DNA from: Deltaproteobacteria bacterium
Lineage (GTDB): Bacteria; CALINM01
DNA: 64,000 nt
Assembly: GCA_037442505.1 (NCBI GenBank)
Contig: JBBIPZ010000007.1
Coordinates: 3,758 to 67,757, forward strand
Reading direction: 5' to 3'
Shown piece by piece: positions 1 to 64,000 of the stretch; positions within the stretch are counted from its first letter, which is position 1; each line of letters begins with the position of its first letter. The notes below the pieces were generated by a model. That model ran no database searches, was not told the DNA's origin, and saw only the letters and a list, made by a program, of their open reading frames with translations. The position numbers were made by a program, and so were the translations under genes.

Positions 1-1
1 C

Positions 2-1219
2 CCGAAAACAGAGTCTATCCCGATATTTTATCTCAACGACAAGACTATACATCTTTCGCATTTTAGAAGGAATACAGATCATTTTATTATAAAGCCTTTT
101 AATGTTGATGAACTGAAAAGGATTTTAACTGCGGCAAGAAAAAAGATACTCAATACTACATACTTTAAAAAGGAAGACGAGTTCTCTGGCAATTTAAAGC
201 AGATGCAGATGCCCGACTTGTTGCAGGTGCTCTCAATGAATCAAAAGACAGGCAATCTTTATGTTTATTCAGATACATCTAACAAGGAAAAGAAAGCGAT
301 CGTCTCTTTATATAAAGGCAGAATTATCAATGCGTCGCTACCAAAAATATCTGGTTTAAAGGCAATGTATAGAGTACTCGCAATCAAAGACGGTTATTTT
401 TGTTTTGTGCCAAGCGAACCAGAACTTCCTCATGTTATTTCCGAATCTGCTGACAGCCTTATAATGGAAGGATTAAGACAAAACGATGAAATGCAGGAAA
501 TCAGAAAGAAGTTAGGTGGGGGAAAACTTAAAATTTATCTCAATGTAAGTTTGGAAAAACTACCACAGGGATTAAGACCCAAGACGCTTGAAGTAATCTC
601 TGCCATAGATGTATTTCCCGATTTAAACGAGTTGATTGATAATGTGAGTGTGCTTGATTATGAAGTTTTAAAAATAATACAGGGGTTAAAGGAAAAGAAT
701 GTTATCAGAATTGAGGAAGTGTCTGATGCTCTCCCAACAAATAACATTACGTTTTCTGCAGACCTTTTACTTGAACTTAAGAAGGCAATAAATAAGAGAT
801 ATTATGGATTGCAGCCACCGTATAATCTCGTAATGCCAGTATTTATAGAGGGTTATAACACGGAGCCTTTTCTTAAAAATTTGATAAAGTTTAATTTTAC
901 TCCCTATAAAAAGGATATGCTATCTCTCAGGCAAAAAGAAAAAAATATAGGGTTTTTAGGTATGCTTAAGCTTGTAGATAGTCTAAATGTTATCCTTGTG
1001 TATTTTAATAATTTTGTGCCGTTTAAACCTTTTTTTAATGCGTATCTTTCTCGCTGTTTAGGGGCGCTAATTGTTGGGGAAAAGGACAGATTTAACTATG
1101 TAGTCAATTTTTTTGGTAAAAAAACCGCGTTTATCGCTTTAAAAGATTTATATAATTTTGAGGTTTTAAAAAAGGCTATAGAAAAGATTTTTGAAAATTT
1201 TATTAAGGAGAATATATGA
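2..1219 (+). CDS. Response regulator (5' partial), receiver-like C-terminus fused to a DUF4388-like domain and an unassigned C-terminal region
   Basis: Frame 2 is open from the window edge. Translation reads ...DHFIIKPFNVDELKRIL (receiver alpha5-like), then LLQVLSMNQKTGNLYV...GRIINAS, which resembles DUF4388. Stop TGA at 1217-1219. Confidence 0.55.
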   Translation, partial: PKTESIPIFYLNDKTIHLSHFRRNTDHFIIKPFNVDELKRILTAARKKILNTTYFKKEDEFSGNLKQMQMPDLLQVLSMNQKTGNLYVYSDTSNKEKKAIVSLYKGRIINASLPKISGLKAMYRVLAIKDGYFCFVPSEPELPHVISESADSLIMEGLRQNDEMQEIRKKLGGGKLKIYLNVSLEKLPQGLRPKTLEVISAIDVFPDLNELIDNVSVLDYEVLKIIQGLKEKNVIRIEEVSDALPTNNITFSADLLLELKKAINKRYYGLQPPYNLVMPVFIEGYNTEPFLKNLIKFNFTPYKKDMLSLRQKEKNIGFLGMLKLVDSLNVILVYFNNFVPFKPFFNAYLSRCLGALIVGEKDRFNYVVNFFGKKTAFIALKDLYNFEVLKKAIEKIFENFIKENI

Positions 1220-1866
1220 TAGATTTGCACACTCATACGATATTTAGTGATGGAGAACTAATACCTTACGAATTAGTGCGTAGAGCTGAGGAAAAAGGGT
1301 ACAAAGTCATAGCACTGACAGACCATATCGACTTTTCAAACATGGATTTTGTGATACCCAGAATTGTCTTAGTTGCAGCAAAGATTAACAAAGAAAACAG
1401 AAAGATAAAAGTGATTCCCGGCTGTGAGTTGACCCATATTCACCCTGATTCGTTTGCTGAAGCTGTAAAAAAGGCAAGGAAGTTGGGTGCAAAAATCGTT
1501 GTGGCACATGGAGAAACACCTGTTGAACCGGTGGCTAAAGGGACGAACATTGCCGCAATAAAAGCTGGTGTTGATATTATTGCTCATCCCGGACTTATTA
1601 CAGAAGAAGAGGCAAGGTTAGCGGTAAAAAAGGGAGTTTTTTTAGAGATTACAGCAAGAGGTGGTCATAATATAACTAACGGATATGTTGTAAAATTGGG
1701 TTTGGCGACTAAAGCAAACTTTGTAATTAATACTGATGCACATGCACCTAAAGACCTTATTAGTAAAGAATTTGCAATGATTGTGGCGCTTGGAGCTGGA
1801 TTAAGCAAGAAACAGTTTGAAAAAAACTATGAAAGGTTAGGTAACTGGTTATCGTCTATCGTATAG
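1216..1866 (+). CDS. PHP-domain metal-dependent phosphoesterase (histidinol-phosphatase-like)
   Basis: N-terminus MIDLHTHTIFSDG...ALTDHID matches the PHP His-rich motifs. SD AAGGAG at 1205-1210. ATGA overlap with the upstream gene. Confidence 0.6.
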   Translation: MIDLHTHTIFSDGELIPYELVRRAEEKGYKVIALTDHIDFSNMDFVIPRIVLVAAKINKENRKIKVIPGCELTHIHPDSFAEAVKKARKLGAKIVVAHGETPVEPVAKGTNIAAIKAGVDIIAHPGLITEEEARLAVKKGVFLEITARGGHNITNGYVVKLGLATKANFVINTDAHAPKDLISKEFAMIVALGAGLSKKQFEKNYERLGNWLSSIV

Positions 1867-2045
1867 AAGATAAAATAATCCCTGACTTTATATTTCACTT
1901 TTTTTCATCAAGATTTGTTGCAAACTTTCTTGGATTTTATATACCAAATCTGTGTGATATCAGGGAGTATTTACTTGAAAATCTTGAAGATGTAGAGCCG
2001 GGATTTTTAAAGGTAGCATTTGCTCAGTTTGATGAAAATGTTGTT

Positions 2046-2456
2046 TTGCAAGGTTTTGATGACAGGGTAACGCTTGATAACCTGTATACGTTTTTACGGT
2101 ATCTTTTTAAACATTACTCAAAAATAAGGCGCTTCTTTGAGGATAAAGGTGAAACATTTTTTATCGAAATTCACTTTCAGTTACCATTTATTCACAAAAG
2201 TATTCTTAAAAGTGAACAGAAAAAGGCCTTGTTTGCACAAAATAAGGTCAGGTTTTATAATACATATCGACAAAATTTAAGGGGCATCCTTTTAATTACT
2301 AAAGATGAAAACGAAGCGAAATTATTACAACCTAAAGACCACATATTATTAAATATCCCTGCAAACTCAAAAGAGTTAAATCTTTGTCTGGCATATCCCA
2401 TCCCATTAAAAGTTTATTGGAACAAAGTTCTAGACGAATTTAAACACTTTTTTTAA
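2046..2456 (+). CDS. Hypothetical protein (136 aa; TTG start, possible upstream GTG at 1950)
   Basis: Open frame only; no recognisable motif and the start is uncertain. Confidence 0.3.
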   Translation: MQGFDDRVTLDNLYTFLRYLFKHYSKIRRFFEDKGETFFIEIHFQLPFIHKSILKSEQKKALFAQNKVRFYNTYRQNLRGILLITKDENEAKLLQPKDHILLNIPANSKELNLCLAYPIPLKVYWNKVLDEFKHFF

Positions 2457-2512
2457 TTCCTCTTGCAAAACACATTTATAATGCTTATTCATATTTTTGA
2501 GGAGGAAAAGTT

Positions 2513-5107
2513 ATGATAGACTTTGAAAAATTTACTTACAAGGCTCAGGAGGCGGTTCAGTCTGCTTACATTTTAGCTCAAAACAAGCAAAATCAGGCAA
2601 TAGAGCCTGAGCATCTTTTGTTGACACTGTTTTCAGATGCGAATTCTGTGCCTTCACAGGTAGTTGGCAAAATAGGGGGCCAGTTAAAAGGCTTAACTAA
2701 CAGGTTAGAGAGTTTGATCGACAGGTTACCTAAGGTTACAGGTGGAAAAAGCTTCATCTCTCCAAACTTAGAAAAGTTATTGACTGAAGCCTGGAATGCA
2801 AAAGATGCGTTAAAAGATATGTATGTAAGCACTGAACATCTCTTGCTTGGTGCCACGCACTCAGAACTAAAAATATCAAATATTCTTAAAGAGTTTGGTA
2901 TTACAAAAGATGCGATACTTTCTGTTCTTCAAGAAATACGGGGGAGTCAGACCGTTACAGATCAGAATCCTGAAGACAAATATCAGGCTATCAATAAATA
3001 CGGTAAAGACCTGACGGAACTTGCCAGGAAGGGCAAACTCGATCCTGTGATTGGCAGAGATGAAGAGATAAGGCGAGTTATACAGGTGCTATCAAGGCGA
3101 ACAAAAAATAATCCTGTATTAATCGGAGATCCAGGTGTTGGTAAGACAGCAATAGTGGAAGGACTTGCGCAGAGAATTGTGTCGGGTGATGTCCCCGAGA
3201 TGTTGAAAAACAAAAAAGTAGTGGCACTTGATATGGGCTCTCTCATTGCAGGCACAAAGTATAGAGGAGAGTTTGAAGACAGATTTAAGGCGCTACTAAA
3301 AGAAGTTGTCCAGTCTGAAGGCAAGATAATTCTCTTTATTGATGAGCTTCATACAATTGTAGGGGCTGGGGCTGCAGAAGGTGCACTGGATGCAGGTAAT
3401 ATGATAAAGCCCGCTCTTGCGAGAGGCGAACTGCACTGTATCGGTGCAACTACTATTGACGAATACAGAAAATATATCGAAAAAGATGCCGCTTTAGAAA
3501 GACGTTTTCAACCAGTGATGGTGGAAGAACCATCAGTAGAAGATACTGTTTCGATTTTAAGGGGATTAAAGGAAAAATACGAAGTTCATCATGGTGTAAG
3601 AATCAAAGACAGTGCGATTGTGGCTGCTTCATATCTGTCAAATAGATATATTACTGGTAGGTTTTTGCCTGATAAGGCTATCGATTTAGTCGATGAAGCT
3701 GCTTCGCGTCTTCGTATAGAAATAGACAGCGTGCCTACAGAGATAGACGAAGTACAGAGAAAACTTATACAGCTCGAAATTGAAAGACAGGCGTTAAAAC
3801 GTGAAAGTGATGAAGCTTCTTTAGAAAAGCTGACAGAAGTTGAAAAGGAAATAGCAGAACTGAAAGAAAAACTTAACGGTCTCAAGTTTAGCTGGGAAAA
3901 AGAAAAGGGTAAGATTACCGAAATAAGGTTGTTGAAAGAAGAGATTGAAAAGATGAAGCTTGAAGAAGCCGAAGCTTTAAGAAAAGGTGATTTGAATAAG
4001 GCATCCGAAATTAAGTATGGCAAATTGCTAAATTTACAGAAAAAACTTGCCGAGAAAAATCAGGAACTTAAAGATATACAAAATAACAGACAGATGTTGA
4101 AAGAAGAAGTGGACGAAGAAGATATCGCCAAAATTGTCTCTAAGTGGACAGGGGTACCCGTTTCGAAACTTTTAGAAGGAGAGCGTGAAAAACTGATAAA
4201 AATGGAAGAAATGCTTAGTTTAAGGGTAGTAGGCCAGAAAGAGGCTATAGAGGCGGTTGCTAATGCTGTAAGAAGAAGCAGGGCAGGGTTGCAGGATCCT
4301 AATAGGCCTATTGGTTCTTTTCTTTTCTTAGGACCTACTGGTGTAGGTAAAACGGAACTTGCAAAGGCGTTAGCTGAATTTCTCTTTGATGATGAAAAGG
4401 CTATAATAAGGGTCGACATGTCAGAGTATATGGAGAAACATACGGTTTCAAGGCTAATAGGTGCCCCTCCCGGATATGTTGGTTATGAAGAAGGTGGATA
4501 TCTTACAGAGGCGGTAAGAAGGAGACCTTATTCTGTTATTCTACTTGACGAAATAGAAAAGGCACACAGTGATGTGTTTAACATCTTACTTCAGGTACTT
4601 GATGATGGGAGGCTAACAGACAATAAGGGCAAAACTGCCGATTTTAGAAACACATTAATAATAATGACTTCCAATTTAGGTAGTCAATACATTCTTGATG
4701 AATCCTTAAGTTACGAAGAGATGAAAGATAAGACCACAGGCTTACTTAAAAGCTATCTAAAGCCAGAATTCTTAAACAGGTTGGATGAAATTATAATATT
4801 CCATCGCTTGAGTGAAGAACATATAAAGATGATAGTTGATATTCAGCTAAAGTATATAAAGAAATTGCTGGCTGATAAAAATATTAGTATTACTCTTGAT
4901 GATAAGGCTAAACAGTATCTGGCAAGAGAAGGTTTTGATCCTGCATTTGGTGCCAGACCTTTAAAGAGGCTGATTCAAAAAGAGATACAGAATAAGTTAG
5001 CATCTTTGATATTGCAGGGAGAAATTAAAGAAGGTGATGAGGTAACTATCAGTTATAACGATGCTTTGACAGAGTTGGAATTTAAATGTATTAAACGACA
5101 AAACTGA
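2513..5107 (+). CDS. clpB: ATP-dependent chaperone ClpB
   Basis: 864 aa. Two AAA+ modules (GDPGVGKT and GPTGVGKT Walker A) separated by a long coiled-coil middle domain. SD GAGGAGG upstream. Confidence 0.95.
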
Positions 5108-5161
5108 TGATAGTGGCAAGTTCACATCGCCAGACCATTGGTGTTTAATTTATAAATTTTT

Positions 5162-5220
5162 AAAATCATTTAAAATGATTTTGAAAGCCTTTGCAAGGTT
5201 TTGCAAAGGCTTTATTTTTA
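5162..5220. terminator. Bidirectional intrinsic terminator between convergent clpB and cysE
   Basis: Perfect 13-bp inverted repeat AAAGCCTTTGCAA-ggtt-TTGCAAAGGCTTT followed by a T-run. A second AT-rich hairpin sits just upstream. Confidence 0.5.
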
Positions 5221-5910
5221 TTCTTTTTTGCCAGGTTCAGTTCTATCGAATGAACAGGTTGTAAACTCTTTGTGTTCCTTGGTGAGTTCTATAAGTCTTG
5301 TCTCTATGTCTCTAAGTTGATCCATCAGGCATTGCAGCACCTGTGCCTCTGGATCTGGCAACTTCTCGTCAACTTTAACACGAGCTTTTCCGCGATATGT
5401 AATTCTACCTGGCACACCAACCACAGTTGAATCATCTGGAACATCTTTAACAACAACAGAGCCCGAACCAATCAGGCAGTTGTTCCCAATCACTATTGGT
5501 CCTAAAACTTTTGCGCCCGCGCCTATAACCACATTATTACCAATGGTAGGATGTCTTTTACCCTTTTTCCATGATGTACCACCTAAAGTTACCCCATGAT
5601 AAAGTGTGACGTCGTCGCCTACTTCTGCTGTTTCTCCAATCACCACACCCATACCGTGATCAATGAAAAACCTTTTGCCAATCTTTGCTCCGGGATGTAT
5701 CTCAATTCCTGTTAGAAATCGAGCGATGTGAGAGAGAAATCTTGCTAAAAGTCTGAAATTTTTTCCCCACAAATAGTGGTTAACTCTATGAAAAAGTAGT
5801 GCGTGAAAGCCCGGGTAACATAGAATAATCTCAATTACACTTCTTGCAGCCGGGTCTCTTTCAAAAACCGAGTTGATGTCCTCTTTAATAGTTTTCAAAA
5901 ATTTGAACAT
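5218..5910 (-). CDS. cysE: Serine O-acetyltransferase
   Basis: SATase N-terminal helical domain followed by a hexapeptide-repeat left-handed beta-helix ([38 protein letters not shown]). Confidence 0.85.
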
Positions 5911-5918
5911 AATATTAG

Positions 5919-7559
5919 CTAAAATTTGATTGGGAAAATTATCCCAACCTCCGTTCCAATATCTTTTTTACTTTTATAATACACCTTTGCGTTATGAAAT
6001 ACAACCACACGTTTAAGAATATTCAAGCCAAGAGTAATAAAATCACCTTTCAGGTTAGTTTCAAAATTGTCTTTTGTTAGATAATTATTTATAGCATTAA
6101 GGACATTTTGTGGCATTCCACTGCCAGTATCTATAATACGTAAAACAGCATTTTTATCTTCCATTGATAGAACTAACATAATTTCGCCTTTATCAGGTGT
6201 GTATTTAATTGCGTTCCTTATAAGATGGAGAAAAGTTTGTGAAAGCATCAACTGTTCCCCTTTTATTACTATCGAAAAATTGGGTATATTCAGGTTAACT
6301 TTAATTTTCTTTTCGTCCAGCTCTTTTTCCACACGGCCGATAATGTTTTTAATAAGGTAAGTAAGGTCAATATCTCTTAGCATATAACGATCTTTTTCAA
6401 GGTTTAGACGTGCTAAAAATATTAAATCTTCGATAGTATTGTAAAGTTTTTCGGCACAAGTAAGCATTATGTCTATGCTCTGCTCTTGAAGAGGGGTTAG
6501 CTCTCCTAACTCCTTGTTTTTAAAAAGCTTTAGATAGCCAAACAGCGGTGTCAATGGGGTCTTAAATTCATGTGAGATACTTTGTAAAAAGTTACTTTTC
6601 ATTCTATCCAGATCCTTTAGTTCTTCATAAGCCTTTTCAAGCTGTCTCGTTTTTTCTTCCACGCGCTTTTCTAAATCTCTTTTTGTATCTTCCAGCTCAG
6701 CTGTTAATAACTCTAACTGCTGATTAGAAGCCTGCAGTTCTTCGTTCATTCCTTTTATTTCTTCAAATTGTTGCTCCAATTCCTGTTCGTTTTCTTGTAA
6801 CTTTTTAAGTGTTTCACTTATTATCTCGCCCAACATTCGCATTTCGCTACTCTTAAAGTCTCTAACTTCTACGTCATCAATGATGTTATTTTCCTCATAG
6901 TCTTTGCAAAGCCTGGATAGTTTAAAAAAGTCTTTCAAAAAGTTTTTATATAGTATGGTGGCAATAGTTATAATAAAAATTAAGGCTACCAATGAATAAA
7001 ATGAATAAAACAGAGGAAATATTGTAACTTTTTTGAGTAAATTATCGTGATAACTGCTTTCCATTCTTTTTAATGCATCCCGCACCGTTTGTGATAAACG
7101 CTCATAGTCAATTTTCTCATTCAGTATCTCCTGCGCTTTTGTTTCGTCATAAAGGTATTGAAAACTTAGCTTTAAAATATTATCGTTTTTAATCAGCATC
7201 TTTTCTAATGTTTCACTTAAAGTTTTTATGTTTGAGTCGCCTCTTTTATGACAATCGATACATCCATAATATTCAAATTTTTCATTAAAAACATTACGCA
7301 TGTCTTCGATTTTTTTTCGAACATCATCAAGATTCAATTCAACGGGAGTCTTCGATAACAATTTTTTCTGTATGAAAAGAGAATTTACCTGTCTATCTAT
7401 AATTATTGTGAGCTGATACAGTTGTTCTTCAAGCAACAGCAAGTCTTCATGTATTTTTAAAAATGATCTTGTTTCCTTGTAAAGTTTTATAGAAAAGAAA
7501 ACACCTGATAAAAAGAAAATACAGCAAAAAAACGTAACCCACAGAAAAGATTTCTTCAT
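5919..7559 (-). CDS. Sensor histidine kinase with a periplasmic domain carrying a CXXCH motif
   Basis: TM helix at aa 6-24, periplasmic stretch to about aa 180 containing GCIDCH (aa 99-104, nt 7245-7262), a second TM helix, a coiled coil, HisKA (SHEFKTPL) and HATPase (DTGSGMP). Confidence 0.85.
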
Positions 7560-7599
7560 TTAGCGATATTATATCATTAATTATTAGAAAGGTTAAAGA

Positions 7600-7628
7600 G
7601 AAAAAGGGCTTTTTCAAGCCCTTTTCAA
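7600..7628 (-). terminator. Hairpin terminator after the permease gene
   Basis: AAAAGGGC-tttttcaa-GCCCTTTT stem-loop flanked by A/T runs. Confidence 0.4.
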
Positions 7629-7631
7629 ATG

Positions 7632-8954
7632 TTATTTAAAAAACACGAAAGTTATCAAAATAAATAGAGGTATCAAAATACCGCAAGACCATGCCATATA
7701 GCCAAAAAATGAAGGCATTTTTATATCATTTTCTTCACAGATTGCCTTTACCATAAAGTTAGGTCCATTGCCAATATAAGTATTTGCACCCATAAAAACC
7801 GCACCCACAGAGACAGCGCGTAAATAAATTTCCGGTATACCAATAATCAAATTATCAACAATGCCTTTATACTGCGCCACACTTTGGGCAGTAGTGGCAA
7901 AGACTAAATAAGTTGGTGCGTTGTCAAGAAAGCTTGATAGGATACCAGTAGCCCAGTAGAATTGCCATGGCTCTGTTACACCCAATTTACTTCCGTTAAC
8001 TTGTAACATTTGCATAACAGGCACCATAGTTACAAAAATGCCGAAAAAGAGAATTGCCACTTCAATAATTGGATGGTAGGTAAATGCATTTTCTTCTCTT
8101 AAAGCTACAGGTGTAAAATAAATTGATGCTAATGCAGAGGCAATCATCATTGCTTCTCTTATAATGGGAGGAACGAAAAATGATACAATTACAATGAGTA
8201 AAAATAGAAAGTTGAGCTTACCCCTGATCTCAAGTTTTTTTTCGGGCAGCTCACCTAACGTTTCGGCTAATTTAGTTCTGTCTTCCTTTTTGATGAAATG
8301 GTTATCTAACAGAAAAAATATAAAAAGAAGTATTCCCACTGCAAAAAGCCAGAAAATAACTAGTTTAAATGTCCAGAAAAAGGGAACTCCTCTTAAAAAA
8401 CCAAGAAATAGTGGGGGATCTCCAAGTGGCGTTAATACTCCACCTATGTTAGATACCAAAAAAATAAAGAAAACACATAGGTGTACAATATGTTTACGCC
8501 ATTTGTTGATACGTAAGATTGGACGTATCAAAACCATGCTTGCACCTGTCGTTCCGATAAAACTGGCAAAAAAGGCTCCGATAAAAAGTAATAGCGTATT
8601 AATTTTAGGTGCACCGTTTGATCCTATTCTAATAACTATACCACCAGAAATTATAAAGAGAGAGCCCAGTAAGATGATAAAGGATATATATTCACTTAAA
8701 GAGTGTATCAACAACATTTTTTCTTTTGAAATAATCAAAATAGCCGCTGGAATTGCAAGCAATAAAGAAACTAATCCGTAACGTTTACCCCACCACTCAG
8801 CGTTTATCAGGGGGAAAACTGCTATTGCGAGTAATAGAGCAACAAAGAAAATCCCGCTCCAGATAGGAAAATCAACATTATGAGCTTCTGAATGTTCCGA
8901 AGCAAAGGCAAGCACAGGAGTAAACACACTAAATAATAAAAGCATCTTTTTCAT
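7632..8954 (-). CDS. ArsB/NhaD-superfamily (ion transporter) permease with signal peptide
   Basis: 440 aa polytopic membrane protein whose two halves look related. The family call rests on overall resemblance only. Confidence 0.45.
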   Translation of the reverse strand: MKKMLLLFSVFTPVLAFASEHSEAHNVDFPIWSGIFFVALLLAIAVFPLINAEWWGKRYGLVSLLLAIPAAILIISKEKMLLIHSLSEYISFIILLGSLFIISGGIVIRIGSNGAPKINTLLLFIGAFFASFIGTTGASMVLIRPILRINKWRKHIVHLCVFFIFLVSNIGGVLTPLGDPPLFLGFLRGVPFFWTFKLVIFWLFAVGILLFIFFLLDNHFIKKEDRTKLAETLGELPEKKLEIRGKLNFLFLLIVIVSFFVPPIIREAMMIASALASIYFTPVALREENAFTYHPIIEVAILFFGIFVTMVPVMQMLQVNGSKLGVTEPWQFYWATGILSSFLDNAPTYLVFATTAQSVAQYKGIVDNLIIGIPEIYLRAVSVGAVFMGANTYIGNGPNFMVKAICEENDIKMPSFFGYMAWSCGILIPLFILITFVFFK

Positions 8955-8972
8955 TTTTAGCCCCCAAAATTC

Positions 8973-9827
8973 TTAGAATATCGAACGAGAAAGAACACCT
9001 TTTTTTAGATCATCTTCAATATGTTCAACTTCTTTTAACTTTTTTAAAGATTTGATGATTCTTTGTTTTGTTTCTTCTCCACTTACGATTCCCTTCACGA
9101 CAAGTTTTTTGCCACCTTTTGATGCCTCTAACTCAATTTTTCCTTCATTTAACAGTTCATTTTTAAAAAGTATAAGCTCAGCTCTTTTTTCTATTAATCT
9201 ATTTTGAAGCTGCTCAATTGCCTTTGCTTCATCTATCCTTTCGTTATACTTTCTCACAAAATTACAGGTCAACTCAACTGCTTCTTCGATGTTAATGTGA
9301 CTGAAATTAAATACAAAGAAAAACATTAAAGGGTCAAGAAGTTCTCTGTCAAAATAATAATTGATAAACTCATTTTTCTCTTTGTCCCTTTCTTTTATAA
9401 GGTCAAACGCTTCTTCAGGAGATATTTTTTTTATATCTGCAACACGTTTTATACGATCTGCCATTTTAGCAACAATCTGAATAGAAATGACATTTTCTAT
9501 GCCTCCTAAAATTATGTGTCCAGCTCTTCCAACAAAAACAATATCTCCTTTTAAAGCCAGATCATAGATTGAAGCAGATAACGCTGTTTTGTAAAAACTT
9601 TTACTTGTGAACAATTCTTCAAATCTTTCGAGAAATGAAGGTGTATCCTCTTCATCTGTAATATCTGAAATAAATGGGAATTCATCTTTGCTTTTAATCT
9701 GTTTGTTTAAATAATCTTTGTCAACGAATTTGAAATTAAGACATTGTGATAATTTTTTTGCAAACTCAGTTCCACCAGCACCATACATTCGTGAAATACA
9801 AATTATTGCCATACTTCCTCCCCCCAC
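8973..9827 (-). CDS. Cytidylate kinase-like family (PF13189-like) protein with a C-terminal coiled-coil extension
   Basis: N-terminus MAIICISRMYGAGGTEFAKKLSQCLNFKFVDKDYL resembles the Cytidylate_kin2 family. SD GGGGGGAGGAAG upstream. Confidence 0.5.
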   Translation of the reverse strand: MGGGSMAIICISRMYGAGGTEFAKKLSQCLNFKFVDKDYLNKQIKSKDEFPFISDITDEEDTPSFLERFEELFTSKSFYKTALSASIYDLALKGDIVFVGRAGHIILGGIENVISIQIVAKMADRIKRVADIKKISPEEAFDLIKERDKEKNEFINYYFDRELLDPLMFFFVFNFSHINIEEAVELTCNFVRKYNERIDEAKAIEQLQNRLIEKRAELILFKNELLNEGKIELEASKGGKKLVVKGIVSGEETKQRIIKSLKKLKEVEHIEDDLKKGVLSRSIF

Positions 9828-9897
9828 CTATATTTTTATTTGCAAATAATTTCGTTTAATATATACTAAACCAAAAATCTAGTCAACACGGAGTTAA

Positions 9898-10956
9898 ATG
9901 ATGAGAAGATTTTTATTCTGGATGGCCGTTTTTTTTGGAATTTTCTTAACAATATATTCGGTAAGAATTTTGGTTAGAGAACGCGATATGGCAAGGGTAA
10001 ATGTCAAACAATTTAAAAAAGATTTTTTTACTGTAACTTCTCCTGATCTTTTTGCCGAAAGAAATATATTAGAAGTTTTTTACAAACGCTATGGTGTTAA
10101 ACTTAAGTTTAGTTTTAAAAATAATTTTGAAGACTATTTGGCACTGAAATGGGATAGTGATGCTGTTATTTATCCCTCATTTGTCTATGATAATTTAATG
10201 CAATCACAAATGCTTAAGGTGATAGACGTACAAAAGATTCCAAATATTAAGTCGTTAATGGAAGACACTAAGTCAGAAATGATGGGAAAATATAATAAAA
10301 GTGGAGTTTATGCTATTCCTGTAGCGTATGCCCCTTATGCGATGTTTTTTAGTAAGTCACAACTTAAAGAATCTACATCTGGAAAAGAAATTATCGCTCT
10401 TACTCCTTCTATAGCTTTAGCTGACAACATTGGTTCACTTTTGATGCTTTGTAAGATTTACAAACTTCCTGTTCAAGAAACATCTATTAAGCAGCTGAAA
10501 AAAATTTTAAAGAACAAAACAGTTACATTTTTTAATCCAGACGAACCGATAAGTATGTCAAAGATACTTACTGAAGCCAAACCACGTCTTATACTTGCTC
10601 CCTCATATAACAAAAATATTCTTGAAAGGGAGTTCGGTAGCTTTGAAATGATACTGCCATCAGAAGGAAGTTATGCAGAAAAGTACCTTGTTTCGCTTCT
10701 GAAAGACGATGAGACAGAACTTTCTCACGTGTTTTTAAATCATCTGATTGAGCCATTAATACATAGAAACCTTGCGGAGGTTATGGGCATTGGTATTACG
10801 AACTATGCTGCGATGTCAAATATCACGCCAGTTCTTTATAACGGTTTAAAAATGAACGATCCTGAATATTTGAAAGATATGTTTGTGATTAATAGTGAAA
10901 AAGATTATGCGAATGCTAAGAGAGTTTTTGAACAGTTAAAAGCTGATGTTAAATAG
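9898..10956 (+). CDS. Membrane-anchored PotD/PotF-like family-1 solute-binding protein (orphan, no cognate PotABC)
   Basis: N-terminal TM helix, then a PotD-like pattern (LEVFYKRYGVKLKF...WDSDAVIYPS...GVYAIPVAYAPYAMFF). Confidence 0.4.
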   Translation: MMRRFLFWMAVFFGIFLTIYSVRILVRERDMARVNVKQFKKDFFTVTSPDLFAERNILEVFYKRYGVKLKFSFKNNFEDYLALKWDSDAVIYPSFVYDNLMQSQMLKVIDVQKIPNIKSLMEDTKSEMMGKYNKSGVYAIPVAYAPYAMFFSKSQLKESTSGKEIIALTPSIALADNIGSLLMLCKIYKLPVQETSIKQLKKILKNKTVTFFNPDEPISMSKILTEAKPRLILAPSYNKNILEREFGSFEMILPSEGSYAEKYLVSLLKDDETELSHVFLNHLIEPLIHRNLAEVMGIGITNYAAMSNITPVLYNGLKMNDPEYLKDMFVINSEKDYANAKRVFEQLKADVK

Positions 10957-10992
10957 TAGATTTTAAATGCCTCAAATATAAATTTAAAGACG

Positions 10993-12429
10993 TTAGGCAA
11001 TTTGATTTAAATTATAGCGTTCTTTAAGGATGTTTTGTAAAGTTTTAATTGTCTTTAAACCTATTTTAAGGCGTTCCATTTCGATATGATTCAGGTCATC
11101 AGGTGATATGTAGTTTGATGGGTCTCTGCCATTAGCAATATCCATTAATTGAGATTTAAGACGTATATGTAGAAAAAAATTGAAACTCGTATCTATTTCA
11201 AGCAGTTCCTCGTCTGACAAAATTCTTAGCTCCATAAGTTTATTGATCTTTGCCTTTGTGCCGCTATCAATGATTCCAGCATCCAATGCAAGTACCTTTA
11301 CTCCTTCTGTTATGGGGAATATTCCAGCCTTTTTAACATCAAACCTGCCTTTATAATTGCCAGTTTTTTCAACTTTTATATTGCCAAAAAATGTAATTGG
11401 TGGGGGAAAGCGAAGTACATTTTTAGCCATGTGTGCAAGAAACAGTTTATTTTCATTTACTAAATTAAGAACAGTTTGTTTGAGTGATTTTTCAAAAGAA
11501 GGATTACCATAAATTGTTCTCAAATCAGAGAACATACTGTAGTTTAGAGTATTTTCTGGTTCAGGAATTTTTATCCACTTAGACAAAGAAATCTTCCACT
11601 GTGATAGGCTTTTTCGCCAGCTTGCATTTTTTGCCATAATGCCACCAGAACATTCAGGAATACCAATATAGATTAAGTTATCAATGATTTTTTGCGAAAA
11701 ATCCTCAATAAGCTTAACATCTCTATCGTCAAGTGCATCGTTATATACAATTGCGTTATCTTGGTCAGTTTTCAGAGTTTGCTCCATTCTTCCTTCACTC
11801 CCCAAAACAAGAAAAGAAAAGCCCTCTGGCAATTCAAGATAATTATCTTTGATAGTAATTGCAATCGTCTGCAAAATAAGAGAATCATTTATATGAGATA
11901 TAAAACGAATGATATCATGAGTTCTTATGCCAGATCTTAACATATACTGCAATAAGCTCGTAGATTTTTTGTTTATTTTTCGAAGATCGTCAAGATTATT
12001 TGCGTATTCTAACTCTCTAATAAAATAAAGAGGGGTGTTGGTTTGAAACTTTATGATATCTGTGTCTGTTATAATTCCAGAAAGCTGTCCCATCTCGTTT
12101 ACAACAACAAGCCGGTGGATGTTTTGTTTAGTCATTCTGTAAATTGCTTCAAAGATATAATCTTCTTCTCTAATCGTCATGACTGGAAAAGACATTATTT
12201 CAGAAATTTTTATGTTAGTGGAACGCCTTTCAGCGATAACCTTGTTTCTAAAATCTCTATCTGTCACTACACCAACGGGTATCCTGTCTTCACAGACCAC
12301 AATGCCAGAGACTTTTTTTTCCTTCATATATTTTGCGACTTCATCTAAGGATGCGGATGGAGAACATGTATACACATCTTTTTTGCTTAACTCTTTTACT
12401 TTAACGAAGAATAAGGATGTATCATTCAT
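10993..12429 (-). CDS. CBS-pair protein with a DUF294 putative nucleotidyltransferase domain
   Basis: Two CBS motifs at the N-terminus, then GSEGRMEQTLKTDQDNAIVY nucleotidyltransferase-like motif and a DUF294 C-terminal region. Confidence 0.6.
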   Translation of the reverse strand: MNDTSLFFVKVKELSKKDVYTCSPSASLDEVAKYMKEKKVSGIVVCEDRIPVGVVTDRDFRNKVIAERRSTNIKISEIMSFPVMTIREEDYIFEAIYRMTKQNIHRLVVVNEMGQLSGIITDTDIIKFQTNTPLYFIRELEYANNLDDLRKINKKSTSLLQYMLRSGIRTHDIIRFISHINDSLILQTIAITIKDNYLELPEGFSFLVLGSEGRMEQTLKTDQDNAIVYNDALDDRDVKLIEDFSQKIIDNLIYIGIPECSGGIMAKNASWRKSLSQWKISLSKWIKIPEPENTLNYSMFSDLRTIYGNPSFEKSLKQTVLNLVNENKLFLAHMAKNVLRFPPPITFFGNIKVEKTGNYKGRFDVKKAGIFPITEGVKVLALDAGIIDSGTKAKINKLMELRILSDEELLEIDTSFNFFLHIRLKSQLMDIANGRDPSNYISPDDLNHIEMERLKIGLKTIKTLQNILKERYNLNQIA

Positions 12430-12454
12430 AATTCAAATTATAAAGGATTCGCAA

Positions 12455-12490
12455 ACAAAAAAAAAGGGTGTATCTTGGCGATACACCCTT
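12455..12490 (-). terminator. Intrinsic terminator after actP
   Basis: Perfect 11-bp stem AAGGGTGTATC-ttggc-GATACACCCTT followed by a T9 run on the minus strand. Confidence 0.65.
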
Positions 12491-12506
12491 TTGTAAAATA
12501 TACGAT

Positions 12507-14174
12507 TTAATGGAAAGAATCAAATTCGTCAGTAAGTTTTACTGGATAACGAAGGTGGTCAACCAGTTCCATAATTTTTTGTGATGGTGGCGGTGTTACT
12601 GCAGAAATTATCCAGCAGGAGAGAAAATTAAAAATCATACCAAACAGCCCTGCACCCTGGTCTTTAACACCTAATATGGGTTCTATTTTAGTTGGCCAAC
12701 CGAATTTTACGCTCGTAATATAGAATATGGTTATAAGTAATCCACCAAGCATACCAACCATCGCACCCTGTTTGTTTGTTCTTTTGTAAAAGACACCCAT
12801 AACGATTGCAGGGAAAAACGATGCTGCAGCAAGTGAGAATGCCCAGGCAACGATCTGGACGATAAAACCGATATTTTGCGAAGCGATTAATCCTGCTATT
12901 ACAGCAAACACACCGATAAGGGATTTACCCAAGATAACGCGTTGTGTTTCTGTAGCTTTAGGATTAATCATTCTGTAATAAAGGTCATGTGAAATAGCAG
13001 ATGCAATAACCATCAAAAGGCCATCAGCTGTCGAAATAGCTGCCGCTAAACCGCCTGCTGCAACCAGTGCAGAAACAATGTATGGTAGCTGTGCTATTTC
13101 TGGCATCGAGAGAACTACAACATCTCTGTGGATATTTAGTTCTGCGAACTGCAAGATGCCATCACCATTTGTATCGGTAACTTTAATCAAGCCTGCTTTA
13201 CCCCATGCAGCAACCCAATCAGGAAGTGCTGTAATTGATTTTCCAACAATATCGTGTAAAACGACATATTTCTGAAATGCTGCATAAGCAGGAGCTGTAA
13301 TGTAAAGTGCTCCGATAAAAATGAGTGCCCAACCAGCAGAATATCTTGATGCTCTAACAGATGGAACCGTGAAGAATCTCATCATAATATGGGGTAGCCC
13401 AGCTGTTCCGACCATTAAGATCAATGTAAGAACCCACATATCTACTGAATTTAGTTTTGTAAATGGCTCGATGTAAAGAGGTTTGATATTAAGTTCTTGC
13501 TCTTTTGCTACGATTTTATAAAGCAGATCACCGTAAGCAAGTTGTGGTAATGGATGTCCATACATTTTAAGACATAGAGCAGTAACAGGAATTAAATAAC
13601 CAATAATAAGGACGATATACTGAGCGCACTGTGTCCACGTGATACTTTTCATCCCACCCATAACTGTGGATGCAACAACAATTAATATTCCAACAGCGAT
13701 AGCAGCTCCCATTGGAAAGCCCAGCAATCTTGCCATGATTATACCTGCGCCTGCAACCTGTGCAATACAGTAAGTAAGACTGATAACTATAGCGCATATA
13801 ATAGCAACAACCCTTGCGGCATGACTTTCGTATCTATCACCTATAAAGTCTGGAGCAGTGTATTTTCCAAACTTTCTCAAATATGGTGCAAGAACGAGTG
13901 CCAACAATACGTAACCACCTGTCCATCCCATAATATAAGCTAAACCATCATAACCCAAGGCATTTAGCGCACCAGCCATACTAATAAATGAAGCCGCACT
14001 CATCCAGTCTGCGCCAACCGCCATACCATTCCATACTGTAGGAACTCTTCTACCTGCGACATAAAAGTCATCGGATTTTTTTGCCCTTGTAGAGAAGGCT
14101 ATGTACAAGAACGCAATGAACGTTCCAAAAACAACTATATAACCAATCATCTGATTACTCATAATTAATACCAC
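12507..14174 (-). CDS. actP: Sodium:solute symporter family transporter (cation/acetate symporter ActP-like)
   Basis: 555 aa, SSF-type topology and motifs, preceded by a DUF4212 small subunit gene. Confidence 0.8.
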   Translation of the reverse strand: MVLIMSNQMIGYIVVFGTFIAFLYIAFSTRAKKSDDFYVAGRRVPTVWNGMAVGADWMSAASFISMAGALNALGYDGLAYIMGWTGGYVLLALVLAPYLRKFGKYTAPDFIGDRYESHAARVVAIICAIVISLTYCIAQVAGAGIIMARLLGFPMGAAIAVGILIVVASTVMGGMKSITWTQCAQYIVLIIGYLIPVTALCLKMYGHPLPQLAYGDLLYKIVAKEQELNIKPLYIEPFTKLNSVDMWVLTLILMVGTAGLPHIMMRFFTVPSVRASRYSAGWALIFIGALYITAPAYAAFQKYVVLHDIVGKSITALPDWVAAWGKAGLIKVTDTNGDGILQFAELNIHRDVVVLSMPEIAQLPYIVSALVAAGGLAAAISTADGLLMVIASAISHDLYYRMINPKATETQRVILGKSLIGVFAVIAGLIASQNIGFIVQIVAWAFSLAAASFFPAIVMGVFYKRTNKQGAMVGMLGGLLITIFYITSVKFGWPTKIEPILGVKDQGAGLFGMIFNFLSCWIISAVTPPPSQKIMELVDHLRYPVKLTDEFDSFH

Positions 14175-14192
14175 CTCCCTTTTTTTTTAAAT

Positions 14193-14459
14193 TTATTCTT
14201 CTTCTGCAAAACCGTATTGTTTGTCCAGCTTGTCCATATACTTTGCATAAAAGAAAATCTCAGCAATAAAAATAATTACTGACCCCTGTGCCCCCATGTA
14301 GTATCCCATAGGAAACCCTAAAAAATTAATCTCATTCAAGCTTCTAACCACCATGATAGCACCCAGCGAAACGATAAACCAGATCACAATTAGAATTAAA
14401 ATAATAGTTACATTCTTCTTGTGATACTCTTCTAACTTAGCCTTATCAATTGTTGCCAT
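14193..14459 (-). CDS. Solute:sodium symporter small subunit (DUF4212-like)
   Basis: Start chosen at internal MATIDKAK, which has SD GGAGGTG 6 nt upstream. Motif FLGFPMGYYMGAQGS. Confidence 0.6.
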   Translation of the reverse strand: MATIDKAKLEEYHKKNVTIILILIVIWFIVSLGAIMVVRSLNEINFLGFPMGYYMGAQGSVIIFIAEIFFYAKYMDKLDKQYGFAEEE

Positions 14460-14788
14460 GCTTATCACCTCCTTTCTTTTAGTAGTTGCTAAAAATCTGT
14501 TTTTTTGACCTCCCTCCCTAAATATCAGACTTTTTAGCACCATCTTTTATTTAGTTTTCAATTTAAAAAATTGTTTTATTTTTGTCAATAAAAAAATGTT
14601 CTATTCCTATGATATTTTTTTCACAAGCGTTTAATTGATTAAAATTAAGATATTTTTTGTAATAAAAAAATATGTAAAATATTTCATATGGTTATGCAAA
14701 ATCATAAAAAGTAAACAACTTTAGAAAAATTAAGTCAAAAAAAGATGACGTTGATTTTTCCAATCTAACTTTGATAGACTTTACAGTG

Positions 14789-15559
14789 ATGAAAGTTTTT
14801 GTCGCGATATTTGTATTTTTTTTCGGAGCAGTAATTGGGAGCTTTCTCAATGTATGCATTTATCGTATTCCTCGCAAGATATCCATTGTTTTCCCTTCAT
14901 CATTTTGTCCTGCATGTAATAAGCCAGTTCCTACGCAATATAACATCCCTCTTTTAGGTTTTATCATATTATCTGGAAAATGCAAGTTTTGTGGGAAAAA
15001 AATTTCTTTTCGTTATCCATTTGTTGAGTTTGTTACCGGTTTAGCTGCGTTATTTTGTTATATATCGTTCACACCTTTACATGCACTTATCAACTTCTGT
15101 TTTATATCAGTACTTATTATTATTACATTTATAGACCTTGATTTTCAGATAATACCAGATGTGTTAAGTTTGCCAGGGATTGTAATAGCAGCTCTTATTT
15201 CATACTTTTTTTTTAACAGAAGTTTCACTTCAATTATCGTTGCTATTTTGGTGGGTGGTGGGATATTTTATTTAATTGGCGTTGTTTATGAGTTTCTTGC
15301 GAAACGTGAAGGTTTGGGTGGTGGGGACGTAAAACTTCTGGCATTTTTCGGTGCCTTCTTGGGGCTTAAATCTATACCTTTTATCATTTTAGTTAGTTCT
15401 TTAACTGGGACGATTGTTGGTGTATATCTTATGCTTTTTAAAGGTAAAAATTCTACGTTTGCAATTCCTTTTGGTCCCTTTCTATCTGGCGCTGCCTTTT
15501 TATACCTGTTTTTTGGTGAAAAGATAATAAACTGGTATTTAACCTTGTTTTTAAGATGA
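14789..15559 (+). CDS. pilD: Type IV prepilin peptidase (A24 family)
   Basis: MKVFVAIFVFFFGAVIGSFLNVCIYRIP, then a CPACNK...CKFCGK zinc-binding N-domain and a polytopic C-domain. The ORF could instead start at TTG 14771. Confidence 0.85.
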   Translation: MKVFVAIFVFFFGAVIGSFLNVCIYRIPRKISIVFPSSFCPACNKPVPTQYNIPLLGFIILSGKCKFCGKKISFRYPFVEFVTGLAALFCYISFTPLHALINFCFISVLIIITFIDLDFQIIPDVLSLPGIVIAALISYFFFNRSFTSIIVAILVGGGIFYLIGVVYEFLAKREGLGGGDVKLLAFFGAFLGLKSIPFIILVSSLTGTIVGVYLMLFKGKNSTFAIPFGPFLSGAAFLYLFFGEKIINWYLTLFLR

Positions 15560-15603
15560 AAGATGCAGATTTTAAACAATTTTATTGTGTAAAAGGAGGG
15601 GTT

Positions 15604-16164
15604 ATGACGGTTTACGAAGCAATTTTAAAACGAAGAAGTGTTAGAAAATTTAAACAGAAAGATATTCCTGATGATGTGCTTTTAAAAATGCTTGAAGCAG
15701 CAAGATTTGCTCCGAGTTGGGCAAATACCCAGTGTTGGCGTTTTATTGTAGTTAAAGAACGCGAAACAAAGGAGAAAATTTCAGATGCCTTTCCGCCAAG
15801 AAATCCCGGTTTTTCAAGTCTTATTAGTGCCCCAGTTGTTATTGTTGCATTTGCTGAAAAGTTTAAGTCTGGTTTTTACAAGGGAGAGGCATCTACAAAC
15901 AAAGGTGAATACTGGTATATGTTTGATGTCGCATTGGCATTGCAGAATATGGTGTTAACTGCATGGGAAGATGGTATTGGTTCTGTCTATCTGGGTCTTT
16001 TTGATGCTCAAAAAGTTGCCAATACGTTGAACATACCAGTAGATTATGAGGTGGTTGCGATACTGCCTTTTGGTTATCCTGACGAAGAACCTAAATGTCC
16101 ACCAAGGAAAAATCTGGAAGAGATTGTGTTCTATGAAAACTATTCCGAGTCAAAGGTAGAATAA
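15604..16164 (+). CDS. Nitroreductase-family NAD(P)H oxidoreductase
   Basis: MTVYEAILKRRSVRKF start with SD AAGGAGGGG. The ORF track shows a longer frame from 15556. Confidence 0.75.
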   Translation: MTVYEAILKRRSVRKFKQKDIPDDVLLKMLEAARFAPSWANTQCWRFIVVKERETKEKISDAFPPRNPGFSSLISAPVVIVAFAEKFKSGFYKGEASTNKGEYWYMFDVALALQNMVLTAWEDGIGSVYLGLFDAQKVANTLNIPVDYEVVAILPFGYPDEEPKCPPRKNLEEIVFYENYSESKVE

Positions 16165-16835
16165 ATAAGTTTTTTTGCCAATAAATCTGCAAAATTGCGA
16201 TCGTAGGGAACTTGCTTTAATATAAAGGCAGGTTCTCTTTCAAGTTCAATAATTAAGTATTTTGCAAGGTTATCAGAATTGTCAGGAACACCTACGCTAC
16301 CGGGATTTAACACATAGCCCTCTCTTGTCTCGATAATCATTGGCTGATGGGTGTGCCCGCAAACTATTATATCAACCATATTTTCGTTAAGTAGATTTTC
16401 TAAATAAAATGTCGAAGTGTTGAAATATATATAATTAGCAATCCCTTTTGGACTTCCGTGAACAAGCAACATCCTTTTCTTTTCAAAATGTAGCTCTATC
16501 TTTTGTGGTAGCCCTGATAAAAAATCTTTTACTTTTTCTGAAAGATTTTGTCTTGTCCACTGAAACACCTTTCTTCGTTCCTCTGGTAGATCTTTCTTTA
16601 GATACAGGATGCCTTCTTTTTCCTCTTTGCAAAGACAGGCTTTATCATAATTTCCAAGAATTGTGATAATGTTTTTGTCTATAATAAACTCAATAACCTC
16701 TTCAATCTGGGGGTAGTATCCAACAAGGTCTCCAAGCGCATAAATCTGGGACACACCTTCACTCTTTATGTCGTTATAAACTGCTTCTAAGGCGATAAAG
16801 TTTGCATGAATATCAGAAACTATTGCAATTTTCAT
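16140..16835 (-). CDS. Calcineurin-like metallophosphoesterase (YfcE/MJ0936 family)
   Basis: MKIAIVSDIHAN...GDLVGY...GHTH motifs. Overlaps the convergent nitroreductase gene by 25 nt. Confidence 0.7.
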   Translation of the reverse strand: MKIAIVSDIHANFIALEAVYNDIKSEGVSQIYALGDLVGYYPQIEEVIEFIIDKNIITILGNYDKACLCKEEKEGILYLKKDLPEERRKVFQWTRQNLSEKVKDFLSGLPQKIELHFEKKRMLLVHGSPKGIANYIYFNTSTFYLENLLNENMVDIIVCGHTHQPMIIETREGYVLNPGSVGVPDNSDNLAKYLIIELEREPAFILKQVPYDRNFADLLAKKLIYSTFDSE

Positions 16836-16898
16836 AATAAATATGTATAAAGCTAATTATAGATTTTTTCAAGCAAAACTTTTTTAAAAGGATTAGCT

Positions 16899-18656
16899 AT
16901 GGCAACCGTTAGAAAAAAGTTGGGTGAGTTGCTTATTGAAGCTGGATATATTAATGAAAAGATCCTTGAAGAAGCATTGAAAAATGCTGCGATGACAGGC
17001 AAAAGGATAGGAGAGGTTTTAATATCAGAGGGTTACATTACAGAAGATTTAATCGCTAAAGCGCTTGGTGAACAGTATAGGATTCCTTATATCGGAGAAA
17101 ACATTCTGGATGTTGAAAAACGTTTTGTTGATTTGATGCCCTCAGAACTTGCTTATAAACTAAATGCCTTGCCTATTTATGACACGCATACGGAAGTAAC
17201 TGTCGCAATAGTAGATCCTTTAAACATCAATGTAATGGATGAACTTAAAAGGTTTTTTAAAAAGCGTATAAAACCCGTTGTTACAACCGAAACATTAATG
17301 AAACAGGCTCTGAACAAATTTTATGCTACAAAAGGTGAAGATCTGGACAGAATATTAAAGCAGATCGATTTGAGGTCGTATGAAGCGAGAGCCTCAGACG
17401 AATCGCCTGAAAGATTGATGAGATTAGCTGAAGAAGCTCCAATTGTCCAGATCGTTAATGGGGTATTGATACAAGCCACTAATGATAGGGCAAGCGATAT
17501 TCATTTAGAAGGTGTAGGCAACAAATTGAGAATACGGTTTAGAATAGATGGAGTGCTACATGATATTGTTGAACTACCGAGGGCGTTGATGAATCCTATA
17601 ATTTCAAGAATAAAGATTATGGCAGATATGGATATTTCTGAAAAAAGACTGCCTCAAGACGGTCATATGCAGATGGAGGTCAGATTTCAGGAAGGTAGAT
17701 ACACCCTTGTTAGAACTTTCGTTGGCAGGTCTGTGTTGCGTTATGAAGAGCTAGAAGTTATTGATATAAGGGTGTCAACTACGCCTACCATTCAGGGTGA
17801 AAAGGTTGTGTTAAGGCTTTTAAAAAAACGAGACGAATTGCTTAACCTTGAAAATTTGAACATGGAAAGAGAGACCGTTGTTCGTGTAAGAAAAGCCTTG
17901 AACAGACCTTATGGTATGATTCTTATATCAGGACCTACCGGTTCTGGTAAAACGACGACTGCGTATGCCTGTTTAAAATATATCCACAAGAAAGAAAAAA
18001 ACATTATAACGATAGAAGACCCTGTTGAGTATCAGTTTATGGGTATAAATCAAATACAGATTAATCCAAAAATCGGCTTAACATTTTCGAATGCTTTAAG
18101 AAGCATATTAAGGCAGGATCCTGACATTATTTTAGTAGGTGAAATAAGGGATAAAGAGACAGCTGAAATTGCAATACATGCGTCTTTAACCGGGCATATT
18201 GTGATTTCGACAATACATACAAACAATTCAATAGCAACTATAGCAAGACTTCAGGATATGGGTATTGAGCCGTACCTTATATCTTCTTCTATTTCGTGTA
18301 TTATGTCTCAAAGGCTTTTACGCAAGATTTGCCCTTACTGCAAGAAGGATTACACTCCTATGGAGTCATTGATTGCTGAACTAAAGCTCCCCCCATTTAC
18401 AAAATTTTACAGAGGTAAAGGATGTCAAAAGTGTCGCGAAACGGGTTATATAGACAGAGTTGGAATTTACGAACTGCTTATTTTTACTGACAGGATAAGA
18501 GAACTTGTGTTAGCTAAGGCAGGCACAAAAGAAATTGCCGAAGCTGCGAAAAAAGAAGGATTTATATCGCTTGCAGAGGCTGGTATCAGGCTTGTTGTCA
18601 GCGGTATAACAACTATTGATGAAGTTGTTTCAGCCACATTGGAAGAGGGACTCTGA
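16899..18656 (+). CDS. pilB: Type IV pilus / T2SS assembly ATPase (GspE/PilB) with N-terminal GspE_N domain
   Basis: Walker A GPTGSGKTTT, Asp/His boxes, and the tetracysteine CPYC...CQKC motif. Confidence 0.9.
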   Translation: MATVRKKLGELLIEAGYINEKILEEALKNAAMTGKRIGEVLISEGYITEDLIAKALGEQYRIPYIGENILDVEKRFVDLMPSELAYKLNALPIYDTHTEVTVAIVDPLNINVMDELKRFFKKRIKPVVTTETLMKQALNKFYATKGEDLDRILKQIDLRSYEARASDESPERLMRLAEEAPIVQIVNGVLIQATNDRASDIHLEGVGNKLRIRFRIDGVLHDIVELPRALMNPIISRIKIMADMDISEKRLPQDGHMQMEVRFQEGRYTLVRTFVGRSVLRYEELEVIDIRVSTTPTIQGEKVVLRLLKKRDELLNLENLNMERETVVRVRKALNRPYGMILISGPTGSGKTTTAYACLKYIHKKEKNIITIEDPVEYQFMGINQIQINPKIGLTFSNALRSILRQDPDIILVGEIRDKETAEIAIHASLTGHIVISTIHTNNSIATIARLQDMGIEPYLISSSISCIMSQRLLRKICPYCKKDYTPMESLIAELKLPPFTKFYRGKGCQKCRETGYIDRVGIYELLIFTDRIRELVLAKAGTKEIAEAAKKEGFISLAEAGIRLVVSGITTIDEVVSATLEEGL

Positions 18657-19867
18657 TGCCAAAATTTTTTTATAGGGCAAGAGATAGGCAGGGAAAACTT
18701 TACGAAAGCTTTGTTGAAGTCCCATCAAGAGAAGATGCTTTAAAGATTGTTGAAAACGAGGGGTTAATTCCGCTTGAGGTTAAAGCATCAAGGCATTTTT
18801 TTTTAAAATTTAATTTAAATTTGTTTTCTTCAATATCTAAAACAGACATCATACTTTTTTCAACACAGCTTGCAACCATGCTAAAGGCTGGACTTCCTAT
18901 TACAAGGTCTTTAAAGGCGATACAAACACAGATAAAGTATAAACGTTTTCGAGATGCGATAGATAATATAGTACAAAATATCGAAAGGGGAAGGTCATTT
19001 TACAATGCACTAAGCCAATACCCGCAGTTTTTTGACAGTATTTATGTTGCAACTGTTCAGATAGGAGAGGTTAGTGGAAACCTACCCGAAATATTATTGA
19101 GGCTTGCTGAAAGCATCGAGAAAGACGAGTCTGTGAAACAGAAGATAAAGAACGCAACCCTTTATCCCAAAATGGTTGTAGGGGCAATATTTGTAGCAAT
19201 TATCATTTTGATAACCTTTGTAATTCCCAAGTTTGCCGCGCTTTATAAAGGGTTTAAGGTACAGTTACCTTTGCCTACAAGAATATTGATTGGCATTTCT
19301 GGTTTTGTTCAACATCATTGGCTAATCATCTTACTTTTTTTTCTATGTATTGTAGGCTGTTTCATATATTTAAAGCACACTTCAACTGGAAGAAGGATTT
19401 ACGATCCAATGATATTAAAACTGCCAATTTTTGGTGATTTGGCACTTAAAATAATTATGGTTAGATTTTCACGTTTTTTTTCATTATTATTTTCAAGTGG
19501 TGTGGTTATAACAAATATTCTCGATTTGTTGAAAGATGCGCTTGGTAACGTCGTTTTTAAGAAAAAGGTGCAGGATATTAAAAAAGATATTCTTGCTGGT
19601 GTGAGCTTTAGTGAGGCTGTTAGTAAGACGGGTTTTTTTACGCCACTGGTTCAGGAGATGATTAATGTGGGCGAAGAAACTGGTTCACTTGACGAGATGC
19701 TAAAGAAAGTGTCAGATTTTTACGAAAATGAGTTAGACTTTACTATCAAAAATTTGACCACTTTGATTGAACCGATTATGCTTGTTGTGATATTTGGTAT
19801 GGTATTATTCCTTGCTTTAAGCGTTTTTCTGCCAATGTGGGATATGGTAAAGTTTGTTAAAACATGA
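18656..19867 (+). CDS. pilC: Type IV pilus / T2SS inner-membrane platform protein (GspF/PilC)
   Basis: 403 aa, duplicated T2SSF domains. Start overlaps the pilB stop. Confidence 0.85.
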   Translation: MPKFFYRARDRQGKLYESFVEVPSREDALKIVENEGLIPLEVKASRHFFLKFNLNLFSSISKTDIILFSTQLATMLKAGLPITRSLKAIQTQIKYKRFRDAIDNIVQNIERGRSFYNALSQYPQFFDSIYVATVQIGEVSGNLPEILLRLAESIEKDESVKQKIKNATLYPKMVVGAIFVAIIILITFVIPKFAALYKGFKVQLPLPTRILIGISGFVQHHWLIILLFFLCIVGCFIYLKHTSTGRRIYDPMILKLPIFGDLALKIIMVRFSRFFSLLFSSGVVITNILDLLKDALGNVVFKKKVQDIKKDILAGVSFSEAVSKTGFFTPLVQEMINVGEETGSLDEMLKKVSDFYENELDFTIKNLTTLIEPIMLVVIFGMVLFLALSVFLPMWDMVKFVKT

Positions 19868-20241
19868 TGAAGTTCGAGCGCTATAAAAGATACACCTCTT
19901 TTGAAAACGCCCTCGTGTTTATCTTTATCCTGATAGTAGCAACATTATTGTTTTCGTATTTCAAAAAGTATGAAGATGTTATAAAAACTAAAGTTGCGAA
20001 TGAACAATTGTATCAGATAAATACTGCCATAGTCATTTATACTATAACTAAGGGTAAATTTCCTGATGATATAAAACAGCTTGTTACTGAAAATATGGTA
20101 ACTATTTCTGGCGAAACGTTTTTTAACAAAAAGTATATAGAAGGTTTGACTTTTGATAATGAAGGCTTCCCAATAGATCCGTGGGGTAATAGATACCGGT
20201 ATGATAAAGCTAAGGGATTGGTGTTCTTAGAAAAAAAGTAA
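19864..20241 (+). CDS. GspG-like pseudopilin / pilin with an atypical class III signal
   Basis: Hydrophobic N-terminal helix and a C-terminal FPIDPWGNRYRY motif (the GspG DPWG signature). The canonical G-F-T-L-I-E cleavage motif is absent (KRYTSFENAL). Confidence 0.4.
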   Translation: MMKFERYKRYTSFENALVFIFILIVATLLFSYFKKYEDVIKTKVANEQLYQINTAIVIYTITKGKFPDDIKQLVTENMVTISGETFFNKKYIEGLTFDNEGFPIDPWGNRYRYDKAKGLVFLEKK

Positions 20242-20301
20242 ATTTTTCTTGACAAACCCCCACCTTTACTAAAATAATCTTTAGAAAAAATTAGGAGGAT
20301 A

Positions 20302-20526
20302 ATGATGGTTTTGGGGGAGATAGAAAGAAATCAAACAGAAATACTTAGAGTTTCTTTGGAAAACTTTAAAGGCAGGGATTATATTGACCTTAGAATTTAC
20401 TATCTTGACGAAAATGGCAAAGAATGGAAACCAACTAAAAAAGGAGTCACAGTTGCACCTGATAAGCTTGATCAGGTGATTGGCTTTTTTGAAAAAGCCA
20501 AGGAAGAACTTGCAAAAAAACAGTAG
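20302..20526 (+). CDS. PC4-like single-stranded-DNA-binding small protein (YdbC/PF02229-like)
   Basis: 74 aa: RVSLENFKGRDYIDLRIYY.DENGKEWKPTKKGVTV... matches the bacterial PC4-fold pattern. SD AGGAGG. Confidence 0.5.
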   Translation: MMVLGEIERNQTEILRVSLENFKGRDYIDLRIYYLDENGKEWKPTKKGVTVAPDKLDQVIGFFEKAKEELAKKQ

Positions 20527-20589
20527 CACGTATAGAAATTCACTGTCATTACTAAATGTAAGGTTAAACTTTAATTTTTTGTAATAATG

Positions 20590-20623
20590 ATTGTTAACAT
20601 CTACTTAAATTAAGGTTGACAAT
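20590..20623 (+). promoter_or_regulatory. Candidate BirA operator overlapping the bioB promoter -35
   Basis: Imperfect inverted repeat ATTGTTAAC-N16-GTTGACAAT (one mismatch). The right arm contains TTGACA. Confidence 0.35.
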
Positions 20624-20678
20624 TCTGTGTGTAATTTATTAATATGTCTCTTGTTTTAATTAAACACAGGAGGCAGAG

Positions 20679-21656
20679 ATGTTATCGTATATAGAAAAGT
20701 TAAAAAATCAGGTGTTAGAAGGTTATGAGATAGCTCAATTAGAAGCGCTAAACTTATTTGAAGAGGGAATTAAATCACCATTTTATCTTTTGGCTGCAGC
20801 ATCAGATATAAGAGAACGATTCAAAGGCAAAAAGATAAATCTCTGTGGCATTGTTAATGCAAAGTCGGGTAGATGTGCGGAAAACTGCAAATTTTGCGCT
20901 CAATCATCTTACTATAAAACAGATGCGCCTTCTTATCCATTAATTTCTGCAGATGATATAATCTCACAGGCAAAGGCAGCAAAAGACAACGGAGCGCATA
21001 TGTTTGGTATCGTTACAAGTGGAACTAAAATTAGTAGTGACGCCGAGTGGGACGAAATTTTTATCGCTGTAAAAGGTATAAAAGAGGCTGGGATTTTACC
21101 CTGTGCTTCGCTTGGTATTCTTGACTATGATAAGGCTCTTGCTTTGAAAGAATCAGGGCTTTTTAGATATCACCATAATTTAGAAACCTCAAAATCTTTT
21201 TTCCCAAACATTTGTTCAACACATGATTATGAAGAAGATGTTAAAACCGTTGAAGCAGCAAAGGCAGCCGGGTTATCCACGTGTTGTGGTGGAATAATAG
21301 GTTTAGGCGAGACGATAGAACATCGGATAGAATTGGCAATCCTGCTTAGAGAACTTGATGTTGATTCTGTGCCGATAAACATACTCAATCCCATTGTTGG
21401 CACACCACTTGAAAATGCAAAAGCTTTATCTCCTATTGAAATTTTATGTAGTATCGCTATTTTTCGTTTTATTTTGCCCCAAAAAGATATTAAACTATGT
21501 GGCGGTAAGGAAAAAAATTTAAGACAGCTTTTGCCGCTTGGTATTATTGCAGGCTGTAACTCATTAATGACTGGCAACTATCTTACTACTGCAGGGAGGG
21601 ATACCGCTCTGGATTACGAAATGATTGCTGACTTAGGGCTTAAGGCTGTTATTTAA
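20679..21656 (+). CDS. bioB: Biotin synthase
   Basis: Radical SAM CxxxCxxC (CAENCKFC) and the BioB family pattern. Confidence 0.9.
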   Translation: MLSYIEKLKNQVLEGYEIAQLEALNLFEEGIKSPFYLLAAASDIRERFKGKKINLCGIVNAKSGRCAENCKFCAQSSYYKTDAPSYPLISADDIISQAKAAKDNGAHMFGIVTSGTKISSDAEWDEIFIAVKGIKEAGILPCASLGILDYDKALALKESGLFRYHHNLETSKSFFPNICSTHDYEEDVKTVEAAKAAGLSTCCGGIIGLGETIEHRIELAILLRELDVDSVPINILNPIVGTPLENAKALSPIEILCSIAIFRFILPQKDIKLCGGKEKNLRQLLPLGIIAGCNSLMTGNYLTTAGRDTALDYEMIADLGLKAVI

Positions 21657-21668
21657 TGGGGGCAAATT

Positions 21669-23513
21669 ATGATGGCAAAAGGAACGCACAAGATTCTTTA
21701 TCTTGGTGCAGATGATGTTTTTTTTAAAGAGCTTCAAGATATTTTTGTAAGTGAACCTGTTTTTTTGGAACATTTTTTAAGAGAGAGTCTTTCTTTTGCT
21801 ATCCTGCCACAAAAGGATTACTCTGTCATAATCGTTGACGCAGATTATAAAACCCCACTCACCTTTATAGAAACGCTTAGAGTGATATACAAAGATTTCT
21901 TTAAACCTTACATAATGCTTCTTGCTAAATTGGAACAGGTAAAATCTCTAAAAAATTTGATAAACTTTAAAAACTATCCTGATGATATCTGCCTTAAAAA
22001 CATCGATAAAAAATGTATTGCAAACCAGATACTTTTTGGTTGTTCGAGTTCTATATGCACAAAAGATGCTTTATGTAGCGCTGGGGAAATACAAAAAGGC
22101 GATTTTAAAGATTTATCTTATGGTAGTTTGTTGTTCAAGCTTTATAAGGAAAAATTTACTGGGAGACTGATAATAGACAGCTTTTCTGATAGGGCTGTTT
22201 TTTCATTTTTAAATGGGGAGCCTGTTGATATTAAATTCAACAGGATACTATTTACATTGGGAAGGATATTGCTAAGGCGTGGCCTTTTAGATGAAGAGAC
22301 ATATTTAAAATCTATGGAGTATATGAATGAAAAAAATATTAGGCATGGCGATGCATTGGTTGAGATGGGTATACTTTCAACATCAACAATAGTTGATATG
22401 ATTGAAGAGCAGTATAAAGAAAAATTGATGTTTTTCTTCTCAAAATTTAATGGCAATTTTTTGCTTGTCCAGAGTGATGTTGAGTTTACTATTCACCCGA
22501 AAGTGGACGTCTTTAATCTAATTTATGCAGGCGTAATGCAGTATTGTTCTGCTAAATATCTTACAGAGAAGTTTTTACTATATAAAAATAAATTCGTTGC
22601 ATTAACTGAAAACTTTACACTCTTTAATAAAAAACTCCCATTTACGGAGAATGAGCATCTACTGTTATCAAGATTAGAGTCTGCACCAGAATTGATAGAA
22701 GTTTTTGAAAGCACGTCACTCGATTTAACTCATATTTTAAAACTTTTCGAGATAATCACAATTTGTGAGATGGCAAAATTTGCTGATACTAAAGCAGATG
22801 CATTGGAGATTACTAAATGGACACAGCCAAAGATGATAGAATTAAAAAATAAGATTAATGCTGATTATATGAGTCTTAAAGAAAAAAACTATTATGAAGT
22901 GTTAGGATTAAAACAGGATTGTGATAACTCGGAGATAAAAAAACGTTACTTTGAGAAGGTGAAAAATTACCATCCTGATACTTACAATCATTTGGGATTG
23001 GACAAGGATTTGATGTCTAAGGTAAATGAAATGTTCCAGTTGATACAGATAGCTTATCAAACTCTCTCAAATCAAGAATCAAGAAAAAATTATGATGCTA
23101 TAATATCTTCAACTTTTGTGAACGAAGCGATGAAGAAGAGTAGTGACATTATCAATGCAGAGATTGCATTTAAAAAAGGAGAGTTCTTATTTAAGAAAAG
23201 AAATTATAAGGATGCAGAAGGCTACTTTAGAACAGCTGTAAATCTTTATTGGAAAGAACCAGAATATCTAATTAGCCTTGCTGTTACCCTGATGTTTATT
23301 GATAATAAAAAAATAGAAAAGCTGGAAGAAGCGAAATCTCTGCTCGAAAAGGCTATTTATATTAACCCTTATTATGACAAGTCTTATCATTATCTTGGTA
23401 TTTTTTATAAACTTACCGGAAATACAGCTGAGGCAAAGGCTTGCTTAAAAAAGGCGGTTGAGCTAAACCCTTCAAACAAAGAAGCGATCATGGAGTTAAA
23501 AAGCCTTGAGTAG
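21669..23513 (+). CDS. Multi-domain protein with a degenerate receiver-like N-terminus, a DUF4388-like domain, a J domain and C-terminal TPR repeats
   Basis: KILYLGADD...VIIVDADYKT (REC-like), LLFKLYKEKFTGRLII...NGEPVDI (DUF4388-like), YYEVLGL...KKRYF...HPD (J domain with HPD), TPR-like C-terminus. Sits between bioB and bioF. Confidence 0.6.
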   Translation: MMAKGTHKILYLGADDVFFKELQDIFVSEPVFLEHFLRESLSFAILPQKDYSVIIVDADYKTPLTFIETLRVIYKDFFKPYIMLLAKLEQVKSLKNLINFKNYPDDICLKNIDKKCIANQILFGCSSSICTKDALCSAGEIQKGDFKDLSYGSLLFKLYKEKFTGRLIIDSFSDRAVFSFLNGEPVDIKFNRILFTLGRILLRRGLLDEETYLKSMEYMNEKNIRHGDALVEMGILSTSTIVDMIEEQYKEKLMFFFSKFNGNFLLVQSDVEFTIHPKVDVFNLIYAGVMQYCSAKYLTEKFLLYKNKFVALTENFTLFNKKLPFTENEHLLLSRLESAPELIEVFESTSLDLTHILKLFEIITICEMAKFADTKADALEITKWTQPKMIELKNKINADYMSLKEKNYYEVLGLKQDCDNSEIKKRYFEKVKNYHPDTYNHLGLDKDLMSKVNEMFQLIQIAYQTLSNQESRKNYDAIISSTFVNEAMKKSSDIINAEIAFKKGEFLFKKRNYKDAEGYFRTAVNLYWKEPEYLISLAVTLMFIDNKKIEKLEEAKSLLEKAIYINPYYDKSYHYLGIFYKLTGNTAEAKACLKKAVELNPSNKEAIMELKSLE

Positions 23514-24675
23514 TTTTGAAATTCAGATACGAGAAGAACTTGAAAGTTTATCTGCTGATGGGCTTTTGCGAACTGTTGATAGTATTGAAACAGGGTGTTT
23601 TTCTCAAATCACGATTGATGGGCAAACATTTCTAAATTTTTGCTCAAATAATTATCTTGCTCTAAATGGACATCCTTATATCGCAAATGCAATGAAAAAA
23701 GCAATTGATCTTTGGGGAACATCCTGTTCTGCATCAAGATTAATTGTTGGCAGTATTAAACTTTTTGAAGAGGCTGAAGAGCGCTTAGCTGGTTTTAAAA
23801 GAAAAGAAGCTGCTTTAATCTTCCCTTCAGGGTATCAAGCCAATGTCTCGGTTATTGCTACCCTGGCATCGTCTGAAGATAACATATTTAGTGATCAGCT
23901 AAATCATGCAAGCATTATTGATGGTTGTAAGTTAAGCAGGGCAAAATTATCTATTTATAGACATAGAGATGTAAACAACTTAGAAGATTTGTTAAAAAAT
24001 TCAAAATCAAGAAGAAAGATTATCGTAACAGATGGTGTCTTTAGTATGGATGGTGATATTGCTCCTCTTAAAGAGATAAGCGAGCTTGCAGACAGGTACG
24101 ATGCAGTAGTTATTGTTGATGATGCTCATGCAACAGGTGTTTTGGGAAAGGACGGTAAAGGCACATTAGAACTGTTTGACTTACAACAAAAGAAAAACAT
24201 AATGGTGTTGGGTACAGGAGGGAAGGCCTTAGGCGTTGGTGGAGCATTTTTTTGTTGTCCTGACTATATAAAGCAGTATCTGATCAATAAATCGAGAGGT
24301 TTTATTTACACTACTGCCACTGTTCCTGCAATTCCCGCCGGGCTTATGGCTTCCTTGGATGTAATAGTTAATGAACCAGATAGACGAAAAAGACTACATG
24401 AGCTGTCTAATTATTTTCATCAGAGATTAAAGGCAGAAGGATTTATGACTTCCAAAACACCTTCCCATATATTGCCACTAATTATTGGAGACAATCAAAA
24501 GGTAATAGATATGGCATTGATTCTAAGAAAAAACGGCATATATGTTAAACCTATTAGATTTCCTACCGTCCCAAAGGGCACCGAGCGAATAAGATTTAGC
24601 CTGACCTCACATCACACAAAAGAAGATGTTGATAAGGTTATTGACATAATAAAATCATATATTTTATTGCGTTAA
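23506..24675 (+). CDS. bioF: 8-amino-7-oxononanoate synthase (PLP-dependent)
   Basis: AONS family pattern, PLP lysine region (SMDGDIAPL). TTG start overlapping the upstream stop. Confidence 0.8.
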   Translation: MSSFEIQIREELESLSADGLLRTVDSIETGCFSQITIDGQTFLNFCSNNYLALNGHPYIANAMKKAIDLWGTSCSASRLIVGSIKLFEEAEERLAGFKRKEAALIFPSGYQANVSVIATLASSEDNIFSDQLNHASIIDGCKLSRAKLSIYRHRDVNNLEDLLKNSKSRRKIIVTDGVFSMDGDIAPLKEISELADRYDAVVIVDDAHATGVLGKDGKGTLELFDLQQKKNIMVLGTGGKALGVGGAFFCCPDYIKQYLINKSRGFIYTTATVPAIPAGLMASLDVIVNEPDRRKRLHELSNYFHQRLKAEGFMTSKTPSHILPLIIGDNQKVIDMALILRKNGIYVKPIRFPTVPKGTERIRFSLTSHHTKEDVDKVIDIIKSYILLR

Positions 24676-24686
24676 AAGAGGTTGTT

Positions 24687-26030
24687 ATGAATATTAGAGA
24701 GAAAGATAAAGCGTATCTATGGCATCCATTTACGCAAATGAGAGATTGGTTGAGTGAAGAACCACTTGTTATCGAAAGAGGTGTGGGTAACTATCTTATT
24801 GATGATAAAGGAAATAAATATCTCGATGGCGTTTCTTCATTATGGGTAACTGTTCATGGACATAATCATCCTAAGATTAATGAGGCGATAAAAAATCAAC
24901 TTGACAAAATTGCACATTCTACAATGCTTGGGCTTACCAATCCCAAAGCGGTAGATTTGGCGGAAAAACTTATAAGTATAGTGCCTATGGGATTGAGAAG
25001 GGTGTTTTATTCCGACAACGGTTCCACATCAGTTGAGATTGCTTTAAAGATGGCTTTTCAGTATTTTCAACACAAAGGTAAGTTGTCCCGTACTAAATTT
25101 GCGTATCTAAGTAATGCCTATCATGGAGATACTATTGGAGCTGTGAGCGTAGGTGGGATAGAACTTTTTCACAGCACATTTAAGCCCTTACTTTTTGAAG
25201 GTTTCAAATTGCCATCACCTTATTGTTACCGTTGTGAGCTTGGTAAAGATAGAGAAAATTGCGGAAAAGACTGTTTGAAGAAAACTAAAGAGATACTTGA
25301 GAAAAACAGAGAAAAAATTGCAGCATTAATTATGGAGCCTCTTGTGCAGGGTGCTGCTGGAATGATAACACAGCCAGAAGGGTATCTAAGAGAAATAGCG
25401 GATATTTGTAAAGAAAACAATATACTATTGATACTCGATGAAGTTGCTACAGGCTTTGGTAGAACTGGCAAGATGTTTGCCTGCCAACACGAAGATGTTA
25501 CGCCCGATTTCCTTTGTGTTTCTAAAGGTATAACAGGCGGTTATCTGCCACTTGCAGCTACCATAACGACAGAAGATGTCTTCAATGCGTTTTTAGGGGA
25601 ATATAGCGAGTTTAAGACATTTTTTCATGGACATACATATACTGGAAACCCTTTAGCGTGCGCCGCAGCTATAGCAAATTTAGAGTTGTTCAACACTGAA
25701 CACACTTTAGAAAAAATGCAGGATAACATATCGTTTTTTGCGAAAAAGTTGGAGATGTTTAAGTCATATAAATATGTTGGTGAAGTGAGACAGCGCGGAT
25801 ATATGGTTGGCATAGAGATCGTAAAAGACAAACGAACAAAAGAGATGTTTCCTGTAGAAGACAAAGTTTGTATAAAAATCTCTGCAAAGGCAAGGGATTT
25901 TAATATTATCACGCGCCCCTTGGGTAATGTTCTTGTAATGATGCCACCGCTTGGTATTACAAAACAGGAGATAGAAATTTTATGCGAAGGTATCTACAAT
26001 AGTATGCTTATGATTCTGGAGAAAAGATGA
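24687..26030 (+). CDS. bioA: Adenosylmethionine-8-amino-7-oxononanoate aminotransferase
   Basis: WHPFTQM N-terminus and class III aminotransferase motifs. Confidence 0.9.
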   Translation: MNIREKDKAYLWHPFTQMRDWLSEEPLVIERGVGNYLIDDKGNKYLDGVSSLWVTVHGHNHPKINEAIKNQLDKIAHSTMLGLTNPKAVDLAEKLISIVPMGLRRVFYSDNGSTSVEIALKMAFQYFQHKGKLSRTKFAYLSNAYHGDTIGAVSVGGIELFHSTFKPLLFEGFKLPSPYCYRCELGKDRENCGKDCLKKTKEILEKNREKIAALIMEPLVQGAAGMITQPEGYLREIADICKENNILLILDEVATGFGRTGKMFACQHEDVTPDFLCVSKGITGGYLPLAATITTEDVFNAFLGEYSEFKTFFHGHTYTGNPLACAAAIANLELFNTEHTLEKMQDNISFFAKKLEMFKSYKYVGEVRQRGYMVGIEIVKDKRTKEMFPVEDKVCIKISAKARDFNIITRPLGNVLVMMPPLGITKQEIEILCEGIYNSMLMILEKR

Positions 26031-26674
26031 GATACTTCGTTACTGGAACTGATACTGGTGTCGGCAAAACGTATGTTTTATCGTTAATTCTCAAATTTTT
26101 TATTGCAAACGGTTATTATCCATCTGTGATGAAACCTATAGAGACAGGATGTAGTACATATAAAGGCGAACTTATTCCAGAAGATGGTTTGCAGCTTTCT
26201 GATATTGTTAAAATGAGCAACCAGTTAGATAAGGTTGTGCCTTATAGATTTGAGACACCAGTAGCACCTTATGTTGCATCACTTTTAGAAAATAAAGAGA
26301 TAGATTTAAATAACATAAAACAGCTTTCTGATAATCTCAAAGAGCCTTTATTTGTAGAAGGAGCTGGTGGACTAATGGTACCTATCAAGAGAAATTTTTT
26401 TATGATAGACCTTGTAAACTATTTAAATCTTGAAGTGATATTTATTTCTCCACTTCGCTTAGGAACAATAAATCAGACGCTGCTGAATATAGAAGCAATG
26501 GAAAGGCGTAACCTTAAGATAAAAGGCATAATTCTAAACGATACAGACGGTATAGTAACACCAGCAACAAGAACAAACCCTGAGGTATTAAAAGAGCTTC
26601 AACCTTATCCTGTAATTGCGGTTGTGCCTTACAAATGTTTAGCTTTACCTGATTTTTCTGCATTGTTGCGGTAA
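26027..26674 (+). CDS. bioD: Dethiobiotin synthetase
   Basis: P-loop GTDTGVGKT. ATGA overlap with bioA. Confidence 0.8.
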   Translation: MRYFVTGTDTGVGKTYVLSLILKFFIANGYYPSVMKPIETGCSTYKGELIPEDGLQLSDIVKMSNQLDKVVPYRFETPVAPYVASLLENKEIDLNNIKQLSDNLKEPLFVEGAGGLMVPIKRNFFMIDLVNYLNLEVIFISPLRLGTINQTLLNIEAMERRNLKIKGIILNDTDGIVTPATRTNPEVLKELQPYPVIAVVPYKCLALPDFSALLR

Positions 26675-26727
26675 TAAAAATAATTTCCTTTAAAAAAATA
26701 TAATTTTCTTGTTGTGAAAATGGCTTC

Positions 26728-26756
26728 TTGACAATTCATCTTTTTTTGCTATTAAT
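26728..26756 (+). promoter_or_regulatory. Sigma70-like promoter giving a leaderless transcript for the CODH cluster
   Basis: TTGACA at 26728-26733, then 16-17 nt to TATTAA/ATTAAT. The ATG at 26763 lies about 7 nt after the -10 and has no SD. Confidence 0.35.
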
Positions 26757-26762
26757 AACATT

Positions 26763-27971
26763 ATGCATCTGGTAATAATTGGTTTAAGTGCCGCAGGTCT
26801 TACTGCTTTGGATACACTTGTAAAACATGCTAAGGACTGTAAAATAACAGTAGTTACAGAAGAACGATATGAACCATATTCACGCTGTCTTCTAACTAAC
26901 TATCTTGGCACAGAAATTGGACTTGGTAACCTTTTTATTTCTAACTCATCATTGTATCCTGCTAATGTAAAATGTATTTTTGGTAAAAAAGTAGTTAGTA
27001 TTGATAAAGATTCTAAAAAGCTGATACTGGGCGATGGTAGTTTTATTTTTTACGATAAGTTATTACTTGCTACTGGTGCTGAACCCATTAAACCAGCTTA
27101 TGCACTTAAAGCTAAAAGAGTGTTTACGTTAAGACGCATTCAGGATGTTAGCAAAATTTGCGAAAAACTCAACGATAAGGCGATAGTATTGGGTGGTGGA
27201 TTTGTAGGGATAAAAACCGCTTATGGGTTGCTTGAAAGGGATGTTAGGGTAAATCTTGTTATTTCATCTGCATATCCGTTATCAATGATACTTGATGAAG
27301 AATTGGGAAAGATTGTCGAAAGAGAGTTAAAGGATCTTGGAATATCGGTGTTTACAAATAGCGATGTTGTTGAAATTGCAAAAAAGCCCAATGGCATTTA
27401 TGCTGTTTTATCGTCAAACAAAACATTAGAGAGCGATGTGGTCATTGTGGGAAAAGGCGTCACGCCAAGAATAGAACTTGCAGAATCTGCTGGTGTTGCG
27501 ATTAATAAAGGAATCCTTGTAAACAGCTTTTTAGAGACATCAGTAAAAGATATCTTTGCTGCAGGGGATTGTGTTGAGGCATATGATATCACAAGGAAAG
27601 ATAATTTTATTAACGCAATCTGGCCAAATGCTGTAGAACAGGGCTATTATGCCGCAATGAATATGTTAGGTAACTGCTTGAGTTATTCAGGCAGCATAGG
27701 TTGTAACAGTTTAAAGACTAAAACGTTTCATTTAATTACTGCAGGGATTCTAAAAGGTAAGGATGTAAAGACATATAGACATTATGTGGCATCAAAAAAA
27801 CAGCTTCGTGAAGTTGCTTTTATTGATGACATACCAGTAGGAATGGCATTTTTAAATTCATTTGAAGACGCAGGTGTGCTAGTTAATTTGATTAAAAGGG
27901 GAGAGCCTATCAATTGTTTTCCCGAACAGTTAGTTAACGGAGAATATAATTTACTGCAAAACTTATTTTAG
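26763..27971 (+). CDS. FAD-dependent pyridine nucleotide-disulfide-family NAD(P)H oxidoreductase
   Basis: Two Rossmann dinucleotide motifs (VIIGLSAAG; VLGGGFVG) and a possible redox Cys (YSRC). Confidence 0.7.
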   Translation: MHLVIIGLSAAGLTALDTLVKHAKDCKITVVTEERYEPYSRCLLTNYLGTEIGLGNLFISNSSLYPANVKCIFGKKVVSIDKDSKKLILGDGSFIFYDKLLLATGAEPIKPAYALKAKRVFTLRRIQDVSKICEKLNDKAIVLGGGFVGIKTAYGLLERDVRVNLVISSAYPLSMILDEELGKIVERELKDLGISVFTNSDVVEIAKKPNGIYAVLSSNKTLESDVVIVGKGVTPRIELAESAGVAINKGILVNSFLETSVKDIFAAGDCVEAYDITRKDNFINAIWPNAVEQGYYAAMNMLGNCLSYSGSIGCNSLKTKTFHLITAGILKGKDVKTYRHYVASKKQLREVAFIDDIPVGMAFLNSFEDAGVLVNLIKRGEPINCFPEQLVNGEYNLLQNLF

Positions 27972-27973
27972 AG

Positions 27974-28582
27974 GTGATTTTTATGAAAACAGTTATAGTT
28001 AAACCCGAACGTTGTTTAGGTTGTTTGCAGTGCAGATTTGCATGTGCAGTGGCACATTCAAGGTCGAAGGATAGCTACACAGCTATCCGAGAAACACCTT
28101 TATCAAAACCAAGAATTCATATCGGACTTTTTAAAAACGCATCTCCCTTCCCAAACAAGTGTCGTCATTGTGATCCGGCACCATGTGAGAGGGCTTGTAT
28201 AACAAGGGCAATTTATCGTAACGAAGAGAAAAATATTGTCCTTATAGATCCTACACGCTGTATCAATTGTGGTATGTGTGCAATGGCATGCCCATTTGGT
28301 GTTGTGAGGTATCATGTCCAATTTAACAACAAGCTTGCTGCGCATAAGTGTGATCAATGTATTTTGAGACAAAGCGAAGGAAATGTGCCAGCTTGTGTAG
28401 AATCCTGCAAGGTAGGAGCGCTCGTATTTGGTGAAATTAATCATGAAATGGATAAAGAAACTGCTAAAGTTGCAGAACTTGTATGGTTAGGCATCCGTGA
28501 TAAAACTGAAAAAAGTGATGATGGCTTTAACACTTTAAAAGATTATAAAGCAAAATTAATTGAGATTGCCAGAAGGAGGTAG
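27974..28582 (+). CDS. CooF-like polyferredoxin (several 4Fe-4S clusters)
   Basis: Repeated CxxCxxC...CP motifs (CLGCLQCRFAC; CRHCDPAPC; CINCGMCAMACP; CDQC...C). Confidence 0.7.
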   Translation: MIFMKTVIVKPERCLGCLQCRFACAVAHSRSKDSYTAIRETPLSKPRIHIGLFKNASPFPNKCRHCDPAPCERACITRAIYRNEEKNIVLIDPTRCINCGMCAMACPFGVVRYHVQFNNKLAAHKCDQCILRQSEGNVPACVESCKVGALVFGEINHEMDKETAKVAELVWLGIRDKTEKSDDGFNTLKDYKAKLIEIARRR

Positions 28583-28587
28583 AGCAC

Positions 28588-30456
28588 ATGAAAGACTATA
28601 AAGATTACAGTATATGTAGTGATGCTCAACTGATGCTTAAAAAGGCAGAAACGGATAATGTAGAAACAGTCTGGGACAGACACAAAAAACAACAACCTCA
28701 TTGTGGATATTGTGAATTGGGGCTTTCTTGTAGAATATGTGCTATGGGACCGTGTAGAATTGACCCTTTTGGCGAAGGTCCACAAAAAGGTGTCTGTGGT
28801 GCAGATGCTGATATAATGGTTTCAAGAAACCTTGCGAGGATGATAGCTGCGGGTTCGGCATCTCATTCTGACCATGGAAGAGATCTTGTAGAAGTGTTAT
28901 ATAAAATTGGTGAAGGTAAGACTTCAGGTTATACAATTAAAGACGCCCAAAAGTTGAAAACGGTAGCTAAAGAGTATGGCATTGACGTGTCTGGTAAAGA
29001 TGAAAAAAGTATTGCAAAAGAATTGGCGTTAGCAATGATGGAAGATTATGGGATGAAGAAAGAAGCGATTACTTTTATTTCGAGAGCTCCTGCGAAGAGG
29101 GTAGAACTCTGGAGAAAATTACGCGTTCTTCCGAGGGGAATAGATAGGGAAACATCTGAAATGATGCATCGAACACATATGGGGGTGGATAATGATTATG
29201 TGTCTATCCTTTTACAGGCAGTGAGAAATAGTCTTTCTGATGGATATGGCGGTTCAATGATAGGAACAGAAGTTTCTGATATCATTTTTGGTACTCCCAG
29301 ACCCGCTTTTTCTTCTGTAAATTTGGGCGTGCTAAAAGAAGATATGGTTAATATACTTGTCCATGGACATAATCCCGTTGTTTCAGAGATGGTTTTTCTT
29401 GCTGTTAACGACCCTGCTATGATTGATGAAGCAAAGAAGGTAGGTGCAAATGGTATTAATCTTGCTGGACTTTGTTGTACAGGCAACGAATTAATGATGA
29501 GAAAGCAGGTGCCGATGGCTGGTAATCATTTGATGACGGAGCTAACAATGGTTACAGGTGTTGTTGAGGCAATAATTGTTGACTATCAATGTATAATGCC
29601 AGCACTTGGAGATGTTGCAAAGTGTTATCACACAAAGCTCTTTTCTACATCTGATAAAGCTAAATTTCCTTTTATGGAACATATTGAGTTTAATCCTGAA
29701 AATGCAAAAGAACAGGCTTATAAAATTGTTAGCATTGCTATACAAAACTTTAAAAATAGACGAAAAGATCGCATTAACATACCTGTTAGTCCTGTAAAAT
29801 CAATGACTGGTTTTTCAGTAGAGTCTATCGTAGAGGCTTTGGGTGGTTCTTTAACACCGTTGATAGAAGCAATCAAAGCAGGCAAGATTAAAGGGGCAGT
29901 TGGTGTAGTTGGTTGTAACAATCCAAAAGTGAAACAGGACTATGGGCATGTTGAGCTTATTAAGAAACTGATTGCAAATGATATTCTTGTTTTGACAACT
30001 GGTTGTGCAAATGTCGCAGCAGGCAAGGCAGGATTACAGTTGCCAGAGGCTAAAGAAATAGCTGGATCAGGTTTAAAAGAAATATGTGGTGCACTGGGAA
30101 TCCCCCCTTCTTTACACGTTGGTTCTTGTGTAGATAATTCTCGTATTCTTGTTATAGCATGTGCATTGGCAAATGCCTTAGGTGTTGATGTCTCTGATCT
30201 GCCGCTTGCTGGTGCTGCTCCAGAGTGGTATTCAGAGAAGGCTGTGGCGATAGGTTTTTATGTGATGGCTACTGGAATATTTACAGTTTTAGGAGTAATG
30301 CCGCCAATACTTGGCAGTAAAAATATTACTAATCTTGCTATCAATGGACTAAAGGATGTTTTTGGAGCAGCATTTGCTGTTGAGCCAGACCCATTGAAAG
30401 CTGCGGATTTAATTATTGAACATATAAACCAGAAAAGGAAAAAGTTAGGAATCTAA
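28588..30456 (+). CDS. cooS: Anaerobic Ni-dependent carbon monoxide dehydrogenase catalytic subunit
   Basis: 622 aa. N-terminal [20 protein letters not shown] cluster-D/B motif; C-cluster ligand motifs GVVGCNN and [10 protein letters not shown]. Not the shorter hybrid-cluster protein. Confidence 0.85.
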
Positions 30457-30478
30457 AGATATAAATTGGAGGTTATTT

Positions 30479-31090
30479 ATGAAGGTTTTGATACCGTTTT
30501 ATTCTATGTATGGACATGTGTACAGATTGGCAGAAGCAGTGGCAGAAGGTGTTAGAGATGTTGAGGGAGCAGAAGCTATTTTACGACAGGTGCCTGAAAC
30601 ACTTCCTTTTGAAGTGCTTCAAAAAATGAACGCAGTCGAAGCAAAAAAGAGATTTGAACATATTCCTGTTTGTACTGTTGAAGAGTTAGCAGAAGCAGAC
30701 GCAATAATTTTTGGAACTCCTACAAGATTTGGGAATATGTGTGGGCAGATGAGACAGTTTTTAGATGCTACAGGACAGTTATGGCAGAAAGGTGCATTGG
30801 TTGGAAAAGTAGGAAGCGTTTTTGTCTCCACTGCGACACAGCATGGTGGACAGGAATCAACCATATTAAGTTTTCACATAACCTTGTTGCATCATGGAAT
30901 GGTGATTGTTGGTTTGCCGTATGCTTTTCAAGCACAGATGCGAATAGATGAAGTGATTGGTTGTTCACCTTATGGTGCATCTACAATTGCTGGTGGGATG
31001 GGAGAACGTTTGCCAGGTGAAACAGAACTTTTAGGAGCTAAGTTTCAGGGAAAACATGTTGCTACAATTGCTAAAAAACTGTTGAAGTAA
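30479..31090 (+). CDS. wrbA: NAD(P)H:quinone oxidoreductase, flavodoxin-like (WrbA family)
   Basis: [24 protein letters not shown] matches the WrbA N-terminus. Confidence 0.8.
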
Positions 31091-31156
31091 AACAAATATT
31101 ACTTGAAATTATTATACATTTATTTGACAATGGATTTATAAAAGTTAGGAGGACTT

Positions 31157-32383
31157 TTGATGCGATATTTAAAAGTGCTAAGTATTTTCTTTTGTGCTTT
31201 TATGGTAGTTGGTTGTGTGAGTTCAGGCACATATAAGGCTTGTTTATCCGATGTTGATGCCCTAAAAGGTGACAAAGCGAAGTTAGAGGATTTACTAAAA
31301 ACGAAAGACGCACAGTTGGAAGCATTGAGGGCTGAAAAGTCAAAATTAGAGGTAGATATTGCCGATAAATATAAGCAGAATAATCTACTTAAAGAAAAGA
31401 TAACCAATTTAGAAAAAGATATAAAAAATAAGGAAACTGAAAAAAAGGCTCTCGAAGAAAAAAATGCTAAACTTGAAAAAGATTACAATGAGTTGGTTAC
31501 AGAAAACTCTGACTTAAGAAAAACGTTATCTTCAAGCAAAGATGAGCTTACAAAAAATGTGTCGGAGCTTCAAACTAAGCTAAAAGAGAGAGAATCAAGA
31601 GTTTCTTTGTTAGAAGAGGATGTGCTCACTAAGAGCGGACAGATCGCAACGTTAAAGGATGAAATCAGAAAGAATAAAGAACAGATAACCGCATTGGTAG
31701 CAAGTATTAAGGAAAAAGAGGAACAAAAATCTTCTTTAGAAAAACAACTTCTTGAAAAAGACGAGCAGATAAAAAAAATGGAAAAAGATCTGGCTTCAAA
31801 AGATATTATGATAAATGACCTAAAAAATGAGATAAAAGCCCTTTCAACAGATAGAGCTAAAGTATTGGAGGAAAAAGAAAGGGCAATAGCTGAGCTTAAA
31901 AAGACTCACGACAAATTAATTGTAGAACTAAGCGAAGAGATTAAAAAAGGTGAAATAGAGGTTACTCAGTTGCGAGACAAACTCACTTTACAGATGGTTG
32001 AAAAAATTCTTTTTGATTCTGGCAGCGCAGAAATAAAAGGTAGTGGCAAAAAGGTGCTTGACCGTGTTGCAGAAATTTTGAAAAAGGTTAACGATAGACA
32101 GATCAGGATAGAAGGACACACAGACAACAAACCCATTGGCGCTAAGATTGCAAAGAAGTTTCCAACAAACTGGGAGCTTTCTACCGCAAGGGCCACAAAT
32201 GTGGTGAGATATCTTAAAGAAAAAGGTGGTATTGATCCCAGATACTTGAGTGCAGCTGGGTATGCGGAGTATAAACCAGTTGATACTAATGATACTGAAG
32301 AAGGTAGGGCTAAAAATAGAAGAATAGAAATCGTTCTGATACCCATTGAGTTAGAGACAACCAAGGTAATGACGACAAAATAG
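31157..32383 (+). CDS. Lipoprotein with a long coiled-coil stalk and a C-terminal OmpA/MotB peptidoglycan-binding domain
   Basis: Lipobox VVGC, about 250 aa of heptad-rich KE-rich sequence, and OmpA_C motifs (GHTDN...NWELSTARA...NRRIEI). Confidence 0.75.
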   Translation: MMRYLKVLSIFFCAFMVVGCVSSGTYKACLSDVDALKGDKAKLEDLLKTKDAQLEALRAEKSKLEVDIADKYKQNNLLKEKITNLEKDIKNKETEKKALEEKNAKLEKDYNELVTENSDLRKTLSSSKDELTKNVSELQTKLKERESRVSLLEEDVLTKSGQIATLKDEIRKNKEQITALVASIKEKEEQKSSLEKQLLEKDEQIKKMEKDLASKDIMINDLKNEIKALSTDRAKVLEEKERAIAELKKTHDKLIVELSEEIKKGEIEVTQLRDKLTLQMVEKILFDSGSAEIKGSGKKVLDRVAEILKKVNDRQIRIEGHTDNKPIGAKIAKKFPTNWELSTARATNVVRYLKEKGGIDPRYLSAAGYAEYKPVDTNDTEEGRAKNRRIEIVLIPIELETTKVMTTK

Positions 32384-32392
32384 CTTTTCTTA

Positions 32393-32425
32393 AAGAGGAC
32401 GTGAAATATCGTCCTCTCTTTTACT
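32393..32425 (+). terminator. Intrinsic terminator after the OmpA-like gene
   Basis: AAGAGGACG-tgaaatat-CGTCCTCT followed by a CTTTTACT T-rich tail. Confidence 0.5.
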
Positions 32426-32438
32426 CATTAACTTAAAA

Positions 32439-33314
32439 ATGTCAGAAAAATTATCAAATTTTTTTATTGCAATTATCGTTATAGCGATGGTGATATGGGG
32501 AGGCAGTTGGGTTTCTGCAAAGGCTATCGCCGGTAGTTATGACGCCAATATATTAACCTTCTTGAGGTTTTTCGTCAGTGCAATTTCGTTTATACCAATC
32601 ATCGTCTCAATGAGGCTAAATATTTTGTTAGATAAACACAGTTTAAAGTATGTTGTCATTGGTTCAGTTTCTATGGGGCTTTATTTCTATGTTTTTTTTA
32701 AAGGGCTCGAAACTGGGTATGCCAGTGTAGCAGGTGTTTTTGTAACATCATTAATTCCTATATTTACATTGTTGCTATCAAAAATTTTTTTTAAAAGCAA
32801 ATTTAGAACAATTGATTATATCGGCATTTCATTAGGGTTTATAGGTGGCGCTGTTATTATGAAGTTCTGGCAGTTAAATTTTGTTAATATTGTTAAATCT
32901 GGAAACATTTATTTTCTTTTTTGTCCCGTTTTATGGGCTATAGTTACAATATGTAGCGAAAAGTCTGCTGAAAAAATATCTCCGATAATCTTTAGTTTCT
33001 ACTGTTATTTAACTTCATCTTTGATATTTTTCATTTTATCAATTGATAAGCAGATGATATCCGTTTGTAATGGTGGTTTAAAATTATGGTTAAATATAAT
33101 CTATCTTTCTATAATATCGAGCACTTTAGCAACCACTGCATATTTTTATGCTACAAAGAAAATATCTTCTTATCGTGCAAGTTCTTTTGCTTTTATTGTT
33201 CCTGTTAGTAGCCTGATACTCAGTATATTGTTTCTTGGAGAAAAGCCTGGTGCAACAACCATATCTGGTGGCTTAATTTCGATTCTGGCAACCTATATTA
33301 TAAACTCAAAATAA
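32439..33314 (+). CDS. EamA/DMT-family transporter
   Basis: 291 aa, ten-TM duplicated EamA pattern. Confidence 0.7.
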   Translation: MSEKLSNFFIAIIVIAMVIWGGSWVSAKAIAGSYDANILTFLRFFVSAISFIPIIVSMRLNILLDKHSLKYVVIGSVSMGLYFYVFFKGLETGYASVAGVFVTSLIPIFTLLLSKIFFKSKFRTIDYIGISLGFIGGAVIMKFWQLNFVNIVKSGNIYFLFCPVLWAIVTICSEKSAEKISPIIFSFYCYLTSSLIFFILSIDKQMISVCNGGLKLWLNIIYLSIISSTLATTAYFYATKKISSYRASSFAFIVPVSSLILSILFLGEKPGATTISGGLISILATYIINSK

Positions 33315-33423
33315 AAAATAGTTTAGGGTTGTCTTTATTCTCAACATAGAGAGCTTTTAAAAAGTTCTCTTAATCTTAAGTTTCTCCACTGGTTACAAAA
33401 AAAACAAAACATCATTTTATTGT

Positions 33424-33452
33424 TGACAAGATATTTTTTATTATGTATTATT
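33424..33452 (+). promoter_or_regulatory. Near-consensus sigma70-like promoter (TTGACA-N17-TATTAT)
   Basis: TTGACA at 33424-33429, 17-nt spacer, TATTAT at 33447-33452. Confidence 0.35.
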
Positions 33453-33458
33453 TAACCA

Positions 33459-33507
33459 TACAATATTTCCCCCCCCAAAGGAAGGCATAGCCTTCCTATT
33501 TTTTTTC
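33459..33507 (+). ncRNA. Candidate sRNA or attenuator of about 50 nt (C8 tract plus terminator hairpin)
   Basis: Bounded by the promoter above and the GGAAGGC-ata-GCCTTCC hairpin with its T8 run (33481-33507). Confidence 0.25.
33478..33507 (+). terminator. Intrinsic terminator hairpin
   Basis: Perfect 7-bp GC-rich stem GGAAGGC/GCCTTCC, 3-nt loop, then TATTTTTTTT. Confidence 0.55.
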
Positions 33508-33600
33508 AAACATTTTTATAAAATCATCAGGTTGACAATTTTGCAAAAATGTTGTTTATTTATCATAAAGTAGAAGTAATATATAACAGTGAGGTAAAGT

Positions 33601-33996
33601 ATGGAAAAGATACTTGTAAGAACCACCAGAAGATTTGAGATTGTTGATTTAACAAGTCATGTTATGTCTATTGTATCAAAAAGTAGCATAGCTGACGGAT
33701 TATGTGTTGTGTTTTGTCCGCATACAACAGCTGCAGTTGCCGTAAACGAAAATGCAGATCCTACTGTAAAGCAAGATATCATATCAAAATTGGCTGAGTT
33801 GGTTCCGCAAAATGGAAACTATAGACATTTAGAAAAAAACTCTGATGCACATATCAAAAACGTTCTTGTTGGTCCTTCTTTAACTTTTATAGTAGAAAAC
33901 GGTAAGATCGAGTTAGGAACCTGGCAGGGTATATTTTTTATAGAAAGTGATGGACCAAGAAATCGAGAAGTGTGGGTAAAGGTTGTAGGAAAGTAG
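33601..33996 (+). CDS. YjbQ/UPF0047 family protein (secondary thiamine-phosphate synthase-like)
   Basis: 131 aa; the family pattern (TSHVMSIV...GLCVVFCPHTTAAVAVNE...GTWQGIFF) is recognisable. Confidence 0.7.
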   Translation: MEKILVRTTRRFEIVDLTSHVMSIVSKSSIADGLCVVFCPHTTAAVAVNENADPTVKQDIISKLAELVPQNGNYRHLEKNSDAHIKNVLVGPSLTFIVENGKIELGTWQGIFFIESDGPRNREVWVKVVGK

Positions 33997-34018
33997 CCAA
34001 CATCTAAGAAAGGAGAAA

Positions 34019-34462
34019 TTGATGGATCTAAAACAACAGCTTGAGCAAGAAATGAAAGAGGCTTTAAAGGCGAGAGATACTTTTAAGCTTAACGTTATAC
34101 GCTTTCTTTTAGCCCAGATAAAAAATAAAGAAATTGATTTGAGAAAACCTCTTAGCAATGAAGATATTTATAAAATAATACAGACACTTGTTAAACAGCG
34201 AAAAGAAAGTATCTCATTCTCTGAAAAGGCTGGCAGGACCGACCTTGTTGAAAAGGAGAAGGCAGAATTGAGTTTATTAGAAGCTTATCTTCCTAAGTCT
34301 TTGACAGAAGAAGAGATTAAAACAATCATAACAGATGTTATAAAAGAACTAAACGCTACTCAAAAAGATTTTGGTAAAGTGATGAAGGCACTAATGCCTA
34401 AAATTGCTGGTAGGGCAGATGGTGCAAAAGTAAATGAGCTTGTAAAAAAGCTTCTTGCTTAA
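34019..34462 (+). CDS. GatB/YqeY-domain protein
   Basis: 147 aa, YqeY-like pattern (LKEALKARD...YLP). Sits at the classic position upstream of dnaG. Confidence 0.8.
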   Translation: MMDLKQQLEQEMKEALKARDTFKLNVIRFLLAQIKNKEIDLRKPLSNEDIYKIIQTLVKQRKESISFSEKAGRTDLVEKEKAELSLLEAYLPKSLTEEEIKTIITDVIKELNATQKDFGKVMKALMPKIAGRADGAKVNELVKKLLA

Positions 34463-34486
34463 TTATTGTTTTTAAAAACTTCTTAA

Positions 34487-36217
34487 ATGAGATATTCTCG
34501 CACTGCTATAAGAGAGCTATTTAACATAGTTGATTACGTTTCTCGTTACGTTAATCTTAAAAAAAGGGGTAAGAACTATGTTGGGCTCTGTCCGTTTCAT
34601 CAAGAAAAGACACCTTCTTTTTCTGTCAGTGAAGATAAGCAGATATTTCATTGTTTTGGGTGTGGTATAGGGGGTGATTTAGTTCAGTTTCTAACAAGTT
34701 ATCTGAAGACCGATATATACGATGTGTTGACCCTTTTAGAGAACGAAAGAGGTGTTAAATTAATCGAAAGAGACAAAGATTATGAAAAACGTCAAAACAC
34801 TATAAATAAAATTTTAGCAATCAATAAAAAAGCTCTCGGTTTTTTTGTGAATAATCTTTTTAAAACAATAGATGGAGGAGATGCTCTCAAGTATCTGAAT
34901 AAAAGGGGTATAAATCTTAATACCGTTAAAAAGTTCCAGTTAGGTTTTGGTGGAAAAAGATGGGACGCTTTGGCTAACGAACTATTTAGAGCTGGTTTTA
35001 AAGAAGAAGAGATAGCAAAATCTGGTCTGGTAGTTTTTAACCAGACAGGTCGTCGAGATTTTTTTAGAAACAGATTGATTTTTCCAATTATTAATCAAAA
35101 AGGTGATATTATAGCATTTGGAGGAAGGGCGTTAGATGATAGTTTGCCAAAATATATAAATTCACCAGAAAGTGCGGTGTTTTCAAAAAGAAAGAATTTA
35201 TACGGTATAAATGTTGCTAAAGAAAACATAGTGTTAGATAAGACGGTTTTAATTGTTGAAGGTTACATTGATTGCATTTCTATGCATGAAGCAGGTTATG
35301 AAAATACTGTTGCAACGTTGGGAACGGCATTAACTGAGGAGCAGATTAAATACTTAAAAGGTTTTGCTGAACATTTCTATCTGATTTATGATGGAGATGA
35401 GGCAGGCAATAAGGCTGCCATTAAAGCCGTTGAGAGTTTTTTAAATTTAGGAATATCTCCTAATGTGGTAACATTACCAGCTGGCGAAGATCCTGATAGT
35501 CTTATTACGAGTGGAAAAATAGATGTTTTAGATGAAGCTGTTTCTAATTCTAAAAAAGGTATTGACTTTTTGGTGTCATTGTATAAAAATAAATACTCAC
35601 TCCAGACTTCTGAAGGCTTGAGAAGTTTTATTTATTCCTTAGGTGCGCACGTGCGAAATATCGAAAATCCAATTGAGAAAGAGATTATTTTGAGAGAAAT
35701 CTCGGAGATAACAGGTATTAAAGCTGAAAAAATTTCTCAAGTTTTTATCCCCGGCAATGCTGTAAAACATCTGCAGATAAACAAAGAGACAAATGAAGTT
35801 TCCTATGCAGACACAATCGTATCTTTCCTATTGAATAAACCAGATTACAATGATTATATTGATAATGACGTTTTATCAGAATTACCTGAAGATTATAAAG
35901 AAGTAATAAACAAGGTAGTTAAGGCGGATAGACATGATGAACTTTCAGAAAATGCGAAAAAATTATACTCTAAATTGGCTATATTGAACGTTGATAATCA
36001 GCAAGTAAATGAAGATGCATTTTTTGACACAATCAGGTTTATCAAACGAAAAAAGATTAAAGAAGAAAAAGAGAAAATAAACGAGCTGATAAAGGCTGAA
36101 GAAAGTGGTGCTTCACCGGATTTTAAGAAAATATTTATGTTGCAAGAAGAGAAAAAGAAACTAACACAGCTTGAACAGAGACTTTTAAAAAGGAGTAATA
36201 TAGGTTATGAGGTCTAA
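34487..36217 (+). CDS. dnaG: DNA primase
   Basis: Zinc ribbon [13 protein letters not shown]...CFGCG and a TOPRIM domain (EGYIDCIS...YDGDEAG). Confidence 0.9.
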
Positions 36218-37925
36218 AAAAAGTATCAGGGAAGAAGTTGCCGTTGAGGAGATGCTTGCCAAAGGCAAAAAAAAGGGTTTTTTAACTTATGACGAATTAA
36301 ATGACATGATTCCTGAAGATTTTAATACTGAAAATATCGATGAAGTTATATCAATCTTTGATGAGATGGAAATACCTCTCGTTGATGGTATTCAAAGTGT
36401 TCCTTCTACGCGTATTTATGAAGAAGAGGAACATGAAGAGTTTGACGAGCTCGAAGATGAACTTAAAAAGGTGAGTGATCCAGTAAGGCTTTATCTAAAA
36501 GAGATGGGGTCTGTTAATCTGCTTGATCGTGAAGGCGAGATCGAGTTAGCTAAAAAAATTGAAGAGGGAAATGACAGTATTATTCGCGCAATAATTTCTT
36601 ATGTGCCTGTTTTTGAAGAATTTTTAAGTTATGGCAAAAAGCTGGATGACCCTGAATTTGACATAAGCGAAATTACAAAAGAAGTTGAGGAAGATACTTA
36701 CGAAGATGAAGAGAGAGAGTTAACAATTGTCAGCACCCTAAAAGAATTTTTCGATAATTTGAATAAGAAGTATGCTGAGCTAAGAAAACTCAAATCAAAT
36801 AAGAACGCCAGAAACGATAAAAAGATAAAAAAGGTTGAAGACGAAATTGTTCAGATTATTAAAAGCATTAGTATTAATGAAAGTTTAATTGATAAGTTCA
36901 GGACAAAGATGCAATATGATTACGATGAAAATTTTGGAAATATAATTAAAAATATTGTTTCAGACGTGCAAGAAAAGCTTGAATTATCATACAAAAAGGC
37001 GGAAGAGATCGTTTCATTGCTATTGTCAAATGAGAATGTGTCTCCTAAAAAAGTTGGTTTAACAAAAGAAAAACTTACTAAGATAGAAAAAATTGTAAAG
37101 GCAAAGGCGACTGTATTAGCTAAAAATGAAAAAAAATTGGATATATCTGAGAAGAGACTGGCAGAACTGTTAAATCAATTAAAAGAGGGTGATAGGAAAA
37201 AGAGAGATGCAAAAAATCAGTTAGTTAACGCTAACCTTCGCTTGGTGGTGAGTATTGCAAAAAAATATACAAACAGAGGTTTGCAGTTTCTGGATCTGAT
37301 ACAGGAAGGCAATATTGGGTTAATGAAGGCGGTTGATAAGTTTGAGTACAAAAGGGGATATAAGTTTAGTACCTATGCAACATGGTGGATCAGGCAGGCG
37401 ATAACAAGGGCAATAGCCGATCAGGCAAGGACTATAAGAATTCCTGTTCATATGATCGAAACTATCAATAAGCTTATCAGGGAGTCAAGGGCTCTTGTTC
37501 AGGAGTTAGGCAGGGAACCAAATGCAGAAGAGATTGCCGAAAGGACTGAACTGCCCGTTGAAAAGGTAAGAAAGATTTTAAAAATTGCGAAAGAGCCTAT
37601 CTCTCTTGAAACACCTATTGGAGAAGAAGAAGACAGTCATTTAGGAGATTTTATTGAAGACAAAAAGACTTTATCGCCTGTAGAAGCCGTAGTACAAAGC
37701 AATTTACAAGATGTTGTTGCAAATGTTTTATCAACATTAACTTCACGTGAGGAAAAGGTTATAAGACTAAGATTTGGTATTGGCGAAAAATATGATCACA
37801 CTCTTGAAGAAGTAGGTCAGGCTTTTAACGTCACAAGAGAAAGGATCAGGCAGATAGAAGGTAAGGCTTTGAGGAAATTGCGTCATCCTATCAGAGCGAA
37901 GAAACTTAAGAGTTTTGTCGAATAA
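36207..37925 (+). CDS. rpoD: RNA polymerase sigma-70 factor RpoD
   Basis: Regions 1.1-4 present ([38 protein letters not shown]) with an acidic non-conserved insert. Confidence 0.95.
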
Positions 37926-37937
37926 AATCAGAGGAGG

Positions 37938-38495
37938 GTGGTTATGGAAATTTCTGTTTACTACAACAATTTGAATTCAAGTGATGCAATCAAAAGTTAT
38001 GTTGAAAACAAGATTGGCAAAGTTAAAAAGTATTTAGATGAGCCTATCAATGCTCAGGTGACACTGTCAGTTGAGAAACTTAATCACATCGTAAAAGTAA
38101 ATTTGAATGCACATGGTTATGTTATTCATGTTGAAGAGAAGGATACTAATCTTTATTCTGCAATTGATTTAGTTGCAGACACATTAGAAAGAAAAATCAA
38201 AAAGTATTTAGAAAGAATAAAAAAAGATAAAAATAATAAGAAAAAATCTGCAGAAAAAACAATTTTAGGAAAGGAAGAGGTGTTTTCTCTTTCAGAAGAA
38301 GCCTCCGAAGAGAAGAAAATAATCAAAGTGAAAAATTATGAAATCAAAATGATGGACACAGAAGAAGCAGCTATGCAAATGGATCTATTAAATAGGGATT
38401 TTCTTGTTTACATAAGTAACGAATCAGATGCAGTAAGCGTAATTTACAAGAGAAAAGATGGTAATTATGGTTTGATAGAGGCTAAGGTAAAGTGA
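37938..38495 (+). CDS. hpf: Ribosome hibernation-promoting factor, long form
   Basis: N-terminal RaiA/HPF fold motifs (LDEPINAQVTLSVEK) plus a C-terminal dimerisation extension; 185 aa. Confidence 0.85.
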   Translation: MVMEISVYYNNLNSSDAIKSYVENKIGKVKKYLDEPINAQVTLSVEKLNHIVKVNLNAHGYVIHVEEKDTNLYSAIDLVADTLERKIKKYLERIKKDKNNKKKSAEKTILGKEEVFSLSEEASEEKKIIKVKNYEIKMMDTEEAAMQMDLLNRDFLVYISNESDAVSVIYKRKDGNYGLIEAKVK

Positions 38496-38531
38496 TAAAA
38501 ATACAAAAAAACGTTTTTAAATTTTACGAAG

Positions 38532-38561
38532 ATACCCCCTCCACAAGAGGGGGTATTTTAT
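38532..38561 (+). terminator. Intrinsic terminator after hpf
   Basis: Perfect 10-bp stem ATACCCCCTC-cacaa-GAGGGGGTAT followed by TTTTA. Confidence 0.6.
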
Positions 38562-38571
38562 ATTAAGGTCT

Positions 38572-39423
38572 ATGGATTTTTTTCTGATATCTGGAGTTTC
38601 TGGCTCTGGCAAGACAGTCTTTCTAAAGGCACTCGAAGATTCAGGTTTTTTTTGCGTGGATAACCTGCCTATTCCTTTATTAATTGATTTTCTTGAAGTA
38701 ATGCGTTCATCAGAAGAATTAACAAAAGTGGCGGTTGTAATAGATATTAGAGAAAAAAGTTTTTTAAAACAAACAACAAATCTGATAGAAAAGATTCAAA
38801 GCTTACCTTATGTTAATCTAAAAATTGTTTTTCTTGATGCAAGGGATGAGATTCTGGAAAGAAGGTATAATGAGACACGAAGAAAACATCCCATCGATAT
38901 CTACAATTTAGAGCAAAGCTTTGAAGAAGAGCGCAAGCAACTAAATGTATTTAAGGAAAAGGCAGACTTTATTATCGATACAAGTAGCTACAATAACTAT
39001 GATTTAAGAAAGAAAGCGCTAGAAATTGCCTCAGGCAAAATACGAAAATCCAGAGTATCTATAAAAATTACCAGTTTTGGATACAAGTTTGGGGTCCCAA
39101 GTGATGTAGATATAATGTTTGATATGAGGTTTATAGCCAATCCTTATTATATACCAAGTTTAAAAGATAAAACGGGCAAGGATTTTGAAGTAAAAAAATT
39201 TATAAAATCGGACCGCGTTTCTGTTGAGTTTATAAAAATGGCGAGGAAACTGCTTTTATTCATAATAGAAAATTTTGAAAAACAGGGAAAAAACTTTATA
39301 TCAATTGCATTTGGATGTACTGGTGGCAGACACCGTTCTGTTTATATGGCAGAGGTGTTTTATAAAATAATCCGCAATAAATTTCCTGACACACATATCT
39401 TACACAGAGATATAGGAAGGTAA
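38572..39423 (+). CDS. rapZ: RNase adapter protein RapZ (YvcJ/YhbJ, P-loop)
   Basis: MDFFLISGVSGSGKT Walker A and the family's C-terminal GCTGGRHRS motif. Confidence 0.85.
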   Translation: MDFFLISGVSGSGKTVFLKALEDSGFFCVDNLPIPLLIDFLEVMRSSEELTKVAVVIDIREKSFLKQTTNLIEKIQSLPYVNLKIVFLDARDEILERRYNETRRKHPIDIYNLEQSFEEERKQLNVFKEKADFIIDTSSYNNYDLRKKALEIASGKIRKSRVSIKITSFGYKFGVPSDVDIMFDMRFIANPYYIPSLKDKTGKDFEVKKFIKSDRVSVEFIKMARKLLLFIIENFEKQGKNFISIAFGCTGGRHRSVYMAEVFYKIIRNKFPDTHILHRDIGR

Positions 39424-39489
39424 CAATTTAACGTTCCCCTTTTTTTTGTTTTACTTGTTAAAACAAAATATGGGTTACAAACTGAGTCT

Positions 39490-39511
39490 ATTTTTGCTAT
39501 AATGATAATTT
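39490..39511 (+). promoter_or_regulatory. gyrA promoter with extended -10 (TGcTATAAT)
   Basis: TATAAT preceded by TGC. A weak -35 TTACAA lies 17 nt upstream. SD AAGGAGG follows. Confidence 0.4.
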
Positions 39512-39533
39512 GAATTTTTCAAGGAGGAGTTAA

Positions 39534-42005
39534 TTGGATAAGCTTAGTTTCGCACAAAACGAGATAAAAGTTAATATCGAAGACGAAGTTAAACAATCGT
39601 ACTTAGATTATGCGATGAGTGTTATAGTGGGTAGAGCATTACCTGATGCGCGTGATGGTCTAAAACCTGTACATAGAAGGATTTTGTATGCAATGTACGA
39701 CATGGGCAACGAGTGGAATAAACCTTACAAAAAATCAGCCCGAATAGTTGGAGATGTTATAGGTAAGTATCACCCACATGGCGATGCTGCTGTATATGAT
39801 GCAATTGTCAGGATGGCACAAGATTTTTCTTTGAGAATGCCATTGGTGGACGGGCAGGGAAACTTTGGTTCTATTGACGGCGATCCACCAGCAGCAATGC
39901 GTTATACTGAAATTAGAATGAAGCAGCTTGCTGGTGAACTTTTAGCAGATATAGATAAAGATACGGTTGATTTTATTCCAAACTATGATGGTTCTTTATC
40001 CGAACCAGTTGTTTTGCCAGCAAAGTTGCCTAACCTGCTAATAAATGGTTCTTCAGGTATTGCAGTAGGTATGGCGACAAACATTCCGACTCACAATTTA
40101 AGAGAATGCATAAATGCTGTCATTTATATGATAGACAATCCCGATTGTGAAATTGAAGATATTATTAGAATTATACCGGGTCCAGATTTTCCAACCGGTG
40201 CATATATTCACGGAAGGGACGAGATTGTCAAGGCTTATAAGACGGGAAAAGGCATAATTAGGATACGAGGCAAGGCAGAAGAAGAGTTGTTAAAGGGTGA
40301 TAAGCACGCAATTGTAATCACTGAAATACCTTATATGGTAAACAAAGCGGAAATGATAAAGAATATAGCTGAGCTTGTCAGGGATAAAAAATTAGAAGGT
40401 ATTTCAGAAATAAGAGATGAATCTGATAAAGATGGAATAAGGGTTGTAATAGAGTTAAAAAGGGATGCAAATGGACAGGTGTTACTTAACAATTTGTATA
40501 AATTAACAAGGTTAGAGGAATCTTTTGCTATAAACATGGTGGCGATAGTAAAAGGTCAGCCTCGCTTGCTTAACTTAAAAGAAATTCTGGAAATATTCAT
40601 TTCACATAGAAAAGAAGTGGTCATACGTAGAACAAAATTTGAACTTGCGGATGCGAGAAAAAGGGCACATATTTTAGAAGGACTTAAGAAGGCGATTGAT
40701 AACTTAGACCTCACAATTAAACTAATTAGAGAGTCAAAGTCACCAAAAGAGGCTAAAGAGTCTTTGATCCTTAACCTTGATATAACTGACGTACAGGCAC
40801 AAGCTATTATAGATATGAAGCTGGCAAGACTTACAGGGCTTGAGAGAGAAAAGATAGTCGAAGAGTTTATAAATATTATGAAGCTTATAGATGAATTGGA
40901 GTCTATTTTAAGAGAAGAAAGAAAGGTTTTTGATATTATCAAGAAAGAGTTAGAAGAGATAAAAAATAAGTATGGCGATGAAAGAAGAACAGAAATCGTT
41001 TCTTCTGGTGTAGATATTAACAAGGAAGACCTTATCGAAAGAGAAGACGTTGTAATCACACTTACTCATAAGGGCTTTATAAAAAGAACCCCGGTAACCG
41101 AATACAGCACACAGAAAAGAGGTGGTAAAGGTAAAACAGCAATAAATTTAAGAGAAAAAGATTTTATAATAGATCTCTTTATTTCTTCAACTCACGATTA
41201 TGTTCTGGCATTTACTTCTTTAGGCCGTATGTATTCTATAAAGGCTTATGAGTTTCCGGAGGCTGGCAGGAATGCCTATGGAAAAATTATTACTAACTTT
41301 TTCCAGTTGAAAGAAAACGAAAAAGTTACAAACTTAATAGCTGTCAGTGATTTTGACGTTGATAAAGACCTGTTTTTTGCAACTGAAAAGGGTGTTGTAA
41401 AAAGAACACAGTTGAGTTTTTTTAAGAACATCAGAAAAACGGGTATCAACGCTATTAACCTGCCAGAAGATGATTTTCTCATATCTGCAAATATCGTTGA
41501 TAGTGAAGACCATGTGATACTTTCTTCACGAAAAGGCAAAAGTATAAGATTTCCTATTAGTGATGTTAGAAGGGTAGGAAGGGCAGCGTATGGTGTTACA
41601 GGAATGAGTTTAGAGAAGGACGATAAGGTGGTGGCAATGGATGTGATTAAAGAAAAAACGGGAAGTTTATTAACAGTTACTACCTTGGGTTATGGCAAAC
41701 AAACAGAAATTAGCGAGTATCGTTTACAAAGTAGAGGCGGCAAAGGTATATTTACCATTAAGCTTAGCCAGAAAATTGGGGAAGTGCTGGGTGTCTTAAA
41801 AACCAATCCAGATGATGAAGTGCTTTTGATTTCAAGTTCGGGCAATATGATAAGGCTAGCCGTAAAAAATATTCCTGAATATTCGAGACAGAGTCAGGGT
41901 GTAAGGCTAATTAATCTTGCAGAAGGTGAGCAGATTGTAGCAGTTGCAAAATTTGTAGAAAAGGAGAATGGAGATGAACAAGAGCCAGAAAGTACAATAC
42001 TATAA
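39534..42005 (+). CDS. gyrA: DNA gyrase subunit A (TTG start)
   Basis: [17 protein letters not shown]...GLKPVHRR, active-site Tyr region, C-terminal beta-pinwheel repeats. 823 aa. No gyrB lies adjacent. Confidence 0.95.
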
Positions 42006-42933
42006 GTATCTTTTAATCGTTTTTTCGATATTATTGTTGTTTGGATGTGCGGAGAGAAAAGCAAAATCAAATTACAAGGTGGCTGAGGAGTTGTTCAAAG
42101 GTGGTAGCTATAAGGATGCTGCAACAAAGTATATAGAGGTTATCAAATATGAAAAAGATATTCCGGAAGTTGAGGATTCTTATTACAAGTTAGGAATTAT
42201 CTATTCAAAGTATCTCGATGATCCAGCTTCTGCAATCTTTTATTTAGAAGAACTGATTAAGCGATTTCCAAAGGCTAATAAGATGGCTCAAGCAAGGAAG
42301 GAGATTGGTTATAGTTATCTTTATAAATTAAATAAGCCGGACAAGGCAGTTATCGAGTTTGAAACAATCGAAAAAAACTTTCCATCTGTTAGCTTTCTTG
42401 ACGAGGTAGTTTATTTAAAAGGACAAGCATATCTTGCTCAGAAAAAGTTTGACCTGGCTGAAAAAACTTACGGTAACTTTACTGTAGTATTTAAAAACTC
42501 AAAATATTCAGAAGAAGTGGAATATAAATTAGGCTTGATAAAATTAAATCTCGGCAAAGATAAAGAGGCGAATGATCTTTTAAGACAGTTTATAGAAAAA
42601 TATCCTCAATCTTCTTATATACTACTTGCTAAGTTTGACTTAGGCAATTCATACGAAAATTTGGGAGATTTAAAAAAGGCTTTAGAAGTATACAAGAGTA
42701 TCGGTGGTGATTATCCAAATCAAGAAGCTTTACATACCAAGATTTCGAAGTTAGAAGAAAGATTAAAGAAAAAATCTAAGGCAGCTATTACAAGGACACC
42801 AGCATCTATTAAAAAGGCGAGAACCAATGCAGCTACCAGGAAGGTTCAGCCTAAAAAGAGTGCAGAGAAAAATAATACAAAAAAGCGTGCAAAGAAGAAT
42901 AATACAAAAAAGACGTCAAAAAAGAAAAAGTGA
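41968..42933 (+). CDS. TPR-repeat lipoprotein with a lysine-rich C-terminal tail
   Basis: Lipobox LLFGC, several TPR-like repeats, and a C-terminal KKxxxKK tail. Overlaps the gyrA 3' end; an alternative start is at 41974. Confidence 0.55.
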
Positions 42934-43346
42934 AAATTACAGTCATTACTTGTGGACGAGAAAAAGAAAAAGATTTTAAAGAGTATGAAGAAGATCTGAA
43001 AAAGAGAATTTCACCTTTTGCAAAACTTTTTTTGATATACGTCACGAAGGAAGCAGATTTTCAAAAATATATACCAATAGATAGTAATTTTTTCTATCTA
43101 CTTGATGCTAAAGGTAAAGAAGTTGATTCAAACGAGTTTTCAAAGCTTTTGGATAAAAGTGAAATAACTTTTCTTATTGGACCTCCGGATGGCTTTAGCC
43201 AGACATTTAAAGAAAAATTTAAAGATAGTGCATTGCCATTATCACTTTCTCGTCTAACCTTTCCTCATCGTCTTTGCAAGCTAATATTGTTAGAGCAGAT
43301 ATATAGAGGATTTTGTATCCAGAAAAATCTTCCTTATGCAAAATAA
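42930..43346 (+). CDS. rlmH: 23S rRNA (pseudouridine1915-N3)-methyltransferase RlmH (SPOUT)
   Basis: [16 protein letters not shown]... with the family's C-terminal motif. GTG start. Confidence 0.75.
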   Translation: MKITVITCGREKEKDFKEYEEDLKKRISPFAKLFLIYVTKEADFQKYIPIDSNFFYLLDAKGKEVDSNEFSKLLDKSEITFLIGPPDGFSQTFKEKFKDSALPLSLSRLTFPHRLCKLILLEQIYRGFCIQKNLPYAK

Positions 43347-43479
43347 AATTATTGGAAATGATTTAAAATTTTCTATCAGTTTAATAACTTACCGCTATGT
43401 TGCCATGGATGTATTCCAGAGTAAGATACCTTTTAGAAAAATATCAAGCTGGAGAAGTTTAATCGTTGTTTTTTATCTT

Positions 43480-44316
43480 TTATAAATTTTGTTTTATTGC
43501 AATCCCAAGTAAAACTCGCATTTTCTTTTCATTAAGTATAGATAAAGCATTGTTGAAAATCTTGGCTGCGTCTCTATTTTTAAAAATTGGGTTCAAAAAT
43601 GCCTTTGTTTGAAGTAGTTTATTATAAAAGTTTATTGAATTTTCTGAATCATCTTCTAAATGGGTAACCTTAAAGTTAAAGCTATTCAGTATCTTGACAA
43701 AAGTAGCAAAACTACACAACTGGCTTTCCATCTCATTATCACCCCATGGCAAGGGTAGAGAGATTTTAAAAGTTTCATCTGATAAAAACCATTCGTGGAA
43801 CACAATTTTCCCGTTATCTTTTAACACCCTTGATATCTCTGATATCAAACTGTTTTTATCTAAAATATTCATATTTACATGCTGGAGCCACACTATCTCG
43901 AACGTGTTGCTTTTTAAAGGGCATAAAATTGCGTCTCCGTTTACAAAAAAAAGCCTGGTTTTATCAATCTTGCAAAGTTGAGATAATTTTTTCCCTGTCA
44001 AGCTGTATTCATGAGATAGGTCAAGATTAACCACCGCAACATTAAATTTGTTGACAAGGAAACGAGCAACCCCTCCAATACCACCACCTAATTCTAATAC
44101 GTGTTCATAACCTGTGAAAGCTGCCATACGTGAAAGTTTTTCAGTTGCTTTGAGTCCGCCTGCATGAATCTGGTCAAATCTATTTAAGATTTCCGTTGTA
44201 ATATTTTCAATTTTTTGTGATTTTAGTAACTTTTGATAATCTTCAAACAGCGTTGAATTGTTAGACCGGATATTTACCATTTGCTTAATAATAAAAAAAT
44301 CAGAATATAAAGTCAA
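43480..44316 (-). CDS. Class I SAM-dependent methyltransferase
   Basis: Motif I LELGGGIGGVARFL and a post-I acidic residue. Confidence 0.65.
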   Translation of the reverse strand: MTLYSDFFIIKQMVNIRSNNSTLFEDYQKLLKSQKIENITTEILNRFDQIHAGGLKATEKLSRMAAFTGYEHVLELGGGIGGVARFLVNKFNVAVVNLDLSHEYSLTGKKLSQLCKIDKTRLFFVNGDAILCPLKSNTFEIVWLQHVNMNILDKNSLISEISRVLKDNGKIVFHEWFLSDETFKISLPLPWGDNEMESQLCSFATFVKILNSFNFKVTHLEDDSENSINFYNKLLQTKAFLNPIFKNRDAAKIFNNALSILNEKKMRVLLGIAIKQNL

Positions 44317-44389
44317 AGAAAAGAATTCTTAGAACTTTTTTAGATTTTGACACATCCTTTTTTTATGCTAATTTTACCTTAGATTAAAA

Positions 44390-45687
44390 ATGCTTCACCA
44401 AACTCTTGTGTATGTTTTGTTTTTTTCTCAGGCTTCTCCGGACTTATTTATGAGTTGCTCTGGACTAATTATCTAAAGATGTTCCTTGGGCATTCTGCTT
44501 ATGCTCAGTCTTTAGTTTTATGTATTTTTATGTGAGGAAATGGCTTTAGGCTCATATCTGGCTGTTTTTTTTCTAAAAAAATCAAAAAACCACTTTTAAT
44601 ATATGGAATAATAGAGTTCGTAATTGGAGCTTTTGCTCTTGTTTTTCACCTAATTTTCAAGACAATGTTAGATTTTTCATATGATATTGCAATTCCGTCA
44701 ATCGATAACAGTTTTTGGATTGTAGTTTATAAAATAACCATGTCATCGTTAATAATTTTTCTACAAACAGTGTTTTTGGGAATGAAGTTTCCACTATTGA
44801 GTTGTATTATCTACACAAAAGGTTATGGAGAAAGGGCAGTGGGTTTCACCTATGCTGCAAATACTATTGGGGCTATTTTAGGCGTAATCTTTGCTGTTCA
44901 TATAGGTTTTACTTTTCTTGGCCTAAAAAATTTGTTGTTTCTTGGTATTATACTTGACATATCTTTAGGGGTAATTCTTTTTTTCAATATACAGCGAGAA
45001 AAGAAGCCAGTTTTTTCACCCAAATTAATTTCAGTTTCAAGTTGTTCTTTAATTATTATCAGCTTTACGTTTTTAAATCTTGATAAATATAAACTTGCAT
45101 CTGGTGTTTGCAGAGAAGGTGTGATATTTACCACAAAGGATTACCATTTAAATTACTATAAAGATGGTAAGATAGCGAGTATCAGTGTTGTTGGAGATGG
45201 ACAATATGTTAGTATAAGGACGAATGGTAAATCTGATTCTGCGATTGCATTGAGTGAGGCAATTTTTCCTTCTGCTGATGAATTTACATCATCTTTAGCT
45301 GCATTGATCCCATACTTTTACAAACAAGATGCAAAAAATGTAGCAGTTATTGGCTTGGGAACTGGTCTAACATCACATGTTGCCTTACTTAATCCTAAAG
45401 TATCAAAAGTTGATAGCGATTTTCATCCAATTATTGAAAGAAATGGTCCTAAGTTAAGATTTTATGGAGCAGTGGCAAGGGAGATTTTAGAACTAAATAC
45501 GGGCAGTTTGCCAATTCTGGAACTGTTATTTAATGATAGCGAAAGTATTGTTAATGATATAACTCATACTCCATATTATCAGAAATCTTTCCAAGTTTCG
45601 TTAGCCACCAAGGCAAGAGACTTTATTTTAAAAGGTAACCCCCCTTCGATTTGCCAGCAAAACTGTTTACAGATATACAAAAAATAG
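44390..45687 (+). pseudogene. Disrupted gene for a spermidine-synthase-like membrane protein (N-terminal TM domain plus a degenerate SpeE-like domain)
   Basis: MLHQTLVYVLFF (frame 2), then FSGFSGLIYELLW...SLVLCIFM (frame 0, after the T7 run at 44419-44425), an in-frame TGA at 44532-44534, then EEMALGSYLA (frame 1), then KKPLLIYGIIEFVIGAFAL (frame 0, after the T8/A7 runs at 44564-44580), continuing into the 340-aa ORF. Confidence 0.45.
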
Positions 45688-45733
45688 TTAATTTTATCGA
45701 AAATAAAGAACTGATGAGTGGTCATTTCGGGTT

Positions 45734-46000
45734 ATGTTTAATCTTTTTTCTATCTTAATTCCAAATTTACCAGAGCAAGATGTTATGTTTATTTTAGATA
45801 AAATTGAAAAAAGTAAGAACTATCAAGAACTAAATTTTTTAGAAAAATTATGGTTAAAACTTTATAGGGCTATTAAGCAACGTGATTATAAGTCTATGAC
45901 GGTTATAGTAATGCAACTGCTGGAAAAAGATAAAGCCATGCCGCCTATAGATATAGAGTACCTGATGGCAGTATATATACTGGGAAACATTGTCTTATAA
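45734..46000 (+). CDS. Hypothetical small protein (88 aa)
   Basis: ORF only. Confidence 0.25.
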   Translation: MFNLFSILIPNLPEQDVMFILDKIEKSKNYQELNFLEKLWLKLYRAIKQRDYKSMTVIVMQLLEKDKAMPPIDIEYLMAVYILGNIVL

Positions 46001-46180
46001 CGAAAAGCGGAAGTAAAAAATTATTTGCAAGCCTCAGGCCGGATTATTTCTTTAACTGAAAATAATATCATTTTTAAATATCTCAAAAGCTATTGCGAGT
46101 GATACCAATACGAGATCCTTGAAAAGACAAAATCTTAAACTGTTGATTTTTAGTTTTAGAAGTATTAATTTAAATATGGT

Positions 46181-46924
46181 ATGTCACAAATACTTCTGTT
46201 TGAAAGTGTTTCAAAAACATACAATTTAGGCATTGGGAAGAAAAGGCTCCCTGTGCTTTTTGATGTCTCTTTTTCTGTTAATAAAGGCGAAGTTTTTGGA
46301 TTTGTTGGTCCTAATGGCGCTGGAAAATCGACAACCATAAAACTCATTTTAAATCTAATCTTTCCCGATAAAGGCAGGATTGAGCTATTTGGGAAACATC
46401 CGGGCAATGTGGAAATAAAAAGAAAGATTGGTTATCTACCAGAAATACCCTATTACTATGACTATCTTACTCCTTATGAACTTGCCTGGTTTTCTGGAAA
46501 AGTGGCTGGATTGGATGATGTAAATATAAAAAAGAAGGCAGAACATCTTTTTGGCTATTTTCTCTTTGAGCCTCATACAACAAAAAAGATTAAAGAACTG
46601 TCTAAAGGAAATGCTCAAAAAGCCGGTATCATTGCAACACTCATACACGATCCAGAATTTTTAATTCTCGATGAGCCAATGACGGGTTTGGATCCTATTG
46701 GCAGGAAGCTTGTAGGAGATATGATTTTAAAATTTAAGAATGAGGGAAAAACGATTTTTCTGACATCTCATATACTATCTGATGTGGAGCGTTTTTGTGA
46801 CACTATTGCGATAATCTTTGAAGGTAAAATAAAGCTTTTAGAGTCAAAAGAAGCACTTCTGAAAACAGGTAACAGTCTTGAAGATATATTTTGTGATGTA
46901 ATTGGACTTAAAGAGGTTAAATGA
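46181..46924 (+). CDS. ABC transporter ATP-binding protein (ABC-2 type)
   Basis: Walker A GPNGAGKST, signature LSKGNAQK, Walker B ILDEP. Confidence 0.85.
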   Translation: MSQILLFESVSKTYNLGIGKKRLPVLFDVSFSVNKGEVFGFVGPNGAGKSTTIKLILNLIFPDKGRIELFGKHPGNVEIKRKIGYLPEIPYYYDYLTPYELAWFSGKVAGLDDVNIKKKAEHLFGYFLFEPHTTKKIKELSKGNAQKAGIIATLIHDPEFLILDEPMTGLDPIGRKLVGDMILKFKNEGKTIFLTSHILSDVERFCDTIAIIFEGKIKLLESKEALLKTGNSLEDIFCDVIGLKEVK

Positions 46925-47736
46925 TGCTAAGTAGAGTTTATCCTTTCATTAAGATTACTGTTCTTGATGGGATAAGAAATAGGATTGTTATAGGTGTCAT
47001 TGCTTTATCAATTATATCTTGTTTGGCAAATATAGTGATAACAAATCTCGCGGCACAGGATGTGGGAAAGGTTGCAATAGATTTTGAATTGTCTACTTTT
47101 TCAATTATGGGGCTTTTTGTAATACTATTTGCCTGTGGCAATAGCCTCTATCGGGATATTGATAAAAAAACTGTCTCTTTAGCCATCAGCAGGGCAATTT
47201 CGAGAAAAGAGTATATTTTAGGTAGATTTGTTGGTTATCTGGTAACCTTAATTTTTGTTTCTTTCATATCTACCATCATAGGATTGATTACGCTTTATTT
47301 AATAAAATTTCTTCACCCTAAACATTTCGAACAGACTTTTGGAACTGTAATTTTGGCTCATCTGTTTGCATTTATTGGTTTTTCTATGCTTTTAACTGTT
47401 TTGATACTATTTTCTTCCTTAACTACAAGTTCTTATACGGCAATATTATTAACGATAATGATCTATTTTATTGGCAATTCTATTGGTGAGTTGAGAGATT
47501 TTGCAGAGTCTTTAGCTTCTGTTGTTGCGGGATTCCCGGAGTCATTTAAGGTGATGTTAAGGATTGTTCATTTCATTGTGCCAGATTTAGGAAAATTTGA
47601 TCTAAAAGTGTTTGCAGCAAATGTCTTGCCTGTAGATATCAGTTTTATTGTATTTTCGATAGCTTATGCAGTTGTTTACTGTATGATTTTACTGCTACTT
47701 TCGATGAAAGCCTTTGAAAAGCGAGAGTTTATTTAA
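46921..47736 (+). CDS. ABC-2 family permease
   Basis: 271 aa, six TM helices. ATGA overlap with the ATPase gene. Confidence 0.7.
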   Translation: MMLSRVYPFIKITVLDGIRNRIVIGVIALSIISCLANIVITNLAAQDVGKVAIDFELSTFSIMGLFVILFACGNSLYRDIDKKTVSLAISRAISRKEYILGRFVGYLVTLIFVSFISTIIGLITLYLIKFLHPKHFEQTFGTVILAHLFAFIGFSMLLTVLILFSSLTTSSYTAILLTIMIYFIGNSIGELRDFAESLASVVAGFPESFKVMLRIVHFIVPDLGKFDLKVFAANVLPVDISFIVFSIAYAVVYCMILLLLSMKAFEKREFI

Positions 47737-47740
47737 TGCT

Positions 47741-48592
47741 ATGTTAAAATTGAGAGAAAAGTTAATCTGGCTTTTAATCATCATATTATTGCCTTTGAAC
47801 TTTTTTTTTCTTGAAACATCAAGGATAAACAAACCACATTTAAAAGAAGAGAAACTGTTTTTGCCTGAGCCTTTTCTTAAAATTTTTGCAGGTGAGTTTA
47901 ATGGGATTATTGCAGACTTTTTAATAATAAATCTTTCGTCCTATTATGGCGGTATAATAATGGAAAAAAATGAAGCGGTAGAAAGGGAGTTTGATTATAT
48001 GTATAAAGTGTTGAAGGCTGCATCTACACTGGATCCTTATTATTTTGATACCTATTACTTCACACAAACAATAATAGGCTGGGATGCAAGAAAGCCAGAA
48101 ATGGCAATAGAACTCTTAAAAATCGGGACAGAGAAAAGGGCAAAGGATTGGCTGTTACCATACTGGATAGGTTTTGATTATTACTATTTCTTAAAAAACA
48201 AAAAATTAGCAGCCCACTACTTTAAAGAAGCAGCAAGTAGACCCGGCGCAACAGATTTATTGGTTTCAATGACTGCTATAGCTGGCTATGAAGGCGGAGA
48301 GACAGAGATGGCTATACTTTTCCTCGAAGATGCGATAACAAGGGCTGATGATGAATTTAAAAGGAGAAAATTTTTAACAAGACTTGATGCTTTAAAGAAG
48401 ATATTGTTTTTAGAAAAAGCTGTAAAGGCTTATGAAGCTAAATACAGAAAAAAGCCAGAACATTTACAGGAACTTGTTATAAAAAATATAATAACTAAAA
48501 TCCCTCGAGATCCCTATGGTGGTGAGTTTTATATTGACAACGATGGGAAAATTAAAACCACAAGTAACTTACGTTTTGTAAGAAAAAAGTAA
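47741..48592 (+). CDS. Membrane-anchored hypothetical protein with helical-repeat (TPR-like) features
   Basis: N-terminal TM helix (LIWLLIIILLPLNFFFL). No SD. The track offers an alternative TTG start at 47714. Confidence 0.35.
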   Translation: MLKLREKLIWLLIIILLPLNFFFLETSRINKPHLKEEKLFLPEPFLKIFAGEFNGIIADFLIINLSSYYGGIIMEKNEAVEREFDYMYKVLKAASTLDPYYFDTYYFTQTIIGWDARKPEMAIELLKIGTEKRAKDWLLPYWIGFDYYYFLKNKKLAAHYFKEAASRPGATDLLVSMTAIAGYEGGETEMAILFLEDAITRADDEFKRRKFLTRLDALKKILFLEKAVKAYEAKYRKKPEHLQELVIKNIITKIPRDPYGGEFYIDNDGKIKTTSNLRFVRKK

Positions 48593-49181
48593 TTTTCCTT
48601 AATCATATTAGCATATAAAAGGACAAAATATTTATCTTTTACTTTTGCCAAAGGAATTAAAAAACTAAATAAGTTTATTTTTTAGTTGCAATAACTAACA
48701 TTGCCTGTCCGGTAAAGCCTTTAATTTTTCCTATCAGAAATACTATGAATCCTAAGGGTAAAAGTAATCCCATTAATATCGGTTTTATTATTTTTTGTTT
48801 CTATAAAATTTTTCATTGATAGAATTATTTTTGTTTTTAATAAACAGACCTTGAATATAAGTCCCTATGCTTTCTGTGCATTTAATTATGGAAAGTGGTT
48901 CAAATTTGACATCCAACACTTTAAATTCTTCTGAATTTAATAAATAATTAATGCTTTTTTCGTTCCATCTTGTTAGATGATGAGGTGGGTAATCCCAAGG
49001 ACAGATTTGCATTTATATACCGAATTTTTAGGCTATTATAGCACAATATTGCATAGCAGGGGCAATTTTTTTATACAAAAACAACGTCAATATAGCTTTA
49101 CAAAAATTTACAGCTATTAATATTGAAAAAAATTTAGTGTGTGCTAATATTTAAATTAAAAAAAATTATGGGAGGCAAAAA

Positions 49182-50762
49182 ATGAAAAGGTTATTTTTAA
49201 TGTTGGTTCTTATACTTTTATTCTTTACCAACCATACCTCAGCAGCTAAGAAAATAGAAAAGGGAACTGCAGACAGCAAAGCTTGTTATCAGTGTCACGA
49301 TGAGATTAAGGCACTCAAAGAAGGTTCTAAACACGCGAAATTGGATTGTGGTCAATGTCACGGAAACTTATCTGAACACTTAGGGAATCCTGATACAAAA
49401 CCTTCAACAAATCTGGGACTTGATAACTGCGGCAGATGTCACAAAGACCAGTACGATTCATACTTTCAGGTAAATTATCATAAAAGAGCTAAGAAGGAAA
49501 AGGCAATCCCTGATGGTAGAGCACCACTGCTTGATAAGCTTCTTGCCGGTCATGGTTTTACAAAGGAGCATGCAGAGCCCAGAAGCCATCCCTTTATGTT
49601 AATTGACCATATCATTGTTGATAGAGCTTATGGTGGTAGATTCCAGTACAAAAACTGGGCTGATATAACAAAAACTGGTAAACCCTGGGATATCCTGATT
49701 GATACAAACAAGACAATTCCAGAATCTGCAAAAGCAGCAAATCCAACCTGCATTCAGTGCAAAACTTCTGATTTTGTAATGAAATGGGCATATTTAGGTG
49801 ATAAAAATCCAAAAGCAAAATGGGATAGAACATCAAATGTATTTGAAGTAATAAAGGATGCACAAAATCCAGTTGGTTGCATCCATTGTCATGATCCCCA
49901 TGCGGCAAAGGGAAGGGTAATAAGAGATGCCTTAATACGGGCGGTGCAAACATATGGAGATAGACCTTATAGTAAGAAAAATGACAAAAATGCTCTTGAT
50001 GTAAAAGAGTTCAGAGGCTATAGAAAGATTGGATTACTTAAGAAAAATGATTCAGTACTTATGTGTGCCCAGTGTCATGTGGAGTATGCCTGCAATCCTG
50101 GATTTGAGAAAGATGATTTTAACAAAAAGATAGGTTTTAATGACCAGAGAACCAATATATTCCCATGGAAGAATGTCTTTGATGTGCTTAAATTTTACGA
50201 TGAGATTAACTTTAGAGATTACAGACATCCAGTAACAGAGGCAAATCTGATTAAATTCCAACATCCTGAAACAGAGACGTTTTTTGACAGCAAACATGAA
50301 AGGGCAGGTGTAACCTGTGCTGATTGCCATATGGCAAAAACAAAAAATAAAGCTGGTAAAACTTATACATCACACTTTGTTGTAAGCCCGAGGGAAAATA
50401 TAAAAGGAACATGCCTCAAATGCCATAAAGACTGGACAGAGAAACAGGCAATATACACAATAGATAGCGTAAAAAACTATATAAAAGGAAAAATCAGAAA
50501 ATCTGAATACTGGTTGTCTCAGTTTATTGACAAGTTTGAAAAGGCAAAGAAGAAAGGTGTAAGCAAAGATGTGTTAAAAGAGGCAAGAAAACAGCATGAC
50601 ATAGCCCATGCTCACTGGGAATGGTGGACTGCAGAAAACTCCGATGGATTCCATAACCCTGACCAGGCAAGACAATCATTAGCAACATCTATCGAAGCTT
50701 CCAGGAAAGGAATAGAGATACTCGACAAGGCAATAAAGGAAAAGGTTATCACAGCCAAATAG
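49182..50762 (+). CDS. Octaheme cytochrome c nitrite reductase (TvNiR/ONR-like)
   Basis: Signal peptide. Eight heme motifs: CYQCH, CGQCH, CGRCH, CIQCK, CIHCH, CAQCH, CADCH, CLKCH. The fourth is a CXXCK, consistent with a Lys-ligated catalytic heme. SD GGGAGG. Confidence 0.8.
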   Translation: MKRLFLMLVLILLFFTNHTSAAKKIEKGTADSKACYQCHDEIKALKEGSKHAKLDCGQCHGNLSEHLGNPDTKPSTNLGLDNCGRCHKDQYDSYFQVNYHKRAKKEKAIPDGRAPLLDKLLAGHGFTKEHAEPRSHPFMLIDHIIVDRAYGGRFQYKNWADITKTGKPWDILIDTNKTIPESAKAANPTCIQCKTSDFVMKWAYLGDKNPKAKWDRTSNVFEVIKDAQNPVGCIHCHDPHAAKGRVIRDALIRAVQTYGDRPYSKKNDKNALDVKEFRGYRKIGLLKKNDSVLMCAQCHVEYACNPGFEKDDFNKKIGFNDQRTNIFPWKNVFDVLKFYDEINFRDYRHPVTEANLIKFQHPETETFFDSKHERAGVTCADCHMAKTKNKAGKTYTSHFVVSPRENIKGTCLKCHKDWTEKQAIYTIDSVKNYIKGKIRKSEYWLSQFIDKFEKAKKKGVSKDVLKEARKQHDIAHAHWEWWTAENSDGFHNPDQARQSLATSIEASRKGIEILDKAIKEKVITAK

Positions 50763-50774
50763 GCCATTAACTAA

Positions 50775-50805
50775 ATCTTGGGGGTGGTTAACCCATCCCC
50801 AAGAT
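50775..50805. terminator. GC-rich hairpin between the convergent nitrite reductase and radical SAM genes
   Basis: ATCTTGGGGGTGG-ttaa-CCCATCCCCAAGAT, an imperfect stem of about 12 bp. Confidence 0.4.
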
Positions 50806-50963
50806 CAAAATCGAAGCAAAAATACTTAACTAAAGAACGTGTGTTTGTACCGAACGAAACCGAGTGAAAGTGCAATAAATAACTTCTACTATCGAATCAA
50901 AGACTACAAAAGAAAATCAACAATGTAATTTATAGGTGTTGGGGAGCGAAATTGGATTTCAAG

Positions 50964-52496
50964 CTAATTTCTACAAACATCGTATTTTATCTGATTCATA
51001 GCTTTTGTTTTAGCCATTGAATGTTTATCAAAAATCTTCCTGAAATGATAGCCATAAATAGCAAAAGTAACTGCTAAAGATAGAAATTTTGGCTTTTTTA
51101 TAACAGACCAAGTAAGCAATTTCCAATAACTTAAGCTCCCCTTTTTTAAGATACCGAGAAGCAAAAGAGATTTAATAAAAGCAGTAAAAGATTCAAAACT
51201 ATAGTGAAACAGCTTAGGTTGTAATGGTTTATACTCGCTCAGAAACCTTTTGATGCGGTTGTATAAATATTTTGGATTGTATATTGTTTTTACAATTTTT
51301 TCATACCCATCAACTAACTTACTCATCTCCATCTTTGTTAAAATATTTGTTGAAAAATCAGTATTATCACCCGACATATATTTTAAAATTCGGTTCTCTT
51401 CTTTCATTTTTTTAAATAACTTTGTTCTAACAGGGGCGTTTAGTATCCCCACCATAGCAGTTACAATGCTTGATTTCTCAATAAAGTTTATCACTCTATC
51501 AAAGATATCGAGTGGATCATTATCAAATCCAACGATAAATCCAGCCATAACATCAAATCCGTAACTTTGTATCTTCCTGACACTTAAGAGCAAATCTCTA
51601 TTTTTATTCTGATTTTTGCTGCATTCTTCAAGACTTTCGTAATGAGGAGATTCTATGCCAACAAAAAGGTTTAAAAAATTGGCGGTAGCCATAAGCTTCA
51701 TCAACTCTTCATCATCAGCAAGGTTTATTGAAACCTGAGTTATAAAAGAAAAGGGGTATTTATTATTTTTTTGCCATTCGATAATTGCTGGTAGTATCTG
51801 ATCTTTTAATATTTTTTTATTGCTGATAAAGTTGTCATCTACAAAAAAAACACCACCTTGCCATCCTAAGTTATACAGTATGTCAAGTTCTTTTAATATC
51901 TGGCTACAACTTTTTGTTCTTGGTTTTCTACCAAAAAGTGCAGTTATATCACAAAAATCACATTCAAATGGACAGCCACGCGAAAACTGCACACACATAG
52001 ATGCATAGTCATTGAGATTAATCAGGTTATAAGATGGGATAGGACTTTTAGTTAAATCTGCCCAATCATCAGTAGAGTATAACGCTTTAGGCTCACCATT
52101 AGATAAATCACTGATAAACATTGGAATTGTAATTTCACCTTCATTTAAAACAAAATGGTCAACACCTTCAAAATCAGTGTAACGTGACGTAAATAAAGGC
52201 CCACCAGCAACAATTTTTTTATTGAAAGACTTTACCTTTTTAATAACTTCTCTAACTGATTTTTCCTGAACTGACATAGCACTTATAAATACATAATCTG
52301 CCCATTTTATCTGTTCATCACTTAGTTTAGTTACATTTAAATCAACCAATCTTTTCTCCCATTCATTTGGGAGTAACGATGCAACTGTAAGCAGTCCAAG
52401 AGGTGGAAAGCTTGCTTTCTTATTTACAAACTGAAGGGCGTATTTAAAGCTCCAGAAAGTTTCTGGATATTGTGGATAGACTAATAAAACTTTCAT
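50964..52496 (-). CDS. B12-binding-domain radical SAM protein with a DUF4070-like C-terminus
   Basis: N-terminal cobalamin-binding Rossmann-like region and CPFECDFCD (CxxxCxxC); 510 aa. Confidence 0.8.
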   Translation of the reverse strand: MKVLLVYPQYPETFWSFKYALQFVNKKASFPPLGLLTVASLLPNEWEKRLVDLNVTKLSDEQIKWADYVFISAMSVQEKSVREVIKKVKSFNKKIVAGGPLFTSRYTDFEGVDHFVLNEGEITIPMFISDLSNGEPKALYSTDDWADLTKSPIPSYNLINLNDYASMCVQFSRGCPFECDFCDITALFGRKPRTKSCSQILKELDILYNLGWQGGVFFVDDNFISNKKILKDQILPAIIEWQKNNKYPFSFITQVSINLADDEELMKLMATANFLNLFVGIESPHYESLEECSKNQNKNRDLLLSVRKIQSYGFDVMAGFIVGFDNDPLDIFDRVINFIEKSSIVTAMVGILNAPVRTKLFKKMKEENRILKYMSGDNTDFSTNILTKMEMSKLVDGYEKIVKTIYNPKYLYNRIKRFLSEYKPLQPKLFHYSFESFTAFIKSLLLLGILKKGSLSYWKLLTWSVIKKPKFLSLAVTFAIYGYHFRKIFDKHSMAKTKAMNQIKYDVCRN

Positions 52497-52499
52497 AAA

Positions 52500-52685
52500 C
52501 TAAATATTATTAAAACAACGTTCTAAAATAATGTCAACTAAAAATATCTTTGATTTTATGATATGTTGCCAGTTTGAATCCCCCTCTTTGCGAAAAGGGG
52601 CTGCGTGAGATTTCAAAAAAGTCATTCTAAGCCTCAGCTGATCAATCTGTCCATGTCTGTCTGAGTTTATATTAACAGTTTGCAT
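52500..52685 (-). CDS. Questionable 61-codon ORF immediately upstream of the radical SAM gene (may be a noncoding promoter region)
   Basis: Stop TAG 3 nt before the rSAM ATG, but there is no SD, and a TTGACA-N17-TTTAAT promoter lies inside its 3' end. Confidence 0.2.
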   Translation of the reverse strand: MQTVNINSDRHGQIDQLRLRMTFLKSHAAPFRKEGDSNWQHIIKSKIFLVDIILERCFNNI

Positions 52686-52722
52686 TGAATTAAATTAGGG
52701 TTTGTAATATTCTACAAGAAAT

Positions 52723-54078
52723 ATGTTTAGTAAAATTAATAAAAATAGAATTTTTGTAATAAAATCTGGAGCTTTACAACCCCGTCCTGTTGTTTACTGG
52801 ATGAGTAGGGAACAAAGAGTAAGCGATAATTGGGCGCTGATATATGCGCAGAATATTGCATTAACTCTAAAAGTTCCATTATTTGTTGTATTTTGCCTTG
52901 TTTCTGATTTTCTGGGTGCAACTATCAGACATTACGGTTTTATATTGAGAGGGTTACAACAGGTAAAAGAAAAACTTAAATTAAAAAATATTCCTTTTTT
53001 CTTGTTGAACGGTGACCCATCTATAAAAATCCCCGAGTTTTTGTCTGAAGTCAAAGCTGGGCTTCTTGTTACAGACTTTGACCCTTTGAAGATTAAGAGA
53101 ACATGGAAAAATGAAATATCTAAAAAAATTAAAATTCCGTTTCACGAAGTGGATGCTCATAATATTGTTCCTGTCAGATTTGTTTCAAATAAACAGGAGT
53201 ATGGTGCATATACAATCAGACCTAAAATTATGAGGTTACTCGGGGATTTTTTAACCGAGTTCCCTCAAATTGTCAGGCATCCAGAAACTGCAAAGGCTGG
53301 TAATAACTCAGTAGAACCGGTTGAAATGATATCTTTACTTAAAGTTGATAGAAGCGTGCCTGAAATTAGCTGGTTAAAACCGGGAGAGGATGAGGCACAA
53401 AAGATTTTAAATGACTTTGTTAAAAATCGACTTAATGATTATGCGTTTAAAAGAAATAATCCAGTGTTAAACGGACAGTCCAATTTATCTCCGTATTTAC
53501 ATTTTGGACAGATTTCAGCTCAGAGGGTTGGATTGACAGTTATGTCAGCGGATATAAGAGAGGATTCTAAAATGGCTTTTCTTGAAGAATTAATTGTAAG
53601 AAAAGAGCTTTCTGATAATTTCTGTTATTACAATGAGGATTATGACAAAATTTTAGGTTTTCCTGAATGGGCAAGAAAGATTCTTGAAAAACATAAAAAA
53701 GATAAAAGAGATTACATCTACTCATTAGAGGCGTTTGAATATGCTAAAACACATGATCCTTTATGGAATGCGGCTCAGATAGAAATGGTAAAAAATGGTA
53801 AGATGCATGGATATATGCGCATGTATTGGGCAAAAAAGATACTTGAATGGTCACCTACTCCTGAAGATGCTTTTGCAATAGCTATTTATTTAAATGATAG
53901 ATACGAGCTTGATGGAAGGGATCCCAATGGTTACACTGGCATTGCCTGGTCTATAGGTGGCGTTCATGATAGAGCATGGGCGGAGCGGAAAGTTTTTGGA
54001 AAAATAAGATATATGAGCTTTAAAGGTTGTCAGAGCAAATTTGATGTTCAAGGTTATATTAATAAAATGACAGAGTAA
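52723..54078 (+). CDS. phr: Class II CPD photolyase (deoxyribodipyrimidine photo-lyase)
   Basis: N-terminus ALQPRPVVYWMSREQRVSDNWAL is typical of class II photolyases. FAD-binding C-terminal domain. Confidence 0.85.
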   Translation: MFSKINKNRIFVIKSGALQPRPVVYWMSREQRVSDNWALIYAQNIALTLKVPLFVVFCLVSDFLGATIRHYGFILRGLQQVKEKLKLKNIPFFLLNGDPSIKIPEFLSEVKAGLLVTDFDPLKIKRTWKNEISKKIKIPFHEVDAHNIVPVRFVSNKQEYGAYTIRPKIMRLLGDFLTEFPQIVRHPETAKAGNNSVEPVEMISLLKVDRSVPEISWLKPGEDEAQKILNDFVKNRLNDYAFKRNNPVLNGQSNLSPYLHFGQISAQRVGLTVMSADIREDSKMAFLEELIVRKELSDNFCYYNEDYDKILGFPEWARKILEKHKKDKRDYIYSLEAFEYAKTHDPLWNAAQIEMVKNGKMHGYMRMYWAKKILEWSPTPEDAFAIAIYLNDRYELDGRDPNGYTGIAWSIGGVHDRAWAERKVFGKIRYMSFKGCQSKFDVQGYINKMTE

Positions 54079-54130
54079 AACTTTTGCAAAAATATATATA
54101 TTATAATATAATGAAAGGTGTGGAGGAGTT

Positions 54131-56533
54131 GTGAAAAAAGAAGTTTTTAAGATAGAGGGCATTCACTGTGCTTCTTGTATTTCCCGTATAGAAAATGCGC
54201 TTCTTAAACTTAATGGTGTAAAGAGTGTAAATGTTAGTTTGGCAAATGGAGTGACTACAGTAGTTTATGACGATGCTTTGCTTACACCATTGGTTTTTAA
54301 GTCTGAAGTTGAAGCTTTAGGTTATAAATTTCTTATAAAAAAAGAAAAAAAACTTATCATCAATGTCACTGGTTTACATTGTGCCTCTTGTGTTAGCAGG
54401 TTACAAGATCGTTTGAAAGAACAAATAGGTGTAATTGATGCAACTGTAAATCTTGCTACATCTAAGGCTTTTATCGTATTTTTCCCAAGCGAAATAAGTA
54501 TTGATAAAATAAAGAGTGTCATTATAGCTACTGGATATAGTGTTGCTGAACTTGAAGAAATTGATCCTTCAATTGAAGATATTAGGACATATAAAAAGAA
54601 TTTTAGTTATGCCGCTTTGTTTTCACTTCCTTTGTTTATCATAACGATGGCAGAACATTTTTACTCTTACAAAATTATTACAAACGATATACTGTATTCT
54701 ATTTTTCAATTTCTTTTGGCAACACCTGTTATTTATTTTGGCAGAAATTTTTATATTAATGGTATCAAATCTGTTTTAAAGGCTAAAACCGCAACTATGG
54801 ATACACTGGTAGCCTTAGGGACAGGGGCAGCCTATGTTTATAGCGTTTATGTGACGATTATGATTTTATTAAATAACAGTAATTTTAGTTCTATGCACCT
54901 TTATTATGAAACATCTGCTGTGCTTATATCGTTTATCTTGTTGGGCAGGTTTTTAGAGGCAAAGGCAAAAGGGAAAACTGGAGAAGCAATAAAAAGGCTA
55001 ATGGGATTGACGCCAAAAACTGCTACTGTAATAAGAGATACTACTGAACTTATTGTTCCGATAGATGAGGTATTGAAGGAAGACATAGTTTTAATTAAAC
55101 CAGGCGATAGAATTCCGGTGGATGGAGAAGTCATAGATGGCTATTCTTATATAGATGAATCAATGATTACTGGCGAAAGTGTTCCCGTAGAAAAGAAGGT
55201 TGGAGATAAGGTGATAGCAGGTACGATTAACGGAAATAAGATATTGAAGATAAAGGCTGTTTCTGTAGGCGCAGAAACATTGCTTTCTCAGATAATAAGA
55301 CTTGTTGAGGAATCGCAAGCCTCTAAAGCGCAAATTCAAAAGATTGCTGATAAGGTTAGTTCTGTATTTGTGCCAGTAGTTTTTATTATAGCTTTAGTCA
55401 GTTTTTTTACATGGATTGTCTTGGATTATGATACTGAATTTGCCTTTAGTTCGTTTATTTCTGTCTTAATTATTGCATGTCCATGCTCACTTGGTTTAGC
55501 TACGCCTACGGCTATTATTGTTGGAACTGGAATGGGAGCTGAGAGAGGTATATTATTTAAAAATGCAGAGGCGTTAGAAAAACTGGCAAAAGTAGAAATG
55601 TTGCTTATGGATAAAACTGGGACTCTAACATATGGTAAACCGGAAGTTGTTGATATAGTTAGTTATGGTATCAGTAGTGATGAATTGCTTAAAATTGCTG
55701 CTTCAATTGAAAAGGTTGCAACGCACCCTCTTGCAGATGCAGTAGTTAGAAAGTATTCTAACTCAGATTTCTATGAAATTTCTAATTTTGACACATTGCC
55801 TGGAATGGGCGTCCTGGCTACGATAAATAATGAAAAATTTTATTTAGGCTCAATAAATTTAATGAAAGAAATAGGCATAAAAATTGAAAATATTGTAAAT
55901 GATGTTTATTCTACAATTTATATTGCAAATGAGCAAAGTAGCGGAAAAAAGGATTTATTAGGTTATATTTCTGTATTTGACAAAATCAAAGAAGATGCTG
56001 AAGAGTTTGTCAAAAAAATGACTCAATTAGGAGTTAAGCTTTTTATATTAACAGGCGATAATGAAAAAGTTGCAGAGTATGTAGCCAAAACACTTGGAAT
56101 TGAGTATTATAAGGCAAACGTTTTACCTCACGAAAAACAACAAGTAGTTCTTGCCGAAAAAGAGAGATATAAATTTGTTGGTATGGTTGGTGATGGAATA
56201 AATGATTCTCCTGCCCTTGCAGCATCTGATGTCGGTATAGCATTTGGGTCTGGCACGGATATCGCTACGGAAACAAGCGACATTGTTTTGGTGAAACCTA
56301 ATTTGATGGGAATATATAAATTGTTACTGTTAAGTAAATTTACAATTAGCAAAATTAAACAAAACCTTTTTTGGGCTTTTATTTATAATTCAATTGGCAT
56401 ACCTTTGGCAGCTGGGTTACTTTACCCTTTTTTTGGTATTCAATTGAATCCAATGTTTGCAGGAGTTGCTATGGCTATGAGTTCTGTCTCAGTTGTCACA
56501 AATTCGTTGTTAATGAAGAGGAAACATATATGA
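54131..56533 (+). CDS. copA: Copper-translocating P1B-type ATPase with two N-terminal HMA domains
   Basis: Two GxHCASC metal-binding sites, CPC in the TM segment, DKTGT phosphorylation site, GDGINDSPAL hinge. GTG start with SD GGAGGAG. Confidence 0.9.
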   Translation: MKKEVFKIEGIHCASCISRIENALLKLNGVKSVNVSLANGVTTVVYDDALLTPLVFKSEVEALGYKFLIKKEKKLIINVTGLHCASCVSRLQDRLKEQIGVIDATVNLATSKAFIVFFPSEISIDKIKSVIIATGYSVAELEEIDPSIEDIRTYKKNFSYAALFSLPLFIITMAEHFYSYKIITNDILYSIFQFLLATPVIYFGRNFYINGIKSVLKAKTATMDTLVALGTGAAYVYSVYVTIMILLNNSNFSSMHLYYETSAVLISFILLGRFLEAKAKGKTGEAIKRLMGLTPKTATVIRDTTELIVPIDEVLKEDIVLIKPGDRIPVDGEVIDGYSYIDESMITGESVPVEKKVGDKVIAGTINGNKILKIKAVSVGAETLLSQIIRLVEESQASKAQIQKIADKVSSVFVPVVFIIALVSFFTWIVLDYDTEFAFSSFISVLIIACPCSLGLATPTAIIVGTGMGAERGILFKNAEALEKLAKVEMLLMDKTGTLTYGKPEVVDIVSYGISSDELLKIAASIEKVATHPLADAVVRKYSNSDFYEISNFDTLPGMGVLATINNEKFYLGSINLMKEIGIKIENIVNDVYSTIYIANEQSSGKKDLLGYISVFDKIKEDAEEFVKKMTQLGVKLFILTGDNEKVAEYVAKTLGIEYYKANVLPHEKQQVVLAEKERYKFVGMVGDGINDSPALAASDVGIAFGSGTDIATETSDIVLVKPNLMGIYKLLLLSKFTISKIKQNLFWAFIYNSIGIPLAAGLLYPFFGIQLNPMFAGVAMAMSSVSVVTNSLLMKRKHI

Positions 56534-57900
56534 GCTCTGTTCAACCAATAATTACGGACATTATCGAAAAGGACGAGTTAATGGAGCTTACATCTGATTT
56601 TTCTAAAAAGTTTGGTTTTTGTGCCTTTATTCTTGATTCCAAAGGAAAAATGATTGTCGAAAAACAGTTTATACCAGAGTACTGCGAACGTATTTTGAGT
56701 GTTAAGGAAAATGCTACTAAGTGTTATAAAGATACCATTTCAAAGATAATGTTAAACAAAGTGCTTTATGATGAATGTTGGGCTGGCCACCGTAAAATTA
56801 TTGTTCCTATTAAGTTCATGAACAATGTTATAGCTTACTGGATTACCTGTGGTATAGCATCAGATGTAAATGAGAAGTTTGTGCAAGCCTTAGCAAACAT
56901 GATTGACAGCTTTATAAACAAGTTTTTAAAATCTTACGAAAAGTGGTTTAATGAAAGAGAGTTTGCTACAAAGATTTTAAATAACCTTATTTCTCAGCAA
57001 GATTATGATCAGGTACTCGAAAAAATTGTATCTTCTGCTACAAAGATACTAAAAACGGATAGGACAACACTTTTTATATACGATGGGGGAAAGTTGGTAA
57101 GTAGAATTGCAGAAGGGCTCGAGCAGGAGATTGCATTAAATTTAGGGGAAGGAATAGCAGGAACCTGTGCGTTAAATAGAGAAATAATTGCTATTGATGA
57201 AGTTAAACCTGAAATTGGCATAAAATCGATTATAAAAGAGTATGAAGTTAAAAATCTAATTTGTGCACCAATAATATTCAAAAAAAAGTTGTTGGGTGTA
57301 ATAGAGTCTTTTAATAAAGGAACTTCTTTCACGATGAAAGATAGAAAACATATATCATATTTGGCAGATGCAGCTGCAATTGCACTTAATAATGCTCAAA
57401 CATTTGTTGCATTGCAAAGAATGTCAATATTGGACCCACTTACCCAACTTTACAACAGAAACTATTTTATTAGATGTCTCGAAAAGGAAACTACGAGACT
57501 GAACAGGTACTCTGGAGAGTTATCCCTTATGTTTATTGATCTTGATGACTTTAAAAAGTTTAATGACTTGTATGGTCATACTGTAGGAGATATTGTTCTT
57601 AAAGAGTTTTCAAACCTTATAAAAAACAACCTAAGAGACGCTGATATTGCTGCAAGGTTTGGTGGAGAAGAGTTTGTTGTAATGTTACCAAATACTGATA
57701 GAGAGGGAGCTTATAAAACAGCAGAAAGATTACAACAATCAATTAGAAATACTGAAATTGCGGGACATAAAGTTAGTGCGAGCATTGGTATCGCCTGTTA
57801 TCGGTTAGGGCTTACTGCTAAAATGCTAATTGATAGGGCTGACAAAGCTATGTATCATGTTAAGAGAACACAAAAGGGTACTATAAGCTTCTGGGATTAG
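56530..57900 (+). CDS. Diguanylate cyclase with PocR-like and GAF sensory domains (PocR-GAF-GGDEF)
   Basis: N-terminal Cys pattern C..C...C.AGHRKIIVPI (PocR-like), a GAF-like middle, and RFGGEEF in an intact GGDEF domain. ATGA overlap with copA. Confidence 0.8.
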   Translation: MSSVQPIITDIIEKDELMELTSDFSKKFGFCAFILDSKGKMIVEKQFIPEYCERILSVKENATKCYKDTISKIMLNKVLYDECWAGHRKIIVPIKFMNNVIAYWITCGIASDVNEKFVQALANMIDSFINKFLKSYEKWFNEREFATKILNNLISQQDYDQVLEKIVSSATKILKTDRTTLFIYDGGKLVSRIAEGLEQEIALNLGEGIAGTCALNREIIAIDEVKPEIGIKSIIKEYEVKNLICAPIIFKKKLLGVIESFNKGTSFTMKDRKHISYLADAAAIALNNAQTFVALQRMSILDPLTQLYNRNYFIRCLEKETTRLNRYSGELSLMFIDLDDFKKFNDLYGHTVGDIVLKEFSNLIKNNLRDADIAARFGGEEFVVMLPNTDREGAYKTAERLQQSIRNTEIAGHKVSASIGIACYRLGLTAKMLIDRADKAMYHVKRTQKGTISFWD

Positions 57901-59122
57901 ACAGAAGAAATGTAAAGAAGTCTGTAAAAAGATCGACAGGATTTTGTTGAGAAGCTTTTAGAGCTTTCTCTAAGTCAAATAGTTTAGTATAAGCTGCAAG
58001 TAATGTTTGTAGTGAAAATGGTAAAAAAGTCTGGTAACACTGAAAAAGATAGTAAGGATGTTGCTTTTTATACGCTGAGTTTTTTCTGTAAAAATTCATT
58101 TCAAAATCTCTATATTCTTTAAAGTCGTGTGGATGGGCATCTTCTTTCACCTTTATAGCGGTTTTAAGGAGGCTTTTTACAAGCCCTGCAAGCTTTATGT
58201 AGTCGTTTTTAGCGTTTTTCGTATTTGAGATAATTTTAAAAATATTCAAAAAGTCACCTTTCCTAATAAAATCTGCAATTTTAAGTGCATCAGGCACGTA
58301 GTCATCGTCAAATGCCTGTTCGATATCCTCTTTGGTTATTTCTTTTTTTTCAAAAACAAGCAAGTCAAGCTTATTAAGTGTTGCAGAAAGTTGGTCGCAA
58401 AGTAGAGCCCTTTCTTTTAAATAAAAGTAATCCTCTTTCGATAATTGTTTGTTAGATCTCTTAATAAAGTCTTCCAAGATTTTTTCTTTTAGGGCCGCGA
58501 TTTCCCGCTCACTCAATTTTTTTTCAACCATTTCGTAAATAGTTGAGTGTTTTTCAAAGATTTTATAATTTTTTGTCCTTTTATCAGCCTTTTCAGTTGT
58601 AATAACAAGATAATGCCCGCTGGGGATTTCATCTATAACTGATTGAAAATCAAAACTTTCTACAACAGGTAGCGTTTTGGGTAGAGGTGCATGGTTGAGT
58701 ATCTTTGTAATAAAATCAAAGTTTTCCAAATATTCTTCGAGATAAACTTTGATTTGACTTTTGTCATTAAGAATATCGCTATAATCTTCTTCAGACAGTT
58801 CTAAAGCCGATAAAATCTGTATTAGACAACCATATGCCTTTTCGAGATTATTCTCTAAGACAAGTTCTTGGCACTTTTCTATGAGCTTTTTAACATCTTC
58901 CTCTTGCTTGAAAATTGTCGAATTTTGTATGACAAAAAATTTGGGTGTTCCAAAAAGAGAGTATGTTTTTAAAGAAGTTTTTATTGATTGCCAGTCACTG
59001 TTGTTAGGGTCAAAATACTCGATATTTTCAGGATTAACTTTGTATTCTTCAAGTAGCTCTTTTAGCTTTTGCTTTTGAAAAAACTCATTGCCGATAATTA
59101 TAAAGATATTATCTTTTTTCAT
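57881..59122 (-). CDS. Probable DNA polymerase III delta subunit (HolA-like)
   Basis: N-terminus IFIIIGNEFFQKQKLKEL and SLFGTPKFFVI resemble HolA motifs. At 413 aa it is longer than usual, and the rest is weakly informative. Confidence 0.45.
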   Translation of the reverse strand: MKKDNIFIIIGNEFFQKQKLKELLEEYKVNPENIEYFDPNNSDWQSIKTSLKTYSLFGTPKFFVIQNSTIFKQEEDVKKLIEKCQELVLENNLEKAYGCLIQILSALELSEEDYSDILNDKSQIKVYLEEYLENFDFITKILNHAPLPKTLPVVESFDFQSVIDEIPSGHYLVITTEKADKRTKNYKIFEKHSTIYEMVEKKLSEREIAALKEKILEDFIKRSNKQLSKEDYFYLKERALLCDQLSATLNKLDLLVFEKKEITKEDIEQAFDDDYVPDALKIADFIRKGDFLNIFKIISNTKNAKNDYIKLAGLVKSLLKTAIKVKEDAHPHDFKEYRDFEMNFYRKNSAYKKQHPYYLFQCYQTFLPFSLQTLLAAYTKLFDLEKALKASQQNPVDLFTDFFTFLLSNPRSL

Positions 59123-59132
59123 AATTGTTCAG

Positions 59133-59152
59133 GGGGGAGAAGAATCTCCCCC
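59133..59152. repeat. Perfect GC hairpin between leuB and holA
   Basis: GGGGGAGA-agaa-TCTCCCCC. No T-run on the minus (coding) strand, so its role as a terminator is doubtful. Confidence 0.3.
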
Positions 59153-59161
59153 TTTATAACA

Positions 59162-60223
59162 TTAAAGATGCTCAACAACTAAGTTGCCAACTTCTTCAGT
59201 TGTGTAGCCCATTTTACCGGCTGCCAAACTTTTAAGTTTTTCAGTGATAACTTTTACCACGGCATTTTCAACTTTGTTCGCAGCGGATTCCTCTCCTAAA
59301 TATCTAAGTAACATCTCGCCTGCAAGAATGCAAGCAATTGGGTTTATAACGTTCATACCGGTATATTTTGGCGCAGAGCCTCCTATTGGTTCAAACATCG
59401 AAACGCCTTCTGGATTGATATTGCCACCAGCAGCAACGCCCATTCCGCCCTGAATCATAGCACCCAAATCAGTAATAATATCTCCAAACATATTGTCTGT
59501 AACAATCACGTCGAACCATTCTGGATTTTTTACCATCCACATACAGCAAGCATCAACATGAACGTAATCAGTTTGGATATCAGGGTACTCTTTTGCAACT
59601 TCGTTAAACGTTCTTTCCCACAAATCAAAAGCAAAGGTAAGTACATTTGTTTTACCACAGAGTGTCAATTTTTTTCTTTTGTTGCGTTTTCTTGTATATT
59701 CGAATGCAAAACGGATACATCTTTCAACACCTTTACGGGTATTAATAGATTCCTGAATTGCAACCTCATCCTTAGTTCCTTTCTTTAATACGCCACCCGC
59801 CCCTGCGTATAAACCTTCGGTATTTTCCCTGATTACGACAAAATCAATGTGCTCAGGTCCTTTATCTTTTAAAGGGCAGTCAACATTAGGATAAAGTTTG
59901 ATAGGTCTTAAGTTAATGTATTGATCAAGTTCAAATCTTAGCTTTAATAGAATACCCTTCTCTAAAATACCGGGTTTGACATTCGGGTGTCCAATCGCTC
60001 CTAAATAGATTGCATCAAATTTTTTTAGTTCTGTTGTCGCATCTTCTGGTAAAATGACTCCTGTTTTTAAATAGTTGTCTCCACCATAATTAAAATAAGT
60101 AAAATCAAAGTTAAAACCTGTTTTTTCAGAAACAGCTTTTAAAACTTTAACTCCTTCTCTTATAACTTCTGGTCCAGTACCATCCCCTGGTATTACAGCA
60201 ATTTTGTAAGTTTTCTTTGACAT
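59162..60223 (-). CDS. leuB: 3-isopropylmalate dehydrogenase family (LeuB-like; could be a tartrate/homoisocitrate DH paralog)
   Basis: IAVIPGDGTGPEV and NMFGDIITDLGAMIQGG signatures; 353 aa. No leuCD lies nearby. Confidence 0.7.
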   Translation of the reverse strand: MSKKTYKIAVIPGDGTGPEVIREGVKVLKAVSEKTGFNFDFTYFNYGGDNYLKTGVILPEDATTELKKFDAIYLGAIGHPNVKPGILEKGILLKLRFELDQYINLRPIKLYPNVDCPLKDKGPEHIDFVVIRENTEGLYAGAGGVLKKGTKDEVAIQESINTRKGVERCIRFAFEYTRKRNKRKKLTLCGKTNVLTFAFDLWERTFNEVAKEYPDIQTDYVHVDACCMWMVKNPEWFDVIVTDNMFGDIITDLGAMIQGGMGVAAGGNINPEGVSMFEPIGGSAPKYTGMNVINPIACILAGEMLLRYLGEESAANKVENAVVKVITEKLKSLAAGKMGYTTEEVGNLVVEHL

Positions 60224-60298
60224 AACTTAAACCTCCTGCCAGCGATTAATTTACCTCAAAAATTTGAAGTAAATTACTTTGGAATTGTAAAAAAGAAG

Positions 60299-60371
<73 letters not shown>

Positions 60372-60411
60372 ACTGTGTGAAATACTAATCTTAACCAAGT
60401 TGCGAGTAAAA

Positions 60412-60441
60412 ATTATAATCGTTTTGTAATATTTGTGTCAA
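60412..60441 (-). promoter_or_regulatory. tRNA-Phe promoter (TTGACA-N18-TATAAT)
   Basis: On the minus strand, TTGACA at 60441-60436 and TATAAT at 60417-60412, about 40 nt upstream of the tRNA 5' end. Confidence 0.4.
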
Positions 60442-60521
60442 TAAAAAAAAGACTATTTTAGACAAACAATCGTTTTATTATTCTTGACTTGTGATATTTA
60501 ATAAATTAATCTTTTATAGTA

Positions 60522-60884
60522 ATGTTAACGCTAAATTCTACCATAAAGGAAATTTTAGTTAGAGAGAACTCAGTAGAAGCTGCAATAATCCTTGATAAAG
60601 ATGGTATTGTTGTTGCAGAAGAGTCTAAATCTGGAGATAAAAAAGCTCAAGAGCTTGCTATAGAGTATGCCTCTGTTATGAAACAGATACTTAAGGTAAC
60701 AGACTACTTAAACATAGGGGCATTGGAAGAGATCCTTGTATATACTGAAAAAAGTATTATCGTAATAAGATTAATAACGAGAGAGTACTACCTGATTTTA
60801 ATAACCAACACTGATGGTAATATTGGTAAAGCAAAATATCTGGCAAAATTGACAGGTGAAAGGTTAGAAAAGGAGTTTAAGTGA
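60522..60884 (+). CDS. Roadblock/LC7 (MglB-like) domain protein
   Basis: 120 aa; EAAIILDKDGIVVA...ILVYTEKSIIVIRL resembles the Roadblock fold pattern. Confidence 0.65.
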   Translation: MLTLNSTIKEILVRENSVEAAIILDKDGIVVAEESKSGDKKAQELAIEYASVMKQILKVTDYLNIGALEEILVYTEKSIIVIRLITREYYLILITNTDGNIGKAKYLAKLTGERLEKEFK

Positions 60885-61321
60885 AGATACTCGTGATAAA
60901 TGGACCAAACTTGAATATGTTAGGTAAACGTGAGAAAGAGTTTTATGGAGATATAAATCTTGATACGATAAACTCAAATCTTACTAAAATTGCCGAATCC
61001 TTATCTGTTAGTGTAGATTTTTTTCAGAGTAATAGCGAAGGTTCTATAATTGATAGGATACATCAAGCTACAGATGTTGATGGGATGGTAATTAATTTAG
61101 GTGCATATACTCATACAAGCATCGCAATCAGGGATGCATTATTGTTATCTAAAAAGCCTTTTGTTGAAGTGCACCTTTCAAATATCTATAGTAGAGAAAT
61201 ATTCAGACAAAAATCTTTAATTAGCGATATTGCTATAGGGGTTATAGCAGGCTTTAAAGAAGAAAGTTATTATCTTGCACTTAACGCACTTGTTAAGTAT
61301 TTAAAATCTAATAAATTTTAA
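60881..61321 (+). CDS. aroQ: Type II 3-dehydroquinate dehydratase
   Basis: MKILVINGPNLNMLGKRE...YG...H motifs. Confidence 0.85.
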   Translation: MKILVINGPNLNMLGKREKEFYGDINLDTINSNLTKIAESLSVSVDFFQSNSEGSIIDRIHQATDVDGMVINLGAYTHTSIAIRDALLLSKKPFVEVHLSNIYSREIFRQKSLISDIAIGVIAGFKEESYYLALNALVKYLKSNKF

Positions 61322-61322
61322 A

Positions 61323-62363
61323 ATGGACTTTGAGAAAAGAATTTATAACGTTCAGAATGATATTTTGAGCAAAAAAAATAATGGTTTGCTTATTTTAGAC
61401 GTAGAAAATATCTTTTATTTAACTGGCTTCAGAGGGTCTTTTGCGGCGTTAGTTATAGTAAGGGATAAGGCTTATTTGCTTGTTGATGGTAGGTATTACG
61501 AAAAGGCAAAAATGGTTAGTAAGCATTGTAGAGTCGTATTATTTGAAAATTTATTCTTAGAAATAAATAAAATTTTGACTTCTGAGAAAATTAATGATTT
61601 ATATTTTGATGAGGAGGACATTAGAGTAGCGTTTCTTTCTCGAATAAAAAGGGAATTGAAAGAAGGCGTTAATGTAATCCCGACAAAAGATTGTTATATT
61701 AGAAAGCTTCGTATGGTAAAGGATGATTGTGAGCTTGAAATTATCAGAAAGGCTGTTAAAAAATCTAAAAAGATAATTGATAAATTTATAAAAAATTATT
61801 TAAAAACAGGAATTTCTGAGAAAGCATTGGCAGCTCAGCTTGAGTATATGATGAAAACAGAAGCAGATGGTATAAGTTTTGATACTATCGTTGCAAGTGG
61901 CCAAAATTCGTCTTTGCCACATGCCACACCTACGGAAAGAAAACTTTCATCACGAGATGTAGTGTTGATCGATTATGGGTTGAAGTGGAAAGGTTACTGT
62001 ACAGATCATACAAGAACTGTATTTTTAGGTGCGAACAGTTTAGAAAAATATTATAATATAGTACAAAAAGCAGTTGAAATAGGTCTGAGTTTTATTAAAC
62101 CAGATAATCCAATTAAACTTGTAGATGAGAGTATCAGGAGTTTTTTTGAAAAACAGGGTTTGCTTAAACATTTTTTACATTCTTCGGGACATGGAGTGGG
62201 AATTAATGTACACGAACCCCCTACTCTAAGTTATAAGACAGAAGGGGTTTTTAAAGAGGGAATGGTGTTAACCATTGAACCGGGGCTTTACTTTGAGAAG
62301 ATAGGCGGAATAAGATTAGAAGAAATGTTTGTGGTTACAAAAACTGGCTATGAAATATTATAA
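61323..62363 (+). CDS. pepP: M24B Xaa-Pro aminopeptidase
   Basis: Creatinase-like N-terminal domain followed by M24 metal ligands (D...D...HGVGINVHE...E...E). Confidence 0.8.
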   Translation: MDFEKRIYNVQNDILSKKNNGLLILDVENIFYLTGFRGSFAALVIVRDKAYLLVDGRYYEKAKMVSKHCRVVLFENLFLEINKILTSEKINDLYFDEEDIRVAFLSRIKRELKEGVNVIPTKDCYIRKLRMVKDDCELEIIRKAVKKSKKIIDKFIKNYLKTGISEKALAAQLEYMMKTEADGISFDTIVASGQNSSLPHATPTERKLSSRDVVLIDYGLKWKGYCTDHTRTVFLGANSLEKYYNIVQKAVEIGLSFIKPDNPIKLVDESIRSFFEKQGLLKHFLHSSGHGVGINVHEPPTLSYKTEGVFKEGMVLTIEPGLYFEKIGGIRLEEMFVVTKTGYEIL

Positions 62364-62377
62364 AAAATGGAGGTTAT

Positions 62378-62938
62378 ATGTATTCAACAGCAGATTTTAG
62401 AAAAGGCTTAAAGATAGTGTTTAATAATGAGCCTTACGAAATTATTGATTTTCAACATGTTAAGATGGGGAGGGGTGGCGCCATCGTAAGAACAAAAATG
62501 AAAAGCTTGAAAACGGGATACGTTATTGAAAATACTTTTAGGTCGGGTGAAAAGGTTGAAAAACCCGAACTTGAGGAACGTCCCATGCAGTATTTATATA
62601 AAACTGACGGAGGGCTTGTTTTTATGGACAACGAATCATTTGAACAGATTACAATTTCGGAAGATATGATTGGTGATGGTATAAATTATCTTGTAGAGAA
62701 TATGAATGTAGATGTTAATTTTTATCATGGAAAACCAATAGGTGTTGAAATACCAATGTTTGTTGAATTGAAAGTTGTGGAAACTGTTCCGGGAATTAAA
62801 GGGGATACTGCAAGTGGTGGCTCTAAGCCTGCAAAACTTGAGACAGGAGCAGTTATTCAGGTACCACTTTTCGTTAATGAAGGTGAAGTAATAAAAATCG
62901 ACACAAGGACAGGCACATATCTTGAAAGAGTAAGATAA
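62378..62938 (+). CDS. efp: Elongation factor P (Arg at the loop-tip position 32)
   Basis: 186 aa EF-P pattern. Loop HVKMGRGGAIVRTK aligns with B. subtilis VKPGKGSAFVR, placing R32 (AGG, 62471-62473) at the modified-residue position. Confidence 0.95.
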   Translation: MYSTADFRKGLKIVFNNEPYEIIDFQHVKMGRGGAIVRTKMKSLKTGYVIENTFRSGEKVEKPELEERPMQYLYKTDGGLVFMDNESFEQITISEDMIGDGINYLVENMNVDVNFYHGKPIGVEIPMFVELKVVETVPGIKGDTASGGSKPAKLETGAVIQVPLFVNEGEVIKIDTRTGTYLERVR

Positions 62939-62950
62939 AAAGGGGGGGTA

Positions 62951-63325
62951 ATGGCTTTTGCCGATATTAAATATTCAAATAACCATATGTGGGTTAAATT
63001 CAAAAGGGATAGAGCCGTAATTGGTGTTACAGAAAATCTGTTAGAAGGTGTAAACGAAATTGTTCTTGTGTCACTTCCAAAAGCTGGAGAAGAGATTACT
63101 AAAGACGATCTATTTGGCACCCTTGAAACGGGTTCAGATATCATAGATTTAGTTGCTCCTTTAAGTGGTGAGGTTGTAAGGGTAAACAACCTTGTCCAAG
63201 AAGATCCAGAAGTGTTGCTTGAAGATCCTTATGGTGATGGCTGGATACTGGAGATTGAATATTCTGACGAGGAAGAGGCCGAAAATCTTTTAGATCTTGA
63301 AGATTACGAGGCGATGACAGAGTGA
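62951..63325 (+). CDS. GcvH-family (glycine cleavage H / lipoyl-domain) protein lacking the conserved lipoyl-lysine
   Basis: Strong GcvH pattern (HMWVK...VIGVTENLLEGVNEIVLVSLPKAGEE...DLVAPLSGEVVRVN...DPYGDGWI). At the ESVKA position the sequence reads ETGSD, so Ser replaces Lys. Confidence 0.8.
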   Translation: MAFADIKYSNNHMWVKFKRDRAVIGVTENLLEGVNEIVLVSLPKAGEEITKDDLFGTLETGSDIIDLVAPLSGEVVRVNNLVQEDPEVLLEDPYGDGWILEIEYSDEEEAENLLDLEDYEAMTE

Positions 63326-63328
63326 AAA

Positions 63329-64000
63329 ATGGCGTTTAACAAAGCAAAAGTTCTTGAAGACATACAAAAGTATGTACAGAGAGGCCAGATCGACAAGGCT
63401 ATTGAAGAGTATGAACGAGTACTTAAAATAGATCCTCGTGATTATAAACTTCGTCAGAAGTTGGGCGACCTTTATCTTAGAAAGGGCAAGAACGCAGAAG
63501 CAGTAAATCAATACATCCAGGTTGCAGAATATTATATAAAAGATGGATTTTATCTTAAGGCGATTGCTTTATACAGTCAAATCTTAAGAACAGATCCGTC
63601 CAAACTTTCTATATATGAAAAACTTGCTGAGTTGTATAAGAAGCAGGGCTTGATAGGCGAAGCTGTAGCAAGATTAAGAATTCTTGCTGAGATATACGAA
63701 AAACAACGAAACCTTTCTGATGCAATGCAATCATGGGAAAAGATTATCAATCTGGACCCCGATAATGTCATTTACAGGGGCAAGTTAGTCGAATTTTATT
63801 TAAAGCAAGGGCTGGCTACAAGAGCTGAAGAAAAACTGAGGCAGGCTGTTGACTATTTTAAGAGCAAAGGTAGGTATGACGAAGTAGAAAAATTGATGTC
63901 ACATTTTCCCGGTGTGCTTGAGGAAGACAAGACTGTTGTTCTAAACTTAGCACGGACTCTTTTTTCGGAAGGTAAATATATTGAAGCGTTAGAAAAATTA
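63329..64000 (+). CDS. TPR-repeat protein (3' partial, runs off the window)
   Basis: ATG at 63329, 3 nt after the gcvH-like stop. Repeated TPR-like helices (AEYYIKDGFYLKAIALYSQIL...). Confidence 0.5.
   Translation, partial: MAFNKAKVLEDIQKYVQRGQIDKAIEEYERVLKIDPRDYKLRQKLGDLYLRKGKNAEAVNQYIQVAEYYIKDGFYLKAIALYSQILRTDPSKLSIYEKLAELYKKQGLIGEAVARLRILAEIYEKQRNLSDAMQSWEKIINLDPDNVIYRGKLVEFYLKQGLATRAEEKLRQAVDYFKSKGRYDEVEKLMSHFPGVLEEDKTVVLNLARTLFSEGKYIEALEKL

Follow-up and report, generated by a model that had tools for sequence, protein, structure and literature searches.

An intact octaheme nitrite reductase gene apart from nap and regulator genes in an uncultured low-GC bacterial lineage

The onr gene and its flanking signals

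The window, meaning the whole stretch of 64,000 nucleotides that was analysed, carries at positions 49182–50762 of the plus strand a gene (onr) for the precursor of an octaheme cytochrome c nitrite reductase (ONR), which starts with ATG and encodes 526 amino acids before the stop codon, as supported by the open reading frame, phmmer, Foldseek and dN/dS. Heme-binding motifs begin at residues 35 (CYQCH), 56 (CGQCH), 83 (CGRCH), 190 (CIQCK), 233 (CIHCH), 295 (CAQCH), 379 (CADCH) and 411 (CLKCH). The first three (codons 35–39, 56–60 and 83–87) form an N-terminal tri-heme region (49284–49442), followed by the CIQCK motif of the catalytic heme 4 (49749–49763), the motif of heme 5 (49878–49892), that of heme 6 at the beginning of a longer conserved stretch (50064–50093) and those of hemes 7 and 8 (50316–50426), all on the plus strand. 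The series thus consists of three CXXCH motifs, CIQCK and four further CXXCH motifs, as in the definition of ONRs by eight sites (3x CXXCH, 1x CXXCK, 4x CXXCH; PMC10716430; PMC5433712), and the original prediction had rightly read it as the order of TvNiR, since 120 out of 122 aligned ONRs have the same order (HHHKHHHH). Moreover, 16 of the 17 cysteines of the protein lie within the heme motifs, the remaining one being Cys304. No other open reading frame of at least 100 aa in the six frames of the 64-kb window contains more than one CXXC[HK] motif, so the eight motifs are not a product of chance.

A Sec signal peptide is predicted at residues 1–21 (49182–49244, plus strand), reading MKRLFLMLVLILLFFTNHTSA and followed by AKK after the inferred cleavage site. 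The Kyte-Doolittle (KD) hydrophobicity reaches 1.92 at residue 4 and a maximum of only 0.36 elsewhere, the N-terminal stretch being the sole hydrophobic one, which bears out the signal peptide noticed originally; sequence-based prediction gave no candidate transmembrane segment beyond it. In the AlphaFold2 (AF2) model, the N-terminus consists of a helix (residues 2–18) and a low-confidence linker, while residue 9 of the TvNiR chain pairs with residue 30 of the query in the phmmer alignment, placing chain residue 1 at about query residue 22. As the hydrophobic stretch is confined to the N-terminus, the protein fits a soluble periplasmic enzyme exported by Sec. Its composition is Lys-rich (13.3%) and basic (pI of 9.2).

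Upstream of the gene, a Shine-Dalgarno sequence GGGAGG (49170–49175, plus strand) is placed 6 nt before the ATG, and its GGAGG core is found ahead of the start codon in each of the six relatives. A putative sigma-70-type promoter (49123–49150, plus strand) comprises a −35 element TTGAAA, a 16-nt spacer and the extended −10 element TGCTAATAT. The consensus scan by itself was at chance level (12 promoter-like sequences found vs. 11.4 expected), and the assignment therefore rests on conservation across loci, the TTG of the −35 element being conserved in position in six out of six aligned upstream regions, where a −10 hexamer resembling TAATAT takes the corresponding place. Immediately before the promoter, two TTTACA direct repeats 10 bp apart (49097–49102 and 49107–49112) are followed by ATTAAT, forming an upstream element (49097–49121, plus strand) that is conserved in six upstream regions despite their differing upstream genes. 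By chance, 0.12 occurrences of the repeat pattern would be expected in the window, which has two. However, the window has two TTTACA copies at onr, whereas three are present in five of the six upstream regions compared.

The region adjacent to these signals harbours the remnant of a CMAS-type methyltransferase gene, corresponding to its 3′ third (48658–48997, minus strand); the closest relative (L022) has this gene complete, upstream of onr. Compared by tblastx with that locus, the remnant aligned in segments of 57 aa (84% identity) and 48 aa (62%), and a 74-aa open reading frame (48788–49012) is part of it. The remnant marks a local deletion or rearrangement beside the onr promoter, and the regulation of onr may be altered, given the missing third TTTACA copy and a pseudogene remnant abutting the promoter region.

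On the other side of the gene, a perfect 13-bp hairpin without U-tract (50775–50805, plus strand) starts 13 nt after the stop codon. It was missed by the consensus terminator scan because of the lacking U-tract and was revealed by RNA folding (−23 kcal/mol, z of −4.6). Lying between convergent genes, it probably ends the transcript or stabilises the mRNA. The converging gene (50964–52496, minus strand) encodes a B12-binding radical SAM/DUF4070 protein, in agreement with the radical SAM gene initially described there. In three related loci (L001, L016 and L022), GC-rich inverted repeats were seen by eye after onr, without being folded, while L023 and L024 leave no room for a hairpin because the next gene begins about 20–25 nt downstream. 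Rfam gave no RNA element near onr. Furthermore, an association of onr with B12-radical SAM/DUF4070 genes was considered and rejected, as in the gene tables and open reading frame lists L021 has one 2.6 kb away and the other nine related loci have none.

Family membership and active site

The sequence matches in the PDB were led by the ONR of Trichlorobacter ammonificans (8rv0, E-value of 2.5e−182, residues 33–518) and TvNiR (2ot4, 1e−164, residues 30–522), and the N-terminal tri-heme region aligned along its whole length with the solved ONRs. NrfA, in contrast, was matched at about 1e−32 only, the alignment being limited to the C-terminal part that begins near residue 188, and the NCBIfam equivalogs of NrfA stayed below their cut-offs (153 bits vs. 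595 for NF008339 and 133 vs. 692.5 for TIGR03152). The AF2 monomer model (pLDDT of 85.6) was compared by Foldseek, resulting in TM-scores of 0.89/0.95 with an rmsd of 1.8 Å for 8rv0, 0.88–0.90 for TvNiR/TvPaR and about 0.6 for NrfA, with sulfite-bound TvNiR structures among the top matches. The original prediction had named membership of the Otr or HAO-like families, with loss of the catalytic triad, as the finding that would speak against it. Neither Otr (1sp3) nor HAO/IhOCC (1fgj/4qo5) or MccA (4rkm) gave a phmmer match at E-values up to 1, and all four were absent from the 36 fold matches at E ≤ 0.001. MccA appeared with an E-value of about 0.01 and a TM-score of 0.18, Otr and HAO not being among the top 50 fold matches listed.

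The active site of ONRs comprises Tyr, Arg and Cys (PMC5433712) and carries a covalent Tyr-Cys bond (PMC6209398; PMC12285233), their catalytic His sits between the sixth and seventh heme sites, every ONR being Ca-dependent (PMC10716430), and the enzymes form a stable homohexamer (PMC5433712). Pairwise mapping of TvNiR residues R131, K188, E302, Y303, C305, K358, Q360 and H361 led to identical residue types in the window protein, namely Arg148, Lys194, Glu301, Tyr302, Cys304, Lys358, Gln360 and His361, so that the triad and the Tyr-x-Cys pair expected of the enzyme are both present. Lys194, the last residue of CIQCK, corresponds to the proximal ligand K188, in line with the Lys-ligated catalytic heme proposed from the motif alone. 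Arg148 (49623–49625, plus strand) falls in an invariant column; the heme 6 motif CAQCH is followed by V-E301-Y302-A-C304 (within 50064–50093), which contains a putative Ca ligand, the catalytic Tyr and its presumed thioether cross-link partner; and K358-F-Q360-H361 (50253–50264, plus strand) supplies Lys and Gln of the Ca site and the catalytic His, located between heme motifs 6 and 7. Arg148, Tyr302, Cys304 and His361 were invariant across 43 ONRs, as were all the heme-motif residues of the tri-heme region. The spacing of the pair is correct, and Tyr302 is probably thioether-linked to Cys304. Of the 122 family members, 51 have Ala between the two residues and 61 have Asn. The TvNiR Ca site is taken by us to be E302, K358 and Q360; its equivalents Glu301, Lys358 and Gln360 are conserved without Arg substitution, which at the sequence level points to the Ca-dependent type of active site.

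Regarding conservation over the whole protein, 139 columns of the alignment of 122 ONRs reach 95% conservation or more, and the window ONR agreed with 138 of these, the sole mismatch being a conservative change of Leu to Met at position 200. Many invariant columns also fall in the C-terminal region, where the model has long helices (residues 420–457, 462–483 and 493–525). The dN/dS ratio against the closest relative (94% identical) was 0.08, so the gene is under purifying selection, and it is intact, with a probably functional product. The protein is a bona fide TvNiR-type ONR, as originally proposed, and an ordinary member of a known family. The description of this family as rare was overstated; it is uncommon rather than rare, with at least about 115 clusters of near full-length homologs at 50–63% identity, and a published survey counted 106 non-redundant onr genes, spread over 14 bacterial phyla and one archaeal phylum, about one tenth of the number of nrfA genes (1155) (PMC10716430).

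Electron supply, control and role of the enzyme

Across nearly all the non-nested open reading frames of at least 100 aa in the 64-kb window, the Pfam scan detected no NrfH, NrfB, NapC, Nap or ccm/ResBC genes. The absence of an adjacent NrfH/NrfB partner thus held, and the search for heme-lyase genes that had been recommended was negative. No other multiheme genes were present in the window, and napM, napA, napD, napG and napH of the relatives had no tblastn match in it. The orthologs of the L016/L024 kinase and regulator, searched by tblastn, matched in the window only a generic kinase domain (24–25%) of the histidine kinase at 5919–7559. The related loci provide the context for this gene. 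In L023 and L024, whose ONRs are about 85–87% identical to that of the window, onr is followed by napM and napA, continuing in L024 with napD, napG and napH, and in three loci (L016, L017 and L024) a heme-c sensor kinase, of the Tll0287-like type in L024, and an OmpR-type regulator are encoded upstream of onr, the regulator gene being directly adjacent. In addition, L021 has a Prismane-family gene (560 aa) directly upstream of onr, whose product we take, judging by its length, to be a hybrid-cluster protein, and a hemerythrin gene adjoins onr in L016.

As regards the claim of a stand-alone enzyme, the lack of a partner gene stands for the window, but lone onr genes are common across the family. 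Moreover, the lone state is probably derived within this clade, since onr-napMADGH is found in two relatives with about 86% identity, and the kinase and regulator genes accompany onr in three. The further suggestion that the tri-heme domain replaces the redox partner found no support, given these nap-linked relatives and an ONR that, having no membrane anchor, cannot oxidise quinol itself. The host is an uncultured lineage of low GC content (34.6%). A search of public assemblies for an identical ONR protein gave none on record. Its closest relatives by GyrA showed 70–95% identity, and the nearest named ones (57–59%) were Thermodesulfobacteriota and ‘Deltaproteobacteria’ MAGs, placing the clade, approximately, nearest to Thermodesulfobacteriota.

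Taken together, the gene very probably encodes a functional periplasmic ONR of the TvNiR/TaNiR type, which reduces nitrite to ammonium with six electrons, and is transcribed as a monocistronic unit. The protein would be exported by Sec, followed by the covalent attachment of eight hemes. Electrons would pass through the bis-His hemes 1–3 and 5–8 to heme 4, ligated by Lys194 of CIQCK, in whose pocket (Arg148, His361 and Tyr302 with its probable link to Cys304) nitrite would take up the six electrons, with Glu301, Lys358 and Gln360 as the presumable Ca2+ site. Transcription would start at the sigma-70-like promoter behind the TTTACA direct repeats and be delimited by the strong hairpin after the gene. 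The electrons may be delivered by a system that oxidises quinol and whose genes lie elsewhere, most plausibly one of the NapGH/NapM type as in the closest relatives, and the enzyme would complete nitrate or nitrite ammonification. Such a role has precedents: the in vivo ammonifying role of TaNiR is proven (PMC12142623), and in both T. ammonificans and T. lovleyi the partner of ONR is Nap (PMC11972089).

With respect to control, an OmpR-type response regulator paired with the heme-c sensor kinase may govern onr. The TTTACA element could be the operator of such a regulator, and it is tentatively proposed that a dedicated two-component system governs the onr genes of this clade, acting in trans where onr is separated from the regulator genes and napMADGH. 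In the kinase, a c-type heme on the periplasmic side (Tll0287-like domain, CxSCH motif) would act as the sensor, and the OmpR-family regulator would bind the direct-repeat operator with its 10-bp spacing. If true, ammonification genes would here be controlled by a heme-c sensor circuit of a kind not described before, responding to nitrite/NO or to redox state.

A different role is possible, though rather unlikely, in which the ONR works on its own to detoxify nitrite, NO, hydroxylamine or peroxide and does not serve as the terminal reductase of respiratory nitrate ammonification, comparable to NrfA in non-ammonifying sulfate reducers. The position of onr apart from nap and the two-component system, with no nitrate reductase within 64 kb, would suit such a role, as would the frequency of lone onr genes, the Prismane-family and hemerythrin neighbours in L021 and L016, and the reduction of hydroxylamine, sulfite and peroxide by TvNiR (PMC5433712); the general physiological role of ONRs, respiration or detoxification, has also been called unclear (PMC10949509). 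However, the closest nap-linked relatives point to a respiratory Nap-ONR module, the nap genes of this organism may sit outside the window, ONR is the sole DNRA nitrite reductase of T. ammonificans, and an ONR homolog has been proposed as the ammonifying nitrite reductase of Desulfurivibrio (both PMC11972089, PMC12142623). It is improbable that the protein is mainly a dissimilatory reductase of sulfite or another sulfur oxyanion. The in vitro conversion of sulfite into sulfide by TvNiR (PMC5433712), the sulfite-bound TvNiR structures among the top fold matches and the nearest named GyrA relatives, from a phylum rich in sulfur metabolism, would agree with it, but all nitrite-specific active-site residues are retained, the dedicated octaheme sulfite reductase MccA is structurally remote (see TM-score above) and close relatives link onr to nitrate reductase, not to sulfur genes. 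In TvNiR itself, kcat/Km is higher for nitrite than for sulfite by orders of magnitude. Even more improbable is a decaying, unexpressed relic left after the loss of the nap operon and regulator, for which the upstream pseudogene remnant, the missing TTTACA repeat and the absence of nap and two-component genes from the window could be cited; the reading frame is intact, the near-invariant columns and the low dN/dS are kept, and so are the SD, −35 and −10 elements. Finally, another octaheme family (Otr, HAO/epsilon-Hao, IhOCC or MccA) or an N-terminally extended NrfA is refuted by sequence, fold and equivalog scores as well as by the fully aligned tri-heme region, even though all these multiheme relatives have overlapping activities and Pfam assigned the protein only to the general Cytochrom_C552 family.

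The preferred reading, a functional ammonifying ONR, extends a well-characterised family by one more intact onr gene, from an uncultured lineage of low GC content. With this gene the organism is a potential nitrite ammonifier, and ammonification keeps nitrogen from being lost as gas. Furthermore, a single clade presents onr in three settings, in a full cluster with napMADGH, sensor kinase and regulator, beside the regulator genes but no nap, or by itself, the promoter and operator being conserved throughout. This variation cautions that a ‘stand-alone’ gene is no proof of a self-sufficient enzyme, and the clade offers a testable pair, the TTTACA cis-element and the OmpR-type regulator.

Comparison with known systems

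The ONR of T. ammonificans (TaNiR; 8rv0, 8rvm and 8rxu) shares 53% identity with the window protein over its full length, the close structural agreement given above, the order of the eight heme motifs and identical Arg/Tyr/Cys/His and Ca-site residues. It differs in having Asn instead of Ala between Tyr and Cys, both being frequent in the family, and in belonging to a Geobacterales host. Moreover, the T. ammonificans enzyme works with Nap, and onr adjoins nap genes in T. lovleyi (PMC11972089), while no nap gene lies within 64 kb here. TvNiR and TvPaR of Thioalkalivibrio nitratireducens and T. paradoxus (2ot4, 3sxq and others) have 51% identity and a TM-score of about 0.89, with all the catalytic and Ca-site residues conserved and the long C-terminal helices present. 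In contrast to the window ONR, TvNiR has several surface insertions (alignment gaps), and both enzymes are acidic, Lys-poor and haloalkaliphilic, the basic window ONR being closer to the non-halophilic ONRs of PMC5433712.

Pentaheme NrfA shares the homologous C-terminal five-heme catalytic module, with the CXXCK heme, the Arg/Tyr/His pocket and the Ca site. The window ONR, unlike NrfA, has a Tyr-Cys pair and three more hemes at its N-terminus; its gene has no adjoining nrfH or nrfBCD, and its scores fall far below the equivalog cut-offs of NrfA. Lastly, the onr-napMADGH clusters of L023 and L024 have the TTTACA repeats, the ATTAAC box and the −35, −10 and SD elements in common with the window. 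In these clusters, however, a tetraheme NapM-like cytochrome of 112–113 aa and napA follow within about 20–25 nt of onr, and L024 has napD, napG and napH further on and the Tll0287-like heme-c kinase and OmpR regulator ahead of onr, whereas in the window onr has no nap, kinase or regulator genes beside it, is ended by the hairpin and is preceded by only two TTTACA copies.

Sequence features and family of the onr product

The onr gene (49182..50762, + strand), coding for an octaheme nitrite reductase (ONR) of 526 aa, starts with an ATG that is preceded 6 nt 5′, on the + strand, by the Shine-Dalgarno sequence GGGAGG. By a regular-expression scan, eight heme-c motifs were found in the protein, namely CYQCH (aa 35), CGQCH (56), CGRCH (83), CIQCK (190), CIHCH (233), CAQCH (295), CADCH (379) and CLKCH (411), which comprise 16 of its 17 cysteines, the remaining one being Cys304. 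Since no other ORF of at least 100 aa in the six frames of the 64 kb carried more than one CXXC[HK] motif, this set is not due to chance. The sole hydrophobic stretch was N-terminal (MKRLFLMLVLILLFF), with a Kyte-Doolittle maximum of 0.36 elsewhere, and fits an exported, soluble protein. The ORF, its eight motifs with CIQCK as the fourth and the signal peptide thus agreed with the original prediction, as did the convergent orientation of onr and the downstream B12-binding radical SAM/DUF4070 gene, which lies on the − strand (50964..52496). Moreover, the G+C content was 37.8% in onr and 34.6% in the window, and the dN/dS ratio against the closest relative (94% aa identity) was 0.08, indicating strong purifying selection.

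Among all PDB sequences, the best match was the ONR of Trichlorobacter ammonificans (8rv0; E 2.5e−182, residues 33-518), followed by the Thioalkalivibrio ONRs TvNiR and TvPaR (E 1e−164 to 4e−159, residues 30-522); the pentaheme NrfAs matched at ~1e−32, and only over the C-terminal portion, starting near residue 188. Up to an E of 1, no PDB chain of Otr, HAO, IhOCC or MccA was matched. Pfam assigned the protein only to the general family Cytochrom_C552, and an identification as NrfA was rejected by the NCBIfam equivalogs (153 and 133 vs. cut-offs of 595 and 692.5, respectively). The AlphaFold2 model, obtained from an alignment of 43 homologs (pLDDT 85.6, pTM 0.84), was compared by Foldseek, giving TM values of 0.89/0.95 on 8rv0 (rmsd 1.8 Å) and ~0.89 on TvNiR, with 0.55-0.62 for NrfA, 0.37 for OcwA and 0.18 for MccA.

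In the mapping to TvNiR chain numbering, the residues that we take to be those of the TvNiR active site, R131, K188, E302, Y303 and C305, corresponded to identical R148, K194, E301, Y302 and C304, and K358, Q360 and H361 kept both identity and number. The Tyr/His/Arg triad and the Cys of the Tyr-Cys pair were therefore all identical. The TvNiR-type assignment was upheld by sequence matches, predicted fold and active site together, and the alternative of an Otr- or HAO-like protein without the triad was set aside, as those chains were unmatched in the PDB sequence search and Arg, Tyr and His are kept. The literature defines the family by seven CXXCH motifs and one CXXCK, by Tyr, Arg and Cys in the active site (PMC5433712) and by a covalent Tyr-Cys bond (PMC6209398, PMC12285233). 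Of the columns in an alignment of 122 members, 139 were at least 95% conserved, and the window ONR agreed with 138 of them, the lone mismatch being a conservative Leu-to-Met at position 200. Between Tyr and Cys, the window ONR and 51 of the 122 members have Ala, and 61 have Asn.

Neighbourhood of onr in the window and in related loci

Nearly every ORF of 100 aa or more that does not lie within a longer gene was scanned with Pfam, which revealed housekeeping and miscellaneous genes (ClpB, a type IV pilus/T2SS cluster, biotin synthesis, DnaG, RpoD and GyrA), together with a CooS-CooF CO dehydrogenase cluster. An ABC transporter lies 5′ of onr, and the radical SAM gene, a photolyase, a Cu-ATPase and a GGDEF protein lie on its 3′ side. 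No nap, nrf, napC or cymA gene and no further gene for a multiheme cytochrome was found in the 64 kb by Pfam and motif scans, bearing out the predicted lack of NrfH/NrfB beside onr. Likewise, Pfam detected no ccm or ResBC/CcsBA genes, so that the search for heme lyases suggested in the original prediction was negative for the window.

Several other loci deserve mention. The four-gene cluster at 26763-31090 (+) encodes an FAD/NAD(P) oxidoreductase of 402 aa, a 4Fe-4S protein of 202 aa that resembles CooF, the catalytic subunit CooS of the anaerobic Ni-CO dehydrogenase (622 aa; TIGR01702, 721 bits vs. a cut-off of 478) and the NAD(P)H:quinone oxidoreductase WrbA, suggesting that this organism couples the oxidation of CO to the reduction of NAD(P)+ or quinone. 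With CooS, radical SAM enzymes and ONR, its gene content points to an anaerobe, in which the class II deoxyribodipyrimidine photolyase (52723-54078, +; TIGR00591, 648 bits) hints at a light-exposed habitat. At 44665-46000 (+), a 340-aa ORF matched positions 92-190 of the 480 of a fused MFS/spermidine synthase model below the cut-off and is followed by an 88-aa ORF without a family match; both may represent a degraded or divergent gene.

A lone onr without an adjoining cytochrome was also found in four distant loci, L018, L019 (Desulfuromonas sp. TF), L020 (Geomonas subterranea) and L021, and in three close relatives (L001, L016 and L022). In L021, a Prismane-family gene of 560 aa (4177-5859), from its length a candidate hybrid-cluster protein, lies directly 5′ of onr, and a B12-radical SAM/DUF4070 gene (10262-11740), of the same family as the convergent neighbour in the window, lies 2.6 kb downstream; since the other nine related loci examined had no such gene, this recurrence is probably coincidental. 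In the two relatives with ONRs ~86% identical, L023 (271-4528) and L024 (5693-13730), the next gene begins ~20-25 nt 3′ of onr and encodes an exported, NapM-like tetraheme cytochrome (112-113 aa), followed by NapA with a Tat leader and, in L024, by NapD, a ferredoxin resembling NapG and a membrane Fe-S protein resembling NapH; the contig of L023 stops inside the gene following napA. The napA of L024 is present as two ORFs of 227 and 541 aa with a 4-nt overlap, owing to a frameshift or to an assembly error. A napMADGH order has been recorded in Thermodesulfobacteria and Desulfobacterota (PMC5276818), and ONR has been reported to act together with Nap in Desulfurivibrio (PMC12142623) as well as in T. 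ammonificans and T. lovleyi (PMC11972089).

Furthermore, L016, L017 and L024 carry genes for a histidine kinase and a regulator of the OmpR family directly 5′ of onr, so that the full arrangement in L024 reads kinase, regulator, onr, napM-like, napA, napD, napG, napH. The kinase sensor domain is Tll0287-like, and both translated kinases (L016, L024) carry a CxSCH heme motif. As the ~86% relatives keep onr-nap and L016, L017 and L024 keep the kinase and regulator, the lone onr of the window would most simply have been derived from a regulator-onr-nap module. The proposal that the tri-heme domain replaces an electron-transfer partner found no support, as the ONR has no membrane anchor and the relatives keep NapGH and NapM adjoining. 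Elsewhere in the window, a 546-aa histidine kinase (5919-7559, −) carries a CIDCH heme-c motif (aa 100-104) located, by eye, between two hydrophobic segments, one N-terminal and the other near residue 190, and appears to be a sensor kinase whose c-type heme is periplasmic. It has no adjoining response regulator, and its orthology to the onr-linked kinases was rejected, since the kinase core alone matches (24-25% identity).

Upstream and downstream elements of onr

The 170 nt 5′ of onr were compared in six loci with differing upstream genes, which had one block in common: TTTACA direct repeats with 10-bp spacing, an ATTAAC box (ATTAAT in the window), a −35 element with TTG (49123-49128), a TAATAT-like −10 hexamer and a GGAGG core 5′ of the ATG. 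Two perfect TTTACA copies were found in the window (49097-49102 and 49107-49112) vs. three in the other five loci. The −10 element of the window (49142-49150) is extended by a TG two bases 5′, as in L001, L016 and L023 and not in L022 and L024. OmpR/PhoB-family regulators usually bind direct repeats that are spaced by one turn of the helix, and a gene for such a regulator adjoins onr in three loci; therefore, we infer a putative operator of an OmpR-family regulator. Two occurrences of the repeat pattern were counted in the window vs. 0.12 expected; the second exact TTTACA-N4-TTTACA (18396-18411, +), of the same form, falls within the PilB/T2SS-E ATPase gene, at its 3′ end and just 5′ of the T2SS-F gene, and is probably there by chance.

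The 590-bp gap upstream of onr contains a truncated CMAS-type SAM methyltransferase gene, reduced to its 3′ third (48658-48997, −; 84% identity over 57 aa to L022) and including a 74-aa ORF (48788..49012). This gene is intact 5′ of onr in L022, the closest relative, and the rest of it was apparently lost from the window by a deletion ending close to the putative operator, which may explain the missing third repeat. On the 3′ side, a perfect 13-bp hairpin without a U-tract (50775-50805; −23 kcal/mol, z −4.6) begins 13 nt past the stop codon. By eye, without folding, GC-rich inverted repeats also follow the lone onr in L001, L016 and L022, while in L023 and L024 the next gene is too near for such a hairpin.

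Physiological role and comparison with known systems

No identical ONR is on record; among the matches listed, the closest relatives showed 94, 86, 86 and 81% identity, followed by a gap to 63% and, below it, by a large set at 50-60%. Close GyrA relatives showed 70-95% identity, the nearest named ones being Thermodesulfobacteriota and ‘Deltaproteobacteria’ MAGs at 57-59%. Regarding the role of onr, respiratory nitrate or nitrite ammonification would be favoured by the onr-napMADGH relatives, while detoxification would be favoured by the lone position in the window. The hemerythrin-domain gene convergent with onr in L016 (7643-8056, −; ONR 81%) may bear on a role in nitrosative stress, hemerythrins often being O2/NO-binding or sensing proteins. 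The physiological role of ONRs in general is acknowledged to be uncertain, detoxification included (PMC10949509). Nothing suggests sulfite reduction, a known side activity of ONRs (PMC5433712), as the main activity here.

The original prediction identified onr correctly, and the gene is an ordinary one, ONRs being abundant in a metagenomic protein collection according to the homolog search. The structures and biochemistry of ONRs have been described since 2006-2009. A survey of a million genomes found 106 non-redundant onr genes in 14 bacterial phyla and one archaeal phylum (PMC10716430). Compared with this, only the clade picture is mildly new, namely onr-napMADGH with a heme-c sensor two-component system and a conserved, putative TTTACA operator, together with the probable break-up of that module in the window genome.

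What the first reader, a model, noticed from the sequence alone, without database searches (positions are those of the whole stretch)
54131..57900. Copper P-type ATPase translationally coupled to a PocR-GAF-GGDEF diguanylate cyclase
The stop of copA (two HMA domains, CPC, DKTGT) overlaps the ATG of a protein with a Cys-containing PocR-like sensory domain, a GAF domain and an intact GGDEF (RFGGEEF). The ATGA overlap sits at 56530-56533. Co-transcription would tie c-di-GMP synthesis, and hence possibly biofilm or motility decisions, to the copper-export response. I do not know of a described function for this pairing. No CsoR/CopY/CueR regulator gene lies adjacent, and upstream of copA there is only an AT-rich palindromic TATA-like stretch.
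Basis: partly seen in the sequence, partly recalled or inferred. Interest (0 to 1): 0.5.

Follow-up and report, generated by a model that had tools for sequence, protein, structure and literature searches.

The report
Copper pump gene coupled to c-di-GMP cyclase

Summary
- copA (54131-56533) has two HMA domains, CPC and DKTGT.
- The next gene (56530-57900) scores above Pfam cut-offs for PocR, GAF and GGDEF. It has GGEEF and an RxxD I-site.
- The ATGA overlap lies at 56530-56533.

The pairing is conserved. All 11 distinct ortholog loci carry copA immediately upstream of the cyclase, with an ATGA overlap in eight. The upstream neighbour changes four ways. The cyclase (62-79% identity) is better conserved than CopA (57-67%).

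Four cautions apply.
- Four-base overlaps join 8 of 42 same-strand gene pairs in this window, including unrelated genes.
- holA and Iso_dh are as stably adjacent as copA and the cyclase.
- No copper regulator or known copper operator was found.
- Three of the PocR cysteines are hallmarks of all PocR domains, not a copper adaptation. Two others are specific to this family.

Verdict: probably a real bicistronic operon, and a new variant of the known theme of a c-di-GMP enzyme gene inside a metal-resistance operon (mer-urf2/mrp). Its functional meaning is unproven.

The parts
54084..54112 (+). Sigma-70-like promoter candidate TTGCAA-17 nt-TATAAT in the 52-nt gap between the photolyase gene and copA. 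It includes the AT-rich 'TATA-like' stretch.
   Evidence: 10 of 12 matches; sequence read. A similar TTGCAA-N16-TATAAT lies upstream of copA in L092. This is a consensus match only, and such sites are not enriched in the region (30 found against 27 expected).
54122..54127 (+). Shine-Dalgarno-like GGAGGA, 3 nt before the GTG start of copA.
   Evidence: Read directly.
54131..56533 (+). copA: a P1B-1-type copper(I) P-type ATPase of 800 aa. It has two N-terminal HMA domains (CASC twice), TGES, CPC, DKTGT, HP, GDGIND, YN and MxxSS.
   Evidence: TIGR01511 scores 605 bits against a cut-off of 397. The E. coli CopA equivalog model NF007952 scores 625 bits, below its cut-off of 1316.
56516..56522 (+). 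Purine-rich AAGAGGA inside the 3' end of copA, 7 nt before the ATG of the cyclase gene. It is a possible ribosome-binding site for the second gene.
   Evidence: Read. Similar AAGGA or AAAGG strings lie at the same place in the orthologs. The junction RNA has no significant structure (z = +0.84).
56530..56533 (+). ATGA: the start codon of the cyclase gene overlaps the TGA stop of copA.
   Evidence: The same overlap occurs in L001, L003, L086, L088, L092, L098 and L101. L094 has a 10-nt overlap. L004 has a 6-nt gap and L087 an 8-nt gap.
56530..57900 (+). Cytosolic sensor diguanylate cyclase of 456 aa with the architecture PocR-GAF-GGDEF.
   Evidence: The AlphaFold2 model has a mean pLDDT of 84.3.
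56557..56943 (+). PocR sensory domain (aa 10-138). It has five cysteines invariant in the family: C31, C52, C65, C83 and C107.
57001..57387 (+). GAF domain (aa 158-286) with invariant C213 and C245.
   Evidence: PF01590 scores 48.9 bits and PF13185 scores 44.1 bits. Invariant columns are listed.
57427..57876 (+). GGDEF catalytic domain (aa 300-449). The I-site RDAD is at 57634-57645 and the active site GGEEF at 57661-57675.
   Evidence: PF00990 scores 154 bits and TIGR00254 scores 168.9 bits. The motifs are invariant in 23 sequences.
57881..57900 (.). Convergent 20-nt overlap between the 3' end of the cyclase gene and the 3' end of holA (57881..59122, -). No terminator-like site follows the cyclase gene on the + strand.
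   Evidence: Convergent overlaps of 14-17 nt occur in the ortholog loci examined that keep holA downstream.

Best explanation
copA and the PocR-GAF-GGDEF gene form a two-gene operon. It is inherited as a unit throughout an uncultured, deep-branching bacterial lineage.

Transcription most likely starts at a sigma-70-type promoter just upstream of copA and runs through both genes. Ribosomes finishing copA can start the cyclase gene at the overlapping ATGA. The cell therefore makes the cytosolic cyclase whenever, and roughly as much as, it makes the copper pump.

The cyclase has every residue needed to make c-di-GMP and an RxxD site for product inhibition. Its activity is presumably gated by two GAF-like sensor modules rich in invariant cysteines. 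The likely physiological effect is to couple copper-export capacity to c-di-GMP-controlled behaviour.

Shown: the genes, domains, motifs, overlap and conservation of the pair. Inferred: co-transcription. Weakly inferred: that copper, or a copper-related thiol or redox signal, is what the unit responds to.
For: Gene and domain identity.

Pairing:
- It occurs in 11 of 11 distinct loci. These were reached from the cyclase side (L001, L003, L004, L086, L087, L088; L098, L101) and from the CopA side (L092, L094).
- Junctions are an ATGA overlap in 8 loci, a 10-nt overlap in 1, and gaps of 6 and 8 nt in 2.
- The pair survives four different upstream neighbours (photolyase, TAL_FSA, glycosyltransferase, carboxyltransferase) and one change of downstream neighbour (L001).
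- 12 cyclase clusters and 12 CopA clusters share the same longest-contig lengths.

Selection and specificity:
- The cyclase is under strong constraint. It is 62-79% identical across the lineage, against 57-67% for CopA and 36-54% for HolA.
- Only 2 of 83 loci around other GGDEF relatives hold any P-type ATPase within 6 kb, and neither is adjacent.
- Distant PocR-GAF-GGDEF proteins have no copA neighbour.

Transcript structure: there is no terminator-like site between the genes or after the photolyase gene.

Precedents:
- A c-di-GMP enzyme gene lies inside a metal-resistance operon in the mer-urf2/mrp case (PMC6629876).
- Cysteines in a GAF domain sense copper and NO in PdtaS (PMC8131098).
Against: - Four-base overlaps are frequent in this genome: 8 of 42 same-strand pairs, and 13 of 42 overlap in some way. 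They also join unrelated genes, such as prepilin peptidase/nitroreductase, a BamD-like TPR protein/RlmH, and roadblock/AroQ.
- holA and Iso_dh, which are functionally unrelated, stay adjacent in every locus that has them. Lineage-wide synteny alone can therefore preserve a pair.
- No copper-responsive regulator gene is in the 64-kb window. No CopY, CsoR or CueR operator pattern is in nine copA upstream regions.
- PocR domains are conventionally linked to small organic ligands such as propanediol and methanol (PMC13602510).
- Three of the PocR cysteines are family-wide.
- All relatives come from one lineage, with GyrA 70-95% identical, so the 11 loci are not independent inventions.
- There are no expression data.
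Confidence: 0.5

Rival explanations
1. Genomic hitch-hiking. The two genes are neighbours, and probably share a transcript, only because this compact genome packs same-strand genes tightly and the lineage keeps its gene order. The cyclase senses something unrelated to copper, and the pairing has no regulatory meaning.
For: - 19% of same-strand junctions in the window are 4-nt overlaps. At least three of the other seven join unrelated genes.
- The roadblock/aroQ overlap is also conserved in L092.
- holA and Iso_dh are as stable as copA and the cyclase.
- No copper regulator or operator was found.
- PocR is conventionally treated as a sensor of small organic molecules.
Against: - The copA-cyclase junction stayed intact through at least four rearrangements immediately upstream and one immediately downstream.
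- The tight junction is kept even in the most divergent loci, with no gap above 8 nt.
- The cyclase family exists only in this pairing. It forms a single 50%-identity cluster among 1.84 billion representatives.
Confidence: 0.33
2. The cyclase is itself the copper sensor. Cu(I), or copper-induced thiol stress, binds the cysteine-lined pocket of the PocR domain and/or the GAF cysteines and switches the cyclase. Coupled translation ensures a fixed ratio to CopA, possibly as a physical partner of the pump.
For: - Seven cysteines are invariant in the sensor half: C31, C52, C65, C83 and C107 in PocR, and C213 and C245 in GAF.
- C31 and C107 are additions specific to this family.
- In the model, the five PocR cysteines lie on strands and helices of a GAF-like fold. 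In such folds these elements surround the ligand pocket.
- The PdtaS precedent shows direct copper and NO sensing by GAF cysteines.
- No separate copper regulator was found.
Against: - Three of the cysteines are generic PocR features.
- No CxxC or other known Cu(I) motif is present.
- Model coordinates could not be inspected, so clustering of the cysteines is not shown.
- There is no evidence for contact with CopA.
Confidence: 0.14
3. The ATPase is not a copper exporter but moves another metal such as Zn, Cd or Co. In that case the unit would concern a different metal.
For: Zn/Cd models also match, because the families are related: TIGR01512 scores 403.6 bits and PRK11033 scores 411 bits.
Against: - The copper model TIGR01511 scores higher, at 605 bits.
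- CPC in TM4, YN in TM5 and MxxSS in TM6 together with CxxC HMA domains form the P1B-1 Cu(I)/Ag(I) signature. The motifs were read. The signature itself is from established knowledge of P1B-ATPase subgroups.
Confidence: 0.03

Closest known systems
urf2/mrp EAL phosphodiesterase in the Tn501/Tn21 mer operon of Cupriavidus metallidurans (PMC6629876)
   Same: A c-di-GMP-metabolising enzyme gene sits at the distal end of a metal-resistance operon. The metal response and c-di-GMP turnover are therefore expressed together.
   Different: - The known case is a phosphodiesterase (EAL), which lowers c-di-GMP. Here the enzyme is a cyclase, which raises it.
- The known case involves mercury or cadmium under MerR control on a transposon. 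Here it is a chromosomal copA with no known regulator.
- The accessory domains differ: DUF3330 there, PocR and GAF here.
Copper-exporting P1B-1 ATPases (CopA of E. coli, Archaeoglobus fulgidus, Legionella pneumophila)
   Same: HMA domains with CxxC, CPC, DKTGT, YN and MxxSS are present. TIGR01511 scores above its cut-off.
   Different: - The score is below the cut-off of the E. coli CopA equivalog model.
- Well-studied copA genes are controlled by CueR, CsoR or CopY and are often paired with copZ. None of these is present here.
- The downstream partner is a cyclase.
PdtaS of Mycobacterium tuberculosis (PMC8131098)
   Same: It is a cytosolic signalling enzyme whose N-terminal GAF-type domain uses cysteines to sense copper and NO directly. 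This is the working model for the cysteine-rich sensor half here.
   Different: - The output is a histidine kinase, not a cyclase.
- The sensing motif is a CxxxC dicysteine, which is absent here.
- PdtaS is not encoded next to a copper pump.
Metal-sensing c-di-GMP enzymes: zinc-regulated DgcZ (CZB domain; from my own knowledge) and the P. aeruginosa CHASE4 protein PA14_37690 that likely binds copper (PMC13277305)
   Same: A metal ion modulates a c-di-GMP enzyme through an N-terminal sensor domain.
   Different: - The sensor domains differ: CZB and periplasmic CHASE4 there, cytosolic PocR plus GAF here.
- No CZB or CHASE4 match was found.
- Neither known enzyme is encoded in a copA operon.
PocR of Salmonella and MtaR of Eubacterium limosum (PMC13602510)
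   Same: They share the PocR sensory domain with the three hallmark cysteines.
   Different: - Those proteins are AraC-type transcription factors responding to propanediol or methanol.
- Here the output is GGDEF.
- This PocR variant is very divergent. The next best match in 1.84 billion representatives has E = 1.7e-8.
- This variant has two extra invariant cysteines.

Membership tests
P1B-1 copper(I) P-type ATPase (CopA) | Score above the curated cut-off of the copper-translocating ATPase subfamily model | tested here: met
   TIGR01511 scores 605.1 bits against a cut-off of 397.
P1B-1 copper(I) P-type ATPase (CopA) | DKTGT phosphorylation site, TGES, GDGIND, CPC in TM4, YN in TM5, MxxSS in TM6 | tested here: met
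   All were read in the translation: LMDKTGT, ITGESVP, VGDGINDS, IACPCSL, FIYNSIGIP, AMAMSSVS.
P1B-1 copper(I) P-type ATPase (CopA) | N-terminal heavy-metal-associated domain(s) with CxxC | tested here: met
   PF00403 matches two stretches. The motifs are GIHCASC and GLHCASC.
P1B-1 copper(I) P-type ATPase (CopA) | Equivalog of E. coli CopA (NF007952) | tested here: not met
   625 bits against a cut-off of 1316. It is a subfamily member, not an equivalog.
P1B-1 copper(I) P-type ATPase (CopA) | Copper or silver export activity | not testable with these tools
   Needs transport or complementation assays.
GGDEF diguanylate cyclase | GGDEF domain above cut-off with an intact GG[D/E]EF and the metal- and GTP-binding residues | tested here: met
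   PF00990 scores 154.1 bits (cut-off 23.8) and TIGR00254 scores 168.9 bits (cut-off 37.4). GGEEF, DxD (IDLDDFK), N345 and D354 are invariant.
GGDEF diguanylate cyclase | Allosteric I-site RxxD five residues before GG[D/E]EF | tested here: met
   RDAD-IAARF-GGEEF. R369 and D372 are invariant in 23 sequences.
GGDEF diguanylate cyclase | c-di-GMP synthesis | not testable with these tools
   Needs an enzyme assay.
PocR sensory domain (PF10114) | Score above the gathering cut-off | tested here: met
   42.6 bits against 23.9, covering aa 10-138.
PocR sensory domain (PF10114) | The cysteines shared by PocR domains | tested here: met
   C52, C65 and C83 align with Cys in 25 of 25 distant PocR domains.
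PocR sensory domain (PF10114) | Binding of a small hydrocarbon derivative | not testable with these tools
   The ligand is unknown. The fold search gave only generic GAF/IclR-effector similarity.
GAF domain | Score above the gathering cut-off | tested here: met
   PF01590 scores 48.9 bits against 22.4. PF13185 scores 44.1 bits against 28.6.
Bicistronic operon with translational coupling | Same strand, stop/start overlap, no intervening terminator, junction conserved in relatives | tested here: met
   The pair is present in 11 of 11 loci, with an overlap in 9 and a gap of at most 8 nt in 2.
Bicistronic operon with translational coupling | A single transcript spans both genes, and the downstream gene depends on upstream translation | not testable with these tools
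   There are no expression data. The junction RNA shows no structure that hides the ribosome-binding site (z = +0.84), so independent initiation is also possible.
Metal-regulated resistance operon carrying a c-di-GMP enzyme (mer-urf2/mrp type) | Control by a metal-sensing transcription factor | tested here: not met
   No MerR/CueR, CsoR or CopY gene came up among the window's long ORFs scanned with Pfam, and none of the short gap ORFs looks like one. No matching operator pattern is in nine upstream regions. A regulator encoded elsewhere in the genome cannot be excluded.
Metal-regulated resistance operon carrying a c-di-GMP enzyme (mer-urf2/mrp type) | The enzyme is an EAL phosphodiesterase | tested here: not met
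   No EAL domain is present. The enzyme is a GGDEF cyclase.
CZB- or CHASE4-type metal-sensing cyclases | CZB or CHASE4 sensor domain | tested here: not met
   Neither family appears among the Pfam matches of the protein.

The most novel reading that the evidence does not exclude
The PocR-GAF-GGDEF protein is a direct cytosolic sensor of Cu(I) or thiol stress. The three cysteines common to all PocR domains, plus the two added in this family, would form a metal- or cluster-binding pocket that switches c-di-GMP synthesis. The protein would be made in fixed proportion to the copper pump it monitors. If so, PocR domains in general might be metal- or redox-centre sensors rather than plain hydrocarbon binders. 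This lineage would then use c-di-GMP, rather than a classical CsoR- or CueR-type repressor, as its read-out of copper load. A possible output is the MshEN-domain pilus/secretion ATPase encoded in the same window.
Probability: 0.12. Interest if true: 0.65.

Novelty: new variant of a known kind. Interest (0 to 1): 0.36.

Why it matters
Copper tolerance and the sessile/motile decision are usually studied apart. A hard-wired copA-cyclase unit would be a simple natural example of a stress-export system that also reports to the c-di-GMP network.

It also offers a compact, soluble 456-aa protein in which the still undefined ligand chemistry of the PocR domain could be tested. That domain has three universally conserved cysteines.

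The organisms are uncultured, so the value lies mainly in heterologous and biochemical tests. If the pairing is only inherited gene order, the locus is ordinary.

Tried and rejected
- The genome-contig scan with the full-length alignment chose generic GGDEF patterns and returned 80 unrelated cyclase loci. They were reused only as a background set. The organism titles hoped for were not obtained.
- The PDB sequence search with the PocR domain found no relative (best E = 0.5, ribosomal protein noise).
- The pattern search for CopY boxes, CsoR-like and CueR-like operators and ArsR-type repeats in nine copA upstream regions was negative. The only strong palindrome (L092, 18 bp) is not conserved.
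- Rfam found no c-di-GMP riboswitch or other regulatory RNA in the window. The only match is one tRNA.
- Folding of the junction RNA shows no significant structure.
- Model coordinates are not exposed, so distances between cysteines could not be measured.
- An internal promoter for the cyclase was considered. A TTGACA-18-TAAAAT site at 56903-56932 lies inside the cyclase gene itself, and the count of such sites equals the shuffled expectation. It was rejected as evidence.
- Horizontal transfer of the pair was considered. G+C content (0.31-0.36) and skew match the flanks, so there is no sign of an island.


Full report
**What is there**

The + strand carries two genes that overlap by four bases.

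The first runs 54131..56533, starts with GTG and encodes 800 aa.
- GGAGGA lies three bases before the start codon.
- Pfam finds two HMA domains, E1-E2_ATPase and the HAD hydrolase domain.
- The NCBIfam copper-translocating ATPase model TIGR01511 scores 605 bits against a cut-off of 397.
- The E. coli CopA equivalog model scores 625 bits, below its cut-off of 1316.
- The translation shows CASC twice, TGES, CPC, DKTGT, GDGIND, YN and MxxSS. By established knowledge of P1B ATPases, this is the Cu(I)/Ag(I) signature.

The second gene runs 56530..57900 and encodes 456 aa.
- It scores above the Pfam cut-offs for PocR (42.6 against 23.9), GAF (48.9 against 22.4) and GGDEF (154 against 23.8).
- It has GGEEF and an RxxD I-site (RDAD) at the canonical spacing.
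- The ATGA at 56530-56533 was read directly.

**Surroundings**

- Upstream lies a class II photolyase gene (52723..54078, +; TIGR00591 at 648 bits).
- A 52-nt gap follows.
- Downstream, holA (57881..59122, -) converges on the cyclase gene and overlaps it by 20 nt.
- No terminator-like site lies between the two genes or after the cyclase gene on the + strand.
- The rest of the window is core chromosome: gyrA, rpoD, dnaG, efp, biotin genes, a CO dehydrogenase/prismane cluster and a pilus/secretion cluster.
- No CsoR, CopY, CueR or CopZ match appeared among the long ORFs scanned with Pfam, and none of the small ORFs in the gaps looks like one.
- Base composition does not set the pair apart from its flanks.

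**Relatives**

A search of 5.8 billion proteins with the cyclase gave a tight set of 22 full-length clusters at 62-96% identity. Identity then fell abruptly to about 31%.

A profile of the PocR domain was searched against 1.84 billion 50%-identity representatives. Only one cluster scored below 1e-10, the family itself, and the next hit had E = 1.7e-8. The family is therefore small, and its PocR domain is very divergent.

GyrA shows the same pattern. About 15 clusters lie at 70-95% identity, followed by a gap to 57-59%. The labelled hits there are Thermodesulfobacteriota and Deltaproteobacteria. The window thus comes from an isolated, uncultured lineage. I could not name it.

Gene contexts were fetched from the cyclase side, from the CopA side and from a metagenome scan with PocR-specific patterns.

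- All 11 distinct loci have copA immediately upstream of the cyclase gene on the same strand. They are the window, L001, L003, L004, L086, L087, L088, L092, L094, L098 and L101.
- The junction is an ATGA overlap in eight, a 10-nt overlap in one, and gaps of 6 and 8 nt in two.
- The upstream neighbour differs four ways: photolyase, divergent transaldolase-family gene, glycosyltransferase and carboxyltransferase.
- The downstream neighbour differs once (L001).
- More distant PocR-GAF-GGDEF proteins, at about 31% identity, have no copA neighbour.
- Of 83 loci around other GGDEF relatives, only two hold any P-type ATPase within 6 kb. Both are only 25% identical and neither is adjacent.
- The cyclase is 62-79% identical to the window copy. 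CopA is 57-67%, HolA 36-54% and Iso_dh 85-91%. The cyclase is therefore under stronger constraint than the pump.

**Why this is not yet a functional link**

- The overlap is a common junction type here. Of 42 same-strand adjacent pairs in the window, 8 overlap by 4 nt and 13 overlap in some way.
- Of the seven other 4-nt overlaps, three join related genes: pilC-like/pseudopilin, bioA/bioD and ABC ATPase/permease.
- At least three join genes with no evident relation: prepilin peptidase/nitroreductase, a BamD-like TPR protein/RlmH and roadblock/AroQ.
- holA and Iso_dh, which are unrelated, are adjacent in every locus that has them. Inherited gene order alone can therefore keep a pair together across this lineage.
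- All relatives belong to one lineage, so the 11 loci are one evolutionary invention observed many times.
- Nothing shows that this copA responds to copper. There is no regulator gene in 64 kb. Nine upstream regions hold no CopY, CsoR, CueR or ArsR-type operator pattern. Rfam finds no riboswitch.

**The sensor half**

The family alignment shows seven invariant cysteines: C31, C52, C65, C83 and C107 in PocR, and C213 and C245 in GAF.

Aligned with 25 distant PocR domains, C52, C65 and C83 are cysteine in all 25. C107 is cysteine in 4 and C31 in none. The 'Cys-containing' character is therefore largely a hallmark of PocR domains as such, with two additions specific to this family.

- AlphaFold2 models are confident, with pLDDT 84.3 for the whole protein and 90.9 for the PocR domain.
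- No solved PocR structure was found by sequence.
- The literature held here treats PocR as a presumed binder of small hydrocarbon derivatives without biochemical proof (PMC13602510).
- Cysteines of a GAF domain do sense copper and NO directly in M. tuberculosis PdtaS (PMC8131098). A thiol-based metal or redox sensor is therefore a reasonable, untested model.

**Most likely mechanism**

I take the pair to be a bicistronic operon transcribed from the promoter-like site upstream of copA. In the window, read-through from the photolyase gene is also possible.

The cyclase gene has a purine-rich AAGAGGA 7 nt before its ATG, and the junction RNA shows no significant structure (z = +0.84). It could therefore be translated by re-initiation or independently. 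Either way, its supply follows that of copA.

The cyclase is predicted to be active and product-inhibited, and to be gated by its two sensor modules. That the gating signal is copper-related is the weakest step. My probabilities are:

| Reading | Probability |
|---|---|
| Operon whose function links copper to c-di-GMP (co-transcription alone about 0.8) | about 0.5 |
| Pure hitch-hiking | about 0.33 |
| The cyclase is itself the copper or thiol sensor | about 0.14 |
| The pump handles a different metal | about 0.03 |

**Comparison with what is known**

- The closest described arrangement is the EAL phosphodiesterase urf2/mrp at the end of Tn501/Tn21 mer operons, which is induced by metals (PMC6629876). 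The idea is the same, but the enzyme has the opposite activity, the metal differs and the regulator is known.
- Metal-sensing c-di-GMP enzymes exist. Examples are a P. aeruginosa CHASE4 protein that likely binds copper (PMC13277305) and zinc-regulated DgcZ, which I cite from my own knowledge. They use other sensor domains and are not encoded with a pump.
- Three full-text searches combining copper, CopA or P-type ATPase with diguanylate cyclase or GGDEF found no description of a copA-cyclase operon. That library is incomplete.
- I therefore rate the finding as a new variant of a known kind.

**Verdict**

The unit is real and stable. Its physiological meaning is inferred, and the genome's habit of overlapping unrelated genes tempers the inference. 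Interest is moderate at 0.36. It would rise if the PocR pocket proved to be a metal or thiol sensor.

Noticed in passing
window 16899-18656 (+), with 14771-15559, 18656-19867 and 19864-20241: A type II/IV secretion ATPase carries an N-terminal MshEN domain. Its first 56 residues contain two copies of the c-di-GMP-binding motif as I recall it (KKLGELLIEAGYINEKILEEALKN and KRIGEVLISEGYITEDLIAKALGEQ). It sits beside pilC-like, pseudopilin and prepilin-peptidase genes. It is a candidate receptor for the c-di-GMP made by the cyclase 38 kb away.
   Followed up: partly
window 57881-57900; also L003, L004, L086, L087, L088, L092, L094: The cyclase gene and holA converge and overlap at their 3' ends, by 20 nt in the window and 14-17 nt in the relatives. 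No terminator-like site is present. Transcripts from the two strands would collide or pair.
   Followed up: partly
window 15556-15559, 42930-42933, 60881-60884: Four-base start/stop overlaps join genes with no evident functional relation: prepilin peptidase/nitroreductase, a BamD-like TPR protein/RlmH and roadblock/dehydroquinase II. The roadblock/aroQ overlap recurs in L092. Overlap is a poor guide to function in this genome.
   Followed up: yes
window 39534-42005 (gyrA): GyrA relatives fall into about 15 clusters at 70-95% identity. A gap then follows to 57-59%, where the labelled hits are Thermodesulfobacteriota. The window belongs to an isolated uncultured lineage that I could not name.
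   Followed up: partly
window 54131-56533 (copA): Beyond the lineage's own orthologs (56-100% identity), the next CopA relatives are at 45-48%. Many of them are labelled as DPANN-type archaea (Woesearchaeota, Diapherotrites, Pacearchaeota). This could reflect shared AT-rich composition or an old transfer.
   Followed up: no
L004 and L087 against the other loci: Two subclades have a shorter CopA of 726-730 aa with one HMA domain. These are exactly the loci in which the copA-cyclase junction is a short gap (6 or 8 nt, stop TAA) rather than an overlap.
   Followed up: partly
L092, 103 nt upstream of copA: A perfect 18-bp palindrome, ACACTTAACGTTAAGTGT, lies in the divergent region between a carboxyltransferase gene and copA. 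It is absent from the window and the other loci.
   Followed up: no
window 52723-54078, 49182-50762 and 28588-30456: A class II photolyase is encoded next to markers of an anaerobic lifestyle. These are a multihaem cytochrome c552-family protein and a prismane/CO dehydrogenase-family protein with ferredoxin and flavoprotein partners.
   Followed up: no
window 56903-56932 (+): The best promoter-like match in the region, TTGACA-18-TAAAAT (11 of 12), lies inside the cyclase gene at about codons 125-134. The total count of such sites equals the shuffled expectation, so it is probably chance.
   Followed up: partly
window 203-1219 and 21669-23513: Two proteins carry DUF4388. One of them also has DnaJ and TPR domains. 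Their function is unknown.
   Followed up: no

Follow-up and report, generated by a model that had tools for sequence, protein, structure and literature searches.

The GcvH-like open reading frame described here lies near the end of the window, the whole 64-kb stretch of DNA that was analysed, at positions 62951-63325 of the forward strand. It encodes a protein of 124 residues that belongs to the Pfam family GCV_H and does not have the lipoyl lysine. The gene is part of a cluster of genes on the same strand. The first gene of the cluster encodes a Roadblock/LC7 protein of the MglB-type fold (60522-60884, forward; Pfam Robl_LC7, E=1.2e-8). It is followed by aroQ, for a type II 3-dehydroquinase (60881-61321, forward), and pepP, for an Xaa-Pro aminopeptidase (61323-62363, forward), which were identified from Pfam matches on orthologous loci, namely DHquinase_II for aroQ and Creatinase_N with Peptidase_M24 for pepP. 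Directly upstream of the GcvH-like gene is efp, encoding elongation factor P (EF-P; 62378-62938, forward; TIGR00038, 266.9 bits, over the cutoff).

A spacer of 12 nt (62939-62950, forward) separates efp from the GcvH-like gene. As read from the sequence, it contains a G-rich ribosome-binding site, and the GcvH-like ATG is preceded by a strong Shine-Dalgarno sequence (aaGGGGGGGta). The TGA stop codon of the gene occupies positions 63323-63325, and the ATG of a tetratricopeptide repeat (TPR) gene, recognized by Pfam TPR families, starts at 63329. The gap between the two genes is thus the 3 nt of the original prediction. The TPR gene runs off the window, which contains its 5' part (63329-64000, forward), corresponding to 224 codons of a protein of about 800 residues. 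The stretch from the Roadblock gene to the TPR gene contains no terminator-like site.

The remainder of the window, which comes from a lineage of low G+C content (34.6%), holds a biotin operon, type IV pilus genes, two PATAN/DUF4388 proteins, and anaerobic redox enzymes. The biotin operon (20679-26674, forward) comprises bioB, a bioF-like gene, bioA, and bioD. The pilus genes are located at 14771-15559 and 16899-20241 and encode a prepilin peptidase, PilB-like and PilC-like proteins, and a pilin. The two PATAN/DUF4388 proteins are encoded at 203-1219 and 21669-23513, the second being a 614-residue DnaJ/PATAN(DUF4388)/TPR protein that sits between the bioB and aminotransferase genes. A gene for tRNA-Phe (GAA) is present on the reverse strand (60298-60371), with a perfect TTGACA-18-TATAAT promoter-like site upstream of it (60441-60412, reverse). 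An apparent open reading frame of 50 residues at 60246-60398 (reverse) is the tRNA-Phe gene read as protein.

The assignment of the protein to the GcvH family, as originally predicted, is firmly established at the levels of sequence and fold. The GcvH-like protein matches the Pfam family GCV_H (PF01597) with an E-value of 1.1e-30 (106.5 bits), and a phmmer search against H-proteins of the PDB retrieves those of T. maritima (E=1e-24) and E. coli (E=3e-24). The AlphaFold2 model has a pLDDT of 90.1 and a pTM of 0.80. When this model is compared with the PDB by Foldseek, the top matches are all H-proteins, with TM-scores of 0.88-0.92 and rmsd values of 1.0-1.5 Å. The curated models for GcvH score slightly under their cutoffs: the protein reaches 115.0 bits with NF002270, 2 bits short of the cutoff of 117, and 109.9 bits with TIGR00527, below the cutoff of 115.85. 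Scores with the models for GcvH relatives are far from the respective cutoffs, with 51.3 bits against 144 for TIGR03077 (not_gcvH, the chlamydial GcvH-like protein) and 44 bits against 150 for NF045810 (the Desulfovibrio-type GcvH-related protein).

The HMMER alignments to the T. maritima and E. coli GcvH are gapless from residue 20 to the end of the protein, pairing LETGSDIIDLVAPLSGEV of the GcvH-like protein with IESVKAAADVYAPLSGKI and AESVKAASDIYAPVSGEI. A multiple alignment with canonical GcvH sequences, which had been proposed as a check on the original prediction, gives the same result: both MAFFT and HMMER place E59-T60-G61-S62-D63 on the E-S-V-K-A motif of the lipoylation site, with no gaps over the lipoyl hairpin. 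Because the alignment is gapless and its register is fixed by the APLSGEV block, the anchor invoked in the original prediction, Ser62 falls exactly in the lipoyl-lysine column. At 63125-63139, the sequence of codons 59-63 is gaa acg ggt tca gat, as had been reported; the codon of Ser62 (tca) is at 63134-63136, and the pair Gly61-Ser62 (ggt tca, 63131-63136) occupies the columns of Val63-Lys64 in E. coli GcvH. In the AlphaFold2 model, residues 61-63 form the turn between the strands 54-60 and 64-68, which is the tip of the lipoyl hairpin. No lysine is found at residue 62 or at one residue to either side. As judged from its sequence, the window protein cannot carry lipoate at the canonical site.

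The comparison with the H-proteins from bovine, human, E. coli, T. maritima, and pea shows a common fold (TM-score of about 0.9) at 30-38% sequence identity. The GcvH-like protein is of equal length and retains the G-I-T motif, the glutamate three residues before the modification site, the A-P-L-S-G-E-V block, and the D-P-Y-G-x-G-W motif. It differs from them in the replacement of the lipoyl lysine by Ser62, and its clade has a hypervariable pair of residues in place of Val-Lys. Further differences are found at the positions of E. coli Glu12, Glu14, and Ser67, which are an asparagine, a methionine, and an isoleucine in the GcvH-like protein. The genetic context is also distinct, since the gene is located in an efp/TPR operon, with no gcvT or gcvP within 64 kb. 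Pfam searches detect no GCV_T, GDC-P, BPL_LplA_LipB, or lipoyl synthase domain in the 57 open reading frames of at least 80 residues in the window; for the genes at 54131-57900 and 59162-60223, the domains were taken from Pfam hits on an orthologous locus. The original observation that gcvT and gcvP are not adjacent thus extends to the whole 64-kb window. Likewise, no lipoylation or glycine-cleavage gene is present within 10 kb on either side of the orthologous loci.

A database search identified about 15 distinct orthologues from independent assemblies, with identities of 46-98%. They share the gene order Roadblock/LC7-aroQ-pepP-efp-GcvH-like-TPR (about 800 residues)-CCA/poly(A) polymerase-7TM-HD-ybeY-dgkA/PAP2-lnt, which is common to every orthologue with a readable contig. 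A profile search against 1.84 billion representative sequences added a single, more diverged member with the same synteny (P0125), and a metagenome scan provided two further orthologous loci. When genome contigs were scanned with the clade profile, the matches listed were dominated by canonical GcvH and the best of them had 46% identity, and none of the 80 loci listed displayed the efp/TPR synteny. GyrA is 70-95% identical within the small uncultivated lineage that carries the gene and at most 60% identical to that of Thermodesulfobacteriota and 'Deltaproteobacteria' metagenome-assembled genomes. From this drop in GyrA identity and the conserved synteny, we conclude that the GcvH-like family is an orthologous group limited to one deep, low-GC lineage.

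In a neighbor-joining tree, the clade is monophyletic and its sister is a lysine-bearing GcvH from Desulfomonile. This sister protein (P0013, loci L090/L091) has a non-acidic residue in the Glu14 column, in the sequence H-H-L-W. Its gene stands alone, with neither gcvT nor gcvP; a BioB-like radical SAM gene and a gene for a 333-residue TPR protein lie close by. P0013 may itself be an H-protein that does not take part in glycine cleavage.

The tip of the hairpin is highly variable among the orthologues, where the pair of residues reads GS, RS, NS, NK, DK, NE (A-NE), SE, ED(K), or GR. Positions 61 and 62 are the fifth and eleventh most variable of the 124 in the clade, and the second and sixth most variable in the folded core. 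The lysine column contains S, E, K, D, or R, with only few orthologues having a lysine. These residues are interspersed in the neighbor-joining tree: the serine types form two separate groups, and the lysine-bearing members are nested among lysine-less ones. As the tip residues vary freely and the serine types are not monophyletic, the serine is no signature of the family and the site is unconstrained. In this respect the original prediction has to be revised. It had spoken of serine-type homologs and proposed to check whether they form a clade, which they do not in the tree obtained here. For comparison, we used 208 GcvH hits that were selected for a lysine in the lipoyl column. The residue preceding the lysine is a valine in 83% of these lysine-bearing hits, and the glutamate three residues before it is present in all 208.

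The arm-docking cavity is altered throughout the clade. In E. coli GcvH, Glu12 and Glu14 hold the aminomethyl-lipoyl arm in the cavity, and Ser67 is a gate residue for release of the arm (PMC7733448). The window protein has N11-H12-M13-W14 (62981-62992) in place of the canonical E/D-H-E/D-W, so that Asn11 and Met13 take the positions of Glu12 and Glu14, and Ile65 (63143-63145) is in the column of Ser67. In the Glu12 column, 84% of the 208 lysine-bearing hits have a glutamate or aspartate, compared with 14 asparagines, one aspartate, and two gaps in the 17 clade sequences. The Glu14 column is acidic (D/E) in 83% of the lysine-bearing hits and never acidic in the clade, where it is a methionine, isoleucine, or threonine in 16 of the 17 sequences and a gap in the remaining one. 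Finally, the serine found in the Ser67 column of 82% of the lysine-bearing hits is replaced by isoleucine or leucine in all 17. The same cavity substitutions occur in the lysine-bearing orthologues of the clade. The replacement of the cavity residues across the whole clade, lysine-bearing members included, therefore indicates that the clade has left glycine cleavage, and shows that lysine loss belongs to a coordinated dismantling of the aminomethyl-carrier apparatus. For the few orthologues with a lysine, such as P0005 and P0006, lipoylation would still be possible in an organism that has a ligase. With a tip that evolves freely and docking residues that are now Asn, Met, and Ile, neither glycine cleavage nor a lipoyl relay is compatible with the protein, in agreement with the original proposal that it is not a functional H-protein.

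Several explanations can be considered for the persistence of such a protein. One of them, also raised in the original prediction, is that of a decoy or regulator, in which the apo-H-like protein, without being modified itself, would titrate or regulate LplA, LipB, LipM, LipA, or the T-, P-, or L-proteins by binding to them. Motifs of the H-protein surface are indeed retained, including Glu59 (position -3 relative to the site), Gly73 (+11), and the PLSGEV and DPYGDGW blocks, and the NCBIfam GcvH score is as close as 2 bits to the cutoff. We nevertheless consider this role unlikely. The lipoylation and glycine-cleavage genes are missing from the window and from the 10-kb flanks of the orthologous loci, and the cavity residues for handover to the T-protein are lost. 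Moreover, the hairpin tip is the part engaged by the ligases, and its hypervariability is unexpected for a competitive decoy.

Genes beside efp often encode EF-P modification enzymes, and the GcvH-like protein might accordingly be an associated factor that acts on or with EF-P. The efp gene adjoins the GcvH-like gene in all orthologous loci, at a distance of 8-19 nt. In addition, codon 32 of efp (62471-62473) encodes an arginine at the tip of the loop V-K-M-G-R-G-G that is invariant in all orthologues. The K-x-G-R pattern is that of EF-Ps rhamnosylated by EarP, and no EarP-like domain is found in the 64-kb window. Against such a function, the H-protein fold is not known to have catalytic activity. 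The adjacency to efp is also a weak indication, given that aroQ-pepP-efp with accB-accC after it is a widespread arrangement of housekeeping genes. Moreover, the GcvH-like gene lies closer to the TPR gene than to efp. A role in EF-P function is thus very unlikely.

The protein could also be a functionless relic, a former GcvH decaying after the loss of lipoate metabolism with its reading frame open by chance. The absence of the lysine and of the cavity residues, together with an NCBIfam score under the cutoff, would fit this possibility, which we regard as extremely improbable and which is refuted by the selection analysis. The dN/dS ratio of the window gene is 0.064 against its closest orthologue (L092; dN 0.007, dS 0.108), 0.069 against L001 (dN 0.108, dS 1.569), and 0.094 against L005 (dN 0.198, dS 2.100). 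These ratios of about 0.06-0.09 extend to dS values up to saturation; dS is saturated in most orthologue pairs, and usable ratios come from the three to four closest comparisons only. Throughout the lineage, in which GyrA identity falls to 70%, the reading frame is intact at 117-124 residues; the cluster representative P0011 is a fragment of 81 residues, and its cluster-mate P0123 is complete, with 121 residues. In addition, the clade has 37 invariant columns, the invariant residues specific to the clade being K7, K18, R21, K44, E47, D52, F55, and R77, the gene has a strong ribosome-binding site, and the AlphaFold2 model is confident. The GcvH-like gene is under strong purifying selection and is not a pseudogene.

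A canonical GcvH misread through an error of register or sequencing has nothing in its favor and next to no probability, and is already refuted, as the alignments are gapless, residue 62 is at the hairpin tip in the model, no lysine lies one residue away, an independent assembly with 97% nucleotide identity (P0002/L092) has the same GSD, P0003, P0121, L096, and P0004 read RSD or NSD, and a change from TCA to AAA or AAG takes at least two substitutions.

We therefore favor, with high confidence, an interpretation in which the GcvH-like protein is an H-protein derivative that is maintained by selection, works independently of lipoate, and is particular to one uncultivated lineage. The purifying selection, the hypervariable tip, and the replaced cavity residues support the original suggestion of a repurposed lipoyl-domain protein. 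In this interpretation, the H-protein fold, which is complete, is retained for a lipoate-independent role that relies on the rest of the fold.

Two known systems provide precedents for the use of GcvH-related proteins outside their classical function. LbpA, the lipoate-binding protein of sHdr sulfur oxidation, is a GcvH paralogue that is not interchangeable with GcvH (PMC6067878, eLife 2018). In all LbpA proteins, the lipoyl lysine is strictly conserved and there are two conserved cysteines; their genes lie in hdr-like clusters that include dedicated ligases (PMC6067878). LbpA resembles the window protein as a GcvH paralogue recruited outside glycine cleavage; the window protein differs in having no lysine at the site, no cysteine at all, and no hdr or ligase neighbors, and is thus not an LbpA. 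The second system is the GcvH-L protein of S. pyogenes and S. aureus, which undergoes lipoylation and ADP-ribosylation and whose gene is grouped with those for LplA2, SirTM, and a macrodomain protein. This protein, too, is GcvH-like, and its role is non-metabolic and specific to its operon. Its structure (PDB 5a35) is only a weak match to the window protein (E=1.5e-4, TM-score of 0.78), and SirTM, macrodomain, and LplA2 genes are absent from the GcvH-like neighborhood, which sets the window protein apart from GcvH-L as well. Ser62 was also considered as an alternative modification site, for instance for phosphopantetheine, and rejected because the residue is not conserved among the orthologues.

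The gene downstream of the GcvH-like gene is related to sgmX. The TPR fragment in the window matches NF052243 ('type IV pili formation protein SgmX') with an E-value of 2.7e-45 (155.1 bits), and its residues 4-223 are collinear with positions 2-221 of the profile. The full-length TPR orthologue on contig L092 (2881-5277) gives an E-value of 1.5e-70 (238.7 bits). Generic TPR families score well under NF052243 on the full-length orthologues, and none reaches an E-value of 1e-20 on the window fragment. The match covers only about the N-terminal 220-250 residues and does not extend to the MglA/FrzS-binding C-terminal TPRs of SgmX, and the scores stay well under the full-length cutoff of 1800 bits. 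The downstream protein thus shares the N-terminal module of SgmX without being an SgmX equivalog. Activation of type IV pili in Myxococcus is due to the eight TPRs at the N-terminus of SgmX (PMC11580455). SgmX acts as an effector of MglA, and the GTPase-activating protein of MglA, MglB, has a Roadblock fold (PMC11580455, PMC7519303, PMC7668184).

Nine loci were compared, the window and eight orthologous ones, and in eight of them the distance from the GcvH-like stop codon to the TPR start is between -1 and +4 nt, which suggests translational coupling of the two genes. The GcvH-like protein might then serve the SgmX-like TPR protein as a small subunit that binds proteins, and the operon, with its Roadblock/MglB-type first gene, might constitute a regulatory module for cell polarity or type IV pili. 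Our confidence that the GcvH-like protein works with the TPR protein is low; it is the adjacency of the genes that suggests this partnership. SgmX-like TPR genes from outside the lineage (L099-L115) have no GcvH-like neighbor; only those of L096-L098, which belong to the same lineage, have one.

In Myxococcus, accB-accC (MXAN_5767-5768) adjoin sgmX (MXAN_5766) (PMC2330069, PMC7668184). A distant high-GC relative (metagenome contig Ga0302046_10016856; L099:458-6108) has the order Roadblock-aroQ-accB-accC-SgmX-like TPR. The linkage of the Roadblock and SgmX-like genes, which flank a set of housekeeping genes, persists over very different lineages. AccB thus occupies the same operon position as the GcvH-like protein, and it shares with the GcvH family the swinging-arm carrier fold, with the modified lysine on the tip of a hairpin. 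The likeness between the two proteins is positional only, with Foldseek matches to biotinyl domains at E-values of about 0.1 or worse. The possibility that the GcvH-like protein is a diverged AccB was rejected, since both its sequence and its fold are unambiguously those of GcvH. The GcvH-like gene may simply fill a housekeeping slot in a long operon, in which case the correspondence with accB-accC may be a coincidence. A literature search found no paper naming both SgmX and glycine cleavage. Taken together, the Roadblock, SgmX-like TPR, pilus, and PATAN genes suggest a Myxococcus-like polarity/pilus module in a non-myxobacterial, thermophile-like lineage.

Absence of the lysine is not confined to the clade. 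About 50 of the best 150 representative hits to the clade profile do not have a lysine in the column, a fraction of about one third that comes from a lysine-less query profile and is therefore a biased sample, not a population estimate. Outside the clade, we counted 55 lysine-less domain rows, nearly all from these best 150 representatives, with mostly leucine, isoleucine, or valine in the Glu14 column. These proteins are not orthologous to the clade and have differing contexts and architectures. Five of them (P0124, P0128, P0139, P0142, and P0150) contain two or three tandem lysine-less GcvH-like domains. In P0124, a protein of 1391 residues, three such domains are fused to an Fe-S CCG module resembling that of GlpC/HdrD and to a GlcD-like FAD domain. 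The gene for P0127 adjoins fabD, and that for P0064 adjoins genes for a GGDEF regulator and an acyl-CoA synthetase; no common theme emerges from these neighborhoods.

The cutoff of NF002270 is passed by seven to eight of the nine lysine-less proteins tested, with P0124, P0127, P0128, P0131, P0139, P0142, P0147, and P0064 above it and P0125 below. Lysine-less proteins over a curated cutoff would therefore be named GcvH by automatic annotation. Our search for a curated family covering lysine-less GcvH-like proteins found none, and a literature search returned nothing relevant on naturally lysine-less GcvH.

The best explanation of these observations is, in our view, a lineage-specific H-protein derivative that is no longer a lipoyl carrier and that we take, with low confidence, to be a partner of the SgmX-like TPR protein; for this combined reading, the balance tips slightly in favor. 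A more far-reaching version can also be formulated. The arm-less H-protein fold, with its hydrophobic cavity, would be a dedicated partner (an adaptor, chaperone, or ligand sensor) of an SgmX-type TPR protein in a Roadblock/MglB-linked polarity/pilus module, taking the slot that accB-accC fill in Myxococcus and other relatives, and lysine-less domains would represent a large, unrecognized class of lipoate-independent binding modules annotated as GcvH. We regard this extended version as improbable.

H-proteins are treated as being defined by their lipoyl lysine. Here, strong selection maintains the fold throughout a whole orthologous group in which the lysine position drifts and the residues that dock the arm have been replaced, providing clean evolutionary evidence for a lipoate-independent function. 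Lysine-less proteins labeled as GcvH would distort metabolic reconstructions, such as those of the reductive glycine pathway and of lipoate metabolism in metagenome-assembled genomes. Should its partnership with the SgmX-like TPR protein prove real, the GcvH-like protein would be an unexpected component of bacterial polarity and pilus regulation outside Myxococcota.
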